Assembly (NCBI GenBank): GCA_023133655.1 | Contig: JAGLWB010000388.1 | Coordinates: 1-49,091 of the forward strand | From: Bacteroidales bacterium | GTDB taxonomy: Bacteria > Bacteroidota > Bacteroidia > Bacteroidales > JAGONC01 | Direction: 5' to 3' | DNA: 49,091 nt | Shown: positions 1-49,091 of the stretch, in pieces | Layout: each line of letters begins with the position of its first letter | How positions within the stretch are numbered: position 1 is the first letter of the stretch | Notes under the pieces: model-generated | What the model saw: only the letters and a program-made list of their open reading frames with translations | What the model was told of the DNA's origin: nothing | The model's database searches: none | Program-made: the position numbers and the translations under genes

Positions 1-323
1 TCAAATCCTGAACTTGTTAGCCTTTCATCAATATTGTCGAATAATGATTTTGTAAATTCAGGTTCTGCTTTGCTTTCCGATAAATGAGCAAAAGAGTGTA
101 AAATTATTTTTTTTGTATTGTTCTTACCTGCAATCCATTTCAGGTTTTTCAATAACTTCTTTTTAACAGCTGTTTCGTTTTCCTCATCTTCTTTTTCAAC
201 ATGAATAAAGGCAGCCTGAATGTTTTTATATTCTTTTTCTTCTGAGAAATCCTCTGCCGATTCAATTGTTTTAATCGTAGGTTTAAAAGAAAAATCAGTC
301 ATATAGATCATTAACAATTTCAT
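1..323 (-). CDS. Free-standing archaeal-type threonyl-tRNA synthetase editing-domain protein (tRNA-Thr_ED-like), runs off the window edge
   Basis: Not in the ORF track. Manual translation from ATG at 323: MKLLMIYMTDFSFKPTIKTIES...AFIHVEKEDEE...KIILHSFAHLSESKAEPEF. The FIHVE and AHLS motifs match the archaeal ThrRS editing domain; open to position 1. Confidence 0.75.
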   Translation of the reverse strand, partial: MKLLMIYMTDFSFKPTIKTIESAEDFSEEKEYKNIQAAFIHVEKEDEENETAVKKKLLKNLKWIAGKNNTKKIILHSFAHLSESKAEPEFTKSLFDNIDERLTSSGF

Positions 324-372
324 AATTATAGAGTTTAAATTTTACACACCCCTTCCATCAAACATCAAAATT

Positions 373-477
373 CTATTGATAATTTTTCTTTTTAAGCAGA
401 TACCTTATCAGCTGAAACGCAATGATGATTAACAAGGGCCAGGCAATAAGCCAAATTATTGATTCTAAATAGTTCAT
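373..477 (-). CDS. Small single-TM peptide, candidate cytochrome bd accessory subunit (CydS/CydX-like)
   Basis: Manual translation MNYLESIIWLIAWPLLIIIAFQLIRYLLKKKNYQ* (34 aa). Hydrophobic helix with basic tail, starting 20 nt after the cydB stop, same strand. Confidence 0.65.
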   Translation of the reverse strand: MNYLESIIWLIAWPLLIIIAFQLIRYLLKKKNYQ

Positions 478-497
478 GGTCTTTTATTTTTTATGTA

Positions 498-1652
498 TCA
501 ATACTTCATTGTGTCATTTTCAATATCAGCTTCATTCACTTTTTGTTTATTCAATGATTTCCAGGAGTACCAGATATATGCTACTACAAAAGGGACTAAT
601 AAAGAAACATAACTCATAGTAGTAAGCGTATATTTACTTGAGGAGGCATTATGAATGGTCAATGAACTTTGCAGATCAAAAGTTGATGGGTAAAAGGCCG
701 TATTATTAAGACCCGCCAGCATTAGAATTGAAAAGACCGTTAATACTGTTCCAGCTCCAGCAAACCAAATTCCTTTTGATGAAATTTTAAAAGCCCCAAG
801 AAAAATGCCGGATAATACCCCTACAACACCTGCCAACAAGAGGATCAACACTAATGGCATCTCTAAAAGATTATGCAGGTACTTGAATTTTTCCAGAAAT
901 ACCACCTTCGTATCAGGATCAACAGCAAATCCTTCTCGTGTCAATATCAAATCAATGAATAATAAAAAAAATCCAAGAAATGCAGCACTACATATTTTCA
1001 CTGTTTTAGCTGCACGTTGAATGATTTCGGAATGATCGATATTATTTATAAAATAGAGCATTGCCAAAACCCGGGCCAGGAAAAACACGGCCAGCCCGAG
1101 TGATAAATTAGTAATGTTAAATGCTGCTTCAAGCCCATGGGTGGCTGTTTCCCAGCGAGAAATAACCGGATCAGATACATTTGTGATATTCATTTTATCA
1201 ACAGAGAATTCTGAACCGGTGAAAAAGGTTCCCACAGCTACACCTATTAAAATGGTGCTTAATAAACCGTTGATAAACAGAAAAGTATCATACGTTTTAC
1301 GGCCCAGGAAATTGTTTGCTTTTGTGCGATACTCATAAGAAACAGCCTGAATTATAAAACTAAATAATATAAGCATCCACACCCAGTATGCACCCCCAAA
1401 GCTGGTTGAATAAAACAAAGGAAATGAAGCAAAAAAAGCTCCTCCGAAAGTCACAAGGGTTGTAAAAGTCAGGTCCCATTTTCGCCCGATGGAGTTAATT
1501 AATAAAGAACGTTCTTTATCGTTTTTAGCTAATTGCCTTATTAATGTTTGCCCACCTTGAACAAACATTAAAAAAATCAGAAGGGCAGCCAATAATGATA
1601 CGATAATCCACCAATAAGCTTGTAAAACCGGATAAGATAAATTACTAAACAT
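498..1652 (-). CDS. cydB: Cytochrome bd ubiquinol oxidase subunit II
   Basis: Multi-TM protein with GRKWDLTFTTLVTFGGAFFASFPLFY and SSLTIHNASSS motifs; overlaps the end of cydA. Confidence 0.95.
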   Translation of the reverse strand: MFSNLSYPVLQAYWWIIVSLLAALLIFLMFVQGGQTLIRQLAKNDKERSLLINSIGRKWDLTFTTLVTFGGAFFASFPLFYSTSFGGAYWVWMLILFSFIIQAVSYEYRTKANNFLGRKTYDTFLFINGLLSTILIGVAVGTFFTGSEFSVDKMNITNVSDPVISRWETATHGLEAAFNITNLSLGLAVFFLARVLAMLYFINNIDHSEIIQRAAKTVKICSAAFLGFFLLFIDLILTREGFAVDPDTKVVFLEKFKYLHNLLEMPLVLILLLAGVVGVLSGIFLGAFKISSKGIWFAGAGTVLTVFSILMLAGLNNTAFYPSTFDLQSSLTIHNASSSKYTLTTMSYVSLLVPFVVAYIWYSWKSLNKQKVNEADIENDTMKY

Positions 1653-3174
1653 GGCTTCCTCCTTCCTCTGGACCCTTTTTTATTTGGGTGATTAAAATTT
1701 TAACTTCTGCTATTAATAAGATGGTGAAAAGTGCTAAAAAAATAAAAAATGTTGTTTGGACAGAACCAACACTAAGATGTGAAGTGGAAACACCAACCGG
1801 TAATATATTCTGAATCGTCCAGGGCTGGCGGCCAACTTCAGCCACTACCCATCCCAATTCAGAAGCGATTAATCCAAAAAGGAAAGACCAAACGGATATA
1901 CGCAAAAGCAATTTGCTTTTTCCAATCTTATCCTTCAGGCTTGCATACAGAAGCCAGGCAAACAATAGGATGAAAAACAAGCCAAGTCCAACCATAATAT
2001 GAAACGAGTAAAAGGTCAGGTGGACATTCGGAACAATATCTTCTTTGTTTTCAAAATACCCATATCCGAAATGGCTGTAATTTTCTTCGAACTCCTTTAA
2101 TTTCAGGCTGGTCATCTCTTCATTACCCTCATTTTTAGCCTTTTTATAATCAGCCAGGGCCTGAATTGATATTTTCCCTTTTTTCATCCGGGTTTCAGCC
2201 GGGAGTATACCCTGCTCAGCATTCCCGTTAACTAAGTCGTTGATTCCGGGAACAAATGCATTAACATCTTTAAATGCAAGTACTGATAATAAACCCGGTA
2301 ATCTTACTCCCTTAAAATTGCTATTGTTCTTTTCGTTATTCAAAAATCCCAAAGCATTCAAATCAGCTTTTTCTTCTCCATCATACAATCCTTCCATCGC
2401 TGCCAGTTTCATTGGTTGTGTTTGTGCTACATCATAAGCAGAGCTGTCGCCTGTGAAAGCAACGAATAGCGAAGCAAGCAATCCGAATACTGAAGCGATC
2501 AAAATACTTTTTTTTGCAAAAAGCAAATGCCTGTTTTTTAAAATATACCAGGCACTCACTGCAACAACAAATAAGGCACCAACTATATACGCCTGAGATA
2601 CTGTATGCAAAAACTTAAACACCGCAGTAGGAGAGAGTGCAATTTCAAAAAAATCAACCATCTCGTTTCTTACCGTATCCGGGTTGAATTTCATTCCGAC
2701 AGGATTTTGCATCCATGCATTGGCAATTAATATCCATAATGCTGACAAGTTAGAGCCGAAAGCCACCAACCAGGAAGAAACCATATGAAATTTTTCACTC
2801 ACCCTGTCCCAGCCAAAAAACATTACGGCAATAAATGTTGATTCCAGAAAAAAGGCCAGGATTCCCTCTATGGCAAGAGGAGCTCCAAAAATATCGCCTA
2901 CAAACCAGGAATAATTCGACCAGTTTGTTCCGAACTCAAATTCAAGGATAATCCCTGTCGCAACGCCGATCGCAAAATTTATCCCGAACAGTTTCATCCA
3001 GAACTTTGTCATTTTCTTCCACTTTTCATCTCTTGTTCTGTAATATATCGTGTGCATAAAAGCTACAATAAATGACAAGCCCAGAGTAAGCGGAACAAAA
3101 ATCCAATGGTACATTGCTGTCAGGGCAAACTGAGCCCGTGACCAATCAACCAGAGAAATATCAAAATGATCCAT
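1645..3174 (-). CDS. cydA: Cytochrome bd ubiquinol oxidase subunit I
   Basis: RAQFALTAMYHWIFVPLT, FEFGTNW, QPMKLAAMEG, FHIMVG and EVGRQPW heme-ligand/signature motifs. Confidence 0.97.
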   Translation of the reverse strand: MDHFDISLVDWSRAQFALTAMYHWIFVPLTLGLSFIVAFMHTIYYRTRDEKWKKMTKFWMKLFGINFAIGVATGIILEFEFGTNWSNYSWFVGDIFGAPLAIEGILAFFLESTFIAVMFFGWDRVSEKFHMVSSWLVAFGSNLSALWILIANAWMQNPVGMKFNPDTVRNEMVDFFEIALSPTAVFKFLHTVSQAYIVGALFVVAVSAWYILKNRHLLFAKKSILIASVFGLLASLFVAFTGDSSAYDVAQTQPMKLAAMEGLYDGEEKADLNALGFLNNEKNNSNFKGVRLPGLLSVLAFKDVNAFVPGINDLVNGNAEQGILPAETRMKKGKISIQALADYKKAKNEGNEEMTSLKLKEFEENYSHFGYGYFENKEDIVPNVHLTFYSFHIMVGLGLFFILLFAWLLYASLKDKIGKSKLLLRISVWSFLFGLIASELGWVVAEVGRQPWTIQNILPVGVSTSHLSVGSVQTTFFIFLALFTILLIAEVKILITQIKKGPEEGGSHV

Positions 3175-3184
3175 AATACATCAT

Positions 3185-3388
3185 TTAATTATTTATTAAT
3201 TGTTCAAACACATAATCACCCTTTTCTTTATCAGTTTCAAATTTTGAATTCAAAAAATCAGGGAAAAAGAATATTCTTAAGACGAAAAGTATAATGAATA
3301 GTTTTACCAATATTATGATCCATAGCCTTACGCTATGCCTCGACATATTTTTAAACCCATCAATATAGAAATAGAATACTTTTTTCAT
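3185..3388 (-). CDS. DUF4492-family small membrane protein (typical upstream of Bacteroidota cydA)
   Basis: FYIDGFKNM...LWIIILVKLFIILFVLRIFFFPDFL pattern; directly upstream of cydA. Confidence 0.85.
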   Translation of the reverse strand: MKKVFYFYIDGFKNMSRHSVRLWIIILVKLFIILFVLRIFFFPDFLNSKFETDKEKGDYVFEQLINN

Positions 3389-3410
3389 TTCCTCATTTAT
3401 AAAGAAAACT

Positions 3411-3455
3411 ATGAACCGGCTATCAAACCGACAGGTTAACCCGTCGGTTCATGTT
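3411..3455. repeat. REP-like palindromic element, copy A
   Basis: ATGAACCG...AACCGACAGG-TTAA-CCCGTCGGTTCATGTT. Its reverse complement shares 17 identical nt (AACATGAACCGACGGGT) plus GTCGGTTTG with 15101-15134. Confidence 0.7.
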
Positions 3456-3467
3456 AGTTTCATCTGC

Positions 3468-3806
3468 TTAGAATTCCTTCAATTCATTTTTTTTATACGC
3501 TTCATAAGCTTCTTTAACAGTCATTTCACCTGCGCCTATGTATATTTTAATGCCGGCTCTTTCCAGAACTGTTGCCGCATTACCCCCGGGCCCATTTCCT
3601 GTAATTAATAGGCCGGGATTCAATTCAAACAACTTTTGGGCTGTTTGAGGGCCTGCACCATGTGCTACACCTTCGACGTCCCTATTATCAAACTGTGTGA
3701 ATTCATCAGTTTCATCATCATAAACGAGAAAAAATTCTGTTCTTCCAAAGCGTGGATCCATCATAGAATCCCACGTTGTTCCTTTTGCTGTGAATGCTAT
3801 TTTCAT
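3468..3806 (-). CDS. NifB/NifX (MTH1175/Orange protein-like) metal-cluster-binding protein
   Basis: DPRFGR, AHGAG and LITGNGPGGNA motifs. Confidence 0.88.
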   Translation of the reverse strand: MKIAFTAKGTTWDSMMDPRFGRTEFFLVYDDETDEFTQFDNRDVEGVAHGAGPQTAQKLFELNPGLLITGNGPGGNAATVLERAGIKIYIGAGEMTVKEAYEAYKKNELKEF

Positions 3807-3844
3807 TTCAATTCTTTTAATTAATTTTTACTAATTGTCAATTG

Positions 3845-4726
3845 TCAATTATTAATTGTCAATTGTTTTACTTTGCTCCAACTTTCTGTTAAAATTGTTT
3901 GTAATTGGCCTTTATCAAATTCAACAATTGTCTGCCCGACTGTCATTGCTTTTGTAAAATTATCATCATAGGGCAAATTTGAAATATGGGCAATATTTTC
4001 TTTTTTAAGAAATTCCCCAATCTCTTTTGTCACATTTTCATTGATATCGAATTTATTGATTATACAACCTGCTTTGATATTAAACTTTTTAACCAGTTTG
4101 TATACCCTTTTTAGATCATGCAAACCAGAAACCGAAGGCTCGGTCACCAGAACCACAAAGTTGGCTCCTGAGAGGGATGAAACAACAGGGCAACCAACTC
4201 CCGGGGAACCATCAATAATGATAAAATCACTATTTCTGTTTTTTGCAAGCAGCTTGGCTTCGTTTTTCACTTTTGCAACAAGCTTTCCTGAGTTATCTGC
4301 ACCAATGGCAAGCTTTGCATGTACCATTACGCTGCCGGTTTTGATGTTCGAAATATACCACTGGCCAACATTTTGACTTTCGTTTGTTATAGCATTCGTT
4401 GGGCAAACACGTGCACAATAGCCACATCCTTCACAATCTAACGGTTGAACTATGTATTGAGTATCTATAATAGGAATGGCGTCAAAACGACAAACCTCAG
4501 CGCATTTACCACACTTAATGCACTCATCCTGATTAATTATGGCAACCTCGCCACTGTAGAAATCTTCTGCTTTGGAAAAATCGGGTTGTAAAAGAAGATG
4601 CATATCTGCAGCATCAACGTCGCAATCAGCTACAACGGTTTCCTCTCCACCCAAATATGCAAACGATGCAGTTACAGATGTTTTCCCCGTGCCCCCCTTC
4701 CCTGAAATAACAACTATCTCTTTCAT
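3845..4726 (-). CDS. MinD/CobQ-superfamily P-loop ATPase with inserted 2x[4Fe-4S] ferredoxin domain
   Basis: SGKGGTGKT, DCDVDAAD, CIKCGKCAEVC / CEGCGYCARVCP, DGSPGVGCPV. Confidence 0.92.
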   Translation of the reverse strand: MKEIVVISGKGGTGKTSVTASFAYLGGEETVVADCDVDAADMHLLLQPDFSKAEDFYSGEVAIINQDECIKCGKCAEVCRFDAIPIIDTQYIVQPLDCEGCGYCARVCPTNAITNESQNVGQWYISNIKTGSVMVHAKLAIGADNSGKLVAKVKNEAKLLAKNRNSDFIIIDGSPGVGCPVVSSLSGANFVVLVTEPSVSGLHDLKRVYKLVKKFNIKAGCIINKFDINENVTKEIGEFLKKENIAHISNLPYDDNFTKAMTVGQTIVEFDKGQLQTILTESWSKVKQLTINN

Positions 4727-5565
4727 AATATATGCTCTATAATTCCATCCAACTGTTGTTTTACTTCAGGGAGTTTCCTGTAAATTAATTCACCTGAAGA
4801 ATAGAGCTCAGCAATTTTACGGCTATTGGGGATTTTTGCAAGAATTGGGATATTCTCCTCTTTACAATACCTGAGTACATCATCATTGCCAATACCAAAA
4901 CGATTAACCACCACGCCTGTTTCCTTCTTTAACTCCTTCATTGTTTCCACTGCCAGTTTTAGATCATGCAGTCCAAAAGGGGTTGGCTCTGTAACCAGAA
5001 TAACAAAATCAGCATCTTTTGTTGCTTCAATCACCGGGCATGAAGTCCCCGGCGGTGCATCGTATAGTTTAATTATTTCATTTGGAAAATGACGGTCAAC
5101 ATAATCAAGCGTCTGGGAAATTAGCGGTACTGCCTGTTCCTGGCCAATCTCAAGCCTGCTTTCAATAAAAGTAAGTTTATTTCTATGGTAATGACTCAGC
5201 TCGCCCATTTTTTGTGGAATCATTGGTAAAGCATCTGTTGGGCATAATTCCGAACAGGCATAACAACTATGGCACAATTCAGGGAAGACCAAAATTTGAG
5301 TTCCCAGTTGGATCACTGCATGAAAATTACAAACCTTCTGACAAATTCCGCATAACGTACACTTATCCTCAATCCATTCAGGTATCATTTTGAATTTGTC
5401 TTCTTTTTTAACCAAATCAGCATTAATGAATAATCCTGAATTTGGCTCTTCTACATCGAGATCCGTCAAAACTACCTCCTCTTTTTCCGCCAGGTAACTT
5501 GCCAGATTAGTTGCCAATGTTGTTTTTCCGGTCCCTCCTTTTCCACTTGCAATAGCAATCTTCAT
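4723..5565 (-). CDS. MinD/CobQ-superfamily P-loop ATPase with inserted 2x[4Fe-4S] ferredoxin domain (paralog)
   Basis: SGKGGTGKTT, DLDVEEPN, CTLCGICQKVC / CHSCYACSELCP, DAPPGTSCPV, TEPTPFGLHDL. Confidence 0.92.
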   Translation of the reverse strand: MKIAIASGKGGTGKTTLATNLASYLAEKEEVVLTDLDVEEPNSGLFINADLVKKEDKFKMIPEWIEDKCTLCGICQKVCNFHAVIQLGTQILVFPELCHSCYACSELCPTDALPMIPQKMGELSHYHRNKLTFIESRLEIGQEQAVPLISQTLDYVDRHFPNEIIKLYDAPPGTSCPVIEATKDADFVILVTEPTPFGLHDLKLAVETMKELKKETGVVVNRFGIGNDDVLRYCKEENIPILAKIPNSRKIAELYSSGELIYRKLPEVKQQLDGIIEHIL

Positions 5566-5576
5566 CTCATTAAATC

Positions 5577-5915
5577 TTAATGATCACACAGGTTTTCTCC
5601 GCTCTCAAGTTGATTAGCCAAATATTGTTCAACAAGTTTTACCGGATTTTCAGAATTAATACCTATAAATACCTCTATATTATTTTGCGCAAACAGGTCT
5701 TGTGCTTTCATTCCCATCCCTCCTGAAATGATAGTACTAACACCAAGTTCAGCTAAAAATCGCGGATAGGTACCGGGCTGATGTATCGGTGGATTAAAAA
5801 ATTTAAGATTTAAGATTTTCTGGTCTTCTGTCTCAACTACTGCAAATTTTTCGCAGTGGCCAAAATGAGCACAAAGATTCCCATCAATAGTGGGAATAGC
5901 AAATAATTTATTCAT
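5577..5915 (-). CDS. NifB/NifX family metal-cluster-binding protein
   Basis: LCAHFGHCEKF, PPIHQPG, SGGMG and C-terminal NLCDH. Confidence 0.88.
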   Translation of the reverse strand: MNKLFAIPTIDGNLCAHFGHCEKFAVVETEDQKILNLKFFNPPIHQPGTYPRFLAELGVSTIISGGMGMKAQDLFAQNNIEVFIGINSENPVKLVEQYLANQLESGENLCDH

Positions 5916-5924
5916 TGTAAATTA

Positions 5925-6146
5925 TTATTTATTTAACAATTCTTCTCTGATCATAGTTTTCCCACATTCGGGGCATTTAAGTGTTGTACACTTCACCCCT
6001 TGTTGATGTGGGACTTTTGCACCGCATTTTGCACATACACAATAACCGCCTACGCCAAATGCACCGCCTTTATTTCGGCCACGGCCACCGCCACGTCCCA
6101 AGCCTCTTCCGCCGCCTGGGTTAATATTTCTTCCGAAATTATTCAT
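5925..6146 (-). CDS. Small Gly/Arg-rich Zn-ribbon protein
   Basis: GRG repeats followed by CVCAKCG...HQQGVKC...CPECG; co-oriented within the operon. Confidence 0.75.
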   Translation of the reverse strand: MNNFGRNINPGGGRGLGRGGGRGRNKGGAFGVGGYCVCAKCGAKVPHQQGVKCTTLKCPECGKTMIREELLNK

Positions 6147-6206
6147 TTTATCATTTTTTTAGTTAATAATTTAGATTTGATTCTAGAATCAAGTGTGTAA
6201 TTAAAT

Positions 6207-6336
6207 TCCCCCTTCCCAACCTTCCCCACGGGGAAGGAGTTATCAACTTTTCATCCCCTTTACCCACGGGGGGCAGGATTTGTCAATTTCTTCATCCCCC
6301 TTCCCCCGTGGGGAAAAGGGTTAGGAATAGGGGGAG
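6207..6336. repeat. GC-rich composite palindromic (MITE/REP-like) insertion
   Basis: Three related hairpin units (CCTTCCCCACGGGGAAGG; CCCCTTTACCCACGGGGGG; CCCTTCCCCCGTGGGGAAAAGGG) with imperfect inverted ends, set in AT-rich context. Confidence 0.65.
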
Positions 6337-6356
6337 GAAAAGTGTAAAAAAAATGA

Positions 6357-6677
6357 TTACTCTTTTCCTTCAACTTTTTTAAGCTGTTCCTCTAATGATG
6401 ACACCTGGTCTTTAAGAACCCTGATCTCATTTTCGATTACAGTCTTCTCCTTAACATTTGGGGCAGTTTCATCAAAAAAATATCCACGGCCATATCCAAA
6501 TCCTCTTCCCAATCCTCTTCCATAACCGAACCCTCGGCCAAACCCACGGCCAAATCCTCTTCCGTACCCTCTTCCCAAATTTGAGAAGGTACTTCGATCA
6601 TTCCCAACGCAAAGTCCCATCTGCCTTCCTGTTAGCGGGCCCATTCCTTCAGGCCCTGTTTTGTCTCTTCCTGGCAT
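6357..6677 (-). CDS. DUF5320-family Gly/Arg-rich protein
   Basis: MPGRDKTGPEGMGPLTGRQMGLC start (ATG 6677, preceded by AAGGAGGT), GRGFG repeats and a C-terminal coiled coil. The track's 6740 start is an overlap extension. Confidence 0.85.
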   Translation of the reverse strand: MPGRDKTGPEGMGPLTGRQMGLCVGNDRSTFSNLGRGYGRGFGRGFGRGFGYGRGLGRGFGYGRGYFFDETAPNVKEKTVIENEIRVLKDQVSSLEEQLKKVEGKE

Positions 6678-7134
6678 AATTACCTCCTTTTTTAAAGTTT
6701 CTATTAGTACAGCATCTACCATGTCCAAACCCTCCCGCAAGGTTTATTAAATTTTGGGATTTACAAGCAGGACATTCCGTAAATGCATTTTCTATACTTA
6801 TTTCAAACATATACCCACAATCCACGCAGCGAATAATATTATTTCTGAAATGCACATTTCCGCCTTCTATTGTTAAGAGTTTCCCCTGAATAATAAAGTC
6901 AGCAATTTTTTTTCTCGCTTTTTCAATCAGCCTGGTAAAAGTTGAACGTGAAATCTCCATTTCGTCCGCTGCTTCAATATGCGGTAAGCCAACAAAATCA
7001 GCTAATCTGAAAGCTTCATATTCATCCAGCGAGAGTTTAGTTTGCTTTAATGATCTTCCGGCAACCCCAACAGGTTTAAACTCTGAAAACATGGGAGGGT
7101 TATGAATAATTCTTTCCTTTTCCGGCCTGGCCAT
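6649..7134 (-). CDS. DUF134 (UPF0251) predicted DNA-binding regulator with C-terminal Zn ribbon
   Basis: MARP...FKPVG...LSLDEYEAFRLADF...EAADEMEISRSTFTR (HTH) and CVDCG...CPAC. Confidence 0.9.
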   Translation of the reverse strand: MARPEKERIIHNPPMFSEFKPVGVAGRSLKQTKLSLDEYEAFRLADFVGLPHIEAADEMEISRSTFTRLIEKARKKIADFIIQGKLLTIEGGNVHFRNNIIRCVDCGYMFEISIENAFTECPACKSQNLINLAGGFGHGRCCTNRNFKKGGNYARKRQNRA

Positions 7135-7160
7135 AATTCATTTATATTTACTATTCGCTG

Positions 7161-7192
7161 CAAAGGTAATGCACTTATGTTCATAATACAAA
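7161..7192 (-). promoter_or_regulatory. Bacteroidota sigma-A promoter for the DUF134 operon, with a palindromic candidate operator in the spacer
   Basis: Minus strand: TTTG (7192-7189), 20-nt spacer, TACCTTTG (7168-7161). The spacer holds the imperfect palindrome ATGAACATAAGTGCAT (7184-7169). Confidence 0.75.
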
Positions 7193-7370
7193 TTTTTTAG
7201 AAAAATAATTAATTTTTTTTAGAAGGGAACAAAAATTAAAAAATGCAGCACTCAAAATATAAACCAACCCAACGGAAATCAATGGTTACAGAAAAGATTT
7301 TGTGGCCGTACAAAAATCACGGAAAGAAACATTACCCTTCGCAAAGGGACCTGATCATTTGCTTCGTATT

Positions 7371-7490
7371 AAACCCAGAGGGTTTGTATATTTATAGCAA
7401 ACAGAGCGTTAAAGGTTGCATATGACCCCGGCCGGGGTCATATTTTTCTCACCATTTTGTTTCCTATAGACATTCGATGCCTCTGGCATC
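7371..7490. repeat. Composite palindromic REP/MITE-like element
   Basis: Left AAACCCAGAGGGTTTGTATATTTATAG, central perfect palindrome ATATGACCCCGGCCGGGGTCATAT, right CTATAGACATTCGATGCCTCTGGCATC; the ends are imperfect inverted copies. Confidence 0.65.
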
Positions 7491-7497
7491 TCAACAC

Positions 7498-7530
7498 AAG
7501 TGTCAGGCACTTTAAAAATGCCCGACACTT
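7498..7530. repeat. Short palindromic REP-like element
   Basis: AAGTGTCAGGCA-CTTTAAAAA-TGCCCGACACTT. Confidence 0.55.
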
Positions 7531-7580
7531 CCACGAGAATTGTTATGGTTAATCTGGTTAACCGGGAAAATTAAATGGTA

Positions 7581-7736
7581 TTAAATGGCATTTAACCAAA
7601 GGGTTTTATTATTATACTTCTGTAGCAGCCTTCTCACCAAGTTCGTTTTTCCAACCTGCCTCGGACCAGGTAAAAGAATGGTTTTTCCAGTAAAAAACCT
7701 GCTATGGATTAGCTCTTCGAGTGTTCTTTTAATCAT
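7581..7736 (-). pseudogene. N-terminal fragment of an AAA_14/DUF4143-type ATPase
   Basis: MIKRTLEELIHSRFFTGKTILLPGPRQVGKT...LWLNA then stop. The GPRQVGKT Walker A is typical of this ~400-aa family; the rest is absent. Confidence 0.75.
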
Positions 7737-7855
7737 TCTGGTGATTATGATCGACAAATACACGTAAATATGTCGAAAGTAATCGATAATAAATAATATT
7801 TTTTCAATATGTGGTTATGTTGACAATAACAGGAATATTAATAAGAAACAAGAAT

Positions 7856-8243
7856 ATCGCCTAATTCCTTTCTATCCAAGTGACCCACAAAAAAAGTTGT
7901 CGCTCGATGCGGCATCCATTTTTATTGTCGATTGTCAATTTTCAATTGTCGATGTTCAATTTTTTTGTGGGATTAAAGTGATATTAAGGTTTTGTGAAAT
8001 ATTACCACTTGCTGTTCAAACTCATCCTAGCAGGACTATTAACACAGCCTTTTTAATTAAATTTTCTTTCCAAAATTGACAATCACCTAATTCCTCTTCA
8101 TTGGTTTATCTGAAATGATAAATCAGGAAATTTAATCAGGAAGATGAATAAGAAATAACCAATAAGAAATAAAAAATCAGGAAAAATCATCGAAAATCAC
8201 ATCGAAAATCGACAACCGACAATTGACAATCGCCTAATTCCTC
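7856..8243. repeat. Direct repeats of the DegT 3' end plus heptamer (AATTGAC/GTCAATT) arrays
   Basis: AATTGACAATC(A/G)CCTAATTCCTC at 8074-8096 and 8221-8243; ATCGCCTAATTCCT at 7856-7869; inverted heptamer array near 7922-7960. Confidence 0.7.
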
Positions 8244-9448
8244 AACGACTCAACAGCACCAACAACAGCGTCAACCACTTCCTCGATCTGGGCGTTTGTT
8301 AAATCGTAAAAAACCGGCAAGCTGATAACACGGGAATAATTATTGAACGCAACAGGAAAGTTCCTGATATCATAACCCCTGTTTTTATAATAGGTCATCA
8401 TAGGTAAAGGAACGAAATGGACATTCACCGCAACTTCTTCTTCAAATATCTTTTGAATAATCCGGTCTCTCTCTTCCTCTTTAATATTCCTGATCCGTAA
8501 CAGGTAAACATGAAAAGAGGATCTTTTATCTTTTGTTTCATAAACAGGAGTTTGTGCCCAATCGTATGTTGAGAACCGGCTGGTATAACGATCAAATATC
8601 TCTTTACGCCGCACCAGCATATCATCATCGTACCGTTCAAGCTCCACAAGCCCCATGGCTGCCTGAATATCAGTAAAGTTACATTTATATCCCGGCTCAA
8701 TTATGTCGTATTTCCAATTCCCCGGTTGTGTTTTTGCCAACGCATCTTTGGTCTGACCATGTAAAGATTTAATATTCAGTTCATTATAAAGTCTTTCATT
8801 GTCAAAATCGTTACCCAGGTTAAGGCAAATCGCACCCCCTTCGGCTGTTGTAAGATTTTTTACAGCGTGAAAAGAAAACACAGCGATATCGGAAAGTGTT
8901 CCTGACTTTCTGCCTTTATAACCTGCACCGATAGAATGAGCAGCATCAGAAAGCATTAAAATCCGGTTCAATTTTTTCTGGATAGCTGTTTCAGGCAAAA
9001 ACATTTGCTTAATAGAATCTTTTTCAACCAGGCTCATGATCTTCTCATAATCGCAAGGAAAACCAGCCAGGTCGACAGGCATAATAACTTTTGTTCTTTT
9101 TGTAATTGCTTTTTCAATGGCCGATGCTGAAATATTAAAATCATCACCAATATCCACCATTACGGGCAATGCACCACAATGGACTACAACATTGGCTGTT
9201 GCCGCATAAGTATACGCAGGTACAATAACCTCATCACCTTCTTTTACCCCAAACCAACGAAGAACAAGTTCTAAGCCTGCCGACCCGGAATTTACGCACA
9301 ACGTTGATTTACAGCCGGTGTAATCCGTAAGTCTTCTTTCAAATAGTTTTGTTTTTGGCCCTGTTGTAATCCAACCTGATTTCAGGACTTCTGTAACCGC
9401 ATCAATGGTCTTCTGATCAACACGTGGAGGGGAAAAAGGAACTTTCAT
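8234..9448 (-). CDS. DegT/DnrJ/EryC1/StrS PLP-dependent sugar aminotransferase
   Basis: [30 protein letters not shown] (PLP lysine). Confidence 0.93.
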
Positions 9449-10398
9449 CGGGTGTAGGCGCTTAAAAACATGTTAACATTATATTCAACCCTTTCAATAA
9501 CATCAGTAATATCAGATTTTATAAATTGTTCACCTGTGATCTTTTCATACAATTCAATATAACGATCTGACACCAGGCTGACAAAATCATCATCCATCAC
9601 GGGAATTTTTTGCCCTTCCCTTCCCTGGAACCCTCGCTCCATCAACCATTCCCTTACAAATTCTTTGGAAAGTTGTTTCTGTGGCTCCCCATTATTTAAT
9701 CGCTCAGCATACCCTGCACGATAAAAATATCTGGACGAATCAGGTGTATGTATCTCATCGATCAGAAATATTTTTCCATCTTGTTTCCCAAATTCATATT
9801 TTGTATCGACGAGTATCAACCCCATTTTCTCAGCAATCCGGGATCCTCTCTCAAACAGGGCATAGGTATATTTCTCAAGTTGCTCATATTCATCTTCAGA
9901 TATAATATTTTTCCTAATAACATCTTCTTTGGAGATATCCTCATCATGTCCAACAGTTTCTTTTGTTGTTGGTGTTATAATAGGGGCCGGGAATTTTTCA
10001 TTTTCTTTCATTCCTTGAGGCATAGGAACGCCACATATACTTCGTTTCCCGGCTTTATATTCTCTCCACGCGTGTCCGGTCAGGTAACCTCTAATCACCA
10101 TTTCAATCTTAAAAGGCTCACATAATCTGCCAAATGTAACCATAGGGTCCGGGGTAGAAATTTTCCAGTTTGGAACAATATCCTCCGTAGCATCAAGGAA
10201 CTTTCCGGCGATCTGGTTCAATACCTGCCCCTTGTATGGAATCCCTCTTGGTAAAACCACATCAAAAGCAGATATCCGATCGGTGGTAATCATCAGCAAA
10301 TATTTGTCTTGAATAAAATAAACATCCCTTACTTTTCCAACATAAAGTTCCTTTTGCCCGGGCAGGTGAAAATTTGTATTGATAATTGCATCTTCCAT
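9445..10398 (-). CDS. purC: Phosphoribosylaminoimidazole-succinocarboxamide (SAICAR) synthase
   Basis: [44 protein letters not shown]. Confidence 0.96.
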
Positions 10399-10499
10399 AT
10401 TCTCAAATCTAATTAGTTGTTATTATGTTTCCCGTTTTCCCTTTTCTTACCTTTCGTTTTTCGTTTCTCTCTTCTCTCTTTTTTCTCCATTCGAGACAA

Positions 10500-10700
10500 C
10501 GGGGCAAGGGAGGGGGAGGTTGGGTTCTCTCTCACCCCCGGACTGAAGTCCGGGGCTAGTCATCCGGGGCTATTCAATCCCTGACTCGTCCTCCTGTTTC
10601 CTGATTCCTGTCTCCCGTTTCCCGTTTCCCGTTTCCCGTCTTCCGTCTTCTGTCTCTCGTCTTCCCGATAACCTTCGTTCATCGGGATCTTCGCTTCGAC
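10500..10700. repeat. Mosaic of a REP-like palindrome and heptamer tandem repeats between phoH and purC
   Basis: CCCCGGAC-TGAA-GTCCGGGG (10536-10555), a second CCGGGGCTA, TCCCGTT/TTCCGTC-type heptamers (~10612-10665) and a CCCGAT...ATCGGG hairpin. Confidence 0.6.
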
Positions 10701-10704
10701 CTGT

Positions 10705-11658
10705 CTACCGGCTACCGACATCCCCCTCATAAGCTCTTAACACCCTGGAAACAAGCTTATGCCTGATGATATCCCGCTCATCCAGCATTACAAAATCAAC
10801 TCCTTTTACCCCTTGCAGGATTTTCATAGCATGTATCAACCCTGACTCCTGATGTTTAGGTAAGTCGATCTGGGTAATATCGCCTGTAACCATAAATTTT
10901 GCAGATTTTCCCATTCTTGTTAAAAACATTTTAAGCTGGCCTTTGGTAGTATTTTGGGCCTCATCCAAAATGGCAAAAACATTTTCCAGTGTTCGCCCTC
11001 TCATAAATGCCAGAGGGGCAATTTCAATGGTCCCGTCTTCAATAAAAGTAAGCAGTTTTTGAGGAGGGAGCATATCCCTTAAGGCATCGTACAATGGTTG
11101 GAGATAAGGATCAAGCTTATCTTTAAGATCACCTGGTAAAAAACCAAGACTCTCACCTGCCTCAACAGCCGGTCGTGCAAGGATGATCCGCTTCACTTCT
11201 TTATTTTTTAAGGCTCTAACCGCAAGAGCAACCGCCGTATAAGTCTTCCCTGTTCCTGCCGGTCCTATGGAAAGGACCAAATCGTTTTTTTCGATACTTT
11301 CAACCATTTTATGTTGATTCACAGTACGTGCTTTTATGAGCATTCCATGTCGGCCGTGCACTAAAACGCCATTGGATGGCTGATTGTTAAAAGAATCGTT
11401 ATAATCTTCTGATTGAAGTATCTGTTGAATATCATTTTCAAGTAATTTGCCAAAGGTTTCATAATGCATCAGTATGAGGGAGAACTTCTTGTCAAAAGAC
11501 TTAATCTCATTTTCTTCCCCCATTACTTTTATTAACTGGCCCCTAACCACAAACTTCAGTTTCGGGAAGGTCGACTTTATGACGTTTATATTGCGATCGT
11601 TTACACCATAAATGTCAACAGGATTATAAGCTTCAATGCTAAAAGTTTGTTCAGTCAT
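10705..11658 (-). CDS. phoH: PhoH family ATPase
   Basis: GPAGTGKTY, RPAVEAGESLGFLPGD, LAFMRGRTL, DEAQN, TGDITQIDLP. Likely start MTEQTF at 11658; the longer track ORF runs into the promoter region. Confidence 0.93.
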   Translation of the reverse strand: MTEQTFSIEAYNPVDIYGVNDRNINVIKSTFPKLKFVVRGQLIKVMGEENEIKSFDKKFSLILMHYETFGKLLENDIQQILQSEDYNDSFNNQPSNGVLVHGRHGMLIKARTVNQHKMVESIEKNDLVLSIGPAGTGKTYTAVALAVRALKNKEVKRIILARPAVEAGESLGFLPGDLKDKLDPYLQPLYDALRDMLPPQKLLTFIEDGTIEIAPLAFMRGRTLENVFAILDEAQNTTKGQLKMFLTRMGKSAKFMVTGDITQIDLPKHQESGLIHAMKILQGVKGVDFVMLDERDIIRHKLVSRVLRAYEGDVGSR

Positions 11659-11694
11659 AAGAAAGTTATTGATAAATTTTTGTTGATAATAAAT

Positions 11695-11757
11695 CAAAAT
11701 TACGAATAAATTCAAAAAGTTATGCTTTAATGTGTAATTTTGAAGACTACAAAAATA
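11695..11757. promoter_or_regulatory. Divergent Bacteroidota -7 boxes (phoH / DUF62 gene)
   Basis: TAATTTTG on plus at 11735-11742; TATTTTTG (11757-11750) and TAATTTTG (11702-11695) on minus. Confidence 0.45.
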
Positions 11758-11808
11758 GTGGAAATTTAGTTCGGTAAAAAACAAGTTTATTTCTTTAGGT
11801 ATAATTTC

Positions 11809-12588
11809 ATGCCAATCATCACTCTAATTAGCGACTGGGGGTGTAAAGACCCCTACCTGGCCAGTGTTAAAGGCACCATCCTGAAACAGCTTCCTGAAAC
11901 TGTAATTGTTGATATATCTCATGATATACCCCCTTTTGACATTAACCAGGCATCATTTATTTTAAAAAACAGTTACAAGGCTTTTCCTCCAAAAACCATT
12001 CATATCATTGCCATCAACTCAGAAGCCTCCATTGAAACACCCCATACTGTTGTTGAATACGATGAACATTTTTTCATTGGAGCCGATAATGGAATTTTCC
12101 CTCTTGTTATGGATGGAGAACCTACAAAAATTGTGGAGCTGGAAATTTTTCAGGACTCTGATTATTTTACTTTCTCATCCCGGGACGTTTTTGTTAAAGC
12201 TGCCATTCACATTGCTAACACAGGTAAACCAGAAGATCTGGGAACTATCAAAACCAAGCTTAATGAACGAATTTCGTTTAAACCGGTTGTTGAAGAAAAT
12301 ATTATTCGGGGAAAAGTAATTTACATCGATTCTTTTGAAAATCTCATAACCAACATCACCGAAAAACAATTTAATAAAATACGTAACGGGAAAAAGTTTG
12401 AAATCACCTTTCGGACGCCAGGTTATGTTATCAATACCATTTGTGACTCTTATAGTGATGTTCCTGCTGGTGAAATGCTTGCTATTTTCGGTTCAACAGG
12501 TTTTCTTGAGATTGCCATGAACAAAGGAAATGCCAGCAGCCTGCTAGGAATGGACCTGGATGAAATAGTCAGAGTTGAATTCAAATAA
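11809..12588 (+). CDS. SAM hydroxide adenosyltransferase / SAM-dependent halogenase family (DUF62)
   Basis: ITLISDWG, VDISHDIPPFD, FIGADNG, TFSSRDVF, YIDSFENLITN, LEIAMNKGNA. Confidence 0.9.
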   Translation: MPIITLISDWGCKDPYLASVKGTILKQLPETVIVDISHDIPPFDINQASFILKNSYKAFPPKTIHIIAINSEASIETPHTVVEYDEHFFIGADNGIFPLVMDGEPTKIVELEIFQDSDYFTFSSRDVFVKAAIHIANTGKPEDLGTIKTKLNERISFKPVVEENIIRGKVIYIDSFENLITNITEKQFNKIRNGKKFEITFRTPGYVINTICDSYSDVPAGEMLAIFGSTGFLEIAMNKGNASSLLGMDLDEIVRVEFK

Positions 12589-12605
12589 CAGTTGGGAAAA
12601 TTATT

Positions 12606-13349
12606 ATGTGGGCCTTGCTAAAAAAAGAAATTAATGGTTTTCTAAATTCATTGACCGGGTATTTAGTAATCATGGTTTTCCTGGTGATCAATGGATTATT
12701 TCTTTGGGTCCTCCCAGTATCCTTTAACATTCCTGATTACGGCTATTCGAGCCTGGATGGATTATTTGTTATTGCCCCTTTTGTTTTTCTGTTCCTCATT
12801 CCAGCTATTACCATGCGGTTTTTTGCCGAAGAGAGGAAAACCGGCACAATCGAGCTTCTGTTAACCAAGCCACTCACCGACTTTCAAATCATCATGGCTA
12901 AATACCTTGCAGCTTTATTACTGGTTGTCTTTTCCTTACTCCCTACACTTATTTATTTTTATTCAGTATATAGCCTTGGTTTACCTCCCGGAAATATTGA
13001 TATCGGAGGGACCTGGGGGTCCTATATTGGCCTGCTTTTCCTGGGAGCTGCCTTTGTAGCTATCGGACTTTTCGCATCATCACTTACTGATAATCAGATT
13101 ATTGCATTTATTATCGGAGTGTTCATCAGTGGATTTGTCTATGTAGGTTTTGACCTTTTTTATTCTTTTGACCTTTTAGGACATGTTGATCTTTTCATTA
13201 AGTCATTAGGAATAAATGCACATTACACATCAATGAGCCGTGGTGTTATCGACACCCGTGATGTCATATACTTTTTAAGCGTGATCGCCATCTTTATTTT
13301 ATTGACTAAAATCAGCCTGGAAAGTAGAAAATGGGAAAGGAAGAAATGA
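12606..13349 (+). CDS. gldF: Gliding-motility-associated ABC transporter permease GldF
   Basis: KKEINGFLNSLTGY, PAITMRFFAEERKTGTIELLLTKP, SRGVIDTRDVIYF. Confidence 0.9.
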   Translation: MWALLKKEINGFLNSLTGYLVIMVFLVINGLFLWVLPVSFNIPDYGYSSLDGLFVIAPFVFLFLIPAITMRFFAEERKTGTIELLLTKPLTDFQIIMAKYLAALLLVVFSLLPTLIYFYSVYSLGLPPGNIDIGGTWGSYIGLLFLGAAFVAIGLFASSLTDNQIIAFIIGVFISGFVYVGFDLFYSFDLLGHVDLFIKSLGINAHYTSMSRGVIDTRDVIYFLSVIAIFILLTKISLESRKWERKK

Positions 13350-15082
13350 TAGATAAACGTGCGAACATAAAGAGGGTAAACCTGATTCAGCTGGGGCTGA
13401 GCCTGACTATCATTGTGCTATTGAATATAATTGGGTCTTACCTTTTTACTCGATTCGACCTTACCTCCGAAAAGAGATACTCCCTTTCAAATGCAACCAA
13501 AAATTTACTGAAAGAGGTTGACGACATTATCTACTTTAAAATCTACCTGGAAGGGGAGTTCCCTGCAGGTTTTAAAAGATTGAGCAGGGAAACTAAGGAA
13601 ATGCTGGATGAGTTCAGGGCATACAACAATAAGATCCAGTATGATTTTATCAACCCATCCAAAGCAGGAACTGCCGGAGAAGTTAACAGATTTTATGAGG
13701 AATTAGTACGCAAAGGACTGAATCCCACTGATCTTCAGGTAAAAACATATGATGGCAGATCGCAGAAAATTATTTTTCCCGGCGCGTTGGTAACTTATAG
13801 ATCGCGGGAGTTACCGCTTCATTTATTGCAAAGCCAGATTGGCATGCCGCCCGAGGCAATCCTCAACAATTCCATCCAAGCACTCGAGTATAACATTTCA
13901 AGTGTAATAAAAAAACTAATTGTAGGGAATAAACCTAAAATAGCATTTATTGAAGGGCATGGCGAATTGGAAGAGATCTATGTACATGATATTACCAACA
14001 CACTTAGCGAATATTATAACACCGAACGGGTGATGATTGATGGTAAGGTCTCCAGCCTGACTCACCGTGACACCACCCATGACGGAAAAGTGATCGTACA
14101 AAACAGATACGAGGCCATCATCATTGCACAGCCTGATTCAACATTTAGTGAAATAGATAAATTTGTTATTGATCAGTTTATTATGCGTGGTGGCAAAGTG
14201 TTATGGCTGATCGATCCTGTGTATGCAACAATGGACAGTCTGGAGCTTTCAAGCCAGACACTTGGCCTGGCCAGAGACCTTAATCTTGATGATATGCTTT
14301 TTAAATATGGGGTTCGTTTAAACCCTAATCTTCTTCTCGATTTGAATGCCCTTCCAATCAGAATCGTTACAGGCATCATTGATAACCAGCCGCAAATCAA
14401 TTTTTTACCCTGGTTTTATTTCCCGGTCATATTACCCACCTCAAACCACCCTGTCGTAAATAATCTCAATGCCATTACCACTTCATTTATCAGCAGTATC
14501 GATACCATTAATAATCCTGAAGTCAGAAAAACTATACTTCTAACAACTTCACCTTACTCAAGAGCAATTAAATCACCGGTTTTAATCGACTTAAAAATAT
14601 TAGAAGAAGAGCCGGATGAGCGACTTTTCAGAATGGCTAATATTCCGGTAGCCGTGCTTTTAGAAGGCCGCTTTAAGTCTGTGTTCGAAAACCGTATCAC
14701 ACCAGAGATCAAAGGTGACCGCTTAATCGATTTTAAAGAAGTAAGTCTATTAAATAAAATGATAGTTATTGCCGATGGTGATATCATTCGCAATCAACTA
14801 CATGTGGCTCAAGGCTATCCGCTTCCCCTTGGATTTGATCAATATACAAGGCAAAGCTTTGGAAACAGTGACCTTATCCTTAATGCCATGAATTACCTGT
14901 GTGATGATTCAGGATTAATTATTTCCCGATCGAAGGAAGTAAAACTCAGGCTGCTTGATAAAACCAGGCTAAAGAATCATAAACTCTCATGGCAATTATT
15001 AAACACGCTACTGCCGGTAATTTTGGTGCTTGTCTTTGGAATCATTAAAAGCCGTCTGCGAAAAAGAAAATTTACCCAATAA
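13346..15082 (+). CDS. gldG: Gliding-motility-associated ABC transporter substrate-binding/auxiliary protein GldG
   Basis: RFDLTSEKRYSLS, EGHGEL, IDQFIMRGGKVLWLID, IADGDIIRNQ. An ATGA overlap with the gldF stop suggests the start at 13346. Confidence 0.9.
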   Translation: MIDKRANIKRVNLIQLGLSLTIIVLLNIIGSYLFTRFDLTSEKRYSLSNATKNLLKEVDDIIYFKIYLEGEFPAGFKRLSRETKEMLDEFRAYNNKIQYDFINPSKAGTAGEVNRFYEELVRKGLNPTDLQVKTYDGRSQKIIFPGALVTYRSRELPLHLLQSQIGMPPEAILNNSIQALEYNISSVIKKLIVGNKPKIAFIEGHGELEEIYVHDITNTLSEYYNTERVMIDGKVSSLTHRDTTHDGKVIVQNRYEAIIIAQPDSTFSEIDKFVIDQFIMRGGKVLWLIDPVYATMDSLELSSQTLGLARDLNLDDMLFKYGVRLNPNLLLDLNALPIRIVTGIIDNQPQINFLPWFYFPVILPTSNHPVVNNLNAITTSFISSIDTINNPEVRKTILLTTSPYSRAIKSPVLIDLKILEEEPDERLFRMANIPVAVLLEGRFKSVFENRITPEIKGDRLIDFKEVSLLNKMIVIADGDIIRNQLHVAQGYPLPLGFDQYTRQSFGNSDLILNAMNYLCDDSGLIISRSKEVKLRLLDKTRLKNHKLSWQLLNTLLPVILVLVFGIIKSRLRKRKFTQ

Positions 15083-15100
15083 TAAAAATGAAACGAACCG

Positions 15101-15134
15101 AACATGAACCGACGGGTCCCGTCGGTTTGGTTCA
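15101..15134. repeat. REP-like palindromic element, copy B
   Basis: AACATGAACCGACGGG-T-CCCGTCGGTTTGGTTCA; same family as 3411-3455, opposite orientation. Confidence 0.7.
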
Positions 15135-15173
15135 CACTGAGACAATGATTATTTAAGTATAAAAATAAACCAT

Positions 15174-16238
15174 ATGAAAAATAAAATCATATTATTTGCC
15201 ATAGCGGCTCTGTTGATGCTGGTTGCTATCCTCCTTGTAATAACTAATTCAAAAAGCACAATTAAAAAGGAAATAATTGATTTTGCAGTTGATGATACAG
15301 CCAATATAACAATGATCTTTTTATCAGATAAAAATAACCGCAGCGTCACATTGAAACGAACAGATCAAGGTCAATGGTCGGTTAATGAAGAGTACAGGGC
15401 TCACAAGGAAAGCGTTGATTTACTACTAAAAACAATGATTAATCTGGCCATAATGGAGCCTGTATCTGATGTTGCACATAATACGGTTATCAAGGTAATG
15501 GCTGCCAGTGCTATTAAAGTGGAAATATATCAATTGGTATACAGAATAAATCTATTTAATAAGATAAGGCTATTCCGGCATGAGAAGCTTACCAGGACTT
15601 ATTATGTTGGCCATGTTACTCAAAACAATATCGGCACTTACATGCTAATAGAAGGCTCAACACAGCCTTTCATTGTATATATGCCGGGATTTCGCGGATT
15701 TGTTGCATCGAGATACAGAACGCTCGAGACGGATTGGCGCGACCATACGGTTTTTAATACTAAATTAAAAAATATTGCTTCTGTTACTGTAGAATTTCCG
15801 GCACAGCCCGACCGGTCGTACAAAGTTGTAAACAAAAATGACAGAGACCTCACACTGATTTCGGTAAAGAGCAACAATGAAATTGACGATTATGATACAC
15901 TGGCATTATTTCAATTCATTACTTCGTTTGAAAATATCCGTTTTGAGGCTTTTAAAAACGACATGCACCCTGAAATAATTGATTCCATCACGTCATCACA
16001 ACCGATGCATATAATTACGCTTATTGAAAAATCGGGAAAACAACATGTAGTGAAAAATTATTATAAACCTGGATTCTATGGGGAGGTGGATTACAAAGGC
16101 GATCCCCTTCTGCATGACAGGGATCGTTTTTATTCAGTTTTGAATGATGGAAGGGACTTCACCATGAATCAGTATTTTGTTTTTGATAAAATCACCAGAC
16201 CGCTATCATATTTCCTTCACAATGAAAAGCAGAATTAG
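15174..16238 (+). CDS. DUF4340-like N-terminally membrane-anchored protein
   Basis: N-terminal hydrophobic anchor, DFAVDDTANITMIF, PGFRGFV...WRDHTVF; usual position after gldG. Confidence 0.7.
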   Translation: MKNKIILFAIAALLMLVAILLVITNSKSTIKKEIIDFAVDDTANITMIFLSDKNNRSVTLKRTDQGQWSVNEEYRAHKESVDLLLKTMINLAIMEPVSDVAHNTVIKVMAASAIKVEIYQLVYRINLFNKIRLFRHEKLTRTYYVGHVTQNNIGTYMLIEGSTQPFIVYMPGFRGFVASRYRTLETDWRDHTVFNTKLKNIASVTVEFPAQPDRSYKVVNKNDRDLTLISVKSNNEIDDYDTLALFQFITSFENIRFEAFKNDMHPEIIDSITSSQPMHIITLIEKSGKQHVVKNYYKPGFYGEVDYKGDPLLHDRDRFYSVLNDGRDFTMNQYFVFDKITRPLSYFLHNEKQN

Positions 16239-16291
16239 CTGACGGATCATTACATTGCATACATGCACTAAAAAGATTTTATAAAAGTTTG

Positions 16292-16299
16292 TACTTTTG
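16292..16299 (+). promoter_or_regulatory. Bacteroidota -7 box for the polysaccharide cluster
   Basis: TACTTTTG, 23 nt upstream of the flippase start. Confidence 0.45.
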
Positions 16300-16322
16300 A
16301 TGAGTATTCCAATCGATTCTGT

Positions 16323-17597
16323 GTGATCAAAAAACTTTTACAATCCGAATTCCTGAGAAATGTCATGACCCTGGCAAGCGGTACAGCTATTGCACAGGCA
16401 ATACCGGTATTAATATCCCCTATTCTAAGCCGCTTATACACACCTGACGACTTTGGGGTTCTGGCTCTGTTCATGTCAATTGCTGCTATTCTAAGCGTTA
16501 TTGCTACCGGTAGGTATGAACTGGCCATTATGCTGCCGAAAAAGGAAAGAGAAGCTTACAATATTCTGGCTTTATCATTACTCTTTGCTTTTGCTGTTTC
16601 ATTCATTACTTTTATTTTGGTTTTATTATTTAAAAAACCCGTTGCTGATTTCTTTGATGAGCCCGGAATTGAATCCTGGCTTTTCTTATTACCTGTAGTT
16701 ATCTTGTTTTCAGGTATCTTTCAGGCTTTCAACTATTGGTCGACCAGAAATAAAACATACAGGAAGAATGCTACCAGCCGGGTTTCCCGGTCATCGGTTA
16801 CGGTCACAGCTAACCTTGGAATGGGTATTGCAAAAACCGGTTCTTCAGGGCTTATTTTGGGTTATATCCTTGGCCATGTCATGGCAGCGATGGTATTGGC
16901 CTGGAGTACAATATCCAATCTCCGGCATTTCAAGAACCAGGTAACACGGAAAGAAATCATTGAAAATGCTACCAGGTACAAAAATTTTTTAAGGATAAAT
17001 ACCCCCCATGCTTTCATTGACTCGTTGCAGGATAATGGACTCATTTACCTGATCATGTATTTCTTCTCTAAGCTTATTCTTGGATCTTATTCATTTGCAT
17101 ACCGGATATTAAAAGCGCCTGTTGGATTGATCGGAAATGCTATTTATCAGGTTTTTTATCAAAAAGCTTCCGAAGCATTAAAAGAGGGACGGGAAATACA
17201 ACCTATGGTCAAAAAAATCTACTTAAACCTGTTCTTGATCGGATTCCCCATGTTTGTATTACTTTTCCTGTTTGCCCCCTCTATTTTTACTTTTGTTTTT
17301 GGTGAAGAATGGAAAATCTCAGGCGACATAGCCCAAATTTTAATGCCCTGGATATTTTTAAACTTTATGGTAAATCCGGTATCCTGCCTGGCAATAATCA
17401 TGAACAAACAAAAAACAGCAATGTATTTTACTTTTGCAGACATTACTATTAAAGTTGTATCTATGGTGATAGGTGGACTAAATCATGATTTTCGTCTTGG
17501 ATTTATTATTATGAGTACTTTAGGCAGTTTTCTGATGATAGGTGCACTTATTTGGTATTACAGAATAGCAAACCTGAAATTATATAAATCGTATTAA
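16323..17597 (+). CDS. Wzx-type oligosaccharide flippase
   Basis: LASGTAIAQAI...ILSRLYTPDDFG...TGRYELAI; many TM helices; GTG start. Confidence 0.88.
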   Translation: MIKKLLQSEFLRNVMTLASGTAIAQAIPVLISPILSRLYTPDDFGVLALFMSIAAILSVIATGRYELAIMLPKKEREAYNILALSLLFAFAVSFITFILVLLFKKPVADFFDEPGIESWLFLLPVVILFSGIFQAFNYWSTRNKTYRKNATSRVSRSSVTVTANLGMGIAKTGSSGLILGYILGHVMAAMVLAWSTISNLRHFKNQVTRKEIIENATRYKNFLRINTPHAFIDSLQDNGLIYLIMYFFSKLILGSYSFAYRILKAPVGLIGNAIYQVFYQKASEALKEGREIQPMVKKIYLNLFLIGFPMFVLLFLFAPSIFTFVFGEEWKISGDIAQILMPWIFLNFMVNPVSCLAIIMNKQKTAMYFTFADITIKVVSMVIGGLNHDFRLGFIIMSTLGSFLMIGALIWYYRIANLKLYKSY

Positions 17598-17613
17598 TAT
17601 AACTAACTCAATT

Positions 17614-18186
17614 ATGAATTTTAGGCATTGGATATGGAATAAATTTGCAACACTTATAAAACCCAGAATGGTTTGGGGATATAAAAACAGCAAAGGAAAA
17701 ATGTTACATAATGTCAGGATTAGCAGTTCTACATATATTGACCATCCGCAAAACCTTACGATCGAAAATAATGTATATATAGGCCATCATAATTTTATTG
17801 AGGCAAGTAATAATATTACCATTGAGGAGGGAACACAAATTACAAACTTTGTTAATATTACAACCCATTCCAGCCATGTTGCCATTCGGTTATATGGTAA
17901 TAAATATATTGAATCAACTGATCATACAGGATATACTAAAGGTGAAGTATATATTGGCAAATACACTTTCATCGGACCACATGTTGTCATTATGCCTGAT
18001 ACAAAAATCGGAAAAGGGTCGATTGTTTCTGCCTTTAGTTATGTTAAAGGTGATTTTCCTGATTTTTCTGTTTTGAAAGGAAACCCGGCAGTTGTAATTG
18101 GAGATACACGTGACATTGACCGTAAATTTCTGGAAGAATTTCCACCATTAAAAGAAACCTATCACCAGTGGGCCAACGAAAGATGA
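17614..18186 (+). CDS. Hexapeptide-repeat O-acyltransferase
   Basis: Left-handed beta-helix repeats (IENNVYIG, IGKYTFIG, IGKGSIV) and GNPAVVI. Confidence 0.88.
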   Translation: MNFRHWIWNKFATLIKPRMVWGYKNSKGKMLHNVRISSSTYIDHPQNLTIENNVYIGHHNFIEASNNITIEEGTQITNFVNITTHSSHVAIRLYGNKYIESTDHTGYTKGEVYIGKYTFIGPHVVIMPDTKIGKGSIVSAFSYVKGDFPDFSVLKGNPAVVIGDTRDIDRKFLEEFPPLKETYHQWANER

Positions 18187-19223
18187 AAAAACTCCTTCTT
18201 ATAGGGCCTGGCAGTGTCCATACATATAACTATTATAAACTTATCGAGGGGGCTTTCGATGAAATGCTGCTTATTACTAACATTTCCCGTCCGGAATTTG
18301 ATTCAGTGAGAACTGTCAGAAGTGATTTTTCTATTCGCAATCCATTTCAAGCAATAAAAAACATCAGGGTTATCAGACGGCATATAAAAAAATTCAAACC
18401 TGATGTTATTCATGTTCACCAGGCGAATTCAATCGCATATTTATCAATCCGGGCAAATAAAAACACTGGTATCCCGGTTATTGTAACCGCGTGGGGAAGT
18501 GATGTTCTTATTGCTCCTGAAAGAGGCATCTTGATTAAAAAAATGATTATTTATAACCTGAAAAGTGCCACCTATTTAACTGCCGACTCACAATATGTTG
18601 CTCAAAGAATTGTTGAACTTGCCAAAAGGATAAAACATGAAGTGATCGTGGCAAATTTCGGAATTGAGGACTTTCATAAAAAAGGACCCAAGGAAACCAT
18701 TATTTACTCAAACAGATTGCACAAAAAACTATACCGGATCGATTATATCATCAGCTCTTTTAATCTGTTTATCCGGAAAAAAAATGAAAATTGGAAACTG
18801 ATTATCGCAGGTGACGGAGAAGAAACAGAAAACTTAAAATTGTTGGTTCAACGTTTGAATATTGACGATAGAGTTGAATTTACAGGCTGGCTTGATGAAA
18901 ATTCCAATTATGAGTTGTATAACAAGGCAAAGATATTTGTTTCCATTCCTGAATCGGATGCAACAGCTATCAGTTTGCTCGAGGCTATGTCAGCCGAATG
19001 TATTCCGGTTGTATCTGACTTGCCGGCCAATAGGGAATGGATCCAGCATGGCACAAATGGCATTGTGGTCAATAATTTGAACGAAGATTTTTTTTCAATG
19101 GCTTTGGGCCTGGATCCTAAAAAAGTATCGCAAATAAATAGAGAGCTCATTTCCTTACATGCGACAAAAGCAGTTAACAGAAATAAATTTATTGATCTTT
19201 ATAAAAAAACAATTCAGGAATAA
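18183..19223 (+). CDS. Glycosyltransferase family 4
   Basis: TAWGSDVL, SDATAISLLEAM (EX7E-like), VSDLPANREW; ATGA overlap with the upstream stop. Confidence 0.88.
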   Translation: MKKLLLIGPGSVHTYNYYKLIEGAFDEMLLITNISRPEFDSVRTVRSDFSIRNPFQAIKNIRVIRRHIKKFKPDVIHVHQANSIAYLSIRANKNTGIPVIVTAWGSDVLIAPERGILIKKMIIYNLKSATYLTADSQYVAQRIVELAKRIKHEVIVANFGIEDFHKKGPKETIIYSNRLHKKLYRIDYIISSFNLFIRKKNENWKLIIAGDGEETENLKLLVQRLNIDDRVEFTGWLDENSNYELYNKAKIFVSIPESDATAISLLEAMSAECIPVVSDLPANREWIQHGTNGIVVNNLNEDFFSMALGLDPKKVSQINRELISLHATKAVNRNKFIDLYKKTIQE

Positions 19224-20320
19224 TGCAAGCCTGTCATTTAACATCAGTACATAACCGTTTTGATACACGGATCTTTGTGAATGAAATCCCTTCACTTGCC
19301 TCTGAAGGGTTCGAGGTTTGTGCAATTGTGGCCGATGGCAAAGGTGATGAAGAAAGGAAAAATTTCAATATTTATGATGTTGGAAAACCGAAAACCAGAT
19401 TTCACAGAATATTATTCACCACAAAAAGAGTATATAAAAAGGCACTGGAAGTTGATGCAAAGGCTTATCATTTACATGATCCTGAGTTATTACTTATTGC
19501 CAAAAAGTTAAAAAAAAGAGGCAAAAAAGTAATTTATGATGCACATGAAGATGTGCCAAGGCAGATAGTTAATAAACACTGGATCAATAAGGGCCTCAGA
19601 AAAGTGATCTCAAACCCAATTGAATTTTATGAAAACCGGATCAGTAAAAAATTAGATTACATTATTACCGCTACTTCCTTTATCAGAGACAGGTTCTTAC
19701 TAATAAACAAAAATGTTACGGATATAAATAATTTCCCAATTATTGCCTCGACCGGTAAAACAATAGATGAGGCAAAAAGAAAGAAAGAAATTTGTTACAT
19801 CGGCAGCATTTCAAAAGTCAGGGGTCTGAATGAATTGGTTGAAGCTTTATCTTTGCTTCCCGGTGTTTCACTTAACCTTGCTGGCACTTATTCACCTGAA
19901 AATTATAAAAACGATCTTAAAAAAATTCCCGGTTGGGAAAAAGTTATAGAATATGGATTTGCCAATAGAGAAATGGCCAAAGAAATAATGAACCGGTCGA
20001 TTGCAGGCATGGTGACATTGCATCCCATTATCAATTACATTGATGCTTTACCGGTTAAGATGTTTGAATACATGGCTGCCGGAATCCCTGTAATTGCCTC
20101 TGATTTCCCTCTTTGGAAAAATATTGTTGAAGGCTGTAAATGTGGCATTTGTGTCGATCCGTTAAATCCTGAAGTCATTGCAAAAGCCGTTCAATATATT
20201 TTTCAACATAAAAAGGAAGCTTCTCAAATGGGCTTAAACGGCAGAAAAGCAGTATTGGAAAAATATAACTGGGAAATTGAAAAGCAAAAACTGATTGGAG
20301 TTTACAAGAAACTAATCTAA
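19223..20320 (+). CDS. Glycosyltransferase family 4
   Basis: HLTSVHNRFDTRIF, HLHDPEL, YDAHEDVP, LPVKMFEYMAAGIPVIASDFP. Confidence 0.9.
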   Translation: MQACHLTSVHNRFDTRIFVNEIPSLASEGFEVCAIVADGKGDEERKNFNIYDVGKPKTRFHRILFTTKRVYKKALEVDAKAYHLHDPELLLIAKKLKKRGKKVIYDAHEDVPRQIVNKHWINKGLRKVISNPIEFYENRISKKLDYIITATSFIRDRFLLINKNVTDINNFPIIASTGKTIDEAKRKKEICYIGSISKVRGLNELVEALSLLPGVSLNLAGTYSPENYKNDLKKIPGWEKVIEYGFANREMAKEIMNRSIAGMVTLHPIINYIDALPVKMFEYMAAGIPVIASDFPLWKNIVEGCKCGICVDPLNPEVIAKAVQYIFQHKKEASQMGLNGRKAVLEKYNWEIEKQKLIGVYKKLI

Positions 20321-20434
20321 AGGCTTAAAAAGAAAATCTTTTTTATCAGAGATTTTGCACTTAATACAATAACAACTTAACATGCTGTATATCATTTATG
20401 TATTATGCTTTCTACTGCTAATTTTAGGCTTTGA

Positions 20435-20520
20435 GTAGCTTTGTGACTTCTTGGTGTAACTTTGTGAAATAGCTATTACACAGAGAGTCACGGAGAAGAC
20501 ACAAAGTTTCACAGAGAAAA
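20435..20520. repeat. Short inverted/tandem CTTTGTG / CACAGAG repeat cluster
   Basis: CTTTGTGAC..CTTGGTGTAACTTTGTG followed by CACAGAGAGTCACGGAGAAGACACAAAGTTTCACAGAG, in an intergenic gap. Confidence 0.55.
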
Positions 20521-20530
20521 ATCAGTTATT

Positions 20531-21292
20531 ATGTCCGGATCCCAAAATACACTTGTTTCGATTATCACACCGGTTTATAATTATGAACGGTATATTGCCG
20601 AAGCAATTGAATCGGTGCTTGCCCAGACCTATACAAACTGGGAAATGATCATTGTTGACGACCGGTCAACTGACGATTCTCCGGAAATAGTAAAAAAATA
20701 TGCTAAAAAAGATCACCGAATCAAACTGATCGAATTACCGGAAAACCTGGGCGCGGCCATGGCAAGAAATAAAGCCCTGGAACATGCAAAAGGGCGATAT
20801 ATTGCCTTTCTGGATAGTGATGATATCTGGGATGGAAGAAAATTAGCAAAACAAATTGCTTTTATGCAAAAAAATAATTCCCCGGTTACCTTTACCTCCT
20901 ATGAATTGATCAATGAGAATGGTACACGATTGAACCATGTTATCCATTCGGTGAAAAAGCTTAGCCTGAACGACTACTTAAAGAATACCATCATAGGCTT
21001 CTCCACTGCCATAATCGACACTGAACAAACAGGATCCATTTCTTTTATGGACATTAAAACACGGTCAGATACCCAGTTATGGATAACATTATTTAAAAAA
21101 GGGTTTTTTGCCTGTGGACTTGATGAAGTGTTGGTGAAATACCGAAAAGATCATAAATCCCTGTCGTCAAATAAAATTAAAGCTGCACTCCAGGTATGGC
21201 GGCTCTATTATAAAATTGAAAATATCGGACTTTTTAGATCGCTCTATTCCTTTCTGTTTTATGGAATAAATGCGATCAAAAAACGAATGTAA
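20531..21292 (+). CDS. Glycosyltransferase family 2 (TuaG-like)
   Basis: VSIITPVYN, VDDRSTD, AFLDSDDIW, SLSSNKIKA. Confidence 0.9.
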   Translation: MSGSQNTLVSIITPVYNYERYIAEAIESVLAQTYTNWEMIIVDDRSTDDSPEIVKKYAKKDHRIKLIELPENLGAAMARNKALEHAKGRYIAFLDSDDIWDGRKLAKQIAFMQKNNSPVTFTSYELINENGTRLNHVIHSVKKLSLNDYLKNTIIGFSTAIIDTEQTGSISFMDIKTRSDTQLWITLFKKGFFACGLDEVLVKYRKDHKSLSSNKIKAALQVWRLYYKIENIGLFRSLYSFLFYGINAIKKRM

Positions 21293-21304
21293 TCAGCAGT
21301 TATT

Positions 21305-22195
21305 ATGACAAATAAAATTTTCAAAGAAAGCAGGGTAAACAAAAAAGGCCTGAAGTTTTCAATCATTATCCCAACCTGGAATAATATTGATTATTTAAAA
21401 CTGTGCATAAGGAGTATTCAGCAAAATTCGTACTTTGGTCATCAGATCATTATATTTGTTAACGAAGGGATTGATGGCACATTAAACTGGATAAAAACTC
21501 AAAAAGAAATCGATTATCTCCATTCAAAAGAGAACCTTGGAATATGTTATGCAGTAAATATTAGCGTGTCATTGGTCAAGACTGATTACGTTGTTTACAT
21601 GAACGATGATATGTATGTATGCCCTGACTGGGATCTGGAGTTAAGTAAGGAAATTGAAAAAACAGGTCATAATTACTTTTTTTTATCAGGAACATTGATT
21701 GAAGCTAATGCCTCCAATAACCCTAATTCTCCTGTAATAATCAAAGACTACGGGACAGACACAAATAATTTTGCAGAGGAAAGGCTATTAGAAGAATATA
21801 AAAATTTACAAAAGGCAGATTGGCATGGTAGTTCCTGGCCTCCAAGTTTAGTTCATAAAGACATTTGGGACCTTGTTGGTGGGCTAAGCATCGAATTTTC
21901 TCCCGGAATGTATTCTGATCCCGATTTCTCGATGAAATTATGGAAATTAGGAGTTCGGATCTTTAAAGGAGTTGGAAGAAGTAAAATTTATCACTTTGGG
22001 GCAAAGTCGACAAAAAAAGTAAAAAGAAACAAAGGAAGTGATACCTTTGTTATGAAATGGGGAATAACTGCCCGGACCTTTTACACCCACTATCTTAAGA
22101 TGGGCCAGGAGTACAGTGGCTACTTAAGCGAGCCGGACCTAAGCCTCCTTTGCAAGGCCAGAAATAAACTAAAAAGAGTCATTAAATGCTTTTAA
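21305..22195 (+). CDS. Glycosyltransferase family 2
   Basis: FSIIIPTWNN, YMNDDMY, SDPDFSMKLW. Confidence 0.88.
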   Translation: MTNKIFKESRVNKKGLKFSIIIPTWNNIDYLKLCIRSIQQNSYFGHQIIIFVNEGIDGTLNWIKTQKEIDYLHSKENLGICYAVNISVSLVKTDYVVYMNDDMYVCPDWDLELSKEIEKTGHNYFFLSGTLIEANASNNPNSPVIIKDYGTDTNNFAEERLLEEYKNLQKADWHGSSWPPSLVHKDIWDLVGGLSIEFSPGMYSDPDFSMKLWKLGVRIFKGVGRSKIYHFGAKSTKKVKRNKGSDTFVMKWGITARTFYTHYLKMGQEYSGYLSEPDLSLLCKARNKLKRVIKCF

Positions 22196-23493
22196 CAGCG
22201 TGCAGATCAAAATTTACGAATGTCAGGGACTGCCTTACACTAAGTTTGTTTTTGATCCTGGCGTTTGTCATGCCCCTTCACGACAGGCTTGTTGTTTTTG
22301 TCATTGCTATGATCCTGATAAACTGGCTTATTGATAAAAGGCTTCCAAAAAAAATAAAGAACATCTTTCAATCTCCGGTTCGCAGGTTATTGCTTTCATT
22401 TTCATTCATTTATCTACTCTACTGGATAGGCCTCTTTTATTCCGACAACCGTGATTACGGTTTTTTTGACCTTGAAGTTAAAATGTCACTGTTGATATTT
22501 CCCCTTATCTTTGCCACTATTGATGATCGTATTTTCAAGGATAAAAAAATATTTTTTCTGTTTTACTCTTTTATTGCGGGTTGTATTGTTTCCACATTCA
22601 TTTTTCTATTCTATTCAACCATTAGTTTTCTTGAATCAAACGCGCTAAGTGCTTTTTATTACAAAAACCTTTCTTTAAGTCACCATCCCTCCTATTTTTC
22701 TATGTACCTGAATTTAAGTATCGCTTTTTTATTATTTTTTCTTATCGAAAAGAAAATTCAATTGTCAGGCTGGCTGAAAGTTACTGCAGGCATATTAATC
22801 CTTTATTTTTTTATTATCATTATCCTGTTAAGTTCCAAGGCCGGAATATTAAGCCTGTTGATGGTATTATTCATCAGTACCGGTTATCTCCTGGTATTCA
22901 AAAAGCGATACCTGGCAGGAGCAGTTCTTATCGTTCTGATAACAGCTTCATTTATTGGATCCTTTTATATTTTCACCAACACTACTAACCGGTTTCTGGA
23001 GGCTAAAGAATCAGTAGTTAGTGAAGGGGCCATAGAAAATGACACTAAAGAAAGTTCAGGTGAAAGAATCCTGGTCTGGAAATCAACAATCGACATCATC
23101 CGGCATAACTTTTTATTCGGCGTTGGTACGGGAGACGTAAAAGATCAGTTGTTAAAAAAATACAAGGAGGAGAATATTGTTTTAGCGATGAAGCTTAAGC
23201 TTAATGCGCATAATCAATATCTTCAGACTTTTTTATCAATTGGAGTGATTGGCTTCTGGGTATTGGCATTGTATATACTGCTTCCTATGATCAATGCTAT
23301 GAAAAACCGAAACCTGCTTTATTTTCTATTTTTAGCGATCATTGGGTTCAATTTTCTATTCGAGTCGATGCTGGAGCGCCAGGCAGGAGTTGTTTTTTAT
23401 GCTTTTTTTAATGCTTATTTGTTTGCGGTAAAGAAAGAATTCCGGTCATCCAGCTCTGCTCCAGTTCTGAACGATGAGACGTCCAAAACATAA
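22186..23493 (+). CDS. O-antigen ligase/polymerase (WaaL/Wzy_C) family membrane protein
   Basis: Multi-TM; SSKAG, SSGERILVW, GVGTGD, NAHNQYLQ, FESMLERQAG. Confidence 0.85.
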   Translation: MLLTACRSKFTNVRDCLTLSLFLILAFVMPLHDRLVVFVIAMILINWLIDKRLPKKIKNIFQSPVRRLLLSFSFIYLLYWIGLFYSDNRDYGFFDLEVKMSLLIFPLIFATIDDRIFKDKKIFFLFYSFIAGCIVSTFIFLFYSTISFLESNALSAFYYKNLSLSHHPSYFSMYLNLSIAFLLFFLIEKKIQLSGWLKVTAGILILYFFIIIILLSSKAGILSLLMVLFISTGYLLVFKKRYLAGAVLIVLITASFIGSFYIFTNTTNRFLEAKESVVSEGAIENDTKESSGERILVWKSTIDIIRHNFLFGVGTGDVKDQLLKKYKEENIVLAMKLKLNAHNQYLQTFLSIGVIGFWVLALYILLPMINAMKNRNLLYFLFLAIIGFNFLFESMLERQAGVVFYAFFNAYLFAVKKEFRSSSSAPVLNDETSKT

Positions 23494-23692
23494 GCAAAAC
23501 TTCTTCATTTCTTATTGTTTATTGATTATTCCTTATTTAACTTCCTGATTAGACTTCCTAATTTCTCATTTCAAGTTAATCAATGACACTTGAAAAGAAA
23601 TTACGTTTTCAACGGTCAAAAAATAAGAAAAAGATTCTGATTCAAGTCTCTGGAAACGGGAAAAATACAGTGAGATACTGGATTTATGAGCA

Positions 23693-23782
23693 GAGGAATC
23701 TCCTGTGAGAAAGCTACGTGCATGGGGGATTCCTTCGCTCACATACTCCGCTCCCGCTCCAAATGTTCAGTCGGAATGACAG
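23693..23782. repeat. Degenerate palindromic dispersed repeat (GAGGAATCTC...GGGATTCCT...CGGAATGACA)
   Basis: GC-rich inverted pair GGAATCTC/GGGATTCC ending in GTCGGAATGACA, at the left edge of the AT-rich T9SS block. Confidence 0.5.
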
Positions 23783-23923
23783 CTAAGTTCTGGGCTGTAA
23801 TGATTTAAGTGCTGTAATTACAAAATAAGGTTGACGCCAATGCGCGAAAGCGGGGATTTGAATTTTTGCATTTCATAAATAAATGTTGTATTTTTATGCG
23901 AATCAAATAAATACCACATTTTC

Positions 23924-25212
23924 ATGAAAAATTATTCTTTCTTTTTTCTGTTACTGATTTTCTCATTTATTGCCAAATCATCGTATTCACAGGATTTCTG
24001 GGAACAAATAGAAGGGCCAGAGGATCAAAGTATTTATTCAATTAATGCTAATTCTTCTGAACAGATTTTTGTTGGTACAAATAATGGCATCTTTAAAACT
24101 GATAATTATGGCTTAAATTGGGAGCAAACTACTCTAAATGAATATAGATTCAACGTAATTCATATTTCGCCTCTTGATGAAATTTTTGCTGTTGGTCCAG
24201 GAGTTTTTTATTCAAATGATAATGGCGAAACTTGGGATACAATTAATTATATGGATGTTGGTGGATTTGCTATTTACGTTTATAATGAAAATACAATTTT
24301 TGTTGGAAACTGGGGGGGGTATATAAACTTCATAAAGAAAATAATGAATGGGGAATTACGCAAGTCTTAACTTTATCATTTAACACTGAAATGATTACTT
24401 CTATATCAGGTAATTATTCTGACACTATTTATGCTGGATCTATACGCTGGACAGGAGATGGTGGAGGAATATATTGCTCAATAGATAGTGGAAATTATTG
24501 GGAAAATATTGGGCTGTTTGATCATTATGTTTCTTCTTTGGGGATTAATTCTAACAATGATCTTATAGCAGGCACTCGTGGGCATTTCACGCTTTACCAT
24601 GGTGGCGTTTATAAATTACCATCCGGTACAAATGAATGGATAACATTAAAAGATAATGATATTGTTACTTCGCTTGTTTTAGGCTTAGAAGATGAGATTT
24701 ATATTGGTTGTTCAAATATTGATTTATATTATGGAGCAATACGTTATTCATTTGATGGTGGTCAAAACTGGATTATAATTGATTCAGGCATGGGGGATAG
24801 GAATGTTGAAAAACTAATTCTTGGTAATGATAATCATCTATATTCCTTAAGTGGATGGGGTAATAATATGATAATTCATAGAAGTAATAATACTGTATTG
24901 ATTTTACAACCTGGAATAAATCAAAATAAAGAAATAATAACTTACAATTATCCGAATCCTTTCAAAGGAGAGACTATTATTTATTACACTCTACCTACCA
25001 ACTGCTATGAAGAAGTACAAATTACAATTTATGACCTGTTCGGTAACCAAATAAAGAAATGTATTATGAGAAATGATCAATTAAAAAATAATCAGTTAAA
25101 GTTCAATGCTTTAGGATTAGCTTCTGGTATTTATATGTATCAGATATCTTATGGTGTTTATCATTGCTCACGAAATATGATTTTATTAAACAAAAATTTT
25201 AATTATGAATAA
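23924..25212 (+). pseudogene. Secreted BNR/Asp-box beta-propeller protein with T9SS type-A CTD, split by a frameshift in a G8 tract
   Basis: ORF 23924-24370 (signal peptide, SNDNGETW Asp-box) and ORF 24391-25212 (SFDGGQNW; NYPNPF..SGIYMY CTD). Adding one G at 24312-24319 gives continuous GNWGGVYKLHKENNEWGITQVLTLSFNTEMITS. Confidence 0.8.
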
Positions 25213-28200
25213 AATATCATTATTTATAGGAATTTTAATAATGAATCTTTGTGTTATTGGAAAAACGCAAATTATTAACTTAAATCCTGATCCCAATGGT
25301 AATCCATGGATAGCTGGAGATGTGCCTGATGTCACTCCAGAAATCCAAGCTATTATAGATCAGATACCGAAAATGACTTTAACCTCTGAAGCAGCGGCTA
25401 CTGATTTTGCGGAAGTTGTTGATAATTCACAAGAAATTTACATGCGGCCTGTTTTTGGTCAATTTGGGGGTAGTTGTGGACAAGCTTCAGGTGTTGGGTA
25501 TACTTTTACTTATGAAATAAATTATTTAAGGGATTTACCGGCTAATGATGTACTTTATGAAGAAAATTGGTATACTCCTATGTATACATATAATTTTTTA
25601 AATAATGGTAATCCCTATAATGGCACTTGGTATTTTGATGGATGGGATATTATCATGGATAATGGTTGCCCTAATGTACCAAATTGGGGAGGTATGACTG
25701 GAGACCCTACACGCTGGGTAACTGGTTATAATAATTATTATTCAGCAATGAATAACCGTATTGATTCCTATTATACAATTGGAATAGGGACTCCAGAAGG
25801 ATTGGATATATTTAAACACTGGTTAAATGATCATAATGAAGGTGATACAATTGGGGGTCTTTCATGTTTTTCTACGTATATGGAAGGTTATTCTTATGAT
25901 ACTTTATCCTCGGAGAGCGCTGAAGCCGGAAAGGCAATTATGAAAGATTGGAATTATTCTACTTCAGGTCACCACGCAATGACTTTTGTTGGATATAATG
26001 ACAATATTAAATATGATTTAAACGAAGATGGATTGTTTACTAATGATTTGGATATAAACCATGATGGGGACACAAATATGTTGGATTGGGAAATAGGGGC
26101 ATTAAAAATTGTAAATAGTTGGGGCTATTCATGGCCTAATCCTTATAATGGTTATAATTCTGATGGTTATTGTTATTTTCCGTATCGTTTACTCGCTAAA
26201 ACTATTGATAGTATTAGTGTATTATCAAGTAAGCTTGTTTATGTACTTAAAGCTGATTCTACTTATTTCCCTGAAATAACATTTAAATTTAAAATTAGTT
26301 ATCCTAGTAGGGACAATATTAATATAGAACTTGGTTATGCAAATAGTGCCTGTCAAGACTCTATTATGGGAGAGAGTAATCTACATTTATTTTCATTTCA
26401 AGGAGGAAACTATCCAATGCAAGGTGATGAAAATTATGAACATCTTGAAGGAGGATTGGATTATAATTATTGGTTTTATGATGAAAATTGGGGTGAAGTA
26501 TTTCTAATTATTTATGAAAATGATATCTATAATCAATATGATGGTGAAATCTCTGAATTTTCAATAATTGATTATAGGTGGAATGAAGTTTTTGAGCTAC
26601 CATATTCTGGTACATTACCTGTTGATATCGATATAGATAGTATTGCTCTTTCAATCGAATATGACCTTTTACCATTTAATATGGGCCTTCAGGGCCAAGA
26701 GTTTTTATGCAATAAAATATGCCGTAAAAGATGTACAATAAGTGGTAATATTGAGATTGAATTTGGACAAGGTATTAATGTTGACTTTTACAACGGAACC
26801 CTTGTCGTAGAAGAAGGCGGCTACCCTCACCATTGGCGACAGTGTTACCATACATGCTAAAACCGGCGCTGACAGCCTTATCGTTTATGGGGATATCGAA
26901 ATCGGTGATCATGTGAATTTCATCGCAGATGAAGATGCATCACTTTTTATTTACATCGAAAACGATAGCCTATCGCTTACCATTGACAGCGCTTACTTTG
27001 AAAACTTGCTTTTTGAAGAAAAAACCCACGCATGTACTATTAATAACAGTGAATTCAGCAACTCTATGATTAAAGGAAGTGCCGACTATTTCCTGCTTTC
27101 TTCTTCTGAACTTACAAATACACCTGTTCGCCTCAGCAGAGAAAAAAGTGAGGACACCTGCATCGCAAGAGTTGAAGATTGTATAATTCTGTACGATGAG
27201 GCATACCGCATAAACGATACCCTTAATCCGCCTTCAGCACAAGACCACCTTGCTGAAACACTCATTGGTGTGGAACAATATCACCACTACCTGATCTTAA
27301 ACGACTCTATCGTACATGACGAACTTGATGGAATTACGCTCTATTACGCAGGTTCAGGAATAGTTAATAAGGTTAAAGACTGTTATCTTCACTTTTCAGG
27401 AGATGTTTCCACAGATACCAGTTATGGTTTAATCATCTATAAAAGTTACGTTGATGTGCAGAAAAATTACATCGATGAACATACAACCGGAGTGGCGTGT
27501 TTGGATAATAGCAACAGTAAAATTAATAGTGTGGTAAAAGATCCTGATGAAGACGATACACAACATATAATTAATAATGAAGACAACCAGGTGTATATTT
27601 TGGCAGGTAGTTTTCCATATGAATTTGAATACAACTATATATACGGTTCTGATACTACTGAAATGTATGTGTATTTAAACACAATTTATTCGTGCGAAAG
27701 TCCTTGTTATGACGTTGAAAACAATTATTGGGGGGATAATGGTTTTATTCCCGATTCGAATTTGTATCCTATTGGAGAGTATAATTATCTGCCTCTTTGG
27801 AGTGGCTATAAAAACACACCTGTTGATGCTCTTATTTACAGAGCAGGGGAGCAAGCAATGGAAGATGGTAATTACCCACTTGCTGAATCAAAGTTCAAAG
27901 AGATCATTGAAGATTTTCCCAATTCAAAATATGTGGATGCTTCGGTAAAGATAATGTTGGCATTAAAACGAATTTATGACCAGGATTATGCAGAGCTACA
28001 AGATTATCTATATTCTATCCCTTCATTATGGGAAGATACTACAACTGCCAATGTAACTGACCATGTTATCAATTGGTGCAATATTGAAAAAGAGGATTAT
28101 GTGGCAGCCATAATTTGGTTTGAAGACCAGATTGAAAATCCAAACAGCTATGCTGATTCAATCTGTGCTATAATTGATCTGGGTTATACGTATACCTTAA

Positions 28201-28628
28201 TGGATACAACATCGAACAAATCATCTGGATTTATTGGTAATTACCCCCAATACAGGCATACCTCCCGTGCAGCATACGAGAAAAACCGCGAATACCTGGT
28301 CGACCTGTTATTCAGGAAGAATAGTCATTCACATCAGAAAGAACACGATCCATTGCAAACTGCATCATTTTTCCTTCATCAAAATTATCCTAATCCGGTA
28401 AGCGAAACCACAACCATAAAATATACGATTTCCCAACAATCGGATGTAAAACTTAACGTTTACAATATTTTAGGAAGCATCGTCACTACATTGGTTAATG
28501 AAATGCAGCGTGAAGGCGAAAAACAGGTTACATTTAATATCCAAAATCTGTCAAACGGCCTGTATTATTATTCCCTAGTGGTCGATAACGAGATAATAGG
28601 AGTAAGAAAAATGTTGGTGCTGAGATAA
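25205..28628 (+). pseudogene. Papain-like (C1) cysteine protease with beta-helix/TPR-like region and T9SS type-A CTD, split by a +1 frameshift
   Basis: QFGGSCGQA (Gln/Cys), HAMTFVGY (His) and VNSWG (Asn) in 25205-26860. Removing one G at ~26819 gives EEGATLTIGDSVTIHAKTG...IGDHVNFIAD, joining 26913-28628, which ends in a QNYPNP...NGLYYY CTD. Confidence 0.82.
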
Positions 28629-28809
28629 TTGATTTATAGCTATTTATAGTTGTTTGTTTACTTTCTGAGAGAAATATCAATATGAGGAATAAAAATTACC
28701 AATTTTAATCAGAAATGAGAAATGAGAAATAATAATGAAAAGTAACCAATAACCAATAAAAAATTACAAAGTACAGCAGACAACCTCACCTGTTTTCCGC
28801 ATTAAACAG

Positions 28810-28859
28810 AAAAAATGAACTCCGGCCAACCGACTCTGTAAGTTCGGATAACCGGAGTT
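28810..28859 (-). terminator. Intrinsic terminator of gdhA
   Basis: AACTCCGG (28818-25) / CCGGAGTT (28852-59) stem with inner pairing, followed on the minus strand by a T-run. Confidence 0.65.
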
Positions 28860-28879
28860 AATATTCTGTGGGGTTTCTA

Positions 28880-30247
<1,368 letters not shown>

Positions 30248-30564
30248 TTAAATTAGTAATATGTTAATTCTTAGCTTATTATAATAGCTTATTTAAAAGG
30301 AAGCAATATTAATTAAAATATTTCGAATAAGAACAAGAAAAAAGTGTTTTTTTTGTTATGTTTATAGCAGTTGAATCCGGGTAAGCTTAACTTCACATCC
30401 AGGGTGTTTTAAGTATTGGATAATGAATATTTGTTGATGTTTAAAGAAATTCACATAGATTGATTGTCAATTATGGAAAATTTTGTAACTTTAAGCTTCA
30501 TATTAAAGATAATATATTCAACCCTGGATTGCTGTTTTTTATCAAATTTGCAGAAAAAAAGTAT

Positions 30565-33500
30565 ATGAAAAAGAAGGGACCTGAAGAAAAAAAGAAATCA
30601 GAAAACAATGCCATTAGCCCTGAATTGTACCAGTACCTGCTGGCAGAACGGCTTAAAGAATTATCCTGTATAAATCAAACCTCCCAAATACTCAGAGAAG
30701 GTAAGTCCATAGAAGAATCACTGCAGCAAATCAGTGAGATAATACCAAAGGCCTGGCAATATCCTGAGTTTACCGTTGCCAGAATCACATTCCGTGGAAT
30801 GGAATTTACCAGTCCAAACTTCAAAGAAACCCCCTGGTTTCTTAGCTATCCTTTTGCCACTATTGATAACCAGGAAGGAAGACTTGAAGTCTATTACCTG
30901 AAAGAGTTTCCATCCTCTGACGAAGGACCATTCTTAAAAGAAGAGCGAGACCTGATCAACAACCTGGCCGGAATAATCACCGGCTATTTAAACAGCGTTA
31001 AAGGAAAAACCCTTATTAAAAAGACAATTACTGATAAATCTGTGTTGGAAAAATTTTCACCGATAGCAGGGAAATCCAAATACAGCCGGCAGTTATTACA
31101 ATCATTTCTAAACAAAAGCAATCAAAACAGAGACATCTATCATGACTTGATGCCATTTAAAGTTAAAGAAATTTTGTTGGTCGCAAGCCTTTATGATGCT
31201 TATACCATAGAAAAGGAGGGTAAATTCTCTGAACATGTGCTTGAAGATTACCAACAACTCAACCTAACATCCATACCCCGGATTACCGGTGTGTCAACAC
31301 CGGAAGAGGCAATGGAGGAATTGCGAAAGAAACATTTTGACCTGGTGATTATCATGGTTGGGGTTGATAAAAAAGCACCATTAGGCCTCAGTTGTAAAGT
31401 TAAAAATGAATTTCCTTACATTCCTATCTTCCTCCTGCTGAATAATAATAGTGACATTGCATTTTACAATAAACAGGGTAAAAAAACAAAACACATTGCT
31501 AAAATATTTATATGGAATGGCGAGTCGAAGATGTTCTTTGCCATGATCAAACATGTTGAAGATAAAATCAATGCCGAGAATGATACAAAAATAGGCCTGG
31601 TAAGGATTATTCTCCTTGTTGAAGATTCAGCCATTTACTACTCCAGGTATTTACCCTTACTTTACAGTGTGGTGATGGATCAAACCAAACGCATCATGGA
31701 TGATGTCAGCACAGACGACCTTTACAAAGTCCTAAAACTCCGAGCCAGGCCAAAAATCCTGTTAGCAACAACTTTCGAGGAAGCGCTGAGTATTATTAAT
31801 CATTTCAAAGAATACATGCTTTGTTTGATCACTGATATGAAGTTTGAAAAAGAGGGCCGTTTGGATGAAAATGCCGGTGTAAGCCTGATCACAAATATCC
31901 GTAAAAAGTTTCCTCGATTGCCGATCATTTTACAATCATCCGAAACAACAAATGAGCGCATTGCACACGAACAAAAAGTGACCTTTATAGATAAAAACTC
32001 TGAAACCCTGTCACAGGATTTTAAGAGTTTTATTACCCATTACCTGGGCTTCGGTAACTTCGTGTATAAAAACAGTAAGGGAAAACAGATTGCTATCGCC
32101 AGATCACTTGATGAGTTTGAAAAACACCTGAGAACAATCCCGGATGATTCAATTCTTTATCACGCCAGGCGTGATCATTTTTCATTATGGTTAATGGCCA
32201 GGGGAGAGATACAAGCGGCAAAAGTCCTTCACCCGCGACGTACTTCAGATTTTAAAAATGCACCAAATATCAGGGAATACCTTATCAGTGTTATCAATAA
32301 ATTCAGAGATGAAAAGGACAGAGGAATGGTTATCCCTTTTAAGGCAACCTCTCTTCTCGATGAAAAAAACATCGTTAGCCTAATGCCAGGATCCTTGGGA
32401 GGTAAAGGCAGGGGTGTGACTTTTATCAACAACCTTATCTATAATTTTGATTTTTCGGCCCATGTGCCCAATATTAATATAAAGGCACCCATCACAGCTG
32501 TTATAGGAACAGAAGAATTTGAATATTTCCTGCAGCGAAATAAATTATATGACACAATCCTGAATCATCAGAATTATGAAGAAATTAAACGACTCTTCAT
32601 CAAAGGCAACCTAACACAAACGTTGATCAGCAAACTGAAAGTTGTTTTAAAAAACATAACCAAACCTATAGCTGTCAGATCATCAGGATTGTTTGAAGAC
32701 TCAATGATGCAGCCTTTTGCCGGTATCTTCGAAACCTTCTTATTGCCCAATAATCATCCCGATTTTAATGTTCGCCTCGAACATCTTACGAATGCCATCA
32801 AAATGGTTTTTGTATCCGTTTACTCACCGATTTCCCGCTCTTATATTGAGGCAGTTCATTATAAAATAGAGGAAGAAAAGATGGCAGTTGTAATCCAGGA
32901 AGTAGTAGGGAATCAATTCGGCAACACCTATTATCCACATATTAGCGGAGCAGCTCAATCATACAACTTCTATCCTTTCTCACATATGAAACCCGAAGAG
33001 GGTTTTGCTGTTATTGCTCTCGGACTGGGAAAATATGTTGTTGAGGGTGAGAAAGCATTTCGATTCTCTCCAAAATACCCAAATGCGGTCATAGATTCTC
33101 CAAAAGATCAATTCCGTAATTCTCAGGTTAATTTTTTTGCTGTTGATATGAATAAGAAAAATATTGACCTGTTGGAAGGAGATACTGCCGGGCTTATTCG
33201 ATTGGATATCGATGATGCAGAAATGCACGGGACGATGATCCACAGTGCTTCTGTTTACGATATAGATAATAACAGAATTACGCCCGGCTTGTCAGTACCC
33301 GGTCCCAGAATCCTGAATTTTGCCGATATTCTAAAGTATAATTACGTACCGCTGGCAAAAACCATTGAAATAGTCCTTGATGTTGTAAAAGAAGCCCTCG
33401 GATCCCCTGTTGAAATTGAGTTTGCAGTAGATCTGAAAAAAGACAGCAACTACAAAGCATCCTTTTATCTGCTTCAGATAAAACCCCTTATTGGAAGTGC

Positions 33501-34047
33501 TCAGGATTACAAAATCAACATGTCGGAGATCGATAAAAATCAAATATTACTTTATACTGAGAAGGGAATGGGAAACGGATTGATCAGTAACATTTGCGAT
33601 ATAGTTTACATCGACCGGGAAAAATTTGATAAAAGTAAAACGATTGAAATGGCTGAGGAGATTGAAAAAATAAATCAGGATTTTTTCAAAAAGAAAAAGC
33701 AATATATACTGATAGGGCCAGGCAGATGGGGCACCCGCGACAGATGGATTGGGATACCAGTAAAATGGCCCCAAATCTCTCAAGCCAAAATAATTGTAGA
33801 AACCAGCCTGGAGGGATATCCACTAGATGCATCTTCAGGATCACACTTTTTCCATAACCTCACTTCTATGAATGTAGGTTATTTCTCTATTCAGAACGAA
33901 ACCCCAGGCGCTTATATTAACTGGGAAATTCTCGAAAAACAAAAAGATGTAAAAGTAAACGGGTTCTTTAAACATATCCGGTTTGATTCGCCTTTATCTA
34001 TTAAAATGGATGGGAAAAAGCGGATAGCGGTGATAGCATTAGGGTAG
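30565..34047 (+). CDS. GAF-like + receiver domains + PEP/pyruvate-binding (PPDK_N ATP-grasp) multidomain protein, paralog 1
   Basis: N-terminal ERLKELSC..AWQYPE..EGPFLKEER GAF-like unit; REC (LLVED..LITD..LQSS..FIDK); GGKGRG, AVRSSGLFED..FAG, VEIEFA, LLQIKP; C-terminal SSGSHFFHN. Likely ATG at 30565. Confidence 0.85.
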   Translation: MKKKGPEEKKKSENNAISPELYQYLLAERLKELSCINQTSQILREGKSIEESLQQISEIIPKAWQYPEFTVARITFRGMEFTSPNFKETPWFLSYPFATIDNQEGRLEVYYLKEFPSSDEGPFLKEERDLINNLAGIITGYLNSVKGKTLIKKTITDKSVLEKFSPIAGKSKYSRQLLQSFLNKSNQNRDIYHDLMPFKVKEILLVASLYDAYTIEKEGKFSEHVLEDYQQLNLTSIPRITGVSTPEEAMEELRKKHFDLVIIMVGVDKKAPLGLSCKVKNEFPYIPIFLLLNNNSDIAFYNKQGKKTKHIAKIFIWNGESKMFFAMIKHVEDKINAENDTKIGLVRIILLVEDSAIYYSRYLPLLYSVVMDQTKRIMDDVSTDDLYKVLKLRARPKILLATTFEEALSIINHFKEYMLCLITDMKFEKEGRLDENAGVSLITNIRKKFPRLPIILQSSETTNERIAHEQKVTFIDKNSETLSQDFKSFITHYLGFGNFVYKNSKGKQIAIARSLDEFEKHLRTIPDDSILYHARRDHFSLWLMARGEIQAAKVLHPRRTSDFKNAPNIREYLISVINKFRDEKDRGMVIPFKATSLLDEKNIVSLMPGSLGGKGRGVTFINNLIYNFDFSAHVPNINIKAPITAVIGTEEFEYFLQRNKLYDTILNHQNYEEIKRLFIKGNLTQTLISKLKVVLKNITKPIAVRSSGLFEDSMMQPFAGIFETFLLPNNHPDFNVRLEHLTNAIKMVFVSVYSPISRSYIEAVHYKIEEEKMAVVIQEVVGNQFGNTYYPHISGAAQSYNFYPFSHMKPEEGFAVIALGLGKYVVEGEKAFRFSPKYPNAVIDSPKDQFRNSQVNFFAVDMNKKNIDLLEGDTAGLIRLDIDDAEMHGTMIHSASVYDIDNNRITPGLSVPGPRILNFADILKYNYVPLAKTIEIVLDVVKEALGSPVEIEFAVDLKKDSNYKASFYLLQIKPLIGSAQDYKINMSEIDKNQILLYTEKGMGNGLISNICDIVYIDREKFDKSKTIEMAEEIEKINQDFFKKKKQYILIGPGRWGTRDRWIGIPVKWPQISQAKIIVETSLEGYPLDASSGSHFFHNLTSMNVGYFSIQNETPGAYINWEILEKQKDVKVNGFFKHIRFDSPLSIKMDGKKRIAVIALG

Positions 34048-34075
34048 CAGATTAACGATTAACAAATAGCTGATA

Positions 34076-35476
34076 TCATAACCACACTCCGGTATTCAAA
34101 TACTCGTGAATCCCCCGTGCTGCCACTTTCCCAGCCCCCATAGCCAAAATGACCGTTGCAGCTCCTGTAGCAACATCTCCGCCGGCAAAAACACCCTTTT
34201 TGGATGTTTTACCTGTTTGAGGATCTGTTTTAATCGTTCCCCATTTCGTAACTTCAATATCTTTTGTTGTTGAGGAAATCAAAGGATTGGGGCTGTTACC
34301 AATAGCAATGATGACCACATCGACAGGAATCTTAAAATTGGCTCCTTCAATTGGAACAGGCCTTCTTCTTCCGGAATCATCAGGTTCGCCCAATTTCATC
34401 TTGATGCATTCTGCTTCTTTAACCCAACCGTTTTCATTACCGATGTAAGCCGCGGGGTTTGACAAGAGGTTAAATATAACGCCTTCTTGTTCAGCATGAT
34501 GGATCTCTTCCTCTCTGGCAGGCATTTGTTCCCGGGCCCTGCGGTAAATCAATATCGACTCTTCAGCACCCAGCCGCAATGCTGTCCGGGCACAATCCAT
34601 TGCAACATTGCCTCCTCCAACCGTAGCAACTCTTTTTCTTCGAATGATCGGAGTTTTATACTTGGGAAAAAGATAGGCTTTCATCAAATTGGCACGTGTA
34701 AGGTACTCATTTGCCGAATAGACACCATTGAGGTTCTCTCCGGGTATTTTCATGAACCATGGAAGTCCTGCTCCAGTCCCAAGGAAAACAGCATCGAACT
34801 CATCAAGTAACTCATCAATGCTTTTAATCATCCCGATAACATAATCTGTAAATATCTTAACACCAAGCTGCTTAAGAAAGTCTATTTCCTTGAATACGAT
34901 ATTCTTGGGCAATCTGAACTCAGGAATTCCATAAACAAGAACACCGCCTGGTTCATGAAGGGCTTCATAAATAACAACACCATGGCCCATTTTAGCCAAA
35001 TCAGCTGCAGCCGTGATACCAGCAGGGCCGGCACCTACTATAGCAATCTTTTTACCGGTGGAAGGAGGTAAAGAAGGTATTTGAATATCATCCTGGTCAC
35101 GCTCCCAGTCAGCCAGAAACCGCTCCAGCCTGCCAATGGCAATTGGTTCGTTTTTCTTTCCAACCACACATCTGATCTCACACTGCTCTTCCTGAGGGCA
35201 TACACGACCACAAATCGCCGGAAGAATATTCTTCTCCTTAAGCAGGTTAACCCCTTCCCTGAATTGATTCTGAGCAATAAAATTGATAAATCCCGGGATG
35301 TCAATCTCAACCGGACATCCTTGAACACACAAAGGTTTCTTGCACTGAAGACAGCGTTGGGCTTCCAGCACAGCCTCTTCAGAAGAATAGCCATAAGGAA
35401 CCTCGTTGAAGTTTCTGATACGTTCTTCAGGTGGCTGTTCCCTCATTGGGGTTTTCTTTGGACTTATCTTACCCAT
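34076..35476 (-). CDS. NfnB/SudA-like NADPH-dependent flavo-Fe-S oxidoreductase (GltD-like large subunit)
   Basis: RCLQCKKPLCVQGCP, CGRVCPQEEQCE, GAGPAG, YGIPEFRLP, GGGNVAMDCAR, YRR, GGDVATGAATVILAMGAG. Confidence 0.92.
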   Translation of the reverse strand: MGKISPKKTPMREQPPEERIRNFNEVPYGYSSEEAVLEAQRCLQCKKPLCVQGCPVEIDIPGFINFIAQNQFREGVNLLKEKNILPAICGRVCPQEEQCEIRCVVGKKNEPIAIGRLERFLADWERDQDDIQIPSLPPSTGKKIAIVGAGPAGITAAADLAKMGHGVVIYEALHEPGGVLVYGIPEFRLPKNIVFKEIDFLKQLGVKIFTDYVIGMIKSIDELLDEFDAVFLGTGAGLPWFMKIPGENLNGVYSANEYLTRANLMKAYLFPKYKTPIIRRKRVATVGGGNVAMDCARTALRLGAEESILIYRRAREQMPAREEEIHHAEQEGVIFNLLSNPAAYIGNENGWVKEAECIKMKLGEPDDSGRRRPVPIEGANFKIPVDVVIIAIGNSPNPLISSTTKDIEVTKWGTIKTDPQTGKTSKKGVFAGGDVATGAATVILAMGAGKVAARGIHEYLNTGVWL

Positions 35477-35480
35477 TTTA

Positions 35481-36290
35481 CTATCTTTCTTTCGATATGA
35501 TCTCTTCTTCCAAATATGCCTTGCGCCTGGTCAATACAACATCCCAATCTACCTCATGTCCATCAAAATGAGGACCATCAACACAAGCAAATTTTGTTAC
35601 CCCTCCTACTAAGAGCCTGCAAGCACCACACATACCTGTTCCGTCAATCATTACAGGATTCATACTAACAATAGTTTTAATTCCAAATGGCTTGGTAGCC
35701 TGGGATACCCTGTACATCATATAAGTACATCCAACAGCCATAATCCGGTCAAATCTTTCTCCAGATGCAAGATCATCCACCAAACGGTCATATGAATGTC
35801 CTTTCGTTCCCTGTGAACCATCTGTGGTAGAATACCGCACTTCATCAGAGGCTTCTTCAAGTTTTTTATTCCAGTATAATAAAAACTTACTCCTGGCCTC
35901 AGAATAACTCACAACTTTATTCCCTGCTTCTTTCAAAGCTCTGGCTGCCGGAAAGATGCCCCCGATACCATAACATCCCCCAACCAGGGCTACCGACCCA
36001 AACGCATTAATCTCAAAAGCCTTTCCAAGAGGTCCTGTAAAAGAATATATCTCATCTCCTTCACGCAATTCAGCAAGTCGCCGGGTTGCTGCTCCGATCT
36101 CCAGGAATATTATGGAAACAGTACCTTTGTCAGCATCCCAATCAGCAATCGTTATTGGGGTTCTTTCACTGTATTTATCCGGAATGACAATAACGAACTG
36201 GCCAGGAAGGGCTTTTCTGGCAATATCAGGCGCCATGACAACGAACTCATAGACATTTGGAACAATATGTCTCTTATTAATAATTTTCAT
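35481..36290 (-). CDS. NfnA/SudB-like FAD/[2Fe-2S] subunit (atypical NAD-binding motifs)
   Basis: PGQFVI, ERTPITIAD, GPLG, MIDGTGMCGACR...ACVDGP. Confidence 0.9.
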   Translation of the reverse strand: MKIINKRHIVPNVYEFVVMAPDIARKALPGQFVIVIPDKYSERTPITIADWDADKGTVSIIFLEIGAATRRLAELREGDEIYSFTGPLGKAFEINAFGSVALVGGCYGIGGIFPAARALKEAGNKVVSYSEARSKFLLYWNKKLEEASDEVRYSTTDGSQGTKGHSYDRLVDDLASGERFDRIMAVGCTYMMYRVSQATKPFGIKTIVSMNPVMIDGTGMCGACRLLVGGVTKFACVDGPHFDGHEVDWDVVLTRRKAYLEEEIISKER

Positions 36291-38887
36291 CAGTCAACAT
36301 CTTCAATTTTTGCATTGACAACACATCTTTCAGGGCTTAAGCCATCTGAGAATAAAGGAAGATCATCCCATGTTGGTTTAATGTAAGCTGCTTTACCATT
36401 GAGCCCAGACATTATCTTAACTTTAAAAACTTTTTTCCCAAATGTTGTGATTAACCTGACTTTTTCTCCATCCCGGGCTGTTAAATCCCTTAGTAACTTC
36501 TCAGAAACAAAAAGCACACTCTCTTCCCGTATTGCCTTCATGTCAGGAATCAGGGCAGATAATAAATTTCCCATGTAGTGAAAATGGTTTGGTTCAATGA
36601 TAACCTGGACAGGAAATTTATTGGATTTTCTGTGCTCTGTTCGGTTAACACTCATGAGCCTTTTGCTCTCAAATTCCGCAGTTGAAAAAGACAAATCAAT
36701 AACCGATTTTATTTCTGATAATATCATGTTCGCCCTTTTATATCCAAAGCCGTCTTGCCGCATTCCTTCTGCAATTTCTTGCATCGTTGCCCATGCAGGC
36801 CTGGCAAGCCCGGGCGGTTTAATCACAGGGGTAAATTTTTTCAACGATCGTTCAACATCAATAATGTGTCCTTCTGTTTCAGTAAAACTGCAAAGAGGTA
36901 ATACAATGTTTGCATAGTCAGACGTCTGGCTGAGAAACATGTTTTGCTGGACCATAAATTCCAGGTCGGCCAGGTTTTTGTGAGGCGGCATATCACCCAT
37001 TACAAACAGAGCCCTGATGCCGTCATTTGAAATATTCTTAATCATTTCATTGGCTGAAAGGCCTTTCTGATGAGGCAATTTTGTATTCCACAAACCAGCC
37101 CATTTATTATGATCTACTCTGTTGTGGACTCTGGCAAACCCGGCAAAATAATCAGGGTGGATGCCAACAAGTGTCCCACCGTACCTGTTTCCTTCATCTA
37201 ATAAAAATAATACACGGTTGTTTTCCAAACCACCAAGCAGGCGAGAAATATTGATTAAAAGATTAAAACTATTTTCGCTTTCCGGGCTTCTTAATATCCA
37301 TTCTCCAACAATGATATTGATTTTTCTGCTTTTGACCAGTGTACGAGCGAACTGTTCTATTTCTTCCATTCTGAACCCACCTATGCGTTCCAGCTTCCTT
37401 TGATTTGAATTCTCAAGAAGTTCCCGTACACTATCAGGCAATCTCTTTTTTAAAACGACACTTATATATGCCATCAGCATTGAAAGAAATGAATATTCCT
37501 TTCCCGGGTTGAAATTCACAAACAGATTCGAAAAGTCTGCTGTTCGGTTGTTGTGGGTGTGGGCAACCACGACCTGCTTTCCATTTTTATACGCTTTTCT
37601 GATCCTGTTCTCAACGATCGGGTGAGACGAGTAAGCCTGAGAACCAATTACAAATATGGTATCGGCACTTTCTATCTTGTTGAGCCCGATTGGAGGGAAA
37701 GCATTATAATACTCGTGAATCTTTTTCAATAAATTTTTACCGGGATATGAAAACAAAAGATCCACATTATTGGATTTCATGACCTTTCGGGTAAACTTTT
37801 GAAGGATGTAATTATTCTCAATCGAATCCTGTGCGGAGCCAATCATTCCAAACTGGCTTCCCTTGTATTTTTCGAGATTCCTTGCAATATACCGAATAGC
37901 ATCATCCCATGCTATTTCTACCCACCTGTTCTCTTTTTTAAGGAGAGGTTTATTAATCCTGTCGGGATGGTGAACAATGTCACCCGGAACAAATTTACCT
38001 CTGACGCATAGCTGAAGCGGCGCTGTTCTTTTACCAGGCTCAGGCCCAACATTAATGATTCTGTTACCTTTGGAATTTACATTCATTTTACATCCAACCG
38101 GGCATAAAACACAGGTTGTTATTGTTGAATTATCAGGACAACCAACCCAGCTCCCCATTTTTTCAGCTATCGATCCTGTCGGGCATACATCCACGCAAGC
38201 TCCGCAATATTCACATCCGGCATCTTTTTGTGACTCAAGAAAAGCAGTACCGACGAGGGTTGCATTTCCACGCTGAACAAAGGCCAGCACTCCACTGTTC
38301 CGTTCCTCGTTACAGATTCTCACACACCTGCCACATAAAACACACAGGTTATAATCAAGTTCATAAAAAGGATTGTCTTTTACCGGTTCTAATCCCCTGT
38401 AAGCAATTGGGAACCTGACATCCTTAAGTTCAAGGTATTCGACCAGATCCTGCAACTCACAATCTCCGTTTCTTGTACAAAAATTACATCCAGTGGTAAC
38501 GCCTACCTTTCTTGTACTATGCATATACTCTGAGCAATCATTTTTATCCTTGCAAATAAGACAAGTAAAGGTATGCTCAGAAAGGATAAGCTCAAGGATA
38601 TCTCTTCTGAGTATTTGAAGATCTGCTGTTTTTGTAATTATTTCCATTCCCTGACATACAGGCGTAGTACAGGCAGTTTGGTAGCCTTTTGAATTTTTTA
38701 TCTCAACCATACATAGGCGACACCCTCCATAATGTGGAAGGTTATCAAGATAGCAAAGTGTGGGGATATAAATCCCGGCTTTCCTGGCAGCTTCCAGTAT
38801 AGTTATACCTTCGGACACCATCATGGATTTGCCATCGATGGTAATCGATATTTTTTTGATTTTTTTCTTTTCAATAACTTCAGTCAT
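36290..38887 (-). CDS. NuoG/FdhA-like Fe-S subunit with molybdopterin-oxidoreductase fold lacking the Mo/W ligand
   Basis: [2Fe-2S] IPTLC..CRLC..TAC; His-ligated HxxxCxxCx5C; 2x[4Fe-4S]; TCVLCPVGC..LCVRG. NNVDLLFSYP stands where FDHs have NNVDxxARx(C/U)H. Confidence 0.85.
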   Translation of the reverse strand: MTEVIEKKKIKKISITIDGKSMMVSEGITILEAARKAGIYIPTLCYLDNLPHYGGCRLCMVEIKNSKGYQTACTTPVCQGMEIITKTADLQILRRDILELILSEHTFTCLICKDKNDCSEYMHSTRKVGVTTGCNFCTRNGDCELQDLVEYLELKDVRFPIAYRGLEPVKDNPFYELDYNLCVLCGRCVRICNEERNSGVLAFVQRGNATLVGTAFLESQKDAGCEYCGACVDVCPTGSIAEKMGSWVGCPDNSTITTCVLCPVGCKMNVNSKGNRIINVGPEPGKRTAPLQLCVRGKFVPGDIVHHPDRINKPLLKKENRWVEIAWDDAIRYIARNLEKYKGSQFGMIGSAQDSIENNYILQKFTRKVMKSNNVDLLFSYPGKNLLKKIHEYYNAFPPIGLNKIESADTIFVIGSQAYSSHPIVENRIRKAYKNGKQVVVAHTHNNRTADFSNLFVNFNPGKEYSFLSMLMAYISVVLKKRLPDSVRELLENSNQRKLERIGGFRMEEIEQFARTLVKSRKINIIVGEWILRSPESENSFNLLINISRLLGGLENNRVLFLLDEGNRYGGTLVGIHPDYFAGFARVHNRVDHNKWAGLWNTKLPHQKGLSANEMIKNISNDGIRALFVMGDMPPHKNLADLEFMVQQNMFLSQTSDYANIVLPLCSFTETEGHIIDVERSLKKFTPVIKPPGLARPAWATMQEIAEGMRQDGFGYKRANMILSEIKSVIDLSFSTAEFESKRLMSVNRTEHRKSNKFPVQVIIEPNHFHYMGNLLSALIPDMKAIREESVLFVSEKLLRDLTARDGEKVRLITTFGKKVFKVKIMSGLNGKAAYIKPTWDDLPLFSDGLSPERCVVNAKIEDVD

Positions 38888-38895
38888 CCTATATT

Positions 38896-40761
38896 CTATT
38901 CTATTACAATAGCATCACCTGCAATGGCATCAAACCGGCAGACCTCGTAACATGCCCTGCATTTGATACATTTCTCCGGATCAAGGTTATGAGGTTCACT
39001 ACGCGGCCCGGTAATAGCGCCTGTTGGGCACACCTCAACACACCGCTGACAACCCGTACATTTTTCTTTAATAACCCTGTATTCCACAAGGTCACGGCAA
39101 ACGGCAGCCGGACAGCGGTGGTCAATTATATGAGCCTCGTACTCATTCCTGAAATATTTTAAAGTAGTCAACACAGGGTTTGGGGCCGTTTGTCCAAGCC
39201 CGCATAACGAACCCATATTGATGGTGCCGGCCAGATTCTCAAGAATCTCAATATCTTCCATGACCCCTTTTCCTTCTGTGATCTTATTCAGGATCTCAAC
39301 CATTTTTCTTGTACCGATACGGCATGGAGTACACTTGCCACAGCTTTCCTGGCTTGTGAACCTAAGAAAATATTTAGCCACATCGACCATACAGGAATGT
39401 TCATCCATAACGATAAGGCCACCCGAACCCATGATAGACCCGGCAGAAGCCAGTGATTCATAATCAATGGGTAGGTCAAGGTAATCTTTCGACAGGCACC
39501 CACCTGAAGGACCGCCTGTTTGCACAGCCTTGAAAGGTTTATACGTTCCTCCTCCGATATCAAATATAATCTCTCTGAGCGTTGTTCCAAGTGGAACCTC
39601 AATCAATCCGGTTCTTCTGACTTTCCCAACCAGGGCAAAGGTCTTGGTTCCCTTGCTTTTTTCTGTTCCATAACCGGCATACCATTCCCCACCCTTTCGA
39701 AGAATATTGGGAATAGTACCAAGTGTTTCAACATTATTGATGGTTGTTGGTTTTCCATGTAGGCCGGAAATCGCTGGAAAGGGAGGCCGTGTTCGGGGCA
39801 TTCCCCGATGGCCTTCTATCGACGCTATCAAAGCCGTTTCCTCTCCACAGACAAAAGCCCCTGCGCCTTCTTTCAATTTTATATCAAAATCAAATCCACT
39901 GTTTAAAATATCCTTACCCAAAAAGCCGGAGTTCTTCATTTGGTCAATCGCCTTGATCAAACGCTCAATTGCCAATGGATATTCAGCCCGAATATAAATA
40001 TACCCAAAGGTTGCACCAATAGCAAAAGCAGCGATCAGCATCCCTTCCAACAAAGCAAATGGATCTCCTTCAATCAACGACCTGTTCATAAAAGCTCCGG
40101 GATCACCTTCGTCTGCATTGCAAATCAGGTATTTGGGGCTACCTTTTGCCTTCCGGCAAAATTGCCATTTTCTAAAAACAGGGAACCCTGCTCCACCCCT
40201 GCCCCTTAACCCGGAAACCTTTAACTCATCTATAATACCTGCTGCACCCATATTAAGTGCATTAATCAAGCCCTGAAATCCGTCTCTTGCTATATAATGC
40301 ATTATATTTTCCGGATCGATGATACCACAGTTGCGCAGAACAATACGCTTCTGATTTTTTAGCATGGGGAGGTCCCAAAAAGATTCTGTACCGTTAATTT
40401 TTCCCTCCGGCGCACCCAGGTGCCCCAGTGGTTTAAGTTTCGCCCCTCCGGTAAACAAATAGTCATCCAGGAGTTTTTCTGCACGTTCAGCATCAACATT
40501 GTTGAAAATAAACCGTGGGGATCCGGGAAGCTGGATGTCGAGGAAAGGCTCCAGGTAACAAGGACCGATACATCCAACTTTTATCAGGTCTACCTTCCTT
40601 TTCGATTTTAACAAGGCTTTCTGTACGCTGTTCCATACCGCCCCTGCTCCGGAAGCTAATCCGCAACTTCCCATGCCAATATAAATAACGGGATGTTGGC
40701 TATGCTGAAGCGCCTGCCATTCCTCTGTTGCCCTTTTTTGTATAGCGAGTATATCACTCAT
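38896..40761 (-). CDS. NuoF/HydB-like FMN/NADH-binding subunit with C-terminal 2x[4Fe-4S]
   Basis: SGLRGRGGAGFP, CNADEGDPGAFMNR, GAFVCGEETAL, GGPSGG, ESCGKCTPCR, SLCGLG, C-terminal CTGCQRC/CIKCRAC. Confidence 0.93.
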   Translation of the reverse strand: MSDILAIQKRATEEWQALQHSQHPVIYIGMGSCGLASGAGAVWNSVQKALLKSKRKVDLIKVGCIGPCYLEPFLDIQLPGSPRFIFNNVDAERAEKLLDDYLFTGGAKLKPLGHLGAPEGKINGTESFWDLPMLKNQKRIVLRNCGIIDPENIMHYIARDGFQGLINALNMGAAGIIDELKVSGLRGRGGAGFPVFRKWQFCRKAKGSPKYLICNADEGDPGAFMNRSLIEGDPFALLEGMLIAAFAIGATFGYIYIRAEYPLAIERLIKAIDQMKNSGFLGKDILNSGFDFDIKLKEGAGAFVCGEETALIASIEGHRGMPRTRPPFPAISGLHGKPTTINNVETLGTIPNILRKGGEWYAGYGTEKSKGTKTFALVGKVRRTGLIEVPLGTTLREIIFDIGGGTYKPFKAVQTGGPSGGCLSKDYLDLPIDYESLASAGSIMGSGGLIVMDEHSCMVDVAKYFLRFTSQESCGKCTPCRIGTRKMVEILNKITEGKGVMEDIEILENLAGTINMGSLCGLGQTAPNPVLTTLKYFRNEYEAHIIDHRCPAAVCRDLVEYRVIKEKCTGCQRCVEVCPTGAITGPRSEPHNLDPEKCIKCRACYEVCRFDAIAGDAIVIE

Positions 40762-41206
40762 ATTTCTTCAACACCTCTCTGATCTTAATCACAGACATCC
40801 GGCTGTGAATATCATTATTAACCATCATTACCGGGGCCAGCGCACAACATCCCAGGCATGCAACACGTGTCAGATCAAACCTTTTATCTTCGGTGGTTTG
40901 CCCAGGTTCAATACCAATTTCAAGCTGCAAGGCATTCAATAAAAAATCGCCACCCTGAACATGACAGGCTGTTCCAAGACATATCTTGATTGAATTTCTC
41001 CCTGGTGGATTGAAGCGAAACTGAGAATAAAAGGATGTAACACCAAATATAGTGCTGCGCGAAACGCGCAGGTAGCTTGAAATCTTTTCAATTGCCTCCT
41101 TTGATATGTAACCATAAAGACCCTGTGTCTGTTGAAGAACAGGTATCAGGCTCCCCTCATCGTTTTGGGGATATTTGCTAAGTAGGTTATTGAGGGAATC
41201 AGCCAT
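40754..41206 (-). CDS. NuoE/HydC-like [2Fe-2S] subunit
   Basis: GVTSFYSQF, ICLGTACHVQG, ACLGCCALAPV. Confidence 0.93.
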   Translation of the reverse strand: MADSLNNLLSKYPQNDEGSLIPVLQQTQGLYGYISKEAIEKISSYLRVSRSTIFGVTSFYSQFRFNPPGRNSIKICLGTACHVQGGDFLLNALQLEIGIEPGQTTEDKRFDLTRVACLGCCALAPVMMVNNDIHSRMSVIKIREVLKKYE

Positions 41207-41355
41207 AAAACAACCATTAATTTGATTAAACGGCCTTTGGAAAAATTAATTCCAAATGACAATGCTCAATAATACAATGAGATCCAAAAACAATTTCATA
41301 AAAATAAATAATAAAATTGTTTTCTGAAAATAATTATGCTTATTTATATTTTTTC

Positions 41356-41391
41356 CAGGCAAGGGACAGGTCGCAACCTGTCCCTTGCCTG
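41356..41391. repeat. Perfect 16-bp palindrome (REP-like) in the divergent promoter region
   Basis: CAGGCAAGGGACAGGT-CGCA-ACCTGTCCCTTGCCTG. Confidence 0.75.
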
Positions 41392-41542
41392 CTGCCATGA
41401 AACCATGGGCCCTCATTTATTTATACTGATTTTAAATATATATGATTCCTGGAAATATTGGATATTTTATCAGAAAAAATATCTAAAATTGTACCCCATT
41501 TTGAAAGGTTCAATTTGATTGTCATTAAAACACTAAAATAAC

Positions 41543-42397
41543 ATGGAAGATGTACTGCATGATTTTATATCATTTAACCTGAAATGCTCCATTTGCGGAC
41601 ATTCCCTGATGGATGAGGATCAACTTGTAGATGGTAGGCCGGGTGTTAAATTGGGTATTAAAACATCTAAGGGAGAAGGAACAATTATTTTAAGCTCCAT
41701 TTACGAAAGTTTTAATTTCCGATGTGATGTGGAAATGGATGAAGATGAAATAGTAGAATTCTCCTGCCCTCACTGTTCAAAGAAATTCGAAGGTTGTTTA
41801 GAATGTGATCACTGCGAGGCACCTATGGTTAAATTAGATCTCGACATTGGTGGTACCGTTTGTATTTGTACCCGAAAAGGTTGTAAACGACATTTCCTTG
41901 AGTTCGATGATTTTAACGCTGCCTTATACAAACTGACCTATCTGGGGGAATACAAAGAGGCGGTACCTGAAGGGATCAGAGAAACAGGAGAATCCAAAGA
42001 AATCATCGACTCCGGAACCTTTCTCCATCTTTATTGTCCCGTATGTGATAAATCACTGATCGATAAAGGCCTTGTCAAACTAAAAGTTATCAATGATACA
42101 GGAGAAAGCGGCCATGTATTCCTTAGCCCTTACCTGAATGTATTTACATCAAGATCTACTGTATTCCTTAAAGAAGATCAGGTAGTTAATGACATACAAT
42201 GCTTTCACTGTGAAACCAGTCTGATTAACAAAGGAAAGAAATGCGAAGAGTGTGGATCGCCAGCAGCTAAGGTTGCGATAGCGGCAAGAACGAAATTGAT
42301 TGACTTTTATATTTGTTCAAAAAAAGGCTGCCGCTGGCATGGGCTTTGTAACGATGATCTTCACGATATCGAACTTGAAGACAGTTTGGAATGGTGA
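41543..42397 (+). CDS. Hypothetical protein with two tandem Cys-rich (CxxC x3 + Cx4CxxH) domains
   Basis: Domain 1: CSIC..LSSIY..CPHC..CDHC..CTRKGCKRH. Domain 2: CPVC..LSPYL..CFHC..CEEC..CSKKGCRWH. Confidence 0.85.
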   Translation: MEDVLHDFISFNLKCSICGHSLMDEDQLVDGRPGVKLGIKTSKGEGTIILSSIYESFNFRCDVEMDEDEIVEFSCPHCSKKFEGCLECDHCEAPMVKLDLDIGGTVCICTRKGCKRHFLEFDDFNAALYKLTYLGEYKEAVPEGIRETGESKEIIDSGTFLHLYCPVCDKSLIDKGLVKLKVINDTGESGHVFLSPYLNVFTSRSTVFLKEDQVVNDIQCFHCETSLINKGKKCEECGSPAAKVAIAARTKLIDFYICSKKGCRWHGLCNDDLHDIELEDSLEW

Positions 42398-42446
42398 TCA
42401 ATAACACCAGTTAAAAAATACATTATATCAATTTTATAATAACGCG

Positions 42447-43271
42447 ATGTTTCAGATAAAAAGAAAACAATCTATGGCGAAAGAAACGATCATTCGTTTT
42501 GACATTGAAGCACCTAAGATTGCCCTAAAAATAAAACCCGGACAGTTTGTGATCATCAGAGTCAATGAAACAGGTGAAAGGATCCCATTAACTGTTGCCG
42601 ATAAAGATGCCTTTGAAGGCACCATAACCATAATCTTCCAGGTTGTTGGTAAAACAACAGCACTGATGCGGTCATTGAATGAAGGAGACTTCCTCCTGGA
42701 TGTTGTCGGACCATTAGGAAAAGCTGCTGAGATTGAAAATATAGGAACGGTAATAATGGTAGGTGGCGGCACAGGGGTTGCTATCCTGTATCATGTTACT
42801 AAAGCCTTTAAAGACGCAGGTAATCATGTGATAGTGATCATGGGTGCCAAGGAGAAAGAAATGCTGATCCTGGAAAACGAAATGAAAGCTATTTGTGATG
42901 AACTGGTCGTTACAACTGATGATGGTAGCTATGGTGAAAAAGGATTCGTTACCATGCCATTGGAAAGATATTTGAACGAACGTGATGATATTAAGATGAT
43001 CTATACCATTGGGCCAATCATAATGATGAAAAATATATGCAACCTGACAAAGCCGTATAATGTCCCAACGATGGTTTCTCTTAATCCTATTATGATTGAC
43101 GGAACAGGAATGTGTGGCGGATGCAGAGTAAAAATAGGTGGCAAAACTAAATTCAGTTGCGTTGACGGACCTGATTTCGATGGCCATGAGGTTGATTTTG
43201 ATGAATTGATGAGTAGAAATTCCCAATATCTTCAGGATGAAAAAGATTCACTCCTGTATTCAATAAAATAG
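42447..43271 (+). CDS. NfnA/SudB-like FAD/[2Fe-2S] NAD-binding subunit (canonical)
   Basis: PGQFVI, GERIPLTVAD, VGGGTGVA, IGPIIMM, MIDGTGMCGGCR..CVDGPDFDGH. Confidence 0.92.
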   Translation: MFQIKRKQSMAKETIIRFDIEAPKIALKIKPGQFVIIRVNETGERIPLTVADKDAFEGTITIIFQVVGKTTALMRSLNEGDFLLDVVGPLGKAAEIENIGTVIMVGGGTGVAILYHVTKAFKDAGNHVIVIMGAKEKEMLILENEMKAICDELVVTTDDGSYGEKGFVTMPLERYLNERDDIKMIYTIGPIIMMKNICNLTKPYNVPTMVSLNPIMIDGTGMCGGCRVKIGGKTKFSCVDGPDFDGHEVDFDELMSRNSQYLQDEKDSLLYSIK

Positions 43272-43286
43272 ACAAAGGGTAAAGAA

Positions 43287-45071
43287 ATGTTAGAACAGGA
43301 AGTAAGATTATTAAAGTATAAAACCTATCTAAGTTATTATTGTCCGCATTGTAGCACAACTTTTAATGTTGAACGGCAAGACGAAAAGTCCCTGATCTTT
43401 AATGCTGCATACAAACAACAGGACCTTGTTGTGAAACTTAGTCCTTACCTTGATGTTTTTGACACCAAAACTTCCATCCCGGTCGAGGAAGGTGATATGC
43501 TTGACGACCTGATTTGTCCGCACTGCAAAAAAAGCCTGATTAACCATGAAGAAAAATGTGAGAAGTGTGGTTCTAAAGTGGGCGAAGTCATTGTATCAAC
43601 ACAAGCAAAATTAATTCCGTTCTATTTCTGCGTCAACCGAGGGTGCGACTGGCATGGGATTAAAAAAGCCGATCAAAAAACCATCAGACGGAAGATCCCG
43701 CGCCAGACTATGCCGGAGCAGGATCCGAAAATCAGGGCTCACAACTTCAAAGAAGTTCCTTACGGTTATACATCTGAGTTGGCCCTGTTAGAAGCCGACA
43801 GATGTCTGCAGTGTAAAAACCCGAAATGTGTCGAGGGATGTCCGGTAAACATCGATATTCCGGGCTTCATTAAACTTATTTCTGAAGAACAATTTGATGC
43901 AGCTGCCCGGAAAATTAAAGAAACAAACCTTTTCCCGGCAGTATGCGGAAGGGTATGCCCCCAGGAAAGTCAATGCGAAATTAAATGTATAGTCGGCATC
44001 AAAAATGAACCCGTTGCCATTGGCAGACTTGAACGTTTTGTTGCTGATTATGAGAGGGATATGAACCTGGTTGAAATAGTTGATATCAAAAAAAGTACCG
44101 GAAAAAAAATCGCTGTTATCGGATCAGGACCGGGAGGCCTTACCGTAGCTGCCGATATGCAAATATTAGGCTATGACGTGACTATCTTTGAGGCGCTGCA
44201 CGAAGCCGGAGGTGTTCTCACTTATGGTATCCCTGAATTCAGATTGCCCAAATCCATTGTCAATTTTGAAATAGACTATCTTGTTAAATTAGGCGTTAAA
44301 ATCGAATTAAATCATATCATCGGAAATATTCTGACCCTGGATGAATTACTCGAACATTTTGATGCAATATATATCGGCGTTGGCGCCGGGCTTCCATGGT
44401 TCATGGGCCTTGAAGGGGAAAGCCTCGGCAATGTTTATTCGGCCAATGAGTACCTTACACGTATGAACCTGATGAAGGCTTATAAATTTCCTGAATATGA
44501 CACACCTATGCCTAAAGGGAATAAAGTGGCTGTGATTGGTGGTGGAAATGTGGCTATGGACTGCGCAAGATCAGCCCTCAGATCTGGTTCCAAAGAGGTA
44601 AATATCGTTTATAGAAGATCAAAAAAAGAATTACCGGCCAGAGAGGAAGAGGTTCACCATGCAGAGCAGGAAGGGATTAACTTTCATCTGCTGACCAGCC
44701 CTATCCGATATTTTGGAGATAGAAGAAACATGGTAAAATCCATGGAATGTATACGGATGGAGCTTGGCGAACCTGATGCTTCGGGTAGAAGAAGGCCTTT
44801 ACCATTAGAAAATTCTAACTTTATGCTCGAATGTGACATGGCTATTGTGGCCATTGGAAACGGGCCAAACCCTATCCTCTTCAATTCAGCACCCGATCTG
44901 AAATTGAATAAAAGAGGTTATGTTGAAGTCAACGAGGAAACCGGTGAAACATCAAAAGAGTTTGTTTATGCCGGAGGTGATATTGTGACTGGAGCCGCAA
45001 CCGTAATCCTGGCCATGGGTGCAGGAAGAATAGCCGCCCGGGCCATGCACGAAAAGCTTTCTAAAATTTAA
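43287..45071 (+). CDS. NfnB/SudA-like NADPH oxidoreductase fused to an N-terminal Cys-rich domain
   Basis: Residues ~15-125: CPHC..LSPYL..CPHC..CEKC..CVNRGCDWH. Then a GltD-like body (RCLQC, CGRVCPQE, GSGPGG, GGGNVAMD, YRR, GAATVILAMGAG). Confidence 0.9.
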   Translation: MLEQEVRLLKYKTYLSYYCPHCSTTFNVERQDEKSLIFNAAYKQQDLVVKLSPYLDVFDTKTSIPVEEGDMLDDLICPHCKKSLINHEEKCEKCGSKVGEVIVSTQAKLIPFYFCVNRGCDWHGIKKADQKTIRRKIPRQTMPEQDPKIRAHNFKEVPYGYTSELALLEADRCLQCKNPKCVEGCPVNIDIPGFIKLISEEQFDAAARKIKETNLFPAVCGRVCPQESQCEIKCIVGIKNEPVAIGRLERFVADYERDMNLVEIVDIKKSTGKKIAVIGSGPGGLTVAADMQILGYDVTIFEALHEAGGVLTYGIPEFRLPKSIVNFEIDYLVKLGVKIELNHIIGNILTLDELLEHFDAIYIGVGAGLPWFMGLEGESLGNVYSANEYLTRMNLMKAYKFPEYDTPMPKGNKVAVIGGGNVAMDCARSALRSGSKEVNIVYRRSKKELPAREEEVHHAEQEGINFHLLTSPIRYFGDRRNMVKSMECIRMELGEPDASGRRRPLPLENSNFMLECDMAIVAIGNGPNPILFNSAPDLKLNKRGYVEVNEETGETSKEFVYAGGDIVTGAATVILAMGAGRIAARAMHEKLSKI

Positions 45072-45101
45072 CACTTCTCCCATTATCATTATCTTTATCA
45101 T

Positions 45102-45109
45102 TATCTTTG
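45102..45109 (+). promoter_or_regulatory. Bacteroidota -7 box upstream of PPDK-like paralog 2
   Basis: TATCTTTG(CA), ~90 nt upstream of ATG 45201. Confidence 0.55.
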
Positions 45110-45200
45110 CATAATGATGCTTCATTCATATGGGTACGTAAGCCTAAGGTACCCTAATGATGGAACATGTGGTAACATTTATTAATTTCCATATTAAAAC

Positions 45201-48170
45201 ATGGCTCTTCATCCCCTGAAATTAAACTTAAAGAAGTACTATTTCGACGATACTTCATTCATCAACCTGATGAAAAAGCGTATTTATCATGTGCTTCTAA
45301 TCTCTAGTGCCTATGATGCTTTTATCCTTGAGGATGACGGAAGAGTTGATGAACAGATCTTCAATGAATATGTTTCCCTGAACCTGAGATACCCTCCACA
45401 GTTCATTATTACCGATTCGGAAGAAGAAGCTTTTAAAATTCTTGAAGAAATTCATATCGACCTTATCATTACTATGCGTAGCGCTGCCGAGGCCAATACA
45501 TTTGAGATTGCAGGGCGCCTGAAAAGCAAATACCCGGATACCCCCATCGTAATTTTGACCCCTTTCTCACGGGAAGCAACGATAAAAGTTGACAATGAAG
45601 ACCTGAGCGCCATTGACTACATATTTAGCTGGCTGGGTAATCCTGACATCCTACTGGCTATTATTAAGCTTATTGAAGATAGGATGAATGTAGAACAAGA
45701 TGTAAGCGAGGTTGGTGTACAAACAATTATCCTGGTGGAAGATTCAATACGTTTTTATTCAAGTTACCTTCCTAATATTTATAAAATTATCTTCAAACAG
45801 TCAAAGGCTTTTATGACGGAGGGGCTGAATGAACACCAGCAAATGCTGAGAATGCGTGGACGGCCGAAGATCTTACTGGCTACAACATATGAAGAAGCCA
45901 TATCCTTGTATGAGACTTATAAAAAAAACCTCCTCGGTATCATCACTGATGTGAGTTATATACGAAACGGGGTAATGGACAAAGAAGCAGGCATCAGGTT
46001 ATGTAAAAAAGTTAAGGCCGATGATCCTTATATGCCCCTTTTACTTCAATCATCAGAGGCTGAGAATGAAAAAATCGCTAAAAAAATAGAAGTCGGATTT
46101 ATCAATAAAACATCGAAAACACTTTCTATTGAACTTCGTAAGTTTATTATCGACTTTTTTGCTTTTGGAGATTTTATTTTCCTGGATCCTGACACAATGC
46201 AAGAGATTAACAGGGCACCAGATTTGAAATCTCTTCAAATGAAAATGTTTGAGATCCCCGACGATTCACTCCTGTACCACATTACCAGGAATCATTTCTC
46301 CAAATGGCTCCGTGCCCGGGCCCTTTTCCCGCTGGCCGACCTGTTCAGGGATCTTCGGATGGGAGATTTTGATAATGACCTTTTTGCTGTCAGAAGATTC
46401 GTTTTTGATGCCATGGCTAATTTTAGGATCAGTAAAGCAAGGGGTATTATCGCTGAATTCAGCAAAGAACGGTTTGATGATTACCTCAGTTTTACCCGGA
46501 TTGGCGACGGGTCAATCGGAGGAAAAGCACGCGGGTTGGCTTTCATCGATAACCTGATCAAAAAATACCATATCCTTGATAAATACGATGATGTTATTGT
46601 AACCATCCCAAAAACTGTTGTTTTATGCACTGATATTTTCGATGAGTTCATGGAAGAAAACAACTTATATAAAATTGCTCTTTCCGATTTAAGCGATGAA
46701 GATATCTTACAACATTTTGTTAAAGCAAGGTTGCCATTCCGTATCCATGAAGATCTCTATACGCTGATAAGCTATGTCAGAAAACCATTGGCTATCAGAT
46801 CCTCCAGTCTCCTGGAAGATTCTCATTATCAACCATTTGCCGGCATCTATTCAACATATATGATCCCCTACATTGAAAATGATGAGCGGTTAATGAACCA
46901 AATATTAAGCGATGCCATTAAATGTGTATATGCTTCTGCCTTCTTTAAAAACAGCAAAGCCTATATGGCTGCCACCTCTAATTTGATCGATGAGGAAAAA
47001 ATGGCCATCGTTATTCAAACAGTTTGTGGACAAAACTATAATGGCAAGTATTATCCAACCATCTCCGGAGTTGCCCGGTCAATTAACTTTTATCCAATTG
47101 AACCCGAAAAACCTGAAGATGGAATAGTCAATTTAGCTCTTGGATTGGGAAAACATATTGTTGACGGCGGAATGACATTGAGGTTTTCACCTAAATATTC
47201 TTCAAAAATACTACAGCTTTCAACACCTGAAATGGCCCTCAAAGAAACGCAGAAAGTATTTTACGCCCTTGACCAATTATCTGGTGGCTTTACTCCAAAT
47301 ACAGATGACAATTACAATATCATTAAATATAAAATCAAAGAGGCAGAAAAAGATCTACCCTTTAAACATGTGGCTTCCACTTATGATTTTGAAAATAACT
47401 TAGTGAGAGATGGGATCCATTATAAAGGGAAAAAGTTGATCACATTCTCAAATATATTAAACCATAATGTGTTCCCACTTGCAGAGATCATCGGAATGGC
47501 CCTGGAGATTGGCCAAAAAGAGATGAATAAACCAGTTGAGATTGAATTTGCCGTGGATATGGGAGTTTCAAAAGACGAACCAATTATTTTCAACCTGCTC
47601 CAAATAAGGCCTATTGTTGATATAAAGGAAACCATTGATGAGAACCTGGAGGATATTCCGGTTGATGAAACGATTATTTATTCGAATTCTGCCCTGGGTA
47701 ATGGAGTGATAAATGACATTTGTGACCTTGTCTATGTTAAGCCTGAAACTTTCAGTGCTGACAGGAACCCTGAGATTGCCAGAAAAATTGGAGAAATCAA
47801 TGAGCAGTTTATCAGAGAAAATAAAAATTACATCCTTATCGGGCCGGGGCGTTGGGGCTCATTGGATCCATGGCTGGGCATACCTGTAAAGTGGCCTCAG
47901 ATCTCCTCAGCAAGGGTCATTATTGAATCAGGGCTTGAAAACTACCGCATTGACCCAAGCCAGGGTACGCACTTTTTTCAAAACCTTACATCGTTCAGGG
48001 TGGGCTATTTCACCATTAATCCGTACATAAATGACGGATTTTACGACCTCGGCTATCTCTCCTCTTTTTCTCCATATTATGAAGATGAAAACATCAGGCA
48101 TATCCGGTTTGAAAAGCCGCTGACTGTGATGATTGATGGGCAGAAGAATATCGGGGTGATCATGAAATAA
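45201..48170 (+). CDS. Receiver domains + PEP/pyruvate-binding (PPDK_N ATP-grasp) multidomain protein, paralog 2
   Basis: REC (ILVED..IITD..LQSS..FINK); GGKARG, AIRSSSLLED..FAG, VEIEFA, LLQIRP; C-terminal GPGRWGS..SQGTHFFQN. Confidence 0.88.
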   Translation: MALHPLKLNLKKYYFDDTSFINLMKKRIYHVLLISSAYDAFILEDDGRVDEQIFNEYVSLNLRYPPQFIITDSEEEAFKILEEIHIDLIITMRSAAEANTFEIAGRLKSKYPDTPIVILTPFSREATIKVDNEDLSAIDYIFSWLGNPDILLAIIKLIEDRMNVEQDVSEVGVQTIILVEDSIRFYSSYLPNIYKIIFKQSKAFMTEGLNEHQQMLRMRGRPKILLATTYEEAISLYETYKKNLLGIITDVSYIRNGVMDKEAGIRLCKKVKADDPYMPLLLQSSEAENEKIAKKIEVGFINKTSKTLSIELRKFIIDFFAFGDFIFLDPDTMQEINRAPDLKSLQMKMFEIPDDSLLYHITRNHFSKWLRARALFPLADLFRDLRMGDFDNDLFAVRRFVFDAMANFRISKARGIIAEFSKERFDDYLSFTRIGDGSIGGKARGLAFIDNLIKKYHILDKYDDVIVTIPKTVVLCTDIFDEFMEENNLYKIALSDLSDEDILQHFVKARLPFRIHEDLYTLISYVRKPLAIRSSSLLEDSHYQPFAGIYSTYMIPYIENDERLMNQILSDAIKCVYASAFFKNSKAYMAATSNLIDEEKMAIVIQTVCGQNYNGKYYPTISGVARSINFYPIEPEKPEDGIVNLALGLGKHIVDGGMTLRFSPKYSSKILQLSTPEMALKETQKVFYALDQLSGGFTPNTDDNYNIIKYKIKEAEKDLPFKHVASTYDFENNLVRDGIHYKGKKLITFSNILNHNVFPLAEIIGMALEIGQKEMNKPVEIEFAVDMGVSKDEPIIFNLLQIRPIVDIKETIDENLEDIPVDETIIYSNSALGNGVINDICDLVYVKPETFSADRNPEIARKIGEINEQFIRENKNYILIGPGRWGSLDPWLGIPVKWPQISSARVIIESGLENYRIDPSQGTHFFQNLTSFRVGYFTINPYINDGFYDLGYLSSFSPYYEDENIRHIRFEKPLTVMIDGQKNIGVIMK

Positions 48171-48184
48171 AGATGCGCCAAGAT

Positions 48185-48268
48185 GTGCCTGCCAGCCACG
48201 AAACCTGACAGGCAAATGTTAAAGATGTGCTGTCAGGTGTAACACCTGACAGCCACCAGCCACGAAAA
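48185..48268. repeat. REP-like palindrome with short direct repeats
   Basis: GCTGTCAGGTG-TAA-CACCTGACAGC hairpin; CCAGCCACGAAA, AAGATGTGC and ACCTGACAG each occur twice. Confidence 0.6.
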
Positions 48269-48279
48269 GAATTGTTGAC

Positions 48280-49091
48280 GTGAAAAAAATCATTTTTCTG
48301 CTTATTGGGGTTGTTTTATCTACTTATCTGCCAGCCCAATATTTCGACCTCGGGCAGGACCCTTCTTCTATTAAGTGGAGGCAAATCAACACGCCTCATT
48401 TCCAGCTTATTTTCCCAGAGGGATATGACCATCAAGTACAGGAGCTGGCCAAAAAACTGGAGCTTGTACTTCCCCATGAAATGTACTCATTAAGCTCTCA
48501 CCCGAGGAAATTACCTGTAATCATACATACGCATACCATGAAAGCGAATGGTGTCGTTCCCTGGGCGCCGCGACGGATGGAAATTTTTACCTACACCCCC
48601 CAGAGCACCTGTGCTCAACCCTGGCTTGACCAGTTGGTACTGCATGAGACCAGGCACCTTGTTCAAATTGAGAAAGTAAACCAGGGTGTAACAAAATTCC
48701 TGACCTATTTGTTTGGCGAACAAGCTACAGCCGGGATTATTGGCGCTTTTGTCCCTTTCTGGTTCCTGGAAGGTGATGCTACCGTTACCGAAACAGCTTT
48801 GAGTAAATCAGGCAGAGGGCGGGTTCCATCTTTTACGATGCCTTTAAGAACGCAAGTGCTGACTTATGATGCCTATTCATACGACAAAGCTGTGTTTGGC
48901 TCTTATAAGAATTTTGTTCCCGATTGGTATATCCTGGGGTACCATTTGGTGGGAGCCTCTCGTATTAAATATGGCACTAAATTGTGGGACAGCACTTTAA
49001 ACACAGTAGCCAAAAGACCTTATCTGTTAGCACCATTCTCTATTGGGATCAAAAGGGCAACAGGGCTTTCAAAAACAAACTTATACCATCA
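48280..49091 (+). CDS. Exported gluzincin-like (HExxH...E) metallopeptidase-domain protein, partial
   Basis: Not in the track (open to window end). GTG start: MKKIIFLLIGVVLSTYLPAQYFDLGQDP..KWRQINTPHFQLIFP..WAPRRME..LVLHETRHLVQ..PFWFLEGDA. Confidence 0.8.
   Translation, partial: MKKIIFLLIGVVLSTYLPAQYFDLGQDPSSIKWRQINTPHFQLIFPEGYDHQVQELAKKLELVLPHEMYSLSSHPRKLPVIIHTHTMKANGVVPWAPRRMEIFTYTPQSTCAQPWLDQLVLHETRHLVQIEKVNQGVTKFLTYLFGEQATAGIIGAFVPFWFLEGDATVTETALSKSGRGRVPSFTMPLRTQVLTYDAYSYDKAVFGSYKNFVPDWYILGYHLVGASRIKYGTKLWDSTLNTVAKRPYLLAPFSIGIKRATGLSKTNLYH

Follow-up and report, generated by a model that had tools for sequence, protein, structure and literature searches.

Within the DNA analysed here, a window of 49,091 nucleotides from a Bacteroidales bacterium, five minus-strand genes at 34076-41206, in the order E-F-G-S-L, combine components of two electron-bifurcating enzymes that are regarded as distinct machines. 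We favour, with modest confidence, the view that they encode one soluble five-subunit NADP(H)/NAD(H)/ferredoxin oxidoreductase (a transhydrogenase) of the Bfu family with a modified NfnSL module, for which the name "Nfn-Bfu ABCSL" is used. The enzyme is probably undescribed so far, no description of a five-gene Bfu-Nfn enzyme having been found in the literature searched. Domain content, motifs, synteny, co-inheritance and subtype signatures, all read from sequence, form the basis on which its assembly, docking site, substrates and electron direction are proposed. The features are as follows.

34076..35476, minus strand: L, NfnL (NfnB/GltD-like) subunit with FAD, NADP(H) and 2x[4Fe-4S], 466 aa
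35481..36290, minus strand: S, NfnS (NfnA/PyrK-like) FAD and [2Fe-2S] subunit of a G-linked subtype, 269 aa
35727..35975, minus strand: Cys106 (GGCYG) and Cys188 (GCT) of S, within NAD-binding-domain motifs (alignment)
36290..38887, minus strand: G, NuoG/FDH-like BfuA-type Fe-S subunit without Cys/Sec-His ligand, 865 aa
37730..37774, minus strand: residues 372-386 of G, the FDH Mo/W ligand position, reading SNNVDLLFSYPGKNL (alignment of relatives)
38459..38575, minus strand: residues 105-143 of G, duplicated Cys triad (alignment of 24 members)
38896..40761, minus strand: F, NuoF/HydB/BfuB-like FMN/NAD(H) subunit, 621 aa (Pfam, motifs, solved-chain alignment)
40754..41206, minus strand: E, NuoE/HydC/BfuC-like [2Fe-2S] subunit, 150 aa (Pfam/NCBIfam)
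41207..41542, no strand: divergent intergenic region 5' of E (sequence inspection)

Gene order and its recurrence

A preliminary description of this DNA had reported five genes with overlaps or gaps under 10 nt, and the ORF listing indeed gives junctions of 1-8 nt: an 8-nt overlap for E/F, an 8-nt gap for F/G, a 1-nt overlap for G/S and a 4-nt gap for S/L. The divergent region upstream of E contains a hairpin at 41358-41389 (stem 14 bp, loop 4 nt). Neither consensus promoters (21 sites, 17.6 expected) nor consensus terminators (7 sites, 7.5 expected) were found above the level of shuffled sequences. A search of sequencing runs located the organism in cold-seep and marine-sediment metagenomes, and RNA runs carrying the stretch were absent among the runs searched. 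In run X7, one contig fuses position 34051 to 41414, precisely omitting all five genes, and other X7 contigs retain them. The window also has a second Nfn-like pair, with ordinary motifs, adjoining the operon, as do three Bacteroidales loci.

The E-F-G-S-L order was found in more than 10 bacterial and archaeal phyla, in MAGs that include uncultured sediment lineages. Bacterial examples come from Bacteroidota, Planctomycetota, Aminicenantes, Zixibacteria, Actinomycetota, Chloroflexota, Desulfobacterota, TA06, WOR-3, and Coatesbacteria, and archaeal ones from Thermoplasmatota, Thorarchaeota, and Hodarchaeota. Because the order repeats in dozens of unrelated genomes, the arrangement lies far beyond chance. 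S and L are located directly 3' of G in 46 of 73 ligand-less G genes (11 more of these 73 loci are truncated by contig ends), and E and F are also present upstream in 33 of those 46. The G-to-S junction is 60 nt or shorter in 50/52 related loci, with a median of -4. In Dehalococcoidia, the place after a ligand-less G is taken by the gene of an NAD(P)-binding flavoprotein of the FNR type.

Pairwise distances among 31 loci were correlated for G and L (0.80), F and L (0.77), and G and S (0.76), about as strongly as for the known partners S and L (0.81); 0/999 permutations reached any observed value, and genetic linkage alone would also give correlated distances and block loss. NfnL-like domains occur fused to F-type proteins on host contigs C311 and C320 and at one related locus (L079), and such a domain is fused into the G-type proteins of solved StnC/NfnA (alignment; available text of PMC10482914, PMC11829005). 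Synteny, co-inheritance, and fused relatives together point to the five genes as one functional unit. A five-subunit transhydrogenase had been proposed earlier; the single functional unit is borne out to this extent, and physical assembly is what we infer from it.

A different explanation is that two separate enzymes share one operon, namely an ordinary NfnSL and an independent Bfu-type E-F-G, co-transcribed only for NAD(P)H/ferredoxin balance, the third partner of E-F-G being encoded elsewhere or consisting of a second ferredoxin or flavodoxin. According to a 2019 review, nfn genes do occur in varied clusters, including beside a multimeric hydrogenase without complexing it (available text of PMC6405883). 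The synteny, which spans phyla of bacteria and archaea and includes 4-nt overlaps, and the fusion of homologous modules in related systems nevertheless make this explanation rather unlikely, as do properties of G and S given below.

The bifurcating-type core and the FDH-like subunit

E matched PF01257 over residues 6-149 (160 bits) and NF005722 NuoE (146 bits, cut-off 141), and it keeps the four [2Fe-2S] cysteines C76, C81, C117, and C121 within ICLGTAC...ACLGCC. The Pfam domains of F are Complex1_51K, SLBB, NADH_4Fe-4S, and two C-terminal Fer4; at its N terminus F also bears a thioredoxin-like domain, and at its C terminus a 2x[4Fe-4S] domain. Features of bifurcating enzymes had already been noticed in this NuoF-like subunit, and its translation does contain ADEGDPGAFM, GGPSGG, and two C-terminal CxxCxxCxxxC motifs. 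Moreover, residues 26-613 align throughout with BfuB chains from solved bifurcating enzymes, i.e., 9bov_B (747 bits), 9n5u_B, 8oh5_B, 7t2r_B, and 7q4v_B, whereas the match to NuoF/FdsB chains, which are non-bifurcating, is limited to about residues 150-545. In the terms of the Bfu family set by Schut et al. (2022), F has the FMN/NADH domain with B1, the C-terminal B3/B4 and the N-terminal thioredoxin-like domain (B5 site) of BfuB, and E is the NuoE-type [2Fe-2S] subunit (C1) of BfuC. Judged by sequence, E/F is a bona fide bifurcating-type BfuC/BfuB core.

In G, the Pfam scan of 865 aa identified Fer2_4, NADH-G_4Fe-4S_3, dicluster, Molybdop_Fe4S4, and Molybdopterin domains, and found no Pyr_redox_2 or Fer4_20; a hydrogenase H-cluster domain and PF01568 were both absent (Pfam/NCBIfam scan). 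Among solved chains, the nearest to G is FdsA of R. capsulatus (6tg9_A, 3.5e-83). An AF2 model of G (mean pLDDT 77.8) is below 50 in the Fe-S region 103-249 and confident at residues 300-865, mostly above 85 in a four-domain FDH fold of the pterin type, with the proximal [4Fe-4S] motif CxxCxxxC...C at residues 259-294; a Foldseek search with this model ranked NAD-FDH alpha subunits first (FdhH 1fdi, TMt 0.75). The FDH motif NNVDHCAR(L/V)(C/U)H is replaced by NNVDLLFSYPG, which does not fit xARx[C/U]H, in agreement with the early view of a NuoG-like subunit devoid of both H-cluster and Cys/Sec-His ligand. Among related G genes, [CS]ARx[CU]H is kept at this position in 7/80 and missing in 73/80; a G paralogue on host contig C320 retains TNNVDHCARLCH (CARLCH).

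It could be argued that G works as a molybdo- or tungsto-enzyme through a non-canonical ligand, which would make the operon a formate-type (or other-substrate) dehydrogenase coupled to NAD, NADP, and ferredoxin. The predicted FDH fold is complete, and the genome encodes molybdopterin synthesis (moaC plus a moaA-like gene below cut-off), so that G might still bind a cofactor; in addition, Chloroflexota and Desulfobacteraceae MAGs have FDH-active siblings of G, their CARLCH or CARLUH motif intact (L033, L042, L071, and L072), alongside the same S and L genes. This reading is nonetheless very improbable: no conserved Cys, Sec, Ser, or Asp occupies the ligand position across G relatives, where the segment varies between lineages; conservation in G is lowest in the pterin domain (identity 27-49%, compared with 59-75% in the Fe-S part); five operons in which S and L immediately follow G have a G shortened to about 540 aa (L061, L062, L066, L079, and L080); the homologous FDH-like domains of solved StnC and NfnA contain no pterin (available text of PMC10482914, PMC11829005); and the Moco genes are explained by two AOR-type and two XDH-type genes and the true FDH subunit on C320. 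From these comparisons the pterin-like domain of G looks dispensable. Since G alone has no third-substrate site, E-F-G would need a partner, and a module without a catalytic site of its own argues against two separate enzymes.

Residues 105-143 of G consist of H-x3-C-x2-C-x5-C, 15 residues and a second C-x2-C-x5-C, giving seven potential ligands, all of which are invariant in 24/24 G family members. This stretch is the best-conserved part of G (74.5% mean pairwise identity), and canonical NuoG/HydA/FdsA chains have a single copy of the triad in alignments. The doubled triad is present in every related G, FDH-active ones included, except L033; an in-frame stop interrupts it in L052, and in L074 it is extended. 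Nor is it confined to loci with S and L: FDH-active G and the Dehalococcoidia loci with the FNR-type gene have it too. The extra CxxCx5C triad sits at the point of insertion of the fused NfnL-like domain in Stn/NfnABC enzymes, and in StnA-like fusions of the relatives this domain begins directly after the triad His.

The NfnL- and NfnS-type subunits

L matched TIGR01316/PRK12778 (NfnL/GltD-like, 606 bits) and aligned with T. maritima NfnB 4ylf_B over residues 7-465 with a single two-residue gap (610 bits); the score was 539 bits with P. furiosus NfnL and only 360 bits with the NfnL-like domain of Csac NfnA 9bov_A. According to the cluster and FAD motif definitions in the available text of PMC6405883, L retains RCx2Cx4Cx3CPV, GRVCPQExQCx3C, and the Arg of GIPEFRLP, and its alignments also bear out the Rossmann folds for FAD and NADPH. 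R188 and seven of the eight cluster cysteines are invariant in a 24-row alignment (A2), and C89 is kept at 90% or more; the Arg at flavin N5 is also retained by non-bifurcating StnC/NfnA (PMC12018979). G-linked L proteins have V291 in GGGNVAMD (31/31), a position held by T in stand-alone forms. The StnA-like fusions of relatives fall outside the other sequences of the L tree, as an outgroup on a long branch.

S matched PRK06222 (NfnS/PyrK-like, 340 bits) and aligned gap-free with P. furiosus NfnS 5jca_S (268 bits); its score with T. maritima NfnA 4ylf_A was 224 bits. It retains the FAD strand ERTPIT and the [2Fe-2S] motif MIDGTGMCGACR...FACVDGP, whose three cysteines are kept in 31/31 sequences. 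The canonical NAD(H) motifs, the GGGVG loop and GP, read GGCYG and GCT in the window S, which, unlike S2 of the second pair, gave no Pfam NAD_binding_1 or FAD_binding_6 match. Exchange for GGC(Y/F)G and GC(T/P) is general in G-linked operons, both cysteines being present in 53/55 G-adjacent S proteins; the exceptions are the FDH-active Chloroflexi operons L033 and L042, with ordinary S motifs and the same gene order. Solved stand-alone NfnS proteins (5jca_S, 4ylf_A, and 5vj7_B) have G and P at the two sites (Cys 0/3). In an independent order-level sample, 23 stand-alone Bacteroidales pairs showed no Cys at either site where this could be located (20 GGGVG; 23 GP) and no G-like neighbour (0/23), and five loci had GGC[YF]G, with a G-like ORF directly upstream in four. 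By these signatures, the G-adjacent S is a distinct NfnS subtype. As its NAD motifs are altered, it would be unsafe to credit S with a normal second NAD(H) site. The former claim of a separate NfnB with an added NfnA is thus upheld for L, a separate ORF, and for the presence of S, but S is not a canonical NfnS.

These data bear again on the idea of two co-transcribed enzymes. S and L match solved stand-alone NfnSL over nearly their full length, keep all cluster and FAD motifs, and show no obvious docking insert in alignments to free-standing Nfn, and so could act alone; on the other hand, S is altered exactly at the NAD motifs when linked to G (53/55, against 0/23 stand-alone and 0/3 solved proteins), and an ordinary-motif pair already adjoins the operon.

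The cysteines of S could also form a redox-active pair or metal site in place of the NAD(H) pocket, with NAD(P)H and ferredoxin coupled to disulfide, polysulfide, or small-protein reduction. C106 and C188 fall in the two nucleotide-binding motifs and are kept in nearly all G-linked S proteins, NAD_binding_1 is not matched, the host comes from cold-seep and marine-sediment metagenomes, and the first descriptions of NfnSL and of NsoC, a homologue of StnC, gave them sulfur-reductase activities (available text of PMC5736913, PMC10482914). We consider such a third substrate quite improbable, as the proximity of C106 to C188, and of Cys to flavin, is hypothetical, the substitutions may just retune NAD(H) binding, and L033 and L042 have ordinary motifs in the same gene order.

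Proposed electron path and relation to known enzymes

In the favoured Nfn-Bfu ABCSL enzyme, NADPH would be bound by L at its FAD, and electrons would pass to G through the two [4Fe-4S] clusters of L, presumably near the duplicated Cys motif. G would act as a BfuA-type wire with one [2Fe-2S], a His-ligated cluster, two [4Fe-4S], and the pterin-proximal [4Fe-4S]; its extra Cys triad probably adds one further metal site, and its FDH-like domain, with the metal ligand lost, would be a scaffold. Electrons from G would reach E/F, a bifurcating core with FMN, an NAD(H) site, and ferredoxin-facing C-terminal clusters, to be split between NAD+ and ferredoxin, or would run in reverse. S would be a remodelled NfnS; because it keeps the FAD strand and the [2Fe-2S] ligands, the L flavin would retain a second, high-potential branch. 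With two new cysteines and an aromatic residue in the NAD pocket of S, this branch could end at NAD(H) or at another acceptor. The two bifurcation sites suggested in the preliminary description have the standing of a hypothesis.

The operon shares a BfuB/BfuC-type bifurcating core with the three-subunit Stn/NfnABC enzymes (Type 1 Nfn-Bfu) of Sporomusa ovata, Caldicellulosiruptor saccharolyticus, and Thermococcus sibiricus (8oh5, 9bov, and 9n5u), F giving 718-747 bits, full length, with their BfuB chains. Common to both, according to the available text of PMC10482914 and PMC11829005, are an Fe-S subunit of the NuoG type whose FDH-like domain is catalytically dead, and an NADP(H)-FAD module of the NfnL/GltD type that carries two [4Fe-4S] clusters. 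The same sources bear out the comparison with Stn made at the outset, StnC/NfnA being NuoG/FDH-like proteins that contain an NfnL-like domain and whose pterin domain is inactive. The NfnL-like domain lies inside the large subunit, directly after the N-terminal [2Fe-2S] domain, whereas the window L is a separate protein, nearer to free NfnL than to the Stn/NfnABC domain (610 vs 360 bits); Stn is described without an NfnA homologue in the available text of PMC10482914, whereas the operon has an NfnS-type S.

With NfnSL of Thermotoga maritima and Pyrococcus furiosus (4ylf and 5jca), S and L share a near full-length alignment with gaps of at most two residues, the ERxPxT strand, the Asp/Cys [2Fe-2S] motif, both L cluster motifs, and the flavin-N5 Arg. 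NfnSL stands alone as an enzyme of two subunits and has no homologue of HydBC (available text of PMC10482914), whereas the window pair belongs to an operon with E-F-G, and it differs by Cys for Gly and Pro in S and by V291 for Thr in L. The E-F-G gene order is that of FdsABG (Rhodobacter capsulatus, 6tg9) and Fdh-Bfu (Schut et al., 2022), and G is nearest to FdsA in sequence and fold; unlike NAD-dependent or Bfu-type FDH, G lacks the Cys/Sec-His ligand, and FdsB, without the extra BfuB domains of F, covers only part of it.

BfuABC plus additional subunits feeding BfuA is also the plan of NiFe-Bfu ABCSL, Wor-Bfu ABCSL (Type 2/3 Bfu), and Bam-Bfu, the last proposed as a Bfu module coupled to a second bifurcating module, HdrA (available text of PMC9304861). 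A Bfu type with separate NfnSL subunits is absent from the available main text of PMC9304861. The extra subunits in the present operon are homologues of NfnS and NfnL, whereas the SL of known ABCSL enzymes is unrelated to NfnSL (PMC12018979).

Subunits of the operon

The operon (34076-41206) consists of five consecutive minus-strand genes encoding homologues of NuoE/BfuC, NuoF/BfuB, a NuoG/FDH-like BfuA-type subunit, NfnS and NfnL, designated E, F, G, S and L. The tight five-gene arrangement claimed in the preliminary description was borne out by the ORF list, with junctions of 1-8 nt (from E to L, an 8-nt overlap, an 8-nt gap, a 1-nt overlap and a 4-nt gap).

Genes of the operon
40754-41206, minus strand: E, 150 aa, NuoE-type [2Fe-2S] protein (Pfam, NCBIfam)
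38896-40761, minus strand: F, 621 aa, NuoF with thioredoxin-like N-terminal part, SLBB, NADH_4Fe-4S and two C-terminal ferredoxin-type [4Fe-4S] motifs
36290-38887, minus strand: G, 865 aa, N-terminal [2Fe-2S], NuoG His-cluster motif, dicluster, Molybdop_Fe4S4 and Molybdopterin
35481-36290, minus strand: S, 269 aa, PRK06222, NfnS/PyrK-like
34076-35476, minus strand: L, 466 aa, TIGR01316/PRK12778, NfnL/GltD-like

All four NuoE cysteines were found in E, and the motifs claimed for the NuoF-like subunit are present in the translation of F. Residues 26-613 of F align with solved bifurcating BfuB chains, namely those of the NfnABC of C. saccharolyticus (9bov_B, 747 bits) and T. sibiricus, S. ovata Stn, NiFe-Bfu and A. 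woodii HydABC; only the middle of F aligns with NuoF and FdsB chains that do not bifurcate. The nearest sequences to G are NAD-dependent FDH alpha subunits (6tg9_A, 3.5e-83), and its predicted fold agrees. No hydrogenase domain was found in G with Pfam or NCBIfam, as expected from the reported absence of an H-cluster, and the proposed loss of the Mo/W ligand is seen in the reading NNVDLLFSYPG at the FDH ligand position. S matches P. furiosus NfnS in a gap-free alignment (268 bits), aligns also with T. maritima NfnA, and retains the ERxPxT strand and the Asp/Cys [2Fe-2S] motif. L matches T. maritima NfnB with 610 bits (residues 7-465) and the NfnL-like domain of Csac NfnA with 360 bits only, and both cluster motifs and the Arg of GIPEFRLP are retained; these NfnS/NfnL motifs are as defined in excerpts of PMC6405883. 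Cofactor motifs account for FMN, two FAD and at least 10 Fe-S sites. On balance, the operon is somewhat likelier than otherwise to encode a five-subunit oxidoreductase of the Nfn-Bfu ABCSL type.

Gene order and distribution

An alignment-based scan with one genome per species recovered 197 relatives of G, of which the best 80 loci were kept and their ORFs classified by phmmer against the window's proteins; the same genome contigs scanned with G as a single protein gave no match. The E-F-G-S-L order occurs in MAGs labelled Bacteroidales, Planctomycetota, Aminicenantes, Zixibacteria, Actinomycetes, Chloroflexi, Desulfobacterota, Syntrophorhabdus, TA06, WOR-3, Coatesbacteria, Eubacteriales, Thermoplasmatales, Thorarchaeota, and Hodarchaeum. 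Among metagenomic proteins, relatives of G make up more than 120 cluster representatives (44-91% identity), and the named ones are 'molybdopterin-dependent oxidoreductase' proteins from Bacteroidota, Zixibacteria or Planctomycetes MAGs.

A set of 80 related G genes (loci L005, L006, and L016-L095, with L064 counted once and without L029 and L041, which lack a called G ORF) includes 73 that are missing [CS]ARx[CU]H, the Cys/Sec-His Mo/W ligand motif of FDH. S and L follow directly in 46 of these 73 (E and F were seen upstream in 33 of the 46), L was called with S outside the distance threshold in three, a contig end cuts the context in 11, and neither S nor L was called in 13. The last group comprises 12 Dehalococcoidia/SAR202/Chloroflexi-labelled loci, 11 of them with E-F upstream, and L024, where L lies past the distance threshold. 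The G-to-S junction is at most 60 nt in 50 of 52 pairs (median -4), gaps that are lower bounds because ORF starts were set at the earliest start codon.

Distribution of the operon is patchy. A full-length G orthologue was found in two of the 40 nearest relatives (G003 and G005); at E <=1e-150, no such orthologue turned up in 400 further genomes drawn from across the phylum. A quick, unfinished tree search of L interleaves phyla, for example placing a Desulfocapsaceae sequence within a Bacteroidota clade; with L2, the NfnL-like protein of a second, separate pair in the window (S2/L2), as the sole stand-alone reference, it suggests only that the operon's L does not track taxonomy.

A contig of sequencing run X7 (1431 nt, depth 10, shorter side 187 nt) joins position 34051 to 41414, skipping 7362 nt that correspond exactly to the five-gene block, with 57 other letters at the joint; other X7 contigs have the five genes. 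This single contig, at a likeness of at least 90%, is weak evidence that the block was skipped as a whole, and neither direct nor inverted repeats of at least 8 nt were found flanking the joint. The runs listed with the stretch are DNA from cold-seep and marine-sediment metagenomes of ten studies, with no RNA run among them. Roughly 150 nt upstream of the start of E, the divergent intergenic region contains a perfect hairpin (41358-41389; 14-bp stem, 4-nt loop; GGCAAGGGACAGGT-CGCA-ACCTGTCCCTTGCC). Scans for sigma-70 promoters and terminators, with models ill-suited to Bacteroidota, scored no better than shuffles.

The S and L subtype and the large subunit

S proteins encoded behind G have GGC(Y/F)G as the Gly-rich NAD-binding loop and GC(T/P/A/N) at the later GP motif. 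Both Cys are present in 53 of 55 G-adjacent S (counted from the motif table), the exceptions being the FDH-active Chloroflexi loci L033 and L042. The same two positions are Gly and Pro in three solved stand-alone homologues, as well as in S2 and in the second pairs of the related loci L017 and L018. An independent sample of the order comprised 120 other genomes, from which the 29 best loci were kept and a G-like ORF was sought within a 1.5-kb flank. The G-linked S type, with the motif GGC[YF]G, was found at five of these loci, with a G-like ORF at four and a contig starting at S at the fifth. S motifs without Cys occurred at 23 loci (GP in 23, GGGVG in 20, loop unmatched in three), none of which had a G-like ORF, and the remaining locus encodes a fused S-L protein, for which motif and G neighbour were not scored. 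The window's S has no Pfam NAD_binding_1 or FAD_binding_6 match, and S2 has both. In L, V291 of GGGNVAMD is found in all 31 G-linked proteins, the residue being Thr in solved Nfn chains and in 22 of 23 stand-alone pairs.

The Cys pair of S and V291 of L thus define the operon's S and L as a dedicated subtype, remodelled at the canonical NfnS NAD(H) site. This bears on the main rival reading, two co-transcribed enzymes in place of one complex. Pairwise-distance matrices computed for F, G, S, and L over 31 complete loci correlate with one another (r = 0.61-0.81; none of 999 permutations reached any value) and the four therefore travel together, a result that linkage alone would also give; the dedicated subtype argues against an ordinary Nfn merely lying alongside, and two separate enzymes appear unlikely. 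The earlier proposal of a five-subunit transhydrogenase is partly supported. The NfnA said to be added is present as an NfnS-type subunit, but with its GGC(Y/F)G and GC motifs it should not be taken for a second normal NAD(H) site.

The ligand motif is kept in 7 of the 80 related G; in two of these seven, L049 and L072, an in-frame TGA occupies the ligand position. Where enough downstream sequence follows a ligand-keeping G, S and L adjoin it (L033, L042, L071, and L072), and FDH-active versions of the same operon therefore exist; the window-type G has the look of a derived form from which the ligand has gone. The pterin domain seems dispensable on several grounds: the ligand segment varies between lineages, mean pairwise identity is 27-49% in the pterin part vs 59-75% in the Fe-S part, and G is only about 540 aa long in L061, L062, L066, L079, and L080, with S and L directly after. 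The counterpart domains of StnC and Csac NfnA are also catalytically inactive or without pterin density, according to excerpts of PMC10482914 and PMC11829005, in which the inactive FDH-like domain of Stn mediates tetramer formation. A genome without pterin synthesis was ruled out by moaC and a moaA-like gene (the latter below cut-off). The cofactor has candidate users in two AOR-type and two XDH-type genes and in a true FDH-type subunit that carries TNNVDHCARLCH on C320, another contig of this genome, and genome content is thus neutral on the pterin question for G.

The NuoG His-cluster motif is doubled in G, as H105-x3-C109-x2-C112-x5-C118 and, after 15 residues, C134-x2-C137-x5-C143, with all seven residues invariant in 24 of 24 family members. 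Every related G tabulated except L033 has the doubled motif, the copy of L052 being broken by an in-frame stop and that of L074 extended. Solved NuoG, HydA, and FdsA chains have one copy, to which either half of the pair aligns. Where relatives encode StnA-like fusion proteins, the NfnL-like domain starts directly after this His, and excerpts of PMC10482914 place the GltD domain of Stn at residues 102-565, behind the N-terminal [2Fe-2S] domain. The doubled-motif region may be the surface at which L docks, and the spare Cys triad may bind an extra cluster or metal. The triad is not specific to S and L, because it also occurs in FDH-active G and in Dehalococcoidia loci with an FNR-type gene. The Fe-S region is of low confidence in the AF2 model of G.

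Related architectures, electron flow and known transhydrogenases

Other genes of the window
24391-25212, plus strand: protein with a Por_Secre_tail (type IX secretion) sorting domain
26913-28628, plus strand: protein with a Por_Secre_tail sorting domain
28880-30235, minus strand: NADP-specific glutamate dehydrogenase (NF006929, 769 bits vs cut-off 536), two genes from the operon
30460-34047, plus strand: PPDK_N-domain protein, 1195 aa
41543-42397, plus strand: P0123, 284 aa, two Cys-rich, zinc-ribbon-like repeats (CxxC...CPHC...CxxC...GCxWH)
42447-43271, plus strand: S2, NfnS-like, ordinary GGGTG/GP motifs
43287-45071, plus strand: L2, NfnL-like, 594 aa, Cys-rich N-terminal extension of about 130 aa
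45201-48170, plus strand: PPDK_N-domain protein with receiver domain, 989 aa

The two Por_Secre_tail proteins are consistent with a Bacteroidota host. Bacteroidales loci L017, L018, and L021 likewise have an Nfn-like second pair next to E-F-G-S-L (S2 of L021 is cut by a contig end), with a homologue of P0123 sitting between that pair and the operon. P0123 has no Pfam or NCBIfam match, and its repeat recurs as the N-terminus of L2 and as the C-terminal extension of a NuoE-like protein (L096:11012-12043) on C311, another contig of this genome. Giant PPDK_N proteins recurrently adjoin NfnL-type genes (the window, contig C183 of the same genome, L011, L014, L041, and L043), in settings that include both Nfn-like pairs of the window, StnA-like fusion genes of relatives, and the position directly upstream of E-F-G-S-L in Thermoplasmatales MAGs. 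In one of the latter, L043, a glutamate dehydrogenase homologue and a PPDK_N-domain protein lie directly upstream; together with the NADP-specific glutamate dehydrogenase gene near the operon in the window, this circumstantially fits a role of the operon in disposal of NADPH from amino-acid oxidation.

In five Dehalococcoidia MAGs (L070, L083, L088, L091, and L095), E-F-G with a ligand-less G of about 930 aa is followed by a gene for a protein of about 250 aa, with Pfam NAD_binding_1 in L083, L091, and L095 and shared motifs in L070 and L088. This protein of Dehalococcoidia/SAR202 loci has RAYS, TGVVP, and CGHPGM motifs and is, in our reading, probably a classical ferredoxin-NADP reductase, which suggests a further way in which Bfu-type cores may be joined to NAD(P)H modules. 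NuoF::GltD fusions occur in Planctomycetota and Hydrogenedentes loci and on C311 and C320. C320 (L098) encodes NuoE, a 1009-aa NuoF::GltD fusion, and the FDH-type subunit, which has a single His-cluster motif and is cut by the contig end; the set looks like an NADP-linked, FDH-active Bfu-type enzyme of the same organism. On C311 (L096:5054-15787), the genes behind a sigma-54 two-component pair encode NuoE with a Cys-rich extension, a NuoF::GltD fusion of 1058 aa, a small HoxU/NuoG-like protein of 234 aa, a 527-aa GltB-like protein with a Glu_synthase domain, and a protein with a Nitro_FeMo-Co domain; the set may represent another uncharacterised NuoEF-based enzyme. Bfu-type cores thus acquire flavoprotein modules of NADP(H) type by at least four routes, as fusions to A or to B, as separate S and L, or as a separate FNR. 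To our knowledge, only fusion to A has been characterised.

In the favoured five-subunit enzyme, NADPH would reduce the flavin of L, and electrons would pass through the two clusters of L into G near the doubled motif and onward to the E/F site, where they would be split between NAD+ and ferredoxin, or the reverse, as in Stn/NfnABC; S would retain a [2Fe-2S]/FAD branch from the L flavin. If L still bifurcates, two bifurcating sites would lie in series within one complex. Such a tandem scheme is rather improbable; NADPH electrons would be split at the L flavin, the low-potential branch would feed G in place of free ferredoxin for a second split at E/F, and the remodelled two-Cys pocket of S would be an outlet or control point of the high-potential branch. 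With physiological potentials of -380 mV for NADPH and -280 mV for NADH (PMC9304861, Table 1), our own arithmetic gives, if the tandem scheme is true, 4 NADPH + 3 NAD+ + oxidised ferredoxin yielding ferredoxin electrons at down to about -680 mV, well below the output of either known transhydrogenase.

A Bfu core with separate NfnS and NfnL is not described in the available full-text portions of PMC9304861, PMC11829005, PMC12018979, PMC10482914, PMC6405883, PMC5736913, PMC11406978, PMC13689815, and preprint 10.1101/765248, and gene clusters of this kind may be among those in Supplementary Table 1 of PMC9304861; excerpts of PMC10482914 and PMC13689815 convey the opposite expectation. In many uncultured sediment lineages the current annotations of these genes are 'molybdopterin oxidoreductase', 'NuoEF', and 'glutamate synthase small subunit'. 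If they encode one complex, it would be a new subunit architecture for the Bfu family, and FDH-active, pterin-less split, and fused Stn forms would constitute a natural split-vs-fused series that could show how bifurcating modules recombine. Series wiring of two bifurcating sites would become a directly testable question, and models of NADPH/NADH/ferredoxin balancing would change for many uncultured sediment lineages.

In recent literature, NfnSL and Stn/NfnABC figure as two distinct answers to one problem. In Stn/NfnABC the NfnL-like domain is fused into the large subunit, whereas L is a separate protein of 466 aa. A recently split Stn was ruled out as the origin of the window form, the fused forms lying on a long separate branch of the quick L tree and L being far nearer to free NfnL. 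Homologues of every subunit of both enzymes are united here in one translationally coupled operon, a unit conserved from Bacteroidota to Asgard archaea of anoxic sediments and widespread in uncultured anaerobes. Were the tandem scheme true, it would represent a natural fusion of two machines treated as alternatives, widespread in anoxic sediments among Asgard archaea, Thermoplasmatota, Bacteroidota, Aminicenantes, and others.

Follow-up and report, generated by a model that had tools for sequence, protein, structure and literature searches.

A conserved, uncatalogued eight-cysteine domain, probably zinc-binding, on or beside bifurcating redox enzymes of anaerobic bacteria

A predicted Nfn-type operon in a Bacteroidales genome carries three copies of a cysteine-rich domain. 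The window, the whole 49,091-nt stretch analysed, holds this operon beside a divergent five-gene operon of related redox subunits. All three copies lie where the earlier note on this DNA had placed them, two in the stand-alone protein ZnR2 and one at the N terminus of a 594-aa NfnB-like protein. The features are as follows.

41543..42397, + strand: ZnR2, an open reading frame of 284 aa, stand-alone; order from the N terminus: D1-type domain, variable linker, D2-type domain, acidic tail
41570..41908, + strand: copy 1, D1-type domain, ZnR2 residues ~10-122 (three-copy profile E 3.9e-52, alignment, subtype); knuckles C15/C18, C75/C78, C88/C91, C109/C114 plus H117
41919..42016, + strand: interdomain linker, ZnR2 residues ~126-158; helix 124-136, then a low-confidence stretch of variable length
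42020..42352, + strand: copy 2, D2-type domain, ZnR2 residues ~160-270 (three-copy profile E 8.7e-67, BLASTP, alignment); knuckles C165/C168, C220/C223, C234/C237, C258/C263 plus H266
42368..42394, + strand: conserved acidic tail with Trp as last residue, at the ZnR2 C terminus, residues ~276-284 (28-orthologue alignment)
42447..43271, + strand: NfnA/NfnS-like FAD/NAD-binding subunit with a [2Fe-2S] motif, between ZnR2 and NfnB
43287..45071, + strand: NfnB/NfnL (GltD-like) subunit, 594 aa, with the third copy N-terminal
43326..43661, + strand: copy 3, D3-type domain, NfnB-like residues ~14-125 (three-copy profile E 1.0e-65); knuckles C19/C22, C77/C80, C91/C94, C115/C120 plus H123, invariant in 31 sequences
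34076..41206, - strand: divergent five-gene operon, the context of the ZnR2 operon
40754-41206, - strand: NuoE-like, first-listed gene of the divergent operon
38896-40761, - strand: NuoF-like, divergent operon
36290-38887, - strand: NuoG/Fdh-like, divergent operon
35481-36290, - strand: NfnA-like, divergent operon
34076-35476, - strand: NfnB-like without the domain, 466 aa, divergent operon

The likeness among the three copies is far above chance. In pairwise BLASTP, copies 2 and 3 share 35% identity (E 3e-29) and copies 1 and 2 share 30% (E 1e-11), and nine positions are invariant across the three-way alignment (C15, C18, C75, C78, C88, C91, C109, C114 and H117 in copy-1 numbering). The alignment bears out the spacing first described, reading CxxC-(~31)-LS[SP]x-(~21)-CxxC-(9)-CxxC-(17-20)-Cx4CxxH. 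Neither the ferredoxin pattern CxxCxxCxxxC nor the heme pattern CxxCH occurs in any copy, again as described, and a Pfam search gave no Fer4 family match on the domain.

ZnR2 is an acidic two-domain protein (pI 4.96) with orthologues in 293 clusters. All 16 cysteines, H117 and H266 are invariant among 28 aligned sequences. Its AF2 model is confident (mean pLDDT 81.9, pTM 0.71) and builds all-beta domains, joined by a linker that carries indels in the orthologue alignment and drops below pLDDT 50 at residues 135-150. The C-terminal tail also models below pLDDT 50; in the 28 orthologues L278, S281 and E283 are invariant and E279, D280 and W284 are at least 90% kept. Among single-domain relatives such a tail is limited to the D2 type (7 of 13, versus 0 of 59 of the D1 type).

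The two downstream genes belong to Nfn families by score and domain content. The product of 42447-43271 scores 401.1 bits against the NfnA/NfnS model NF004862 (cut-off 220) and contains FAD_binding_6, NAD_binding_1 and DHODB_Fe-S_bind. The 594-aa protein scores 576.1 bits against the NfnB/NfnL model TIGR01316 (cut-off 471.75) and combines Fer4_20, for two [4Fe-4S] clusters (residues 150-260, E 3.4e-44), with the FAD/NAD(P) domain Pyr_redox_2 (residues 274-580, E 3e-29). Domains and score together place 43287-45071 in the NfnB/NfnL family, with Nfn activity predicted. In its AF2 model the 10-residue block means of pLDDT run from 64 to 90 over residues 11-130; segment 130-162, which tethers the domain, falls below 50 and pTM is only 0.52, so the model does not place the domain near the clusters. 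The 466-aa NfnB-like protein does lack the domain, as claimed earlier: it aligns to the 594-aa protein only from about residue 136 on, and a whole-genome profile search found no domain match in it.

The divergent arrangement recurs in 12 related loci. Matches to a Rex operator consensus number 5 in the window versus 6.0 expected by chance, with none in 41207-41542. A GC-rich inverted repeat of the intergenic region occurs once in the genome, and a scan of intergenic regions in 11 relatives gave no comparable stem of at least 9 bp. A receiver-bearing PPDK_N gene follows NfnB in the window.

The domain defines a large family built on eight near-invariant cysteines. A profile search at E<=1e-3 collected 487 representative clusters. 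The domain has a fixed size of ~115 aa; a beta insert of ~55 residues separates knuckles 1 and 2, and the unit carries a conserved core motif of its own. Across 142 near-complete domains each cysteine is 95-100% conserved, and 107 have all eight together with the histidine. The trailing histidine of Cx4CxxH is kept in 82% and swapped for R, N, Q, Y, S or others in ~18%, and is therefore not essential as a ligand. A second histidine, which the earlier note had written into the pattern as CxHC, is no family feature: 61% of the 142 domains have it, and it varies among ZnR2 orthologues.

Covariation pairs the four knuckles (K1 to K4) in order. Mean-field DCA on 613 sequences (Neff 341) gave the strongest knuckle-flank couplings at 91-112 (z 7.3, K3 with K4) and 16-77 (z 5.9, K1 with K2); the remaining knuckle pairs stayed at or below 3.4, K2xK3 reaching a maximum z of 2.3. 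P0296, an NfnB-fused relative, has lost both K3 and K4 and kept K1 and K2, and half-domain relatives likewise retain only K1 and K2. These patterns point to two sequential Cys4 metal sites per domain, K1+K2 and K3+K4; on the DCA couplings we rejected a nested pairing like that of methionyl-tRNA synthetase, MetRS (K1+K4, K2+K3). By sequence the domains divide into two subtypes: a D1 type, alone or C-terminal on NuoE-like proteins, and a D2/D3 type, N-terminal on NfnB or free with the acidic tail ending in Trp. Fusions follow this division, with D1-type domains in 12 of 12 NuoE fusions and D3-type domains in 4 of 4 NfnB fusions.

No curated family matched the domain in the family libraries searched. 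PDB sequence profile searches with three alignments returned nothing significant, Foldseek gave no match at E<=0.001, and a search of open-access full texts found no paper describing the eight-cysteine domain. The earlier description, an unfamiliar domain that looks like a two-metal one, is supported by the eight near-invariant cysteines and the lack of a ferredoxin or heme motif or a curated family, with zinc and iron as candidate metals. We consider that the domain probably binds two zinc ions, and that their role is most likely structural.

Fusions and operon order link the domain strongly to redox enzymes, as anticipated. A word-based search for longer forms with ZnR2 yielded no fusions; region and profile searches revealed them. 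The NuoE-like partner guessed from this sequence was found as PF01257 in 12 of 41 larger representatives scanned, with one fusion of this kind in the present genome. A search with the N-terminal part of the 594-aa protein matched 51 clusters, all of the same architecture as that protein. In Bacteroidota and Ignavibacteria the domain family also opens Nfn operons as a conserved leading gene. Among 68 ZnR2 copies with at least 2.6 kb downstream, 53 show the order ZnR2, NfnA, domain-bearing NfnB, and 5 more run directly into NuoE-NuoF-(Fer2+GltD) genes. ZnR2 adjoins NfnA/NfnB genes in 15 further metagenome loci, and in 14 of these the NfnB frame includes a D3 domain. ZnR2 and domain-bearing NfnB co-occur in this genome and 7 others, and neither occurs alone in any (41 related genomes). 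Of the 31 loci that extend at least 8 kb in each direction, only 20 include a NuoE-type gene.

This linkage does not extend to pairing between copies. Where ZnR2 stands directly before an unfused NuoE, the locus has no other copy of the domain, and ZnR2 is the sole carrier in 5 of 5 genomes checked, so homotypic docking, one of the roles first proposed, is not the general mechanism. Loci with ZnR2 as sole carrier also led us to reject obligate pairing with another domain-bearing subunit.

Proximity to iron-sulfur proteins raises the question of whether the domain is itself a redox centre, with its Cys4 sites, four of them in ZnR2, binding iron as in rubredoxin and the module serving as a built-in or dedicated electron carrier for NfnB and NuoE/NuoF-type chains. 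Every site consists of four cysteines in CxxC-type knuckles, and the fusions adjoin cluster-bearing parts, N-terminal to Fer4_20 in NfnB and C-terminal to the [2Fe-2S] domain in NuoE. Extensions at the N terminus of GltD-like modules often act as redox wires (Fer2+GltD and NuoF+GltD fusions), rubrerythrin adjoins a single-domain gene at two loci (L146, L154), and ZnR2 is acidic, as are many small carriers. Hydrogenase gene clusters are known to include rubredoxin-like proteins, and iron binding is known for FdhE. However, no rubredoxin family matched ZnR2, the NfnB-like protein or a single-domain protein at E<=0.01, the knuckles read CPxC, CPxC, CxxC and Cx4C with Gly below 60% at the residue that follows the second cysteine in knuckles 1, 2 and 4, and the weak structural neighbours all bind structural zinc. 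Rubredoxins, moreover, have potentials much higher than that of the ferredoxin-level bifurcation branch. Contexts with no evident electron partner (a kinase ATPase domain, CBS pairs, an adenylate cyclase-type protein) further count against an electron carrier, which we consider unlikely.

Those contexts also show that the domain is not dedicated to Nfn. Among the 41 larger representatives, a D1-type domain accompanies CBS pairs in four, a receiver-NuoE fragment in one and an adenylate cyclase-type protein in one. In a histidine kinase one D1-type domain interrupts the ATPase domain, at a point between the N and G1 boxes, and the Atlas lists kinase clusters as structural neighbours. Of 300 other Bacteroidota genomes sampled, 19 gave a match, which in 17 lay in a frame of ~620-638 aa; one of these was inspected. 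Together with the hyp-cluster genes described below, these occurrences separate the domain from any exclusive Nfn role. They would also suit a switch or sensor, in which the zinc-thiolate sites or a beta-sheet pocket sense oxidants, a metal or a small ligand and alter how the enzyme, kinase or CBS protein they are attached to works or assembles. Receiver-bearing PPDK_N proteins are conserved neighbours (upstream of ZnR2 in 22 of 80 copies), and the weak fold neighbours among RIG-I-like receptor C-terminal domains bind ligands. Yet strict NfnA/NfnB operon linkage and permanent fusion to enzymes suit a constitutive subunit equally, and the promoter region has no Rex-type operator by the consensus used. 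A sensing role is, in our judgement, doubtful.

Many single-domain relatives cluster with hydrogenase maturation genes. Of 39 single-domain metagenome loci, 23 sit among hypA-F genes, and a single-domain gene lies in a hyp cluster in this genome and two relatives. At locus L144 it is immediately upstream of a selenocysteine formate dehydrogenase gene, after selB/selD. The hyp-linked subfamily has two additional cysteines plus Asp-His in the conserved core motif, making it a candidate new hydrogenase accessory gene. Free ZnR2 and the single-domain forms might accordingly act transiently, like FdhE or HypA, helping to insert metal centres into hydrogenases, formate dehydrogenases and Nfn-type enzymes or to assemble their subunits. 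But covalent fusion to NfnB (51/51) and NuoE (12) means that the mature enzyme retains the domain, ZnR2 is an ordinary D1+D2 protein without the extra cysteines (all 15 scored 'SS'), and FdhE matched only at E 2.2. We judge a maturation factor distinctly improbable.

We tentatively favour a non-catalytic accessory or docking module with two sequential Cys4 sites, likely of structural zinc. The domain would serve NAD(P)H-linked iron-sulfur flavoenzymes of the NfnSL and NuoEF/Bfu types, supplied in cis by the NfnB and NuoE fusions or in trans by ZnR2. It would sit at the ferredoxin-handling end of these enzymes, holding or gating partners rather than carrying electrons. The N terminus of NfnB is reported to face ferredoxin in published Nfn structures. 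Passages on Bfu enzymes (PMC12018979) describe a mobile thioredoxin-like domain at the C terminus of the NuoE-like subunit, which gates bifurcation and next to which ferredoxin binds; on that account, a domain fused to the NuoE-like C terminus would ride on the mobile gating element. The CBS, adenylate cyclase-type and kinase contexts speak more for a module with a structural or binding role than for an electron relay. They also weigh against the docking module in one respect, because D1-type domains in kinases and CBS proteins make it not specific to bifurcating enzymes, and the 23 of 39 loci among hyp genes fit an assembly role as well as docking. A more specific cis/trans tethering model, in which D1 works with the mobile NuoE C-terminal domain, D2/D3 works with the N terminus of NfnB/GltD-like modules, and ZnR2, through its flexible linker, physically joins the two kinds of module or gates the access of ferredoxin to each, seems rather improbable; were it true, NuoEF(Bfu)-type and NfnSL-type machinery would form one regulated supercomplex.

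Overall, the earlier interpretation is partly supported: the domain is conserved, absent from the family libraries searched, and found on or beside bifurcating redox enzymes of anaerobic bacteria. For the Nfn and Bfu families of flavin-based bifurcating enzymes, members are being solved individually. The domain adds a candidate extra subunit to them, recurring at two enzyme positions, the mobile NuoE-like C terminus and the NfnB N terminus, with possible relevance to ferredoxin binding or gating and to larger assembly.

Public records give a different identity, naming members 'class I tRNA ligase family protein', 'methionyl-tRNA synthetase' or 'RNA-binding Zn-ribbon protein'. The CPxC-(9)-CxxC stretch aligns with the connective-peptide zinc knuckle of MetRS (PF09334), which accounts for these mislabels; the family definition given here corrects the tRNA-synthetase names. 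A nucleic-acid-binding zinc-ribbon regulator of the operon, or a MetRS relic, would fit the names, a PF09334 score of 21.2 bits on ZnR2 (cut-off 20.1) and weak best neighbours that bind nucleic acids (topoisomerase I ribbons, RIG-I-like receptor C-terminal domains). Both seem highly improbable. The PF09334 match spans profile positions 109-197 of 391 with no single stretch passing alone, and hhalign to the genome's own MetRS, a normal 690-aa frame, reached 64% probability over 46 columns, a single ribbon. The domain lacks the synthetase core, and covariation, as distinct from structure, supports K1+K2 and K3+K4 and not the K2+K3 site of MetRS, so MetRS family membership is rejected. An acidic protein and fusion to enzyme subunits suit a DNA-binding regulator poorly; for the MetRS relic, the comparisons leave a reading that is close to refuted.

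Likeness to other known families is partial. The domain shares with rubredoxin and FdhE its CxxC-knuckle Cys4 sites and occurrence in small acidic proteins beside oxidoreductase and maturation genes; it differs from rubredoxin in its knuckle signature and in matching no rubredoxin family. ZnR2 resembles generic zinc ribbons in kind, although it scores 15.8-19.8 bits against PF12773, PF07191, PF13248 and PF01396, below their curated cut-offs of 25-27.3. Knuckles 3 and 4 with the intervening hairpin recall topoisomerase I ribbons (PF01396) and double ribbons (PF12773, PF07191), and the topoisomerase I-type matches are weak (Foldseek E 6e-3 to 1e-2, PDB profile E 0.34, sub-threshold in Pfam). Unlike those ribbons, the domain is one fixed unit with its beta insert and core motif. 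Another weak fold neighbour is the zinc-pinned beta domain at the C terminus of RIG-I-like receptors (LGP2, DRH-3). A further parallel lies in the bifurcating enzymes themselves: cited passages describe redox-inactive zinc in cysteine-rich sites of active Bfu-type enzymes (PMC12018979, PMC10482914), showing that enzymes of this kind use structural zinc. These B2/B5 sites lie inside the NuoF-like subunit, where they replace iron-sulfur clusters; they form no separate domain and are in sequence unrelated to the eight-cysteine domain.

The domain, a unit of about 115 residues with eight cysteines in four knuckles (K1–K4) and a trailing histidine, occurs three times in the window, in two of three adjoining genes at a locus for Nfn-like enzymes (electron-bifurcating type):

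41543-42397, + strand: ZnR2, 284 aa, carrying two copies (ORF)
42447-43271, + strand: NfnA-like gene, directly after ZnR2 (ORF and family profiles)
43287-45071, + strand: NfnB-like gene, 594 aa, after the NfnA-like gene, with the third copy at its N-terminus (ORF and family profiles)

All eight cysteines and one histidine are invariant in a three-way alignment of both ZnR2 halves with NfnB-like residues 1–138, and BLASTP connects ZnR2 copy 2 with copy 3 (E 3e-29, 35% identity) and copy 1 with copy 2 (E 1e-11, 30% identity), bearing out the earlier note's three copies and their Cys/His spacing. The note was also right that the other NfnB lacks the domain: the second NfnB-like protein (34076-35476, 466 aa) can be aligned to the 594-aa one only from about residue 136, and a whole-genome profile search found no domain match in it.

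The three copies belong to a genuine module, ancient and mobile, that most likely has two Cys4 sites. A family profile of 20 domain units, run against 1.84 billion representatives, matched 487 proteins at E≤1e-3, of which 227 reach E≤1e-10; among 150 listed, 94 are no longer than 160 aa and 18 have the domain twice. The eight cysteines are 95–100% conserved in 142 near-complete domains, 107 of which have all eight plus the histidine. Where the trailing histidine (82% conserved) is absent, many different residues replace it. The histidine inside the second knuckle, which the note had written into the motif, is conserved in only 61% and is not a family feature. ZnR2 orthologues form 293 clusters at E≤0.001 among 833 candidates. 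Across 28 aligned sequences all 16 cysteines and both trailing histidines are invariant, an acidic, Trp-ending C-terminal tail is nearly so, and the linker is of variable length. For the NfnB-like protein, a search with its N-terminal part gave 51 clusters, every one with Fer4_20 + Pyr_redox_2 architecture.

Covariation and knuckle loss agree on how the sites are paired. At positions flanking the knuckles, mean-field DCA of 613 unique domain sequences (Neff 341) couples K3 with K4 (91-112, z 7.3) and K1 with K2 (16-77, z 5.9); all remaining knuckle combinations stay at z ≤3.4. Consistent with this pairing, an NfnB-fused relative (P0296) has lost both K3 and K4, and distant half-domain proteins of the own genome retain K1 and K2 alone. 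From these sequence patterns, the domain most likely has two sequential Cys4 sites. A nested arrangement, suggested by resemblance to methionyl-tRNA synthetase (MetRS), is disfavored by the same couplings and losses.

Neither curated families nor known structures claim the domain, which we class as a new family of zinc-ribbon type, distinctively linked to bifurcating enzymes. Zinc-ribbon matches in Pfam and NCBIfam were all sub-threshold. The one marginal match, to a MetRS family at 21.2 bits (cut-off 20.1), is limited to profile positions 109–197, and no single stretch of it reaches the cut-off by itself. A profile comparison with the own-genome MetRS gave a probability of 64%, spanning 46 columns of one ribbon. 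PDB sequences searched with profiles from three alignments gave nothing significant. An AlphaFold2 model of ZnR2 from a 28-sequence alignment (mean pLDDT 81.9, pTM 0.71) has two all-beta domains and a helix at 124–136, with low confidence in the linker (135–150) and tail. Foldseek returned no PDB match for it at E≤0.001; the top rows, topoisomerase I at E 6e-3 to 1e-2, are leads rather than assignments. Members are called 'class I tRNA ligase family protein', 'methionyl-tRNA synthetase', 'topoisomerase 1 Zn-ribbon' or 'HypA/HybF' in public records and Atlas clusters. The marginal MetRS match explains some of the public names, the first two among them, and the automatic Atlas cluster names. Such names rest on marginal zinc-ribbon matches and should not be propagated. 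We found no description of the domain in the open-access full texts searched.

ZnR2 is predominantly a neighbor of Nfn genes. We kept the best 80 of 282 relatives (one genome per species; 77 loci), all from MAGs with titles naming Bacteroidota, Ignavibacteria, Chlorobiota or 'uncultured bacterium'. Among the 68 copies of these 80 with at least 2.6 kb downstream, ZnR2 is followed by NfnA and then domain-bearing NfnB in 53, by NuoE, NuoF and Fer2+GltD genes in 5, by a convergent NfnB without the domain in 6 and by something else in 4. NfnA is also adjacent in 7 of the 12 copies with less than 2.6 kb downstream, and ZnR2 adjoins NfnA/NfnB genes in 15 further metagenome loci, 14 with a D3-bearing NfnB frame (D1, D2 and D3 being subtypes named after ZnR2 copies 1 and 2 and the NfnB-like copy). 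Across 41 related genomes, ZnR2 and domain-bearing NfnB co-occur in the own genome and seven others, and neither occurs alone. In five genomes with ZnR2 directly before NuoE, ZnR2 is the only carrier in the assembly (completeness figures not given). Because ZnR2 can occur alone, homotypic docking, proposed in the note, cannot be the general mechanism.

On the minus strand at 34076-41206 lies a five-gene operon of NuoE, NuoF, NuoG/formate-dehydrogenase-like, NfnA and NfnB genes, joining Bfu-type and NfnSL-type parts; its NuoG/formate-dehydrogenase-like protein falls under the cut-offs of both families. The operon is conserved in related loci at 50–83% identity, and 20 of the 31 loci that extend 8 kb or more on each side include a NuoE-type gene. 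The AT-rich spacer separating the divergent NuoE and ZnR2 genes holds a GC-rich, perfect inverted repeat (41356-41391) with 15-bp arms and a 6-nt loop. It is found at no other place in the genome, and the intergenic regions searched in 11 relatives held no resembling stem of at least 9 bp. Two large PPDK_N (ATP-grasp type) proteins (30460-34047 and 45201-48170, both +) flank the whole Nfn/Nuo block, and Pfam reports a receiver domain in the downstream one only. In 22 of the best 80 copies, a PPDK_N homologue is found upstream, no more than 1.5 kb from ZnR2, and the protein may be a conserved regulator of Nfn/Nuo operons. Further off, the genome, whose redox enzymes are otherwise largely of anaerobic type, encodes cytochrome bd oxidase subunits I and II (498-3174, −).

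Fusion partners follow subtype. We ran Pfam on the 41 of 150 listed representatives longer than one domain, setting aside ZnR2-like proteins with two domains and a few others at 161–185 aa. Partners were a NuoE-type [2Fe-2S] domain in 12 proteins (one also with a receiver), Fer4_20 (NfnB) in 4, CBS pairs in 4, adenylate cyclase + AAA_16 in 1 and a Mur ligase in 1. The NuoE-like partners that the note had suggested looking for are thus present, and the own genome adds another. With separate profiles for the three positions, all 12 NuoE and all 4 CBS fusions are D1-type and all 4 NfnB fusions D3-type; single-domain proteins comprise 59 D1-type and 18 D2/D3-type. An acidic tail with an aromatic end is confined to D2-type singles (7/13 vs 0/59 D1-type). 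The own genome has two more carriers, a 134-aa single-domain protein (L081) and the NuoE-like fusion (contig C311, L082:1405-2674, minus strand), whose domain is C-terminal and which precedes a NuoF-like gene. At this locus and in relatives L147 and L148, a NuoF+GltD fusion (1076 aa in the relatives), a Fer2_4 protein and a GltB-like FMN protein follow. Upstream of the NuoE-like fusion is a 102-aa ORF without a Pfam match; it has two CxxC-x5-C-x12-C motifs, and the same motif ends the fusion itself. Domain matches appear in 19 of 300 other Bacteroidota genomes (an even sample), 17 of them in frames of ~620–638 aa. The one inspected (G097, L086:196-2070) is a sensor histidine kinase whose ATPase domain holds, between the N and G1 boxes, an inserted D1-type domain with a degenerate first knuckle; the kinase's N-terminal part has heme-c-like CxxCH motifs. 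Kinase clusters also appear among the domain's Atlas structural neighbors.

Many single-domain genes lie with hydrogenase maturation genes. Of 80 metagenome loci (L150–L229), 54 had usable flanks and 39 of these are single-domain: 23 lie among hyp genes, 5 adjoin genes for NuoEF or formate dehydrogenase, and 14 adjoin no gene of a tested class. At 15 such loci, 48 neighbors scanned with Pfam were of mixed kinds. Gene content of single-domain and fusion regions was scanned for 62 of 117 ORFs in 7 of 11 fetched regions, the other four having the same gene sizes and order. The own 134-aa D1-type gene (contig C426, L081:1152-1556) adjoins hypA and hypE; there and in relatives L139 and L142 it lies between hypA/hypB/rex and hypE-hypD-hypC-hypF on the opposite strand. 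This hyp-linked subfamily (15/613 sequences) has two extra cysteines and an Asp-His in a conserved core motif, possibly a third metal site, and its protein is a candidate for a new accessory protein of hydrogenases. Elsewhere (G338), a single-domain gene directly precedes a formate dehydrogenase alpha subunit followed by a NuoE-NuoF fusion. This subunit (L144:6461-9178) is probably a selenocysteine enzyme because an in-frame stop interrupts it in a selB/selD neighborhood.

Sequence and context favor structural zinc, and a part in binding or docking over one in electron transfer. The knuckles do not show the rubredoxin signature, nor was any rubredoxin family matched. The domain also occurs in kinase, CBS and cyclase-type proteins without an evident electron partner, and its sole fold neighbors, though weak, are structural-zinc domains. 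Finally, some genomes have the domain fused to NuoE or NfnB and others have the free form, ZnR2, next to partners that lack a fusion, as expected of an accessory subunit. An iron-based electron carrier, a thiol or ligand switch and an assembly factor are all live rivals of this reading. The full NfnB-like model (mean pLDDT 70.4, pTM 0.52) folds the domain (10-residue block means 64 to 90 over residues 11–130) and follows it with a low-confidence segment (130–162), and therefore does not place it on the enzyme. In a cryo-EM study of a Bfu-type Nfn, the NuoE-like subunit's C-terminal thioredoxin-like domain swings, gating bifurcation, and ferredoxin binds beside it (PMC12018979). A domain fused to the NuoE-like C-terminus would ride on this moving gating element. 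The zinc sites already described for Bfu-type enzymes lie inside the NuoF-like subunit and are unrelated to the domain.
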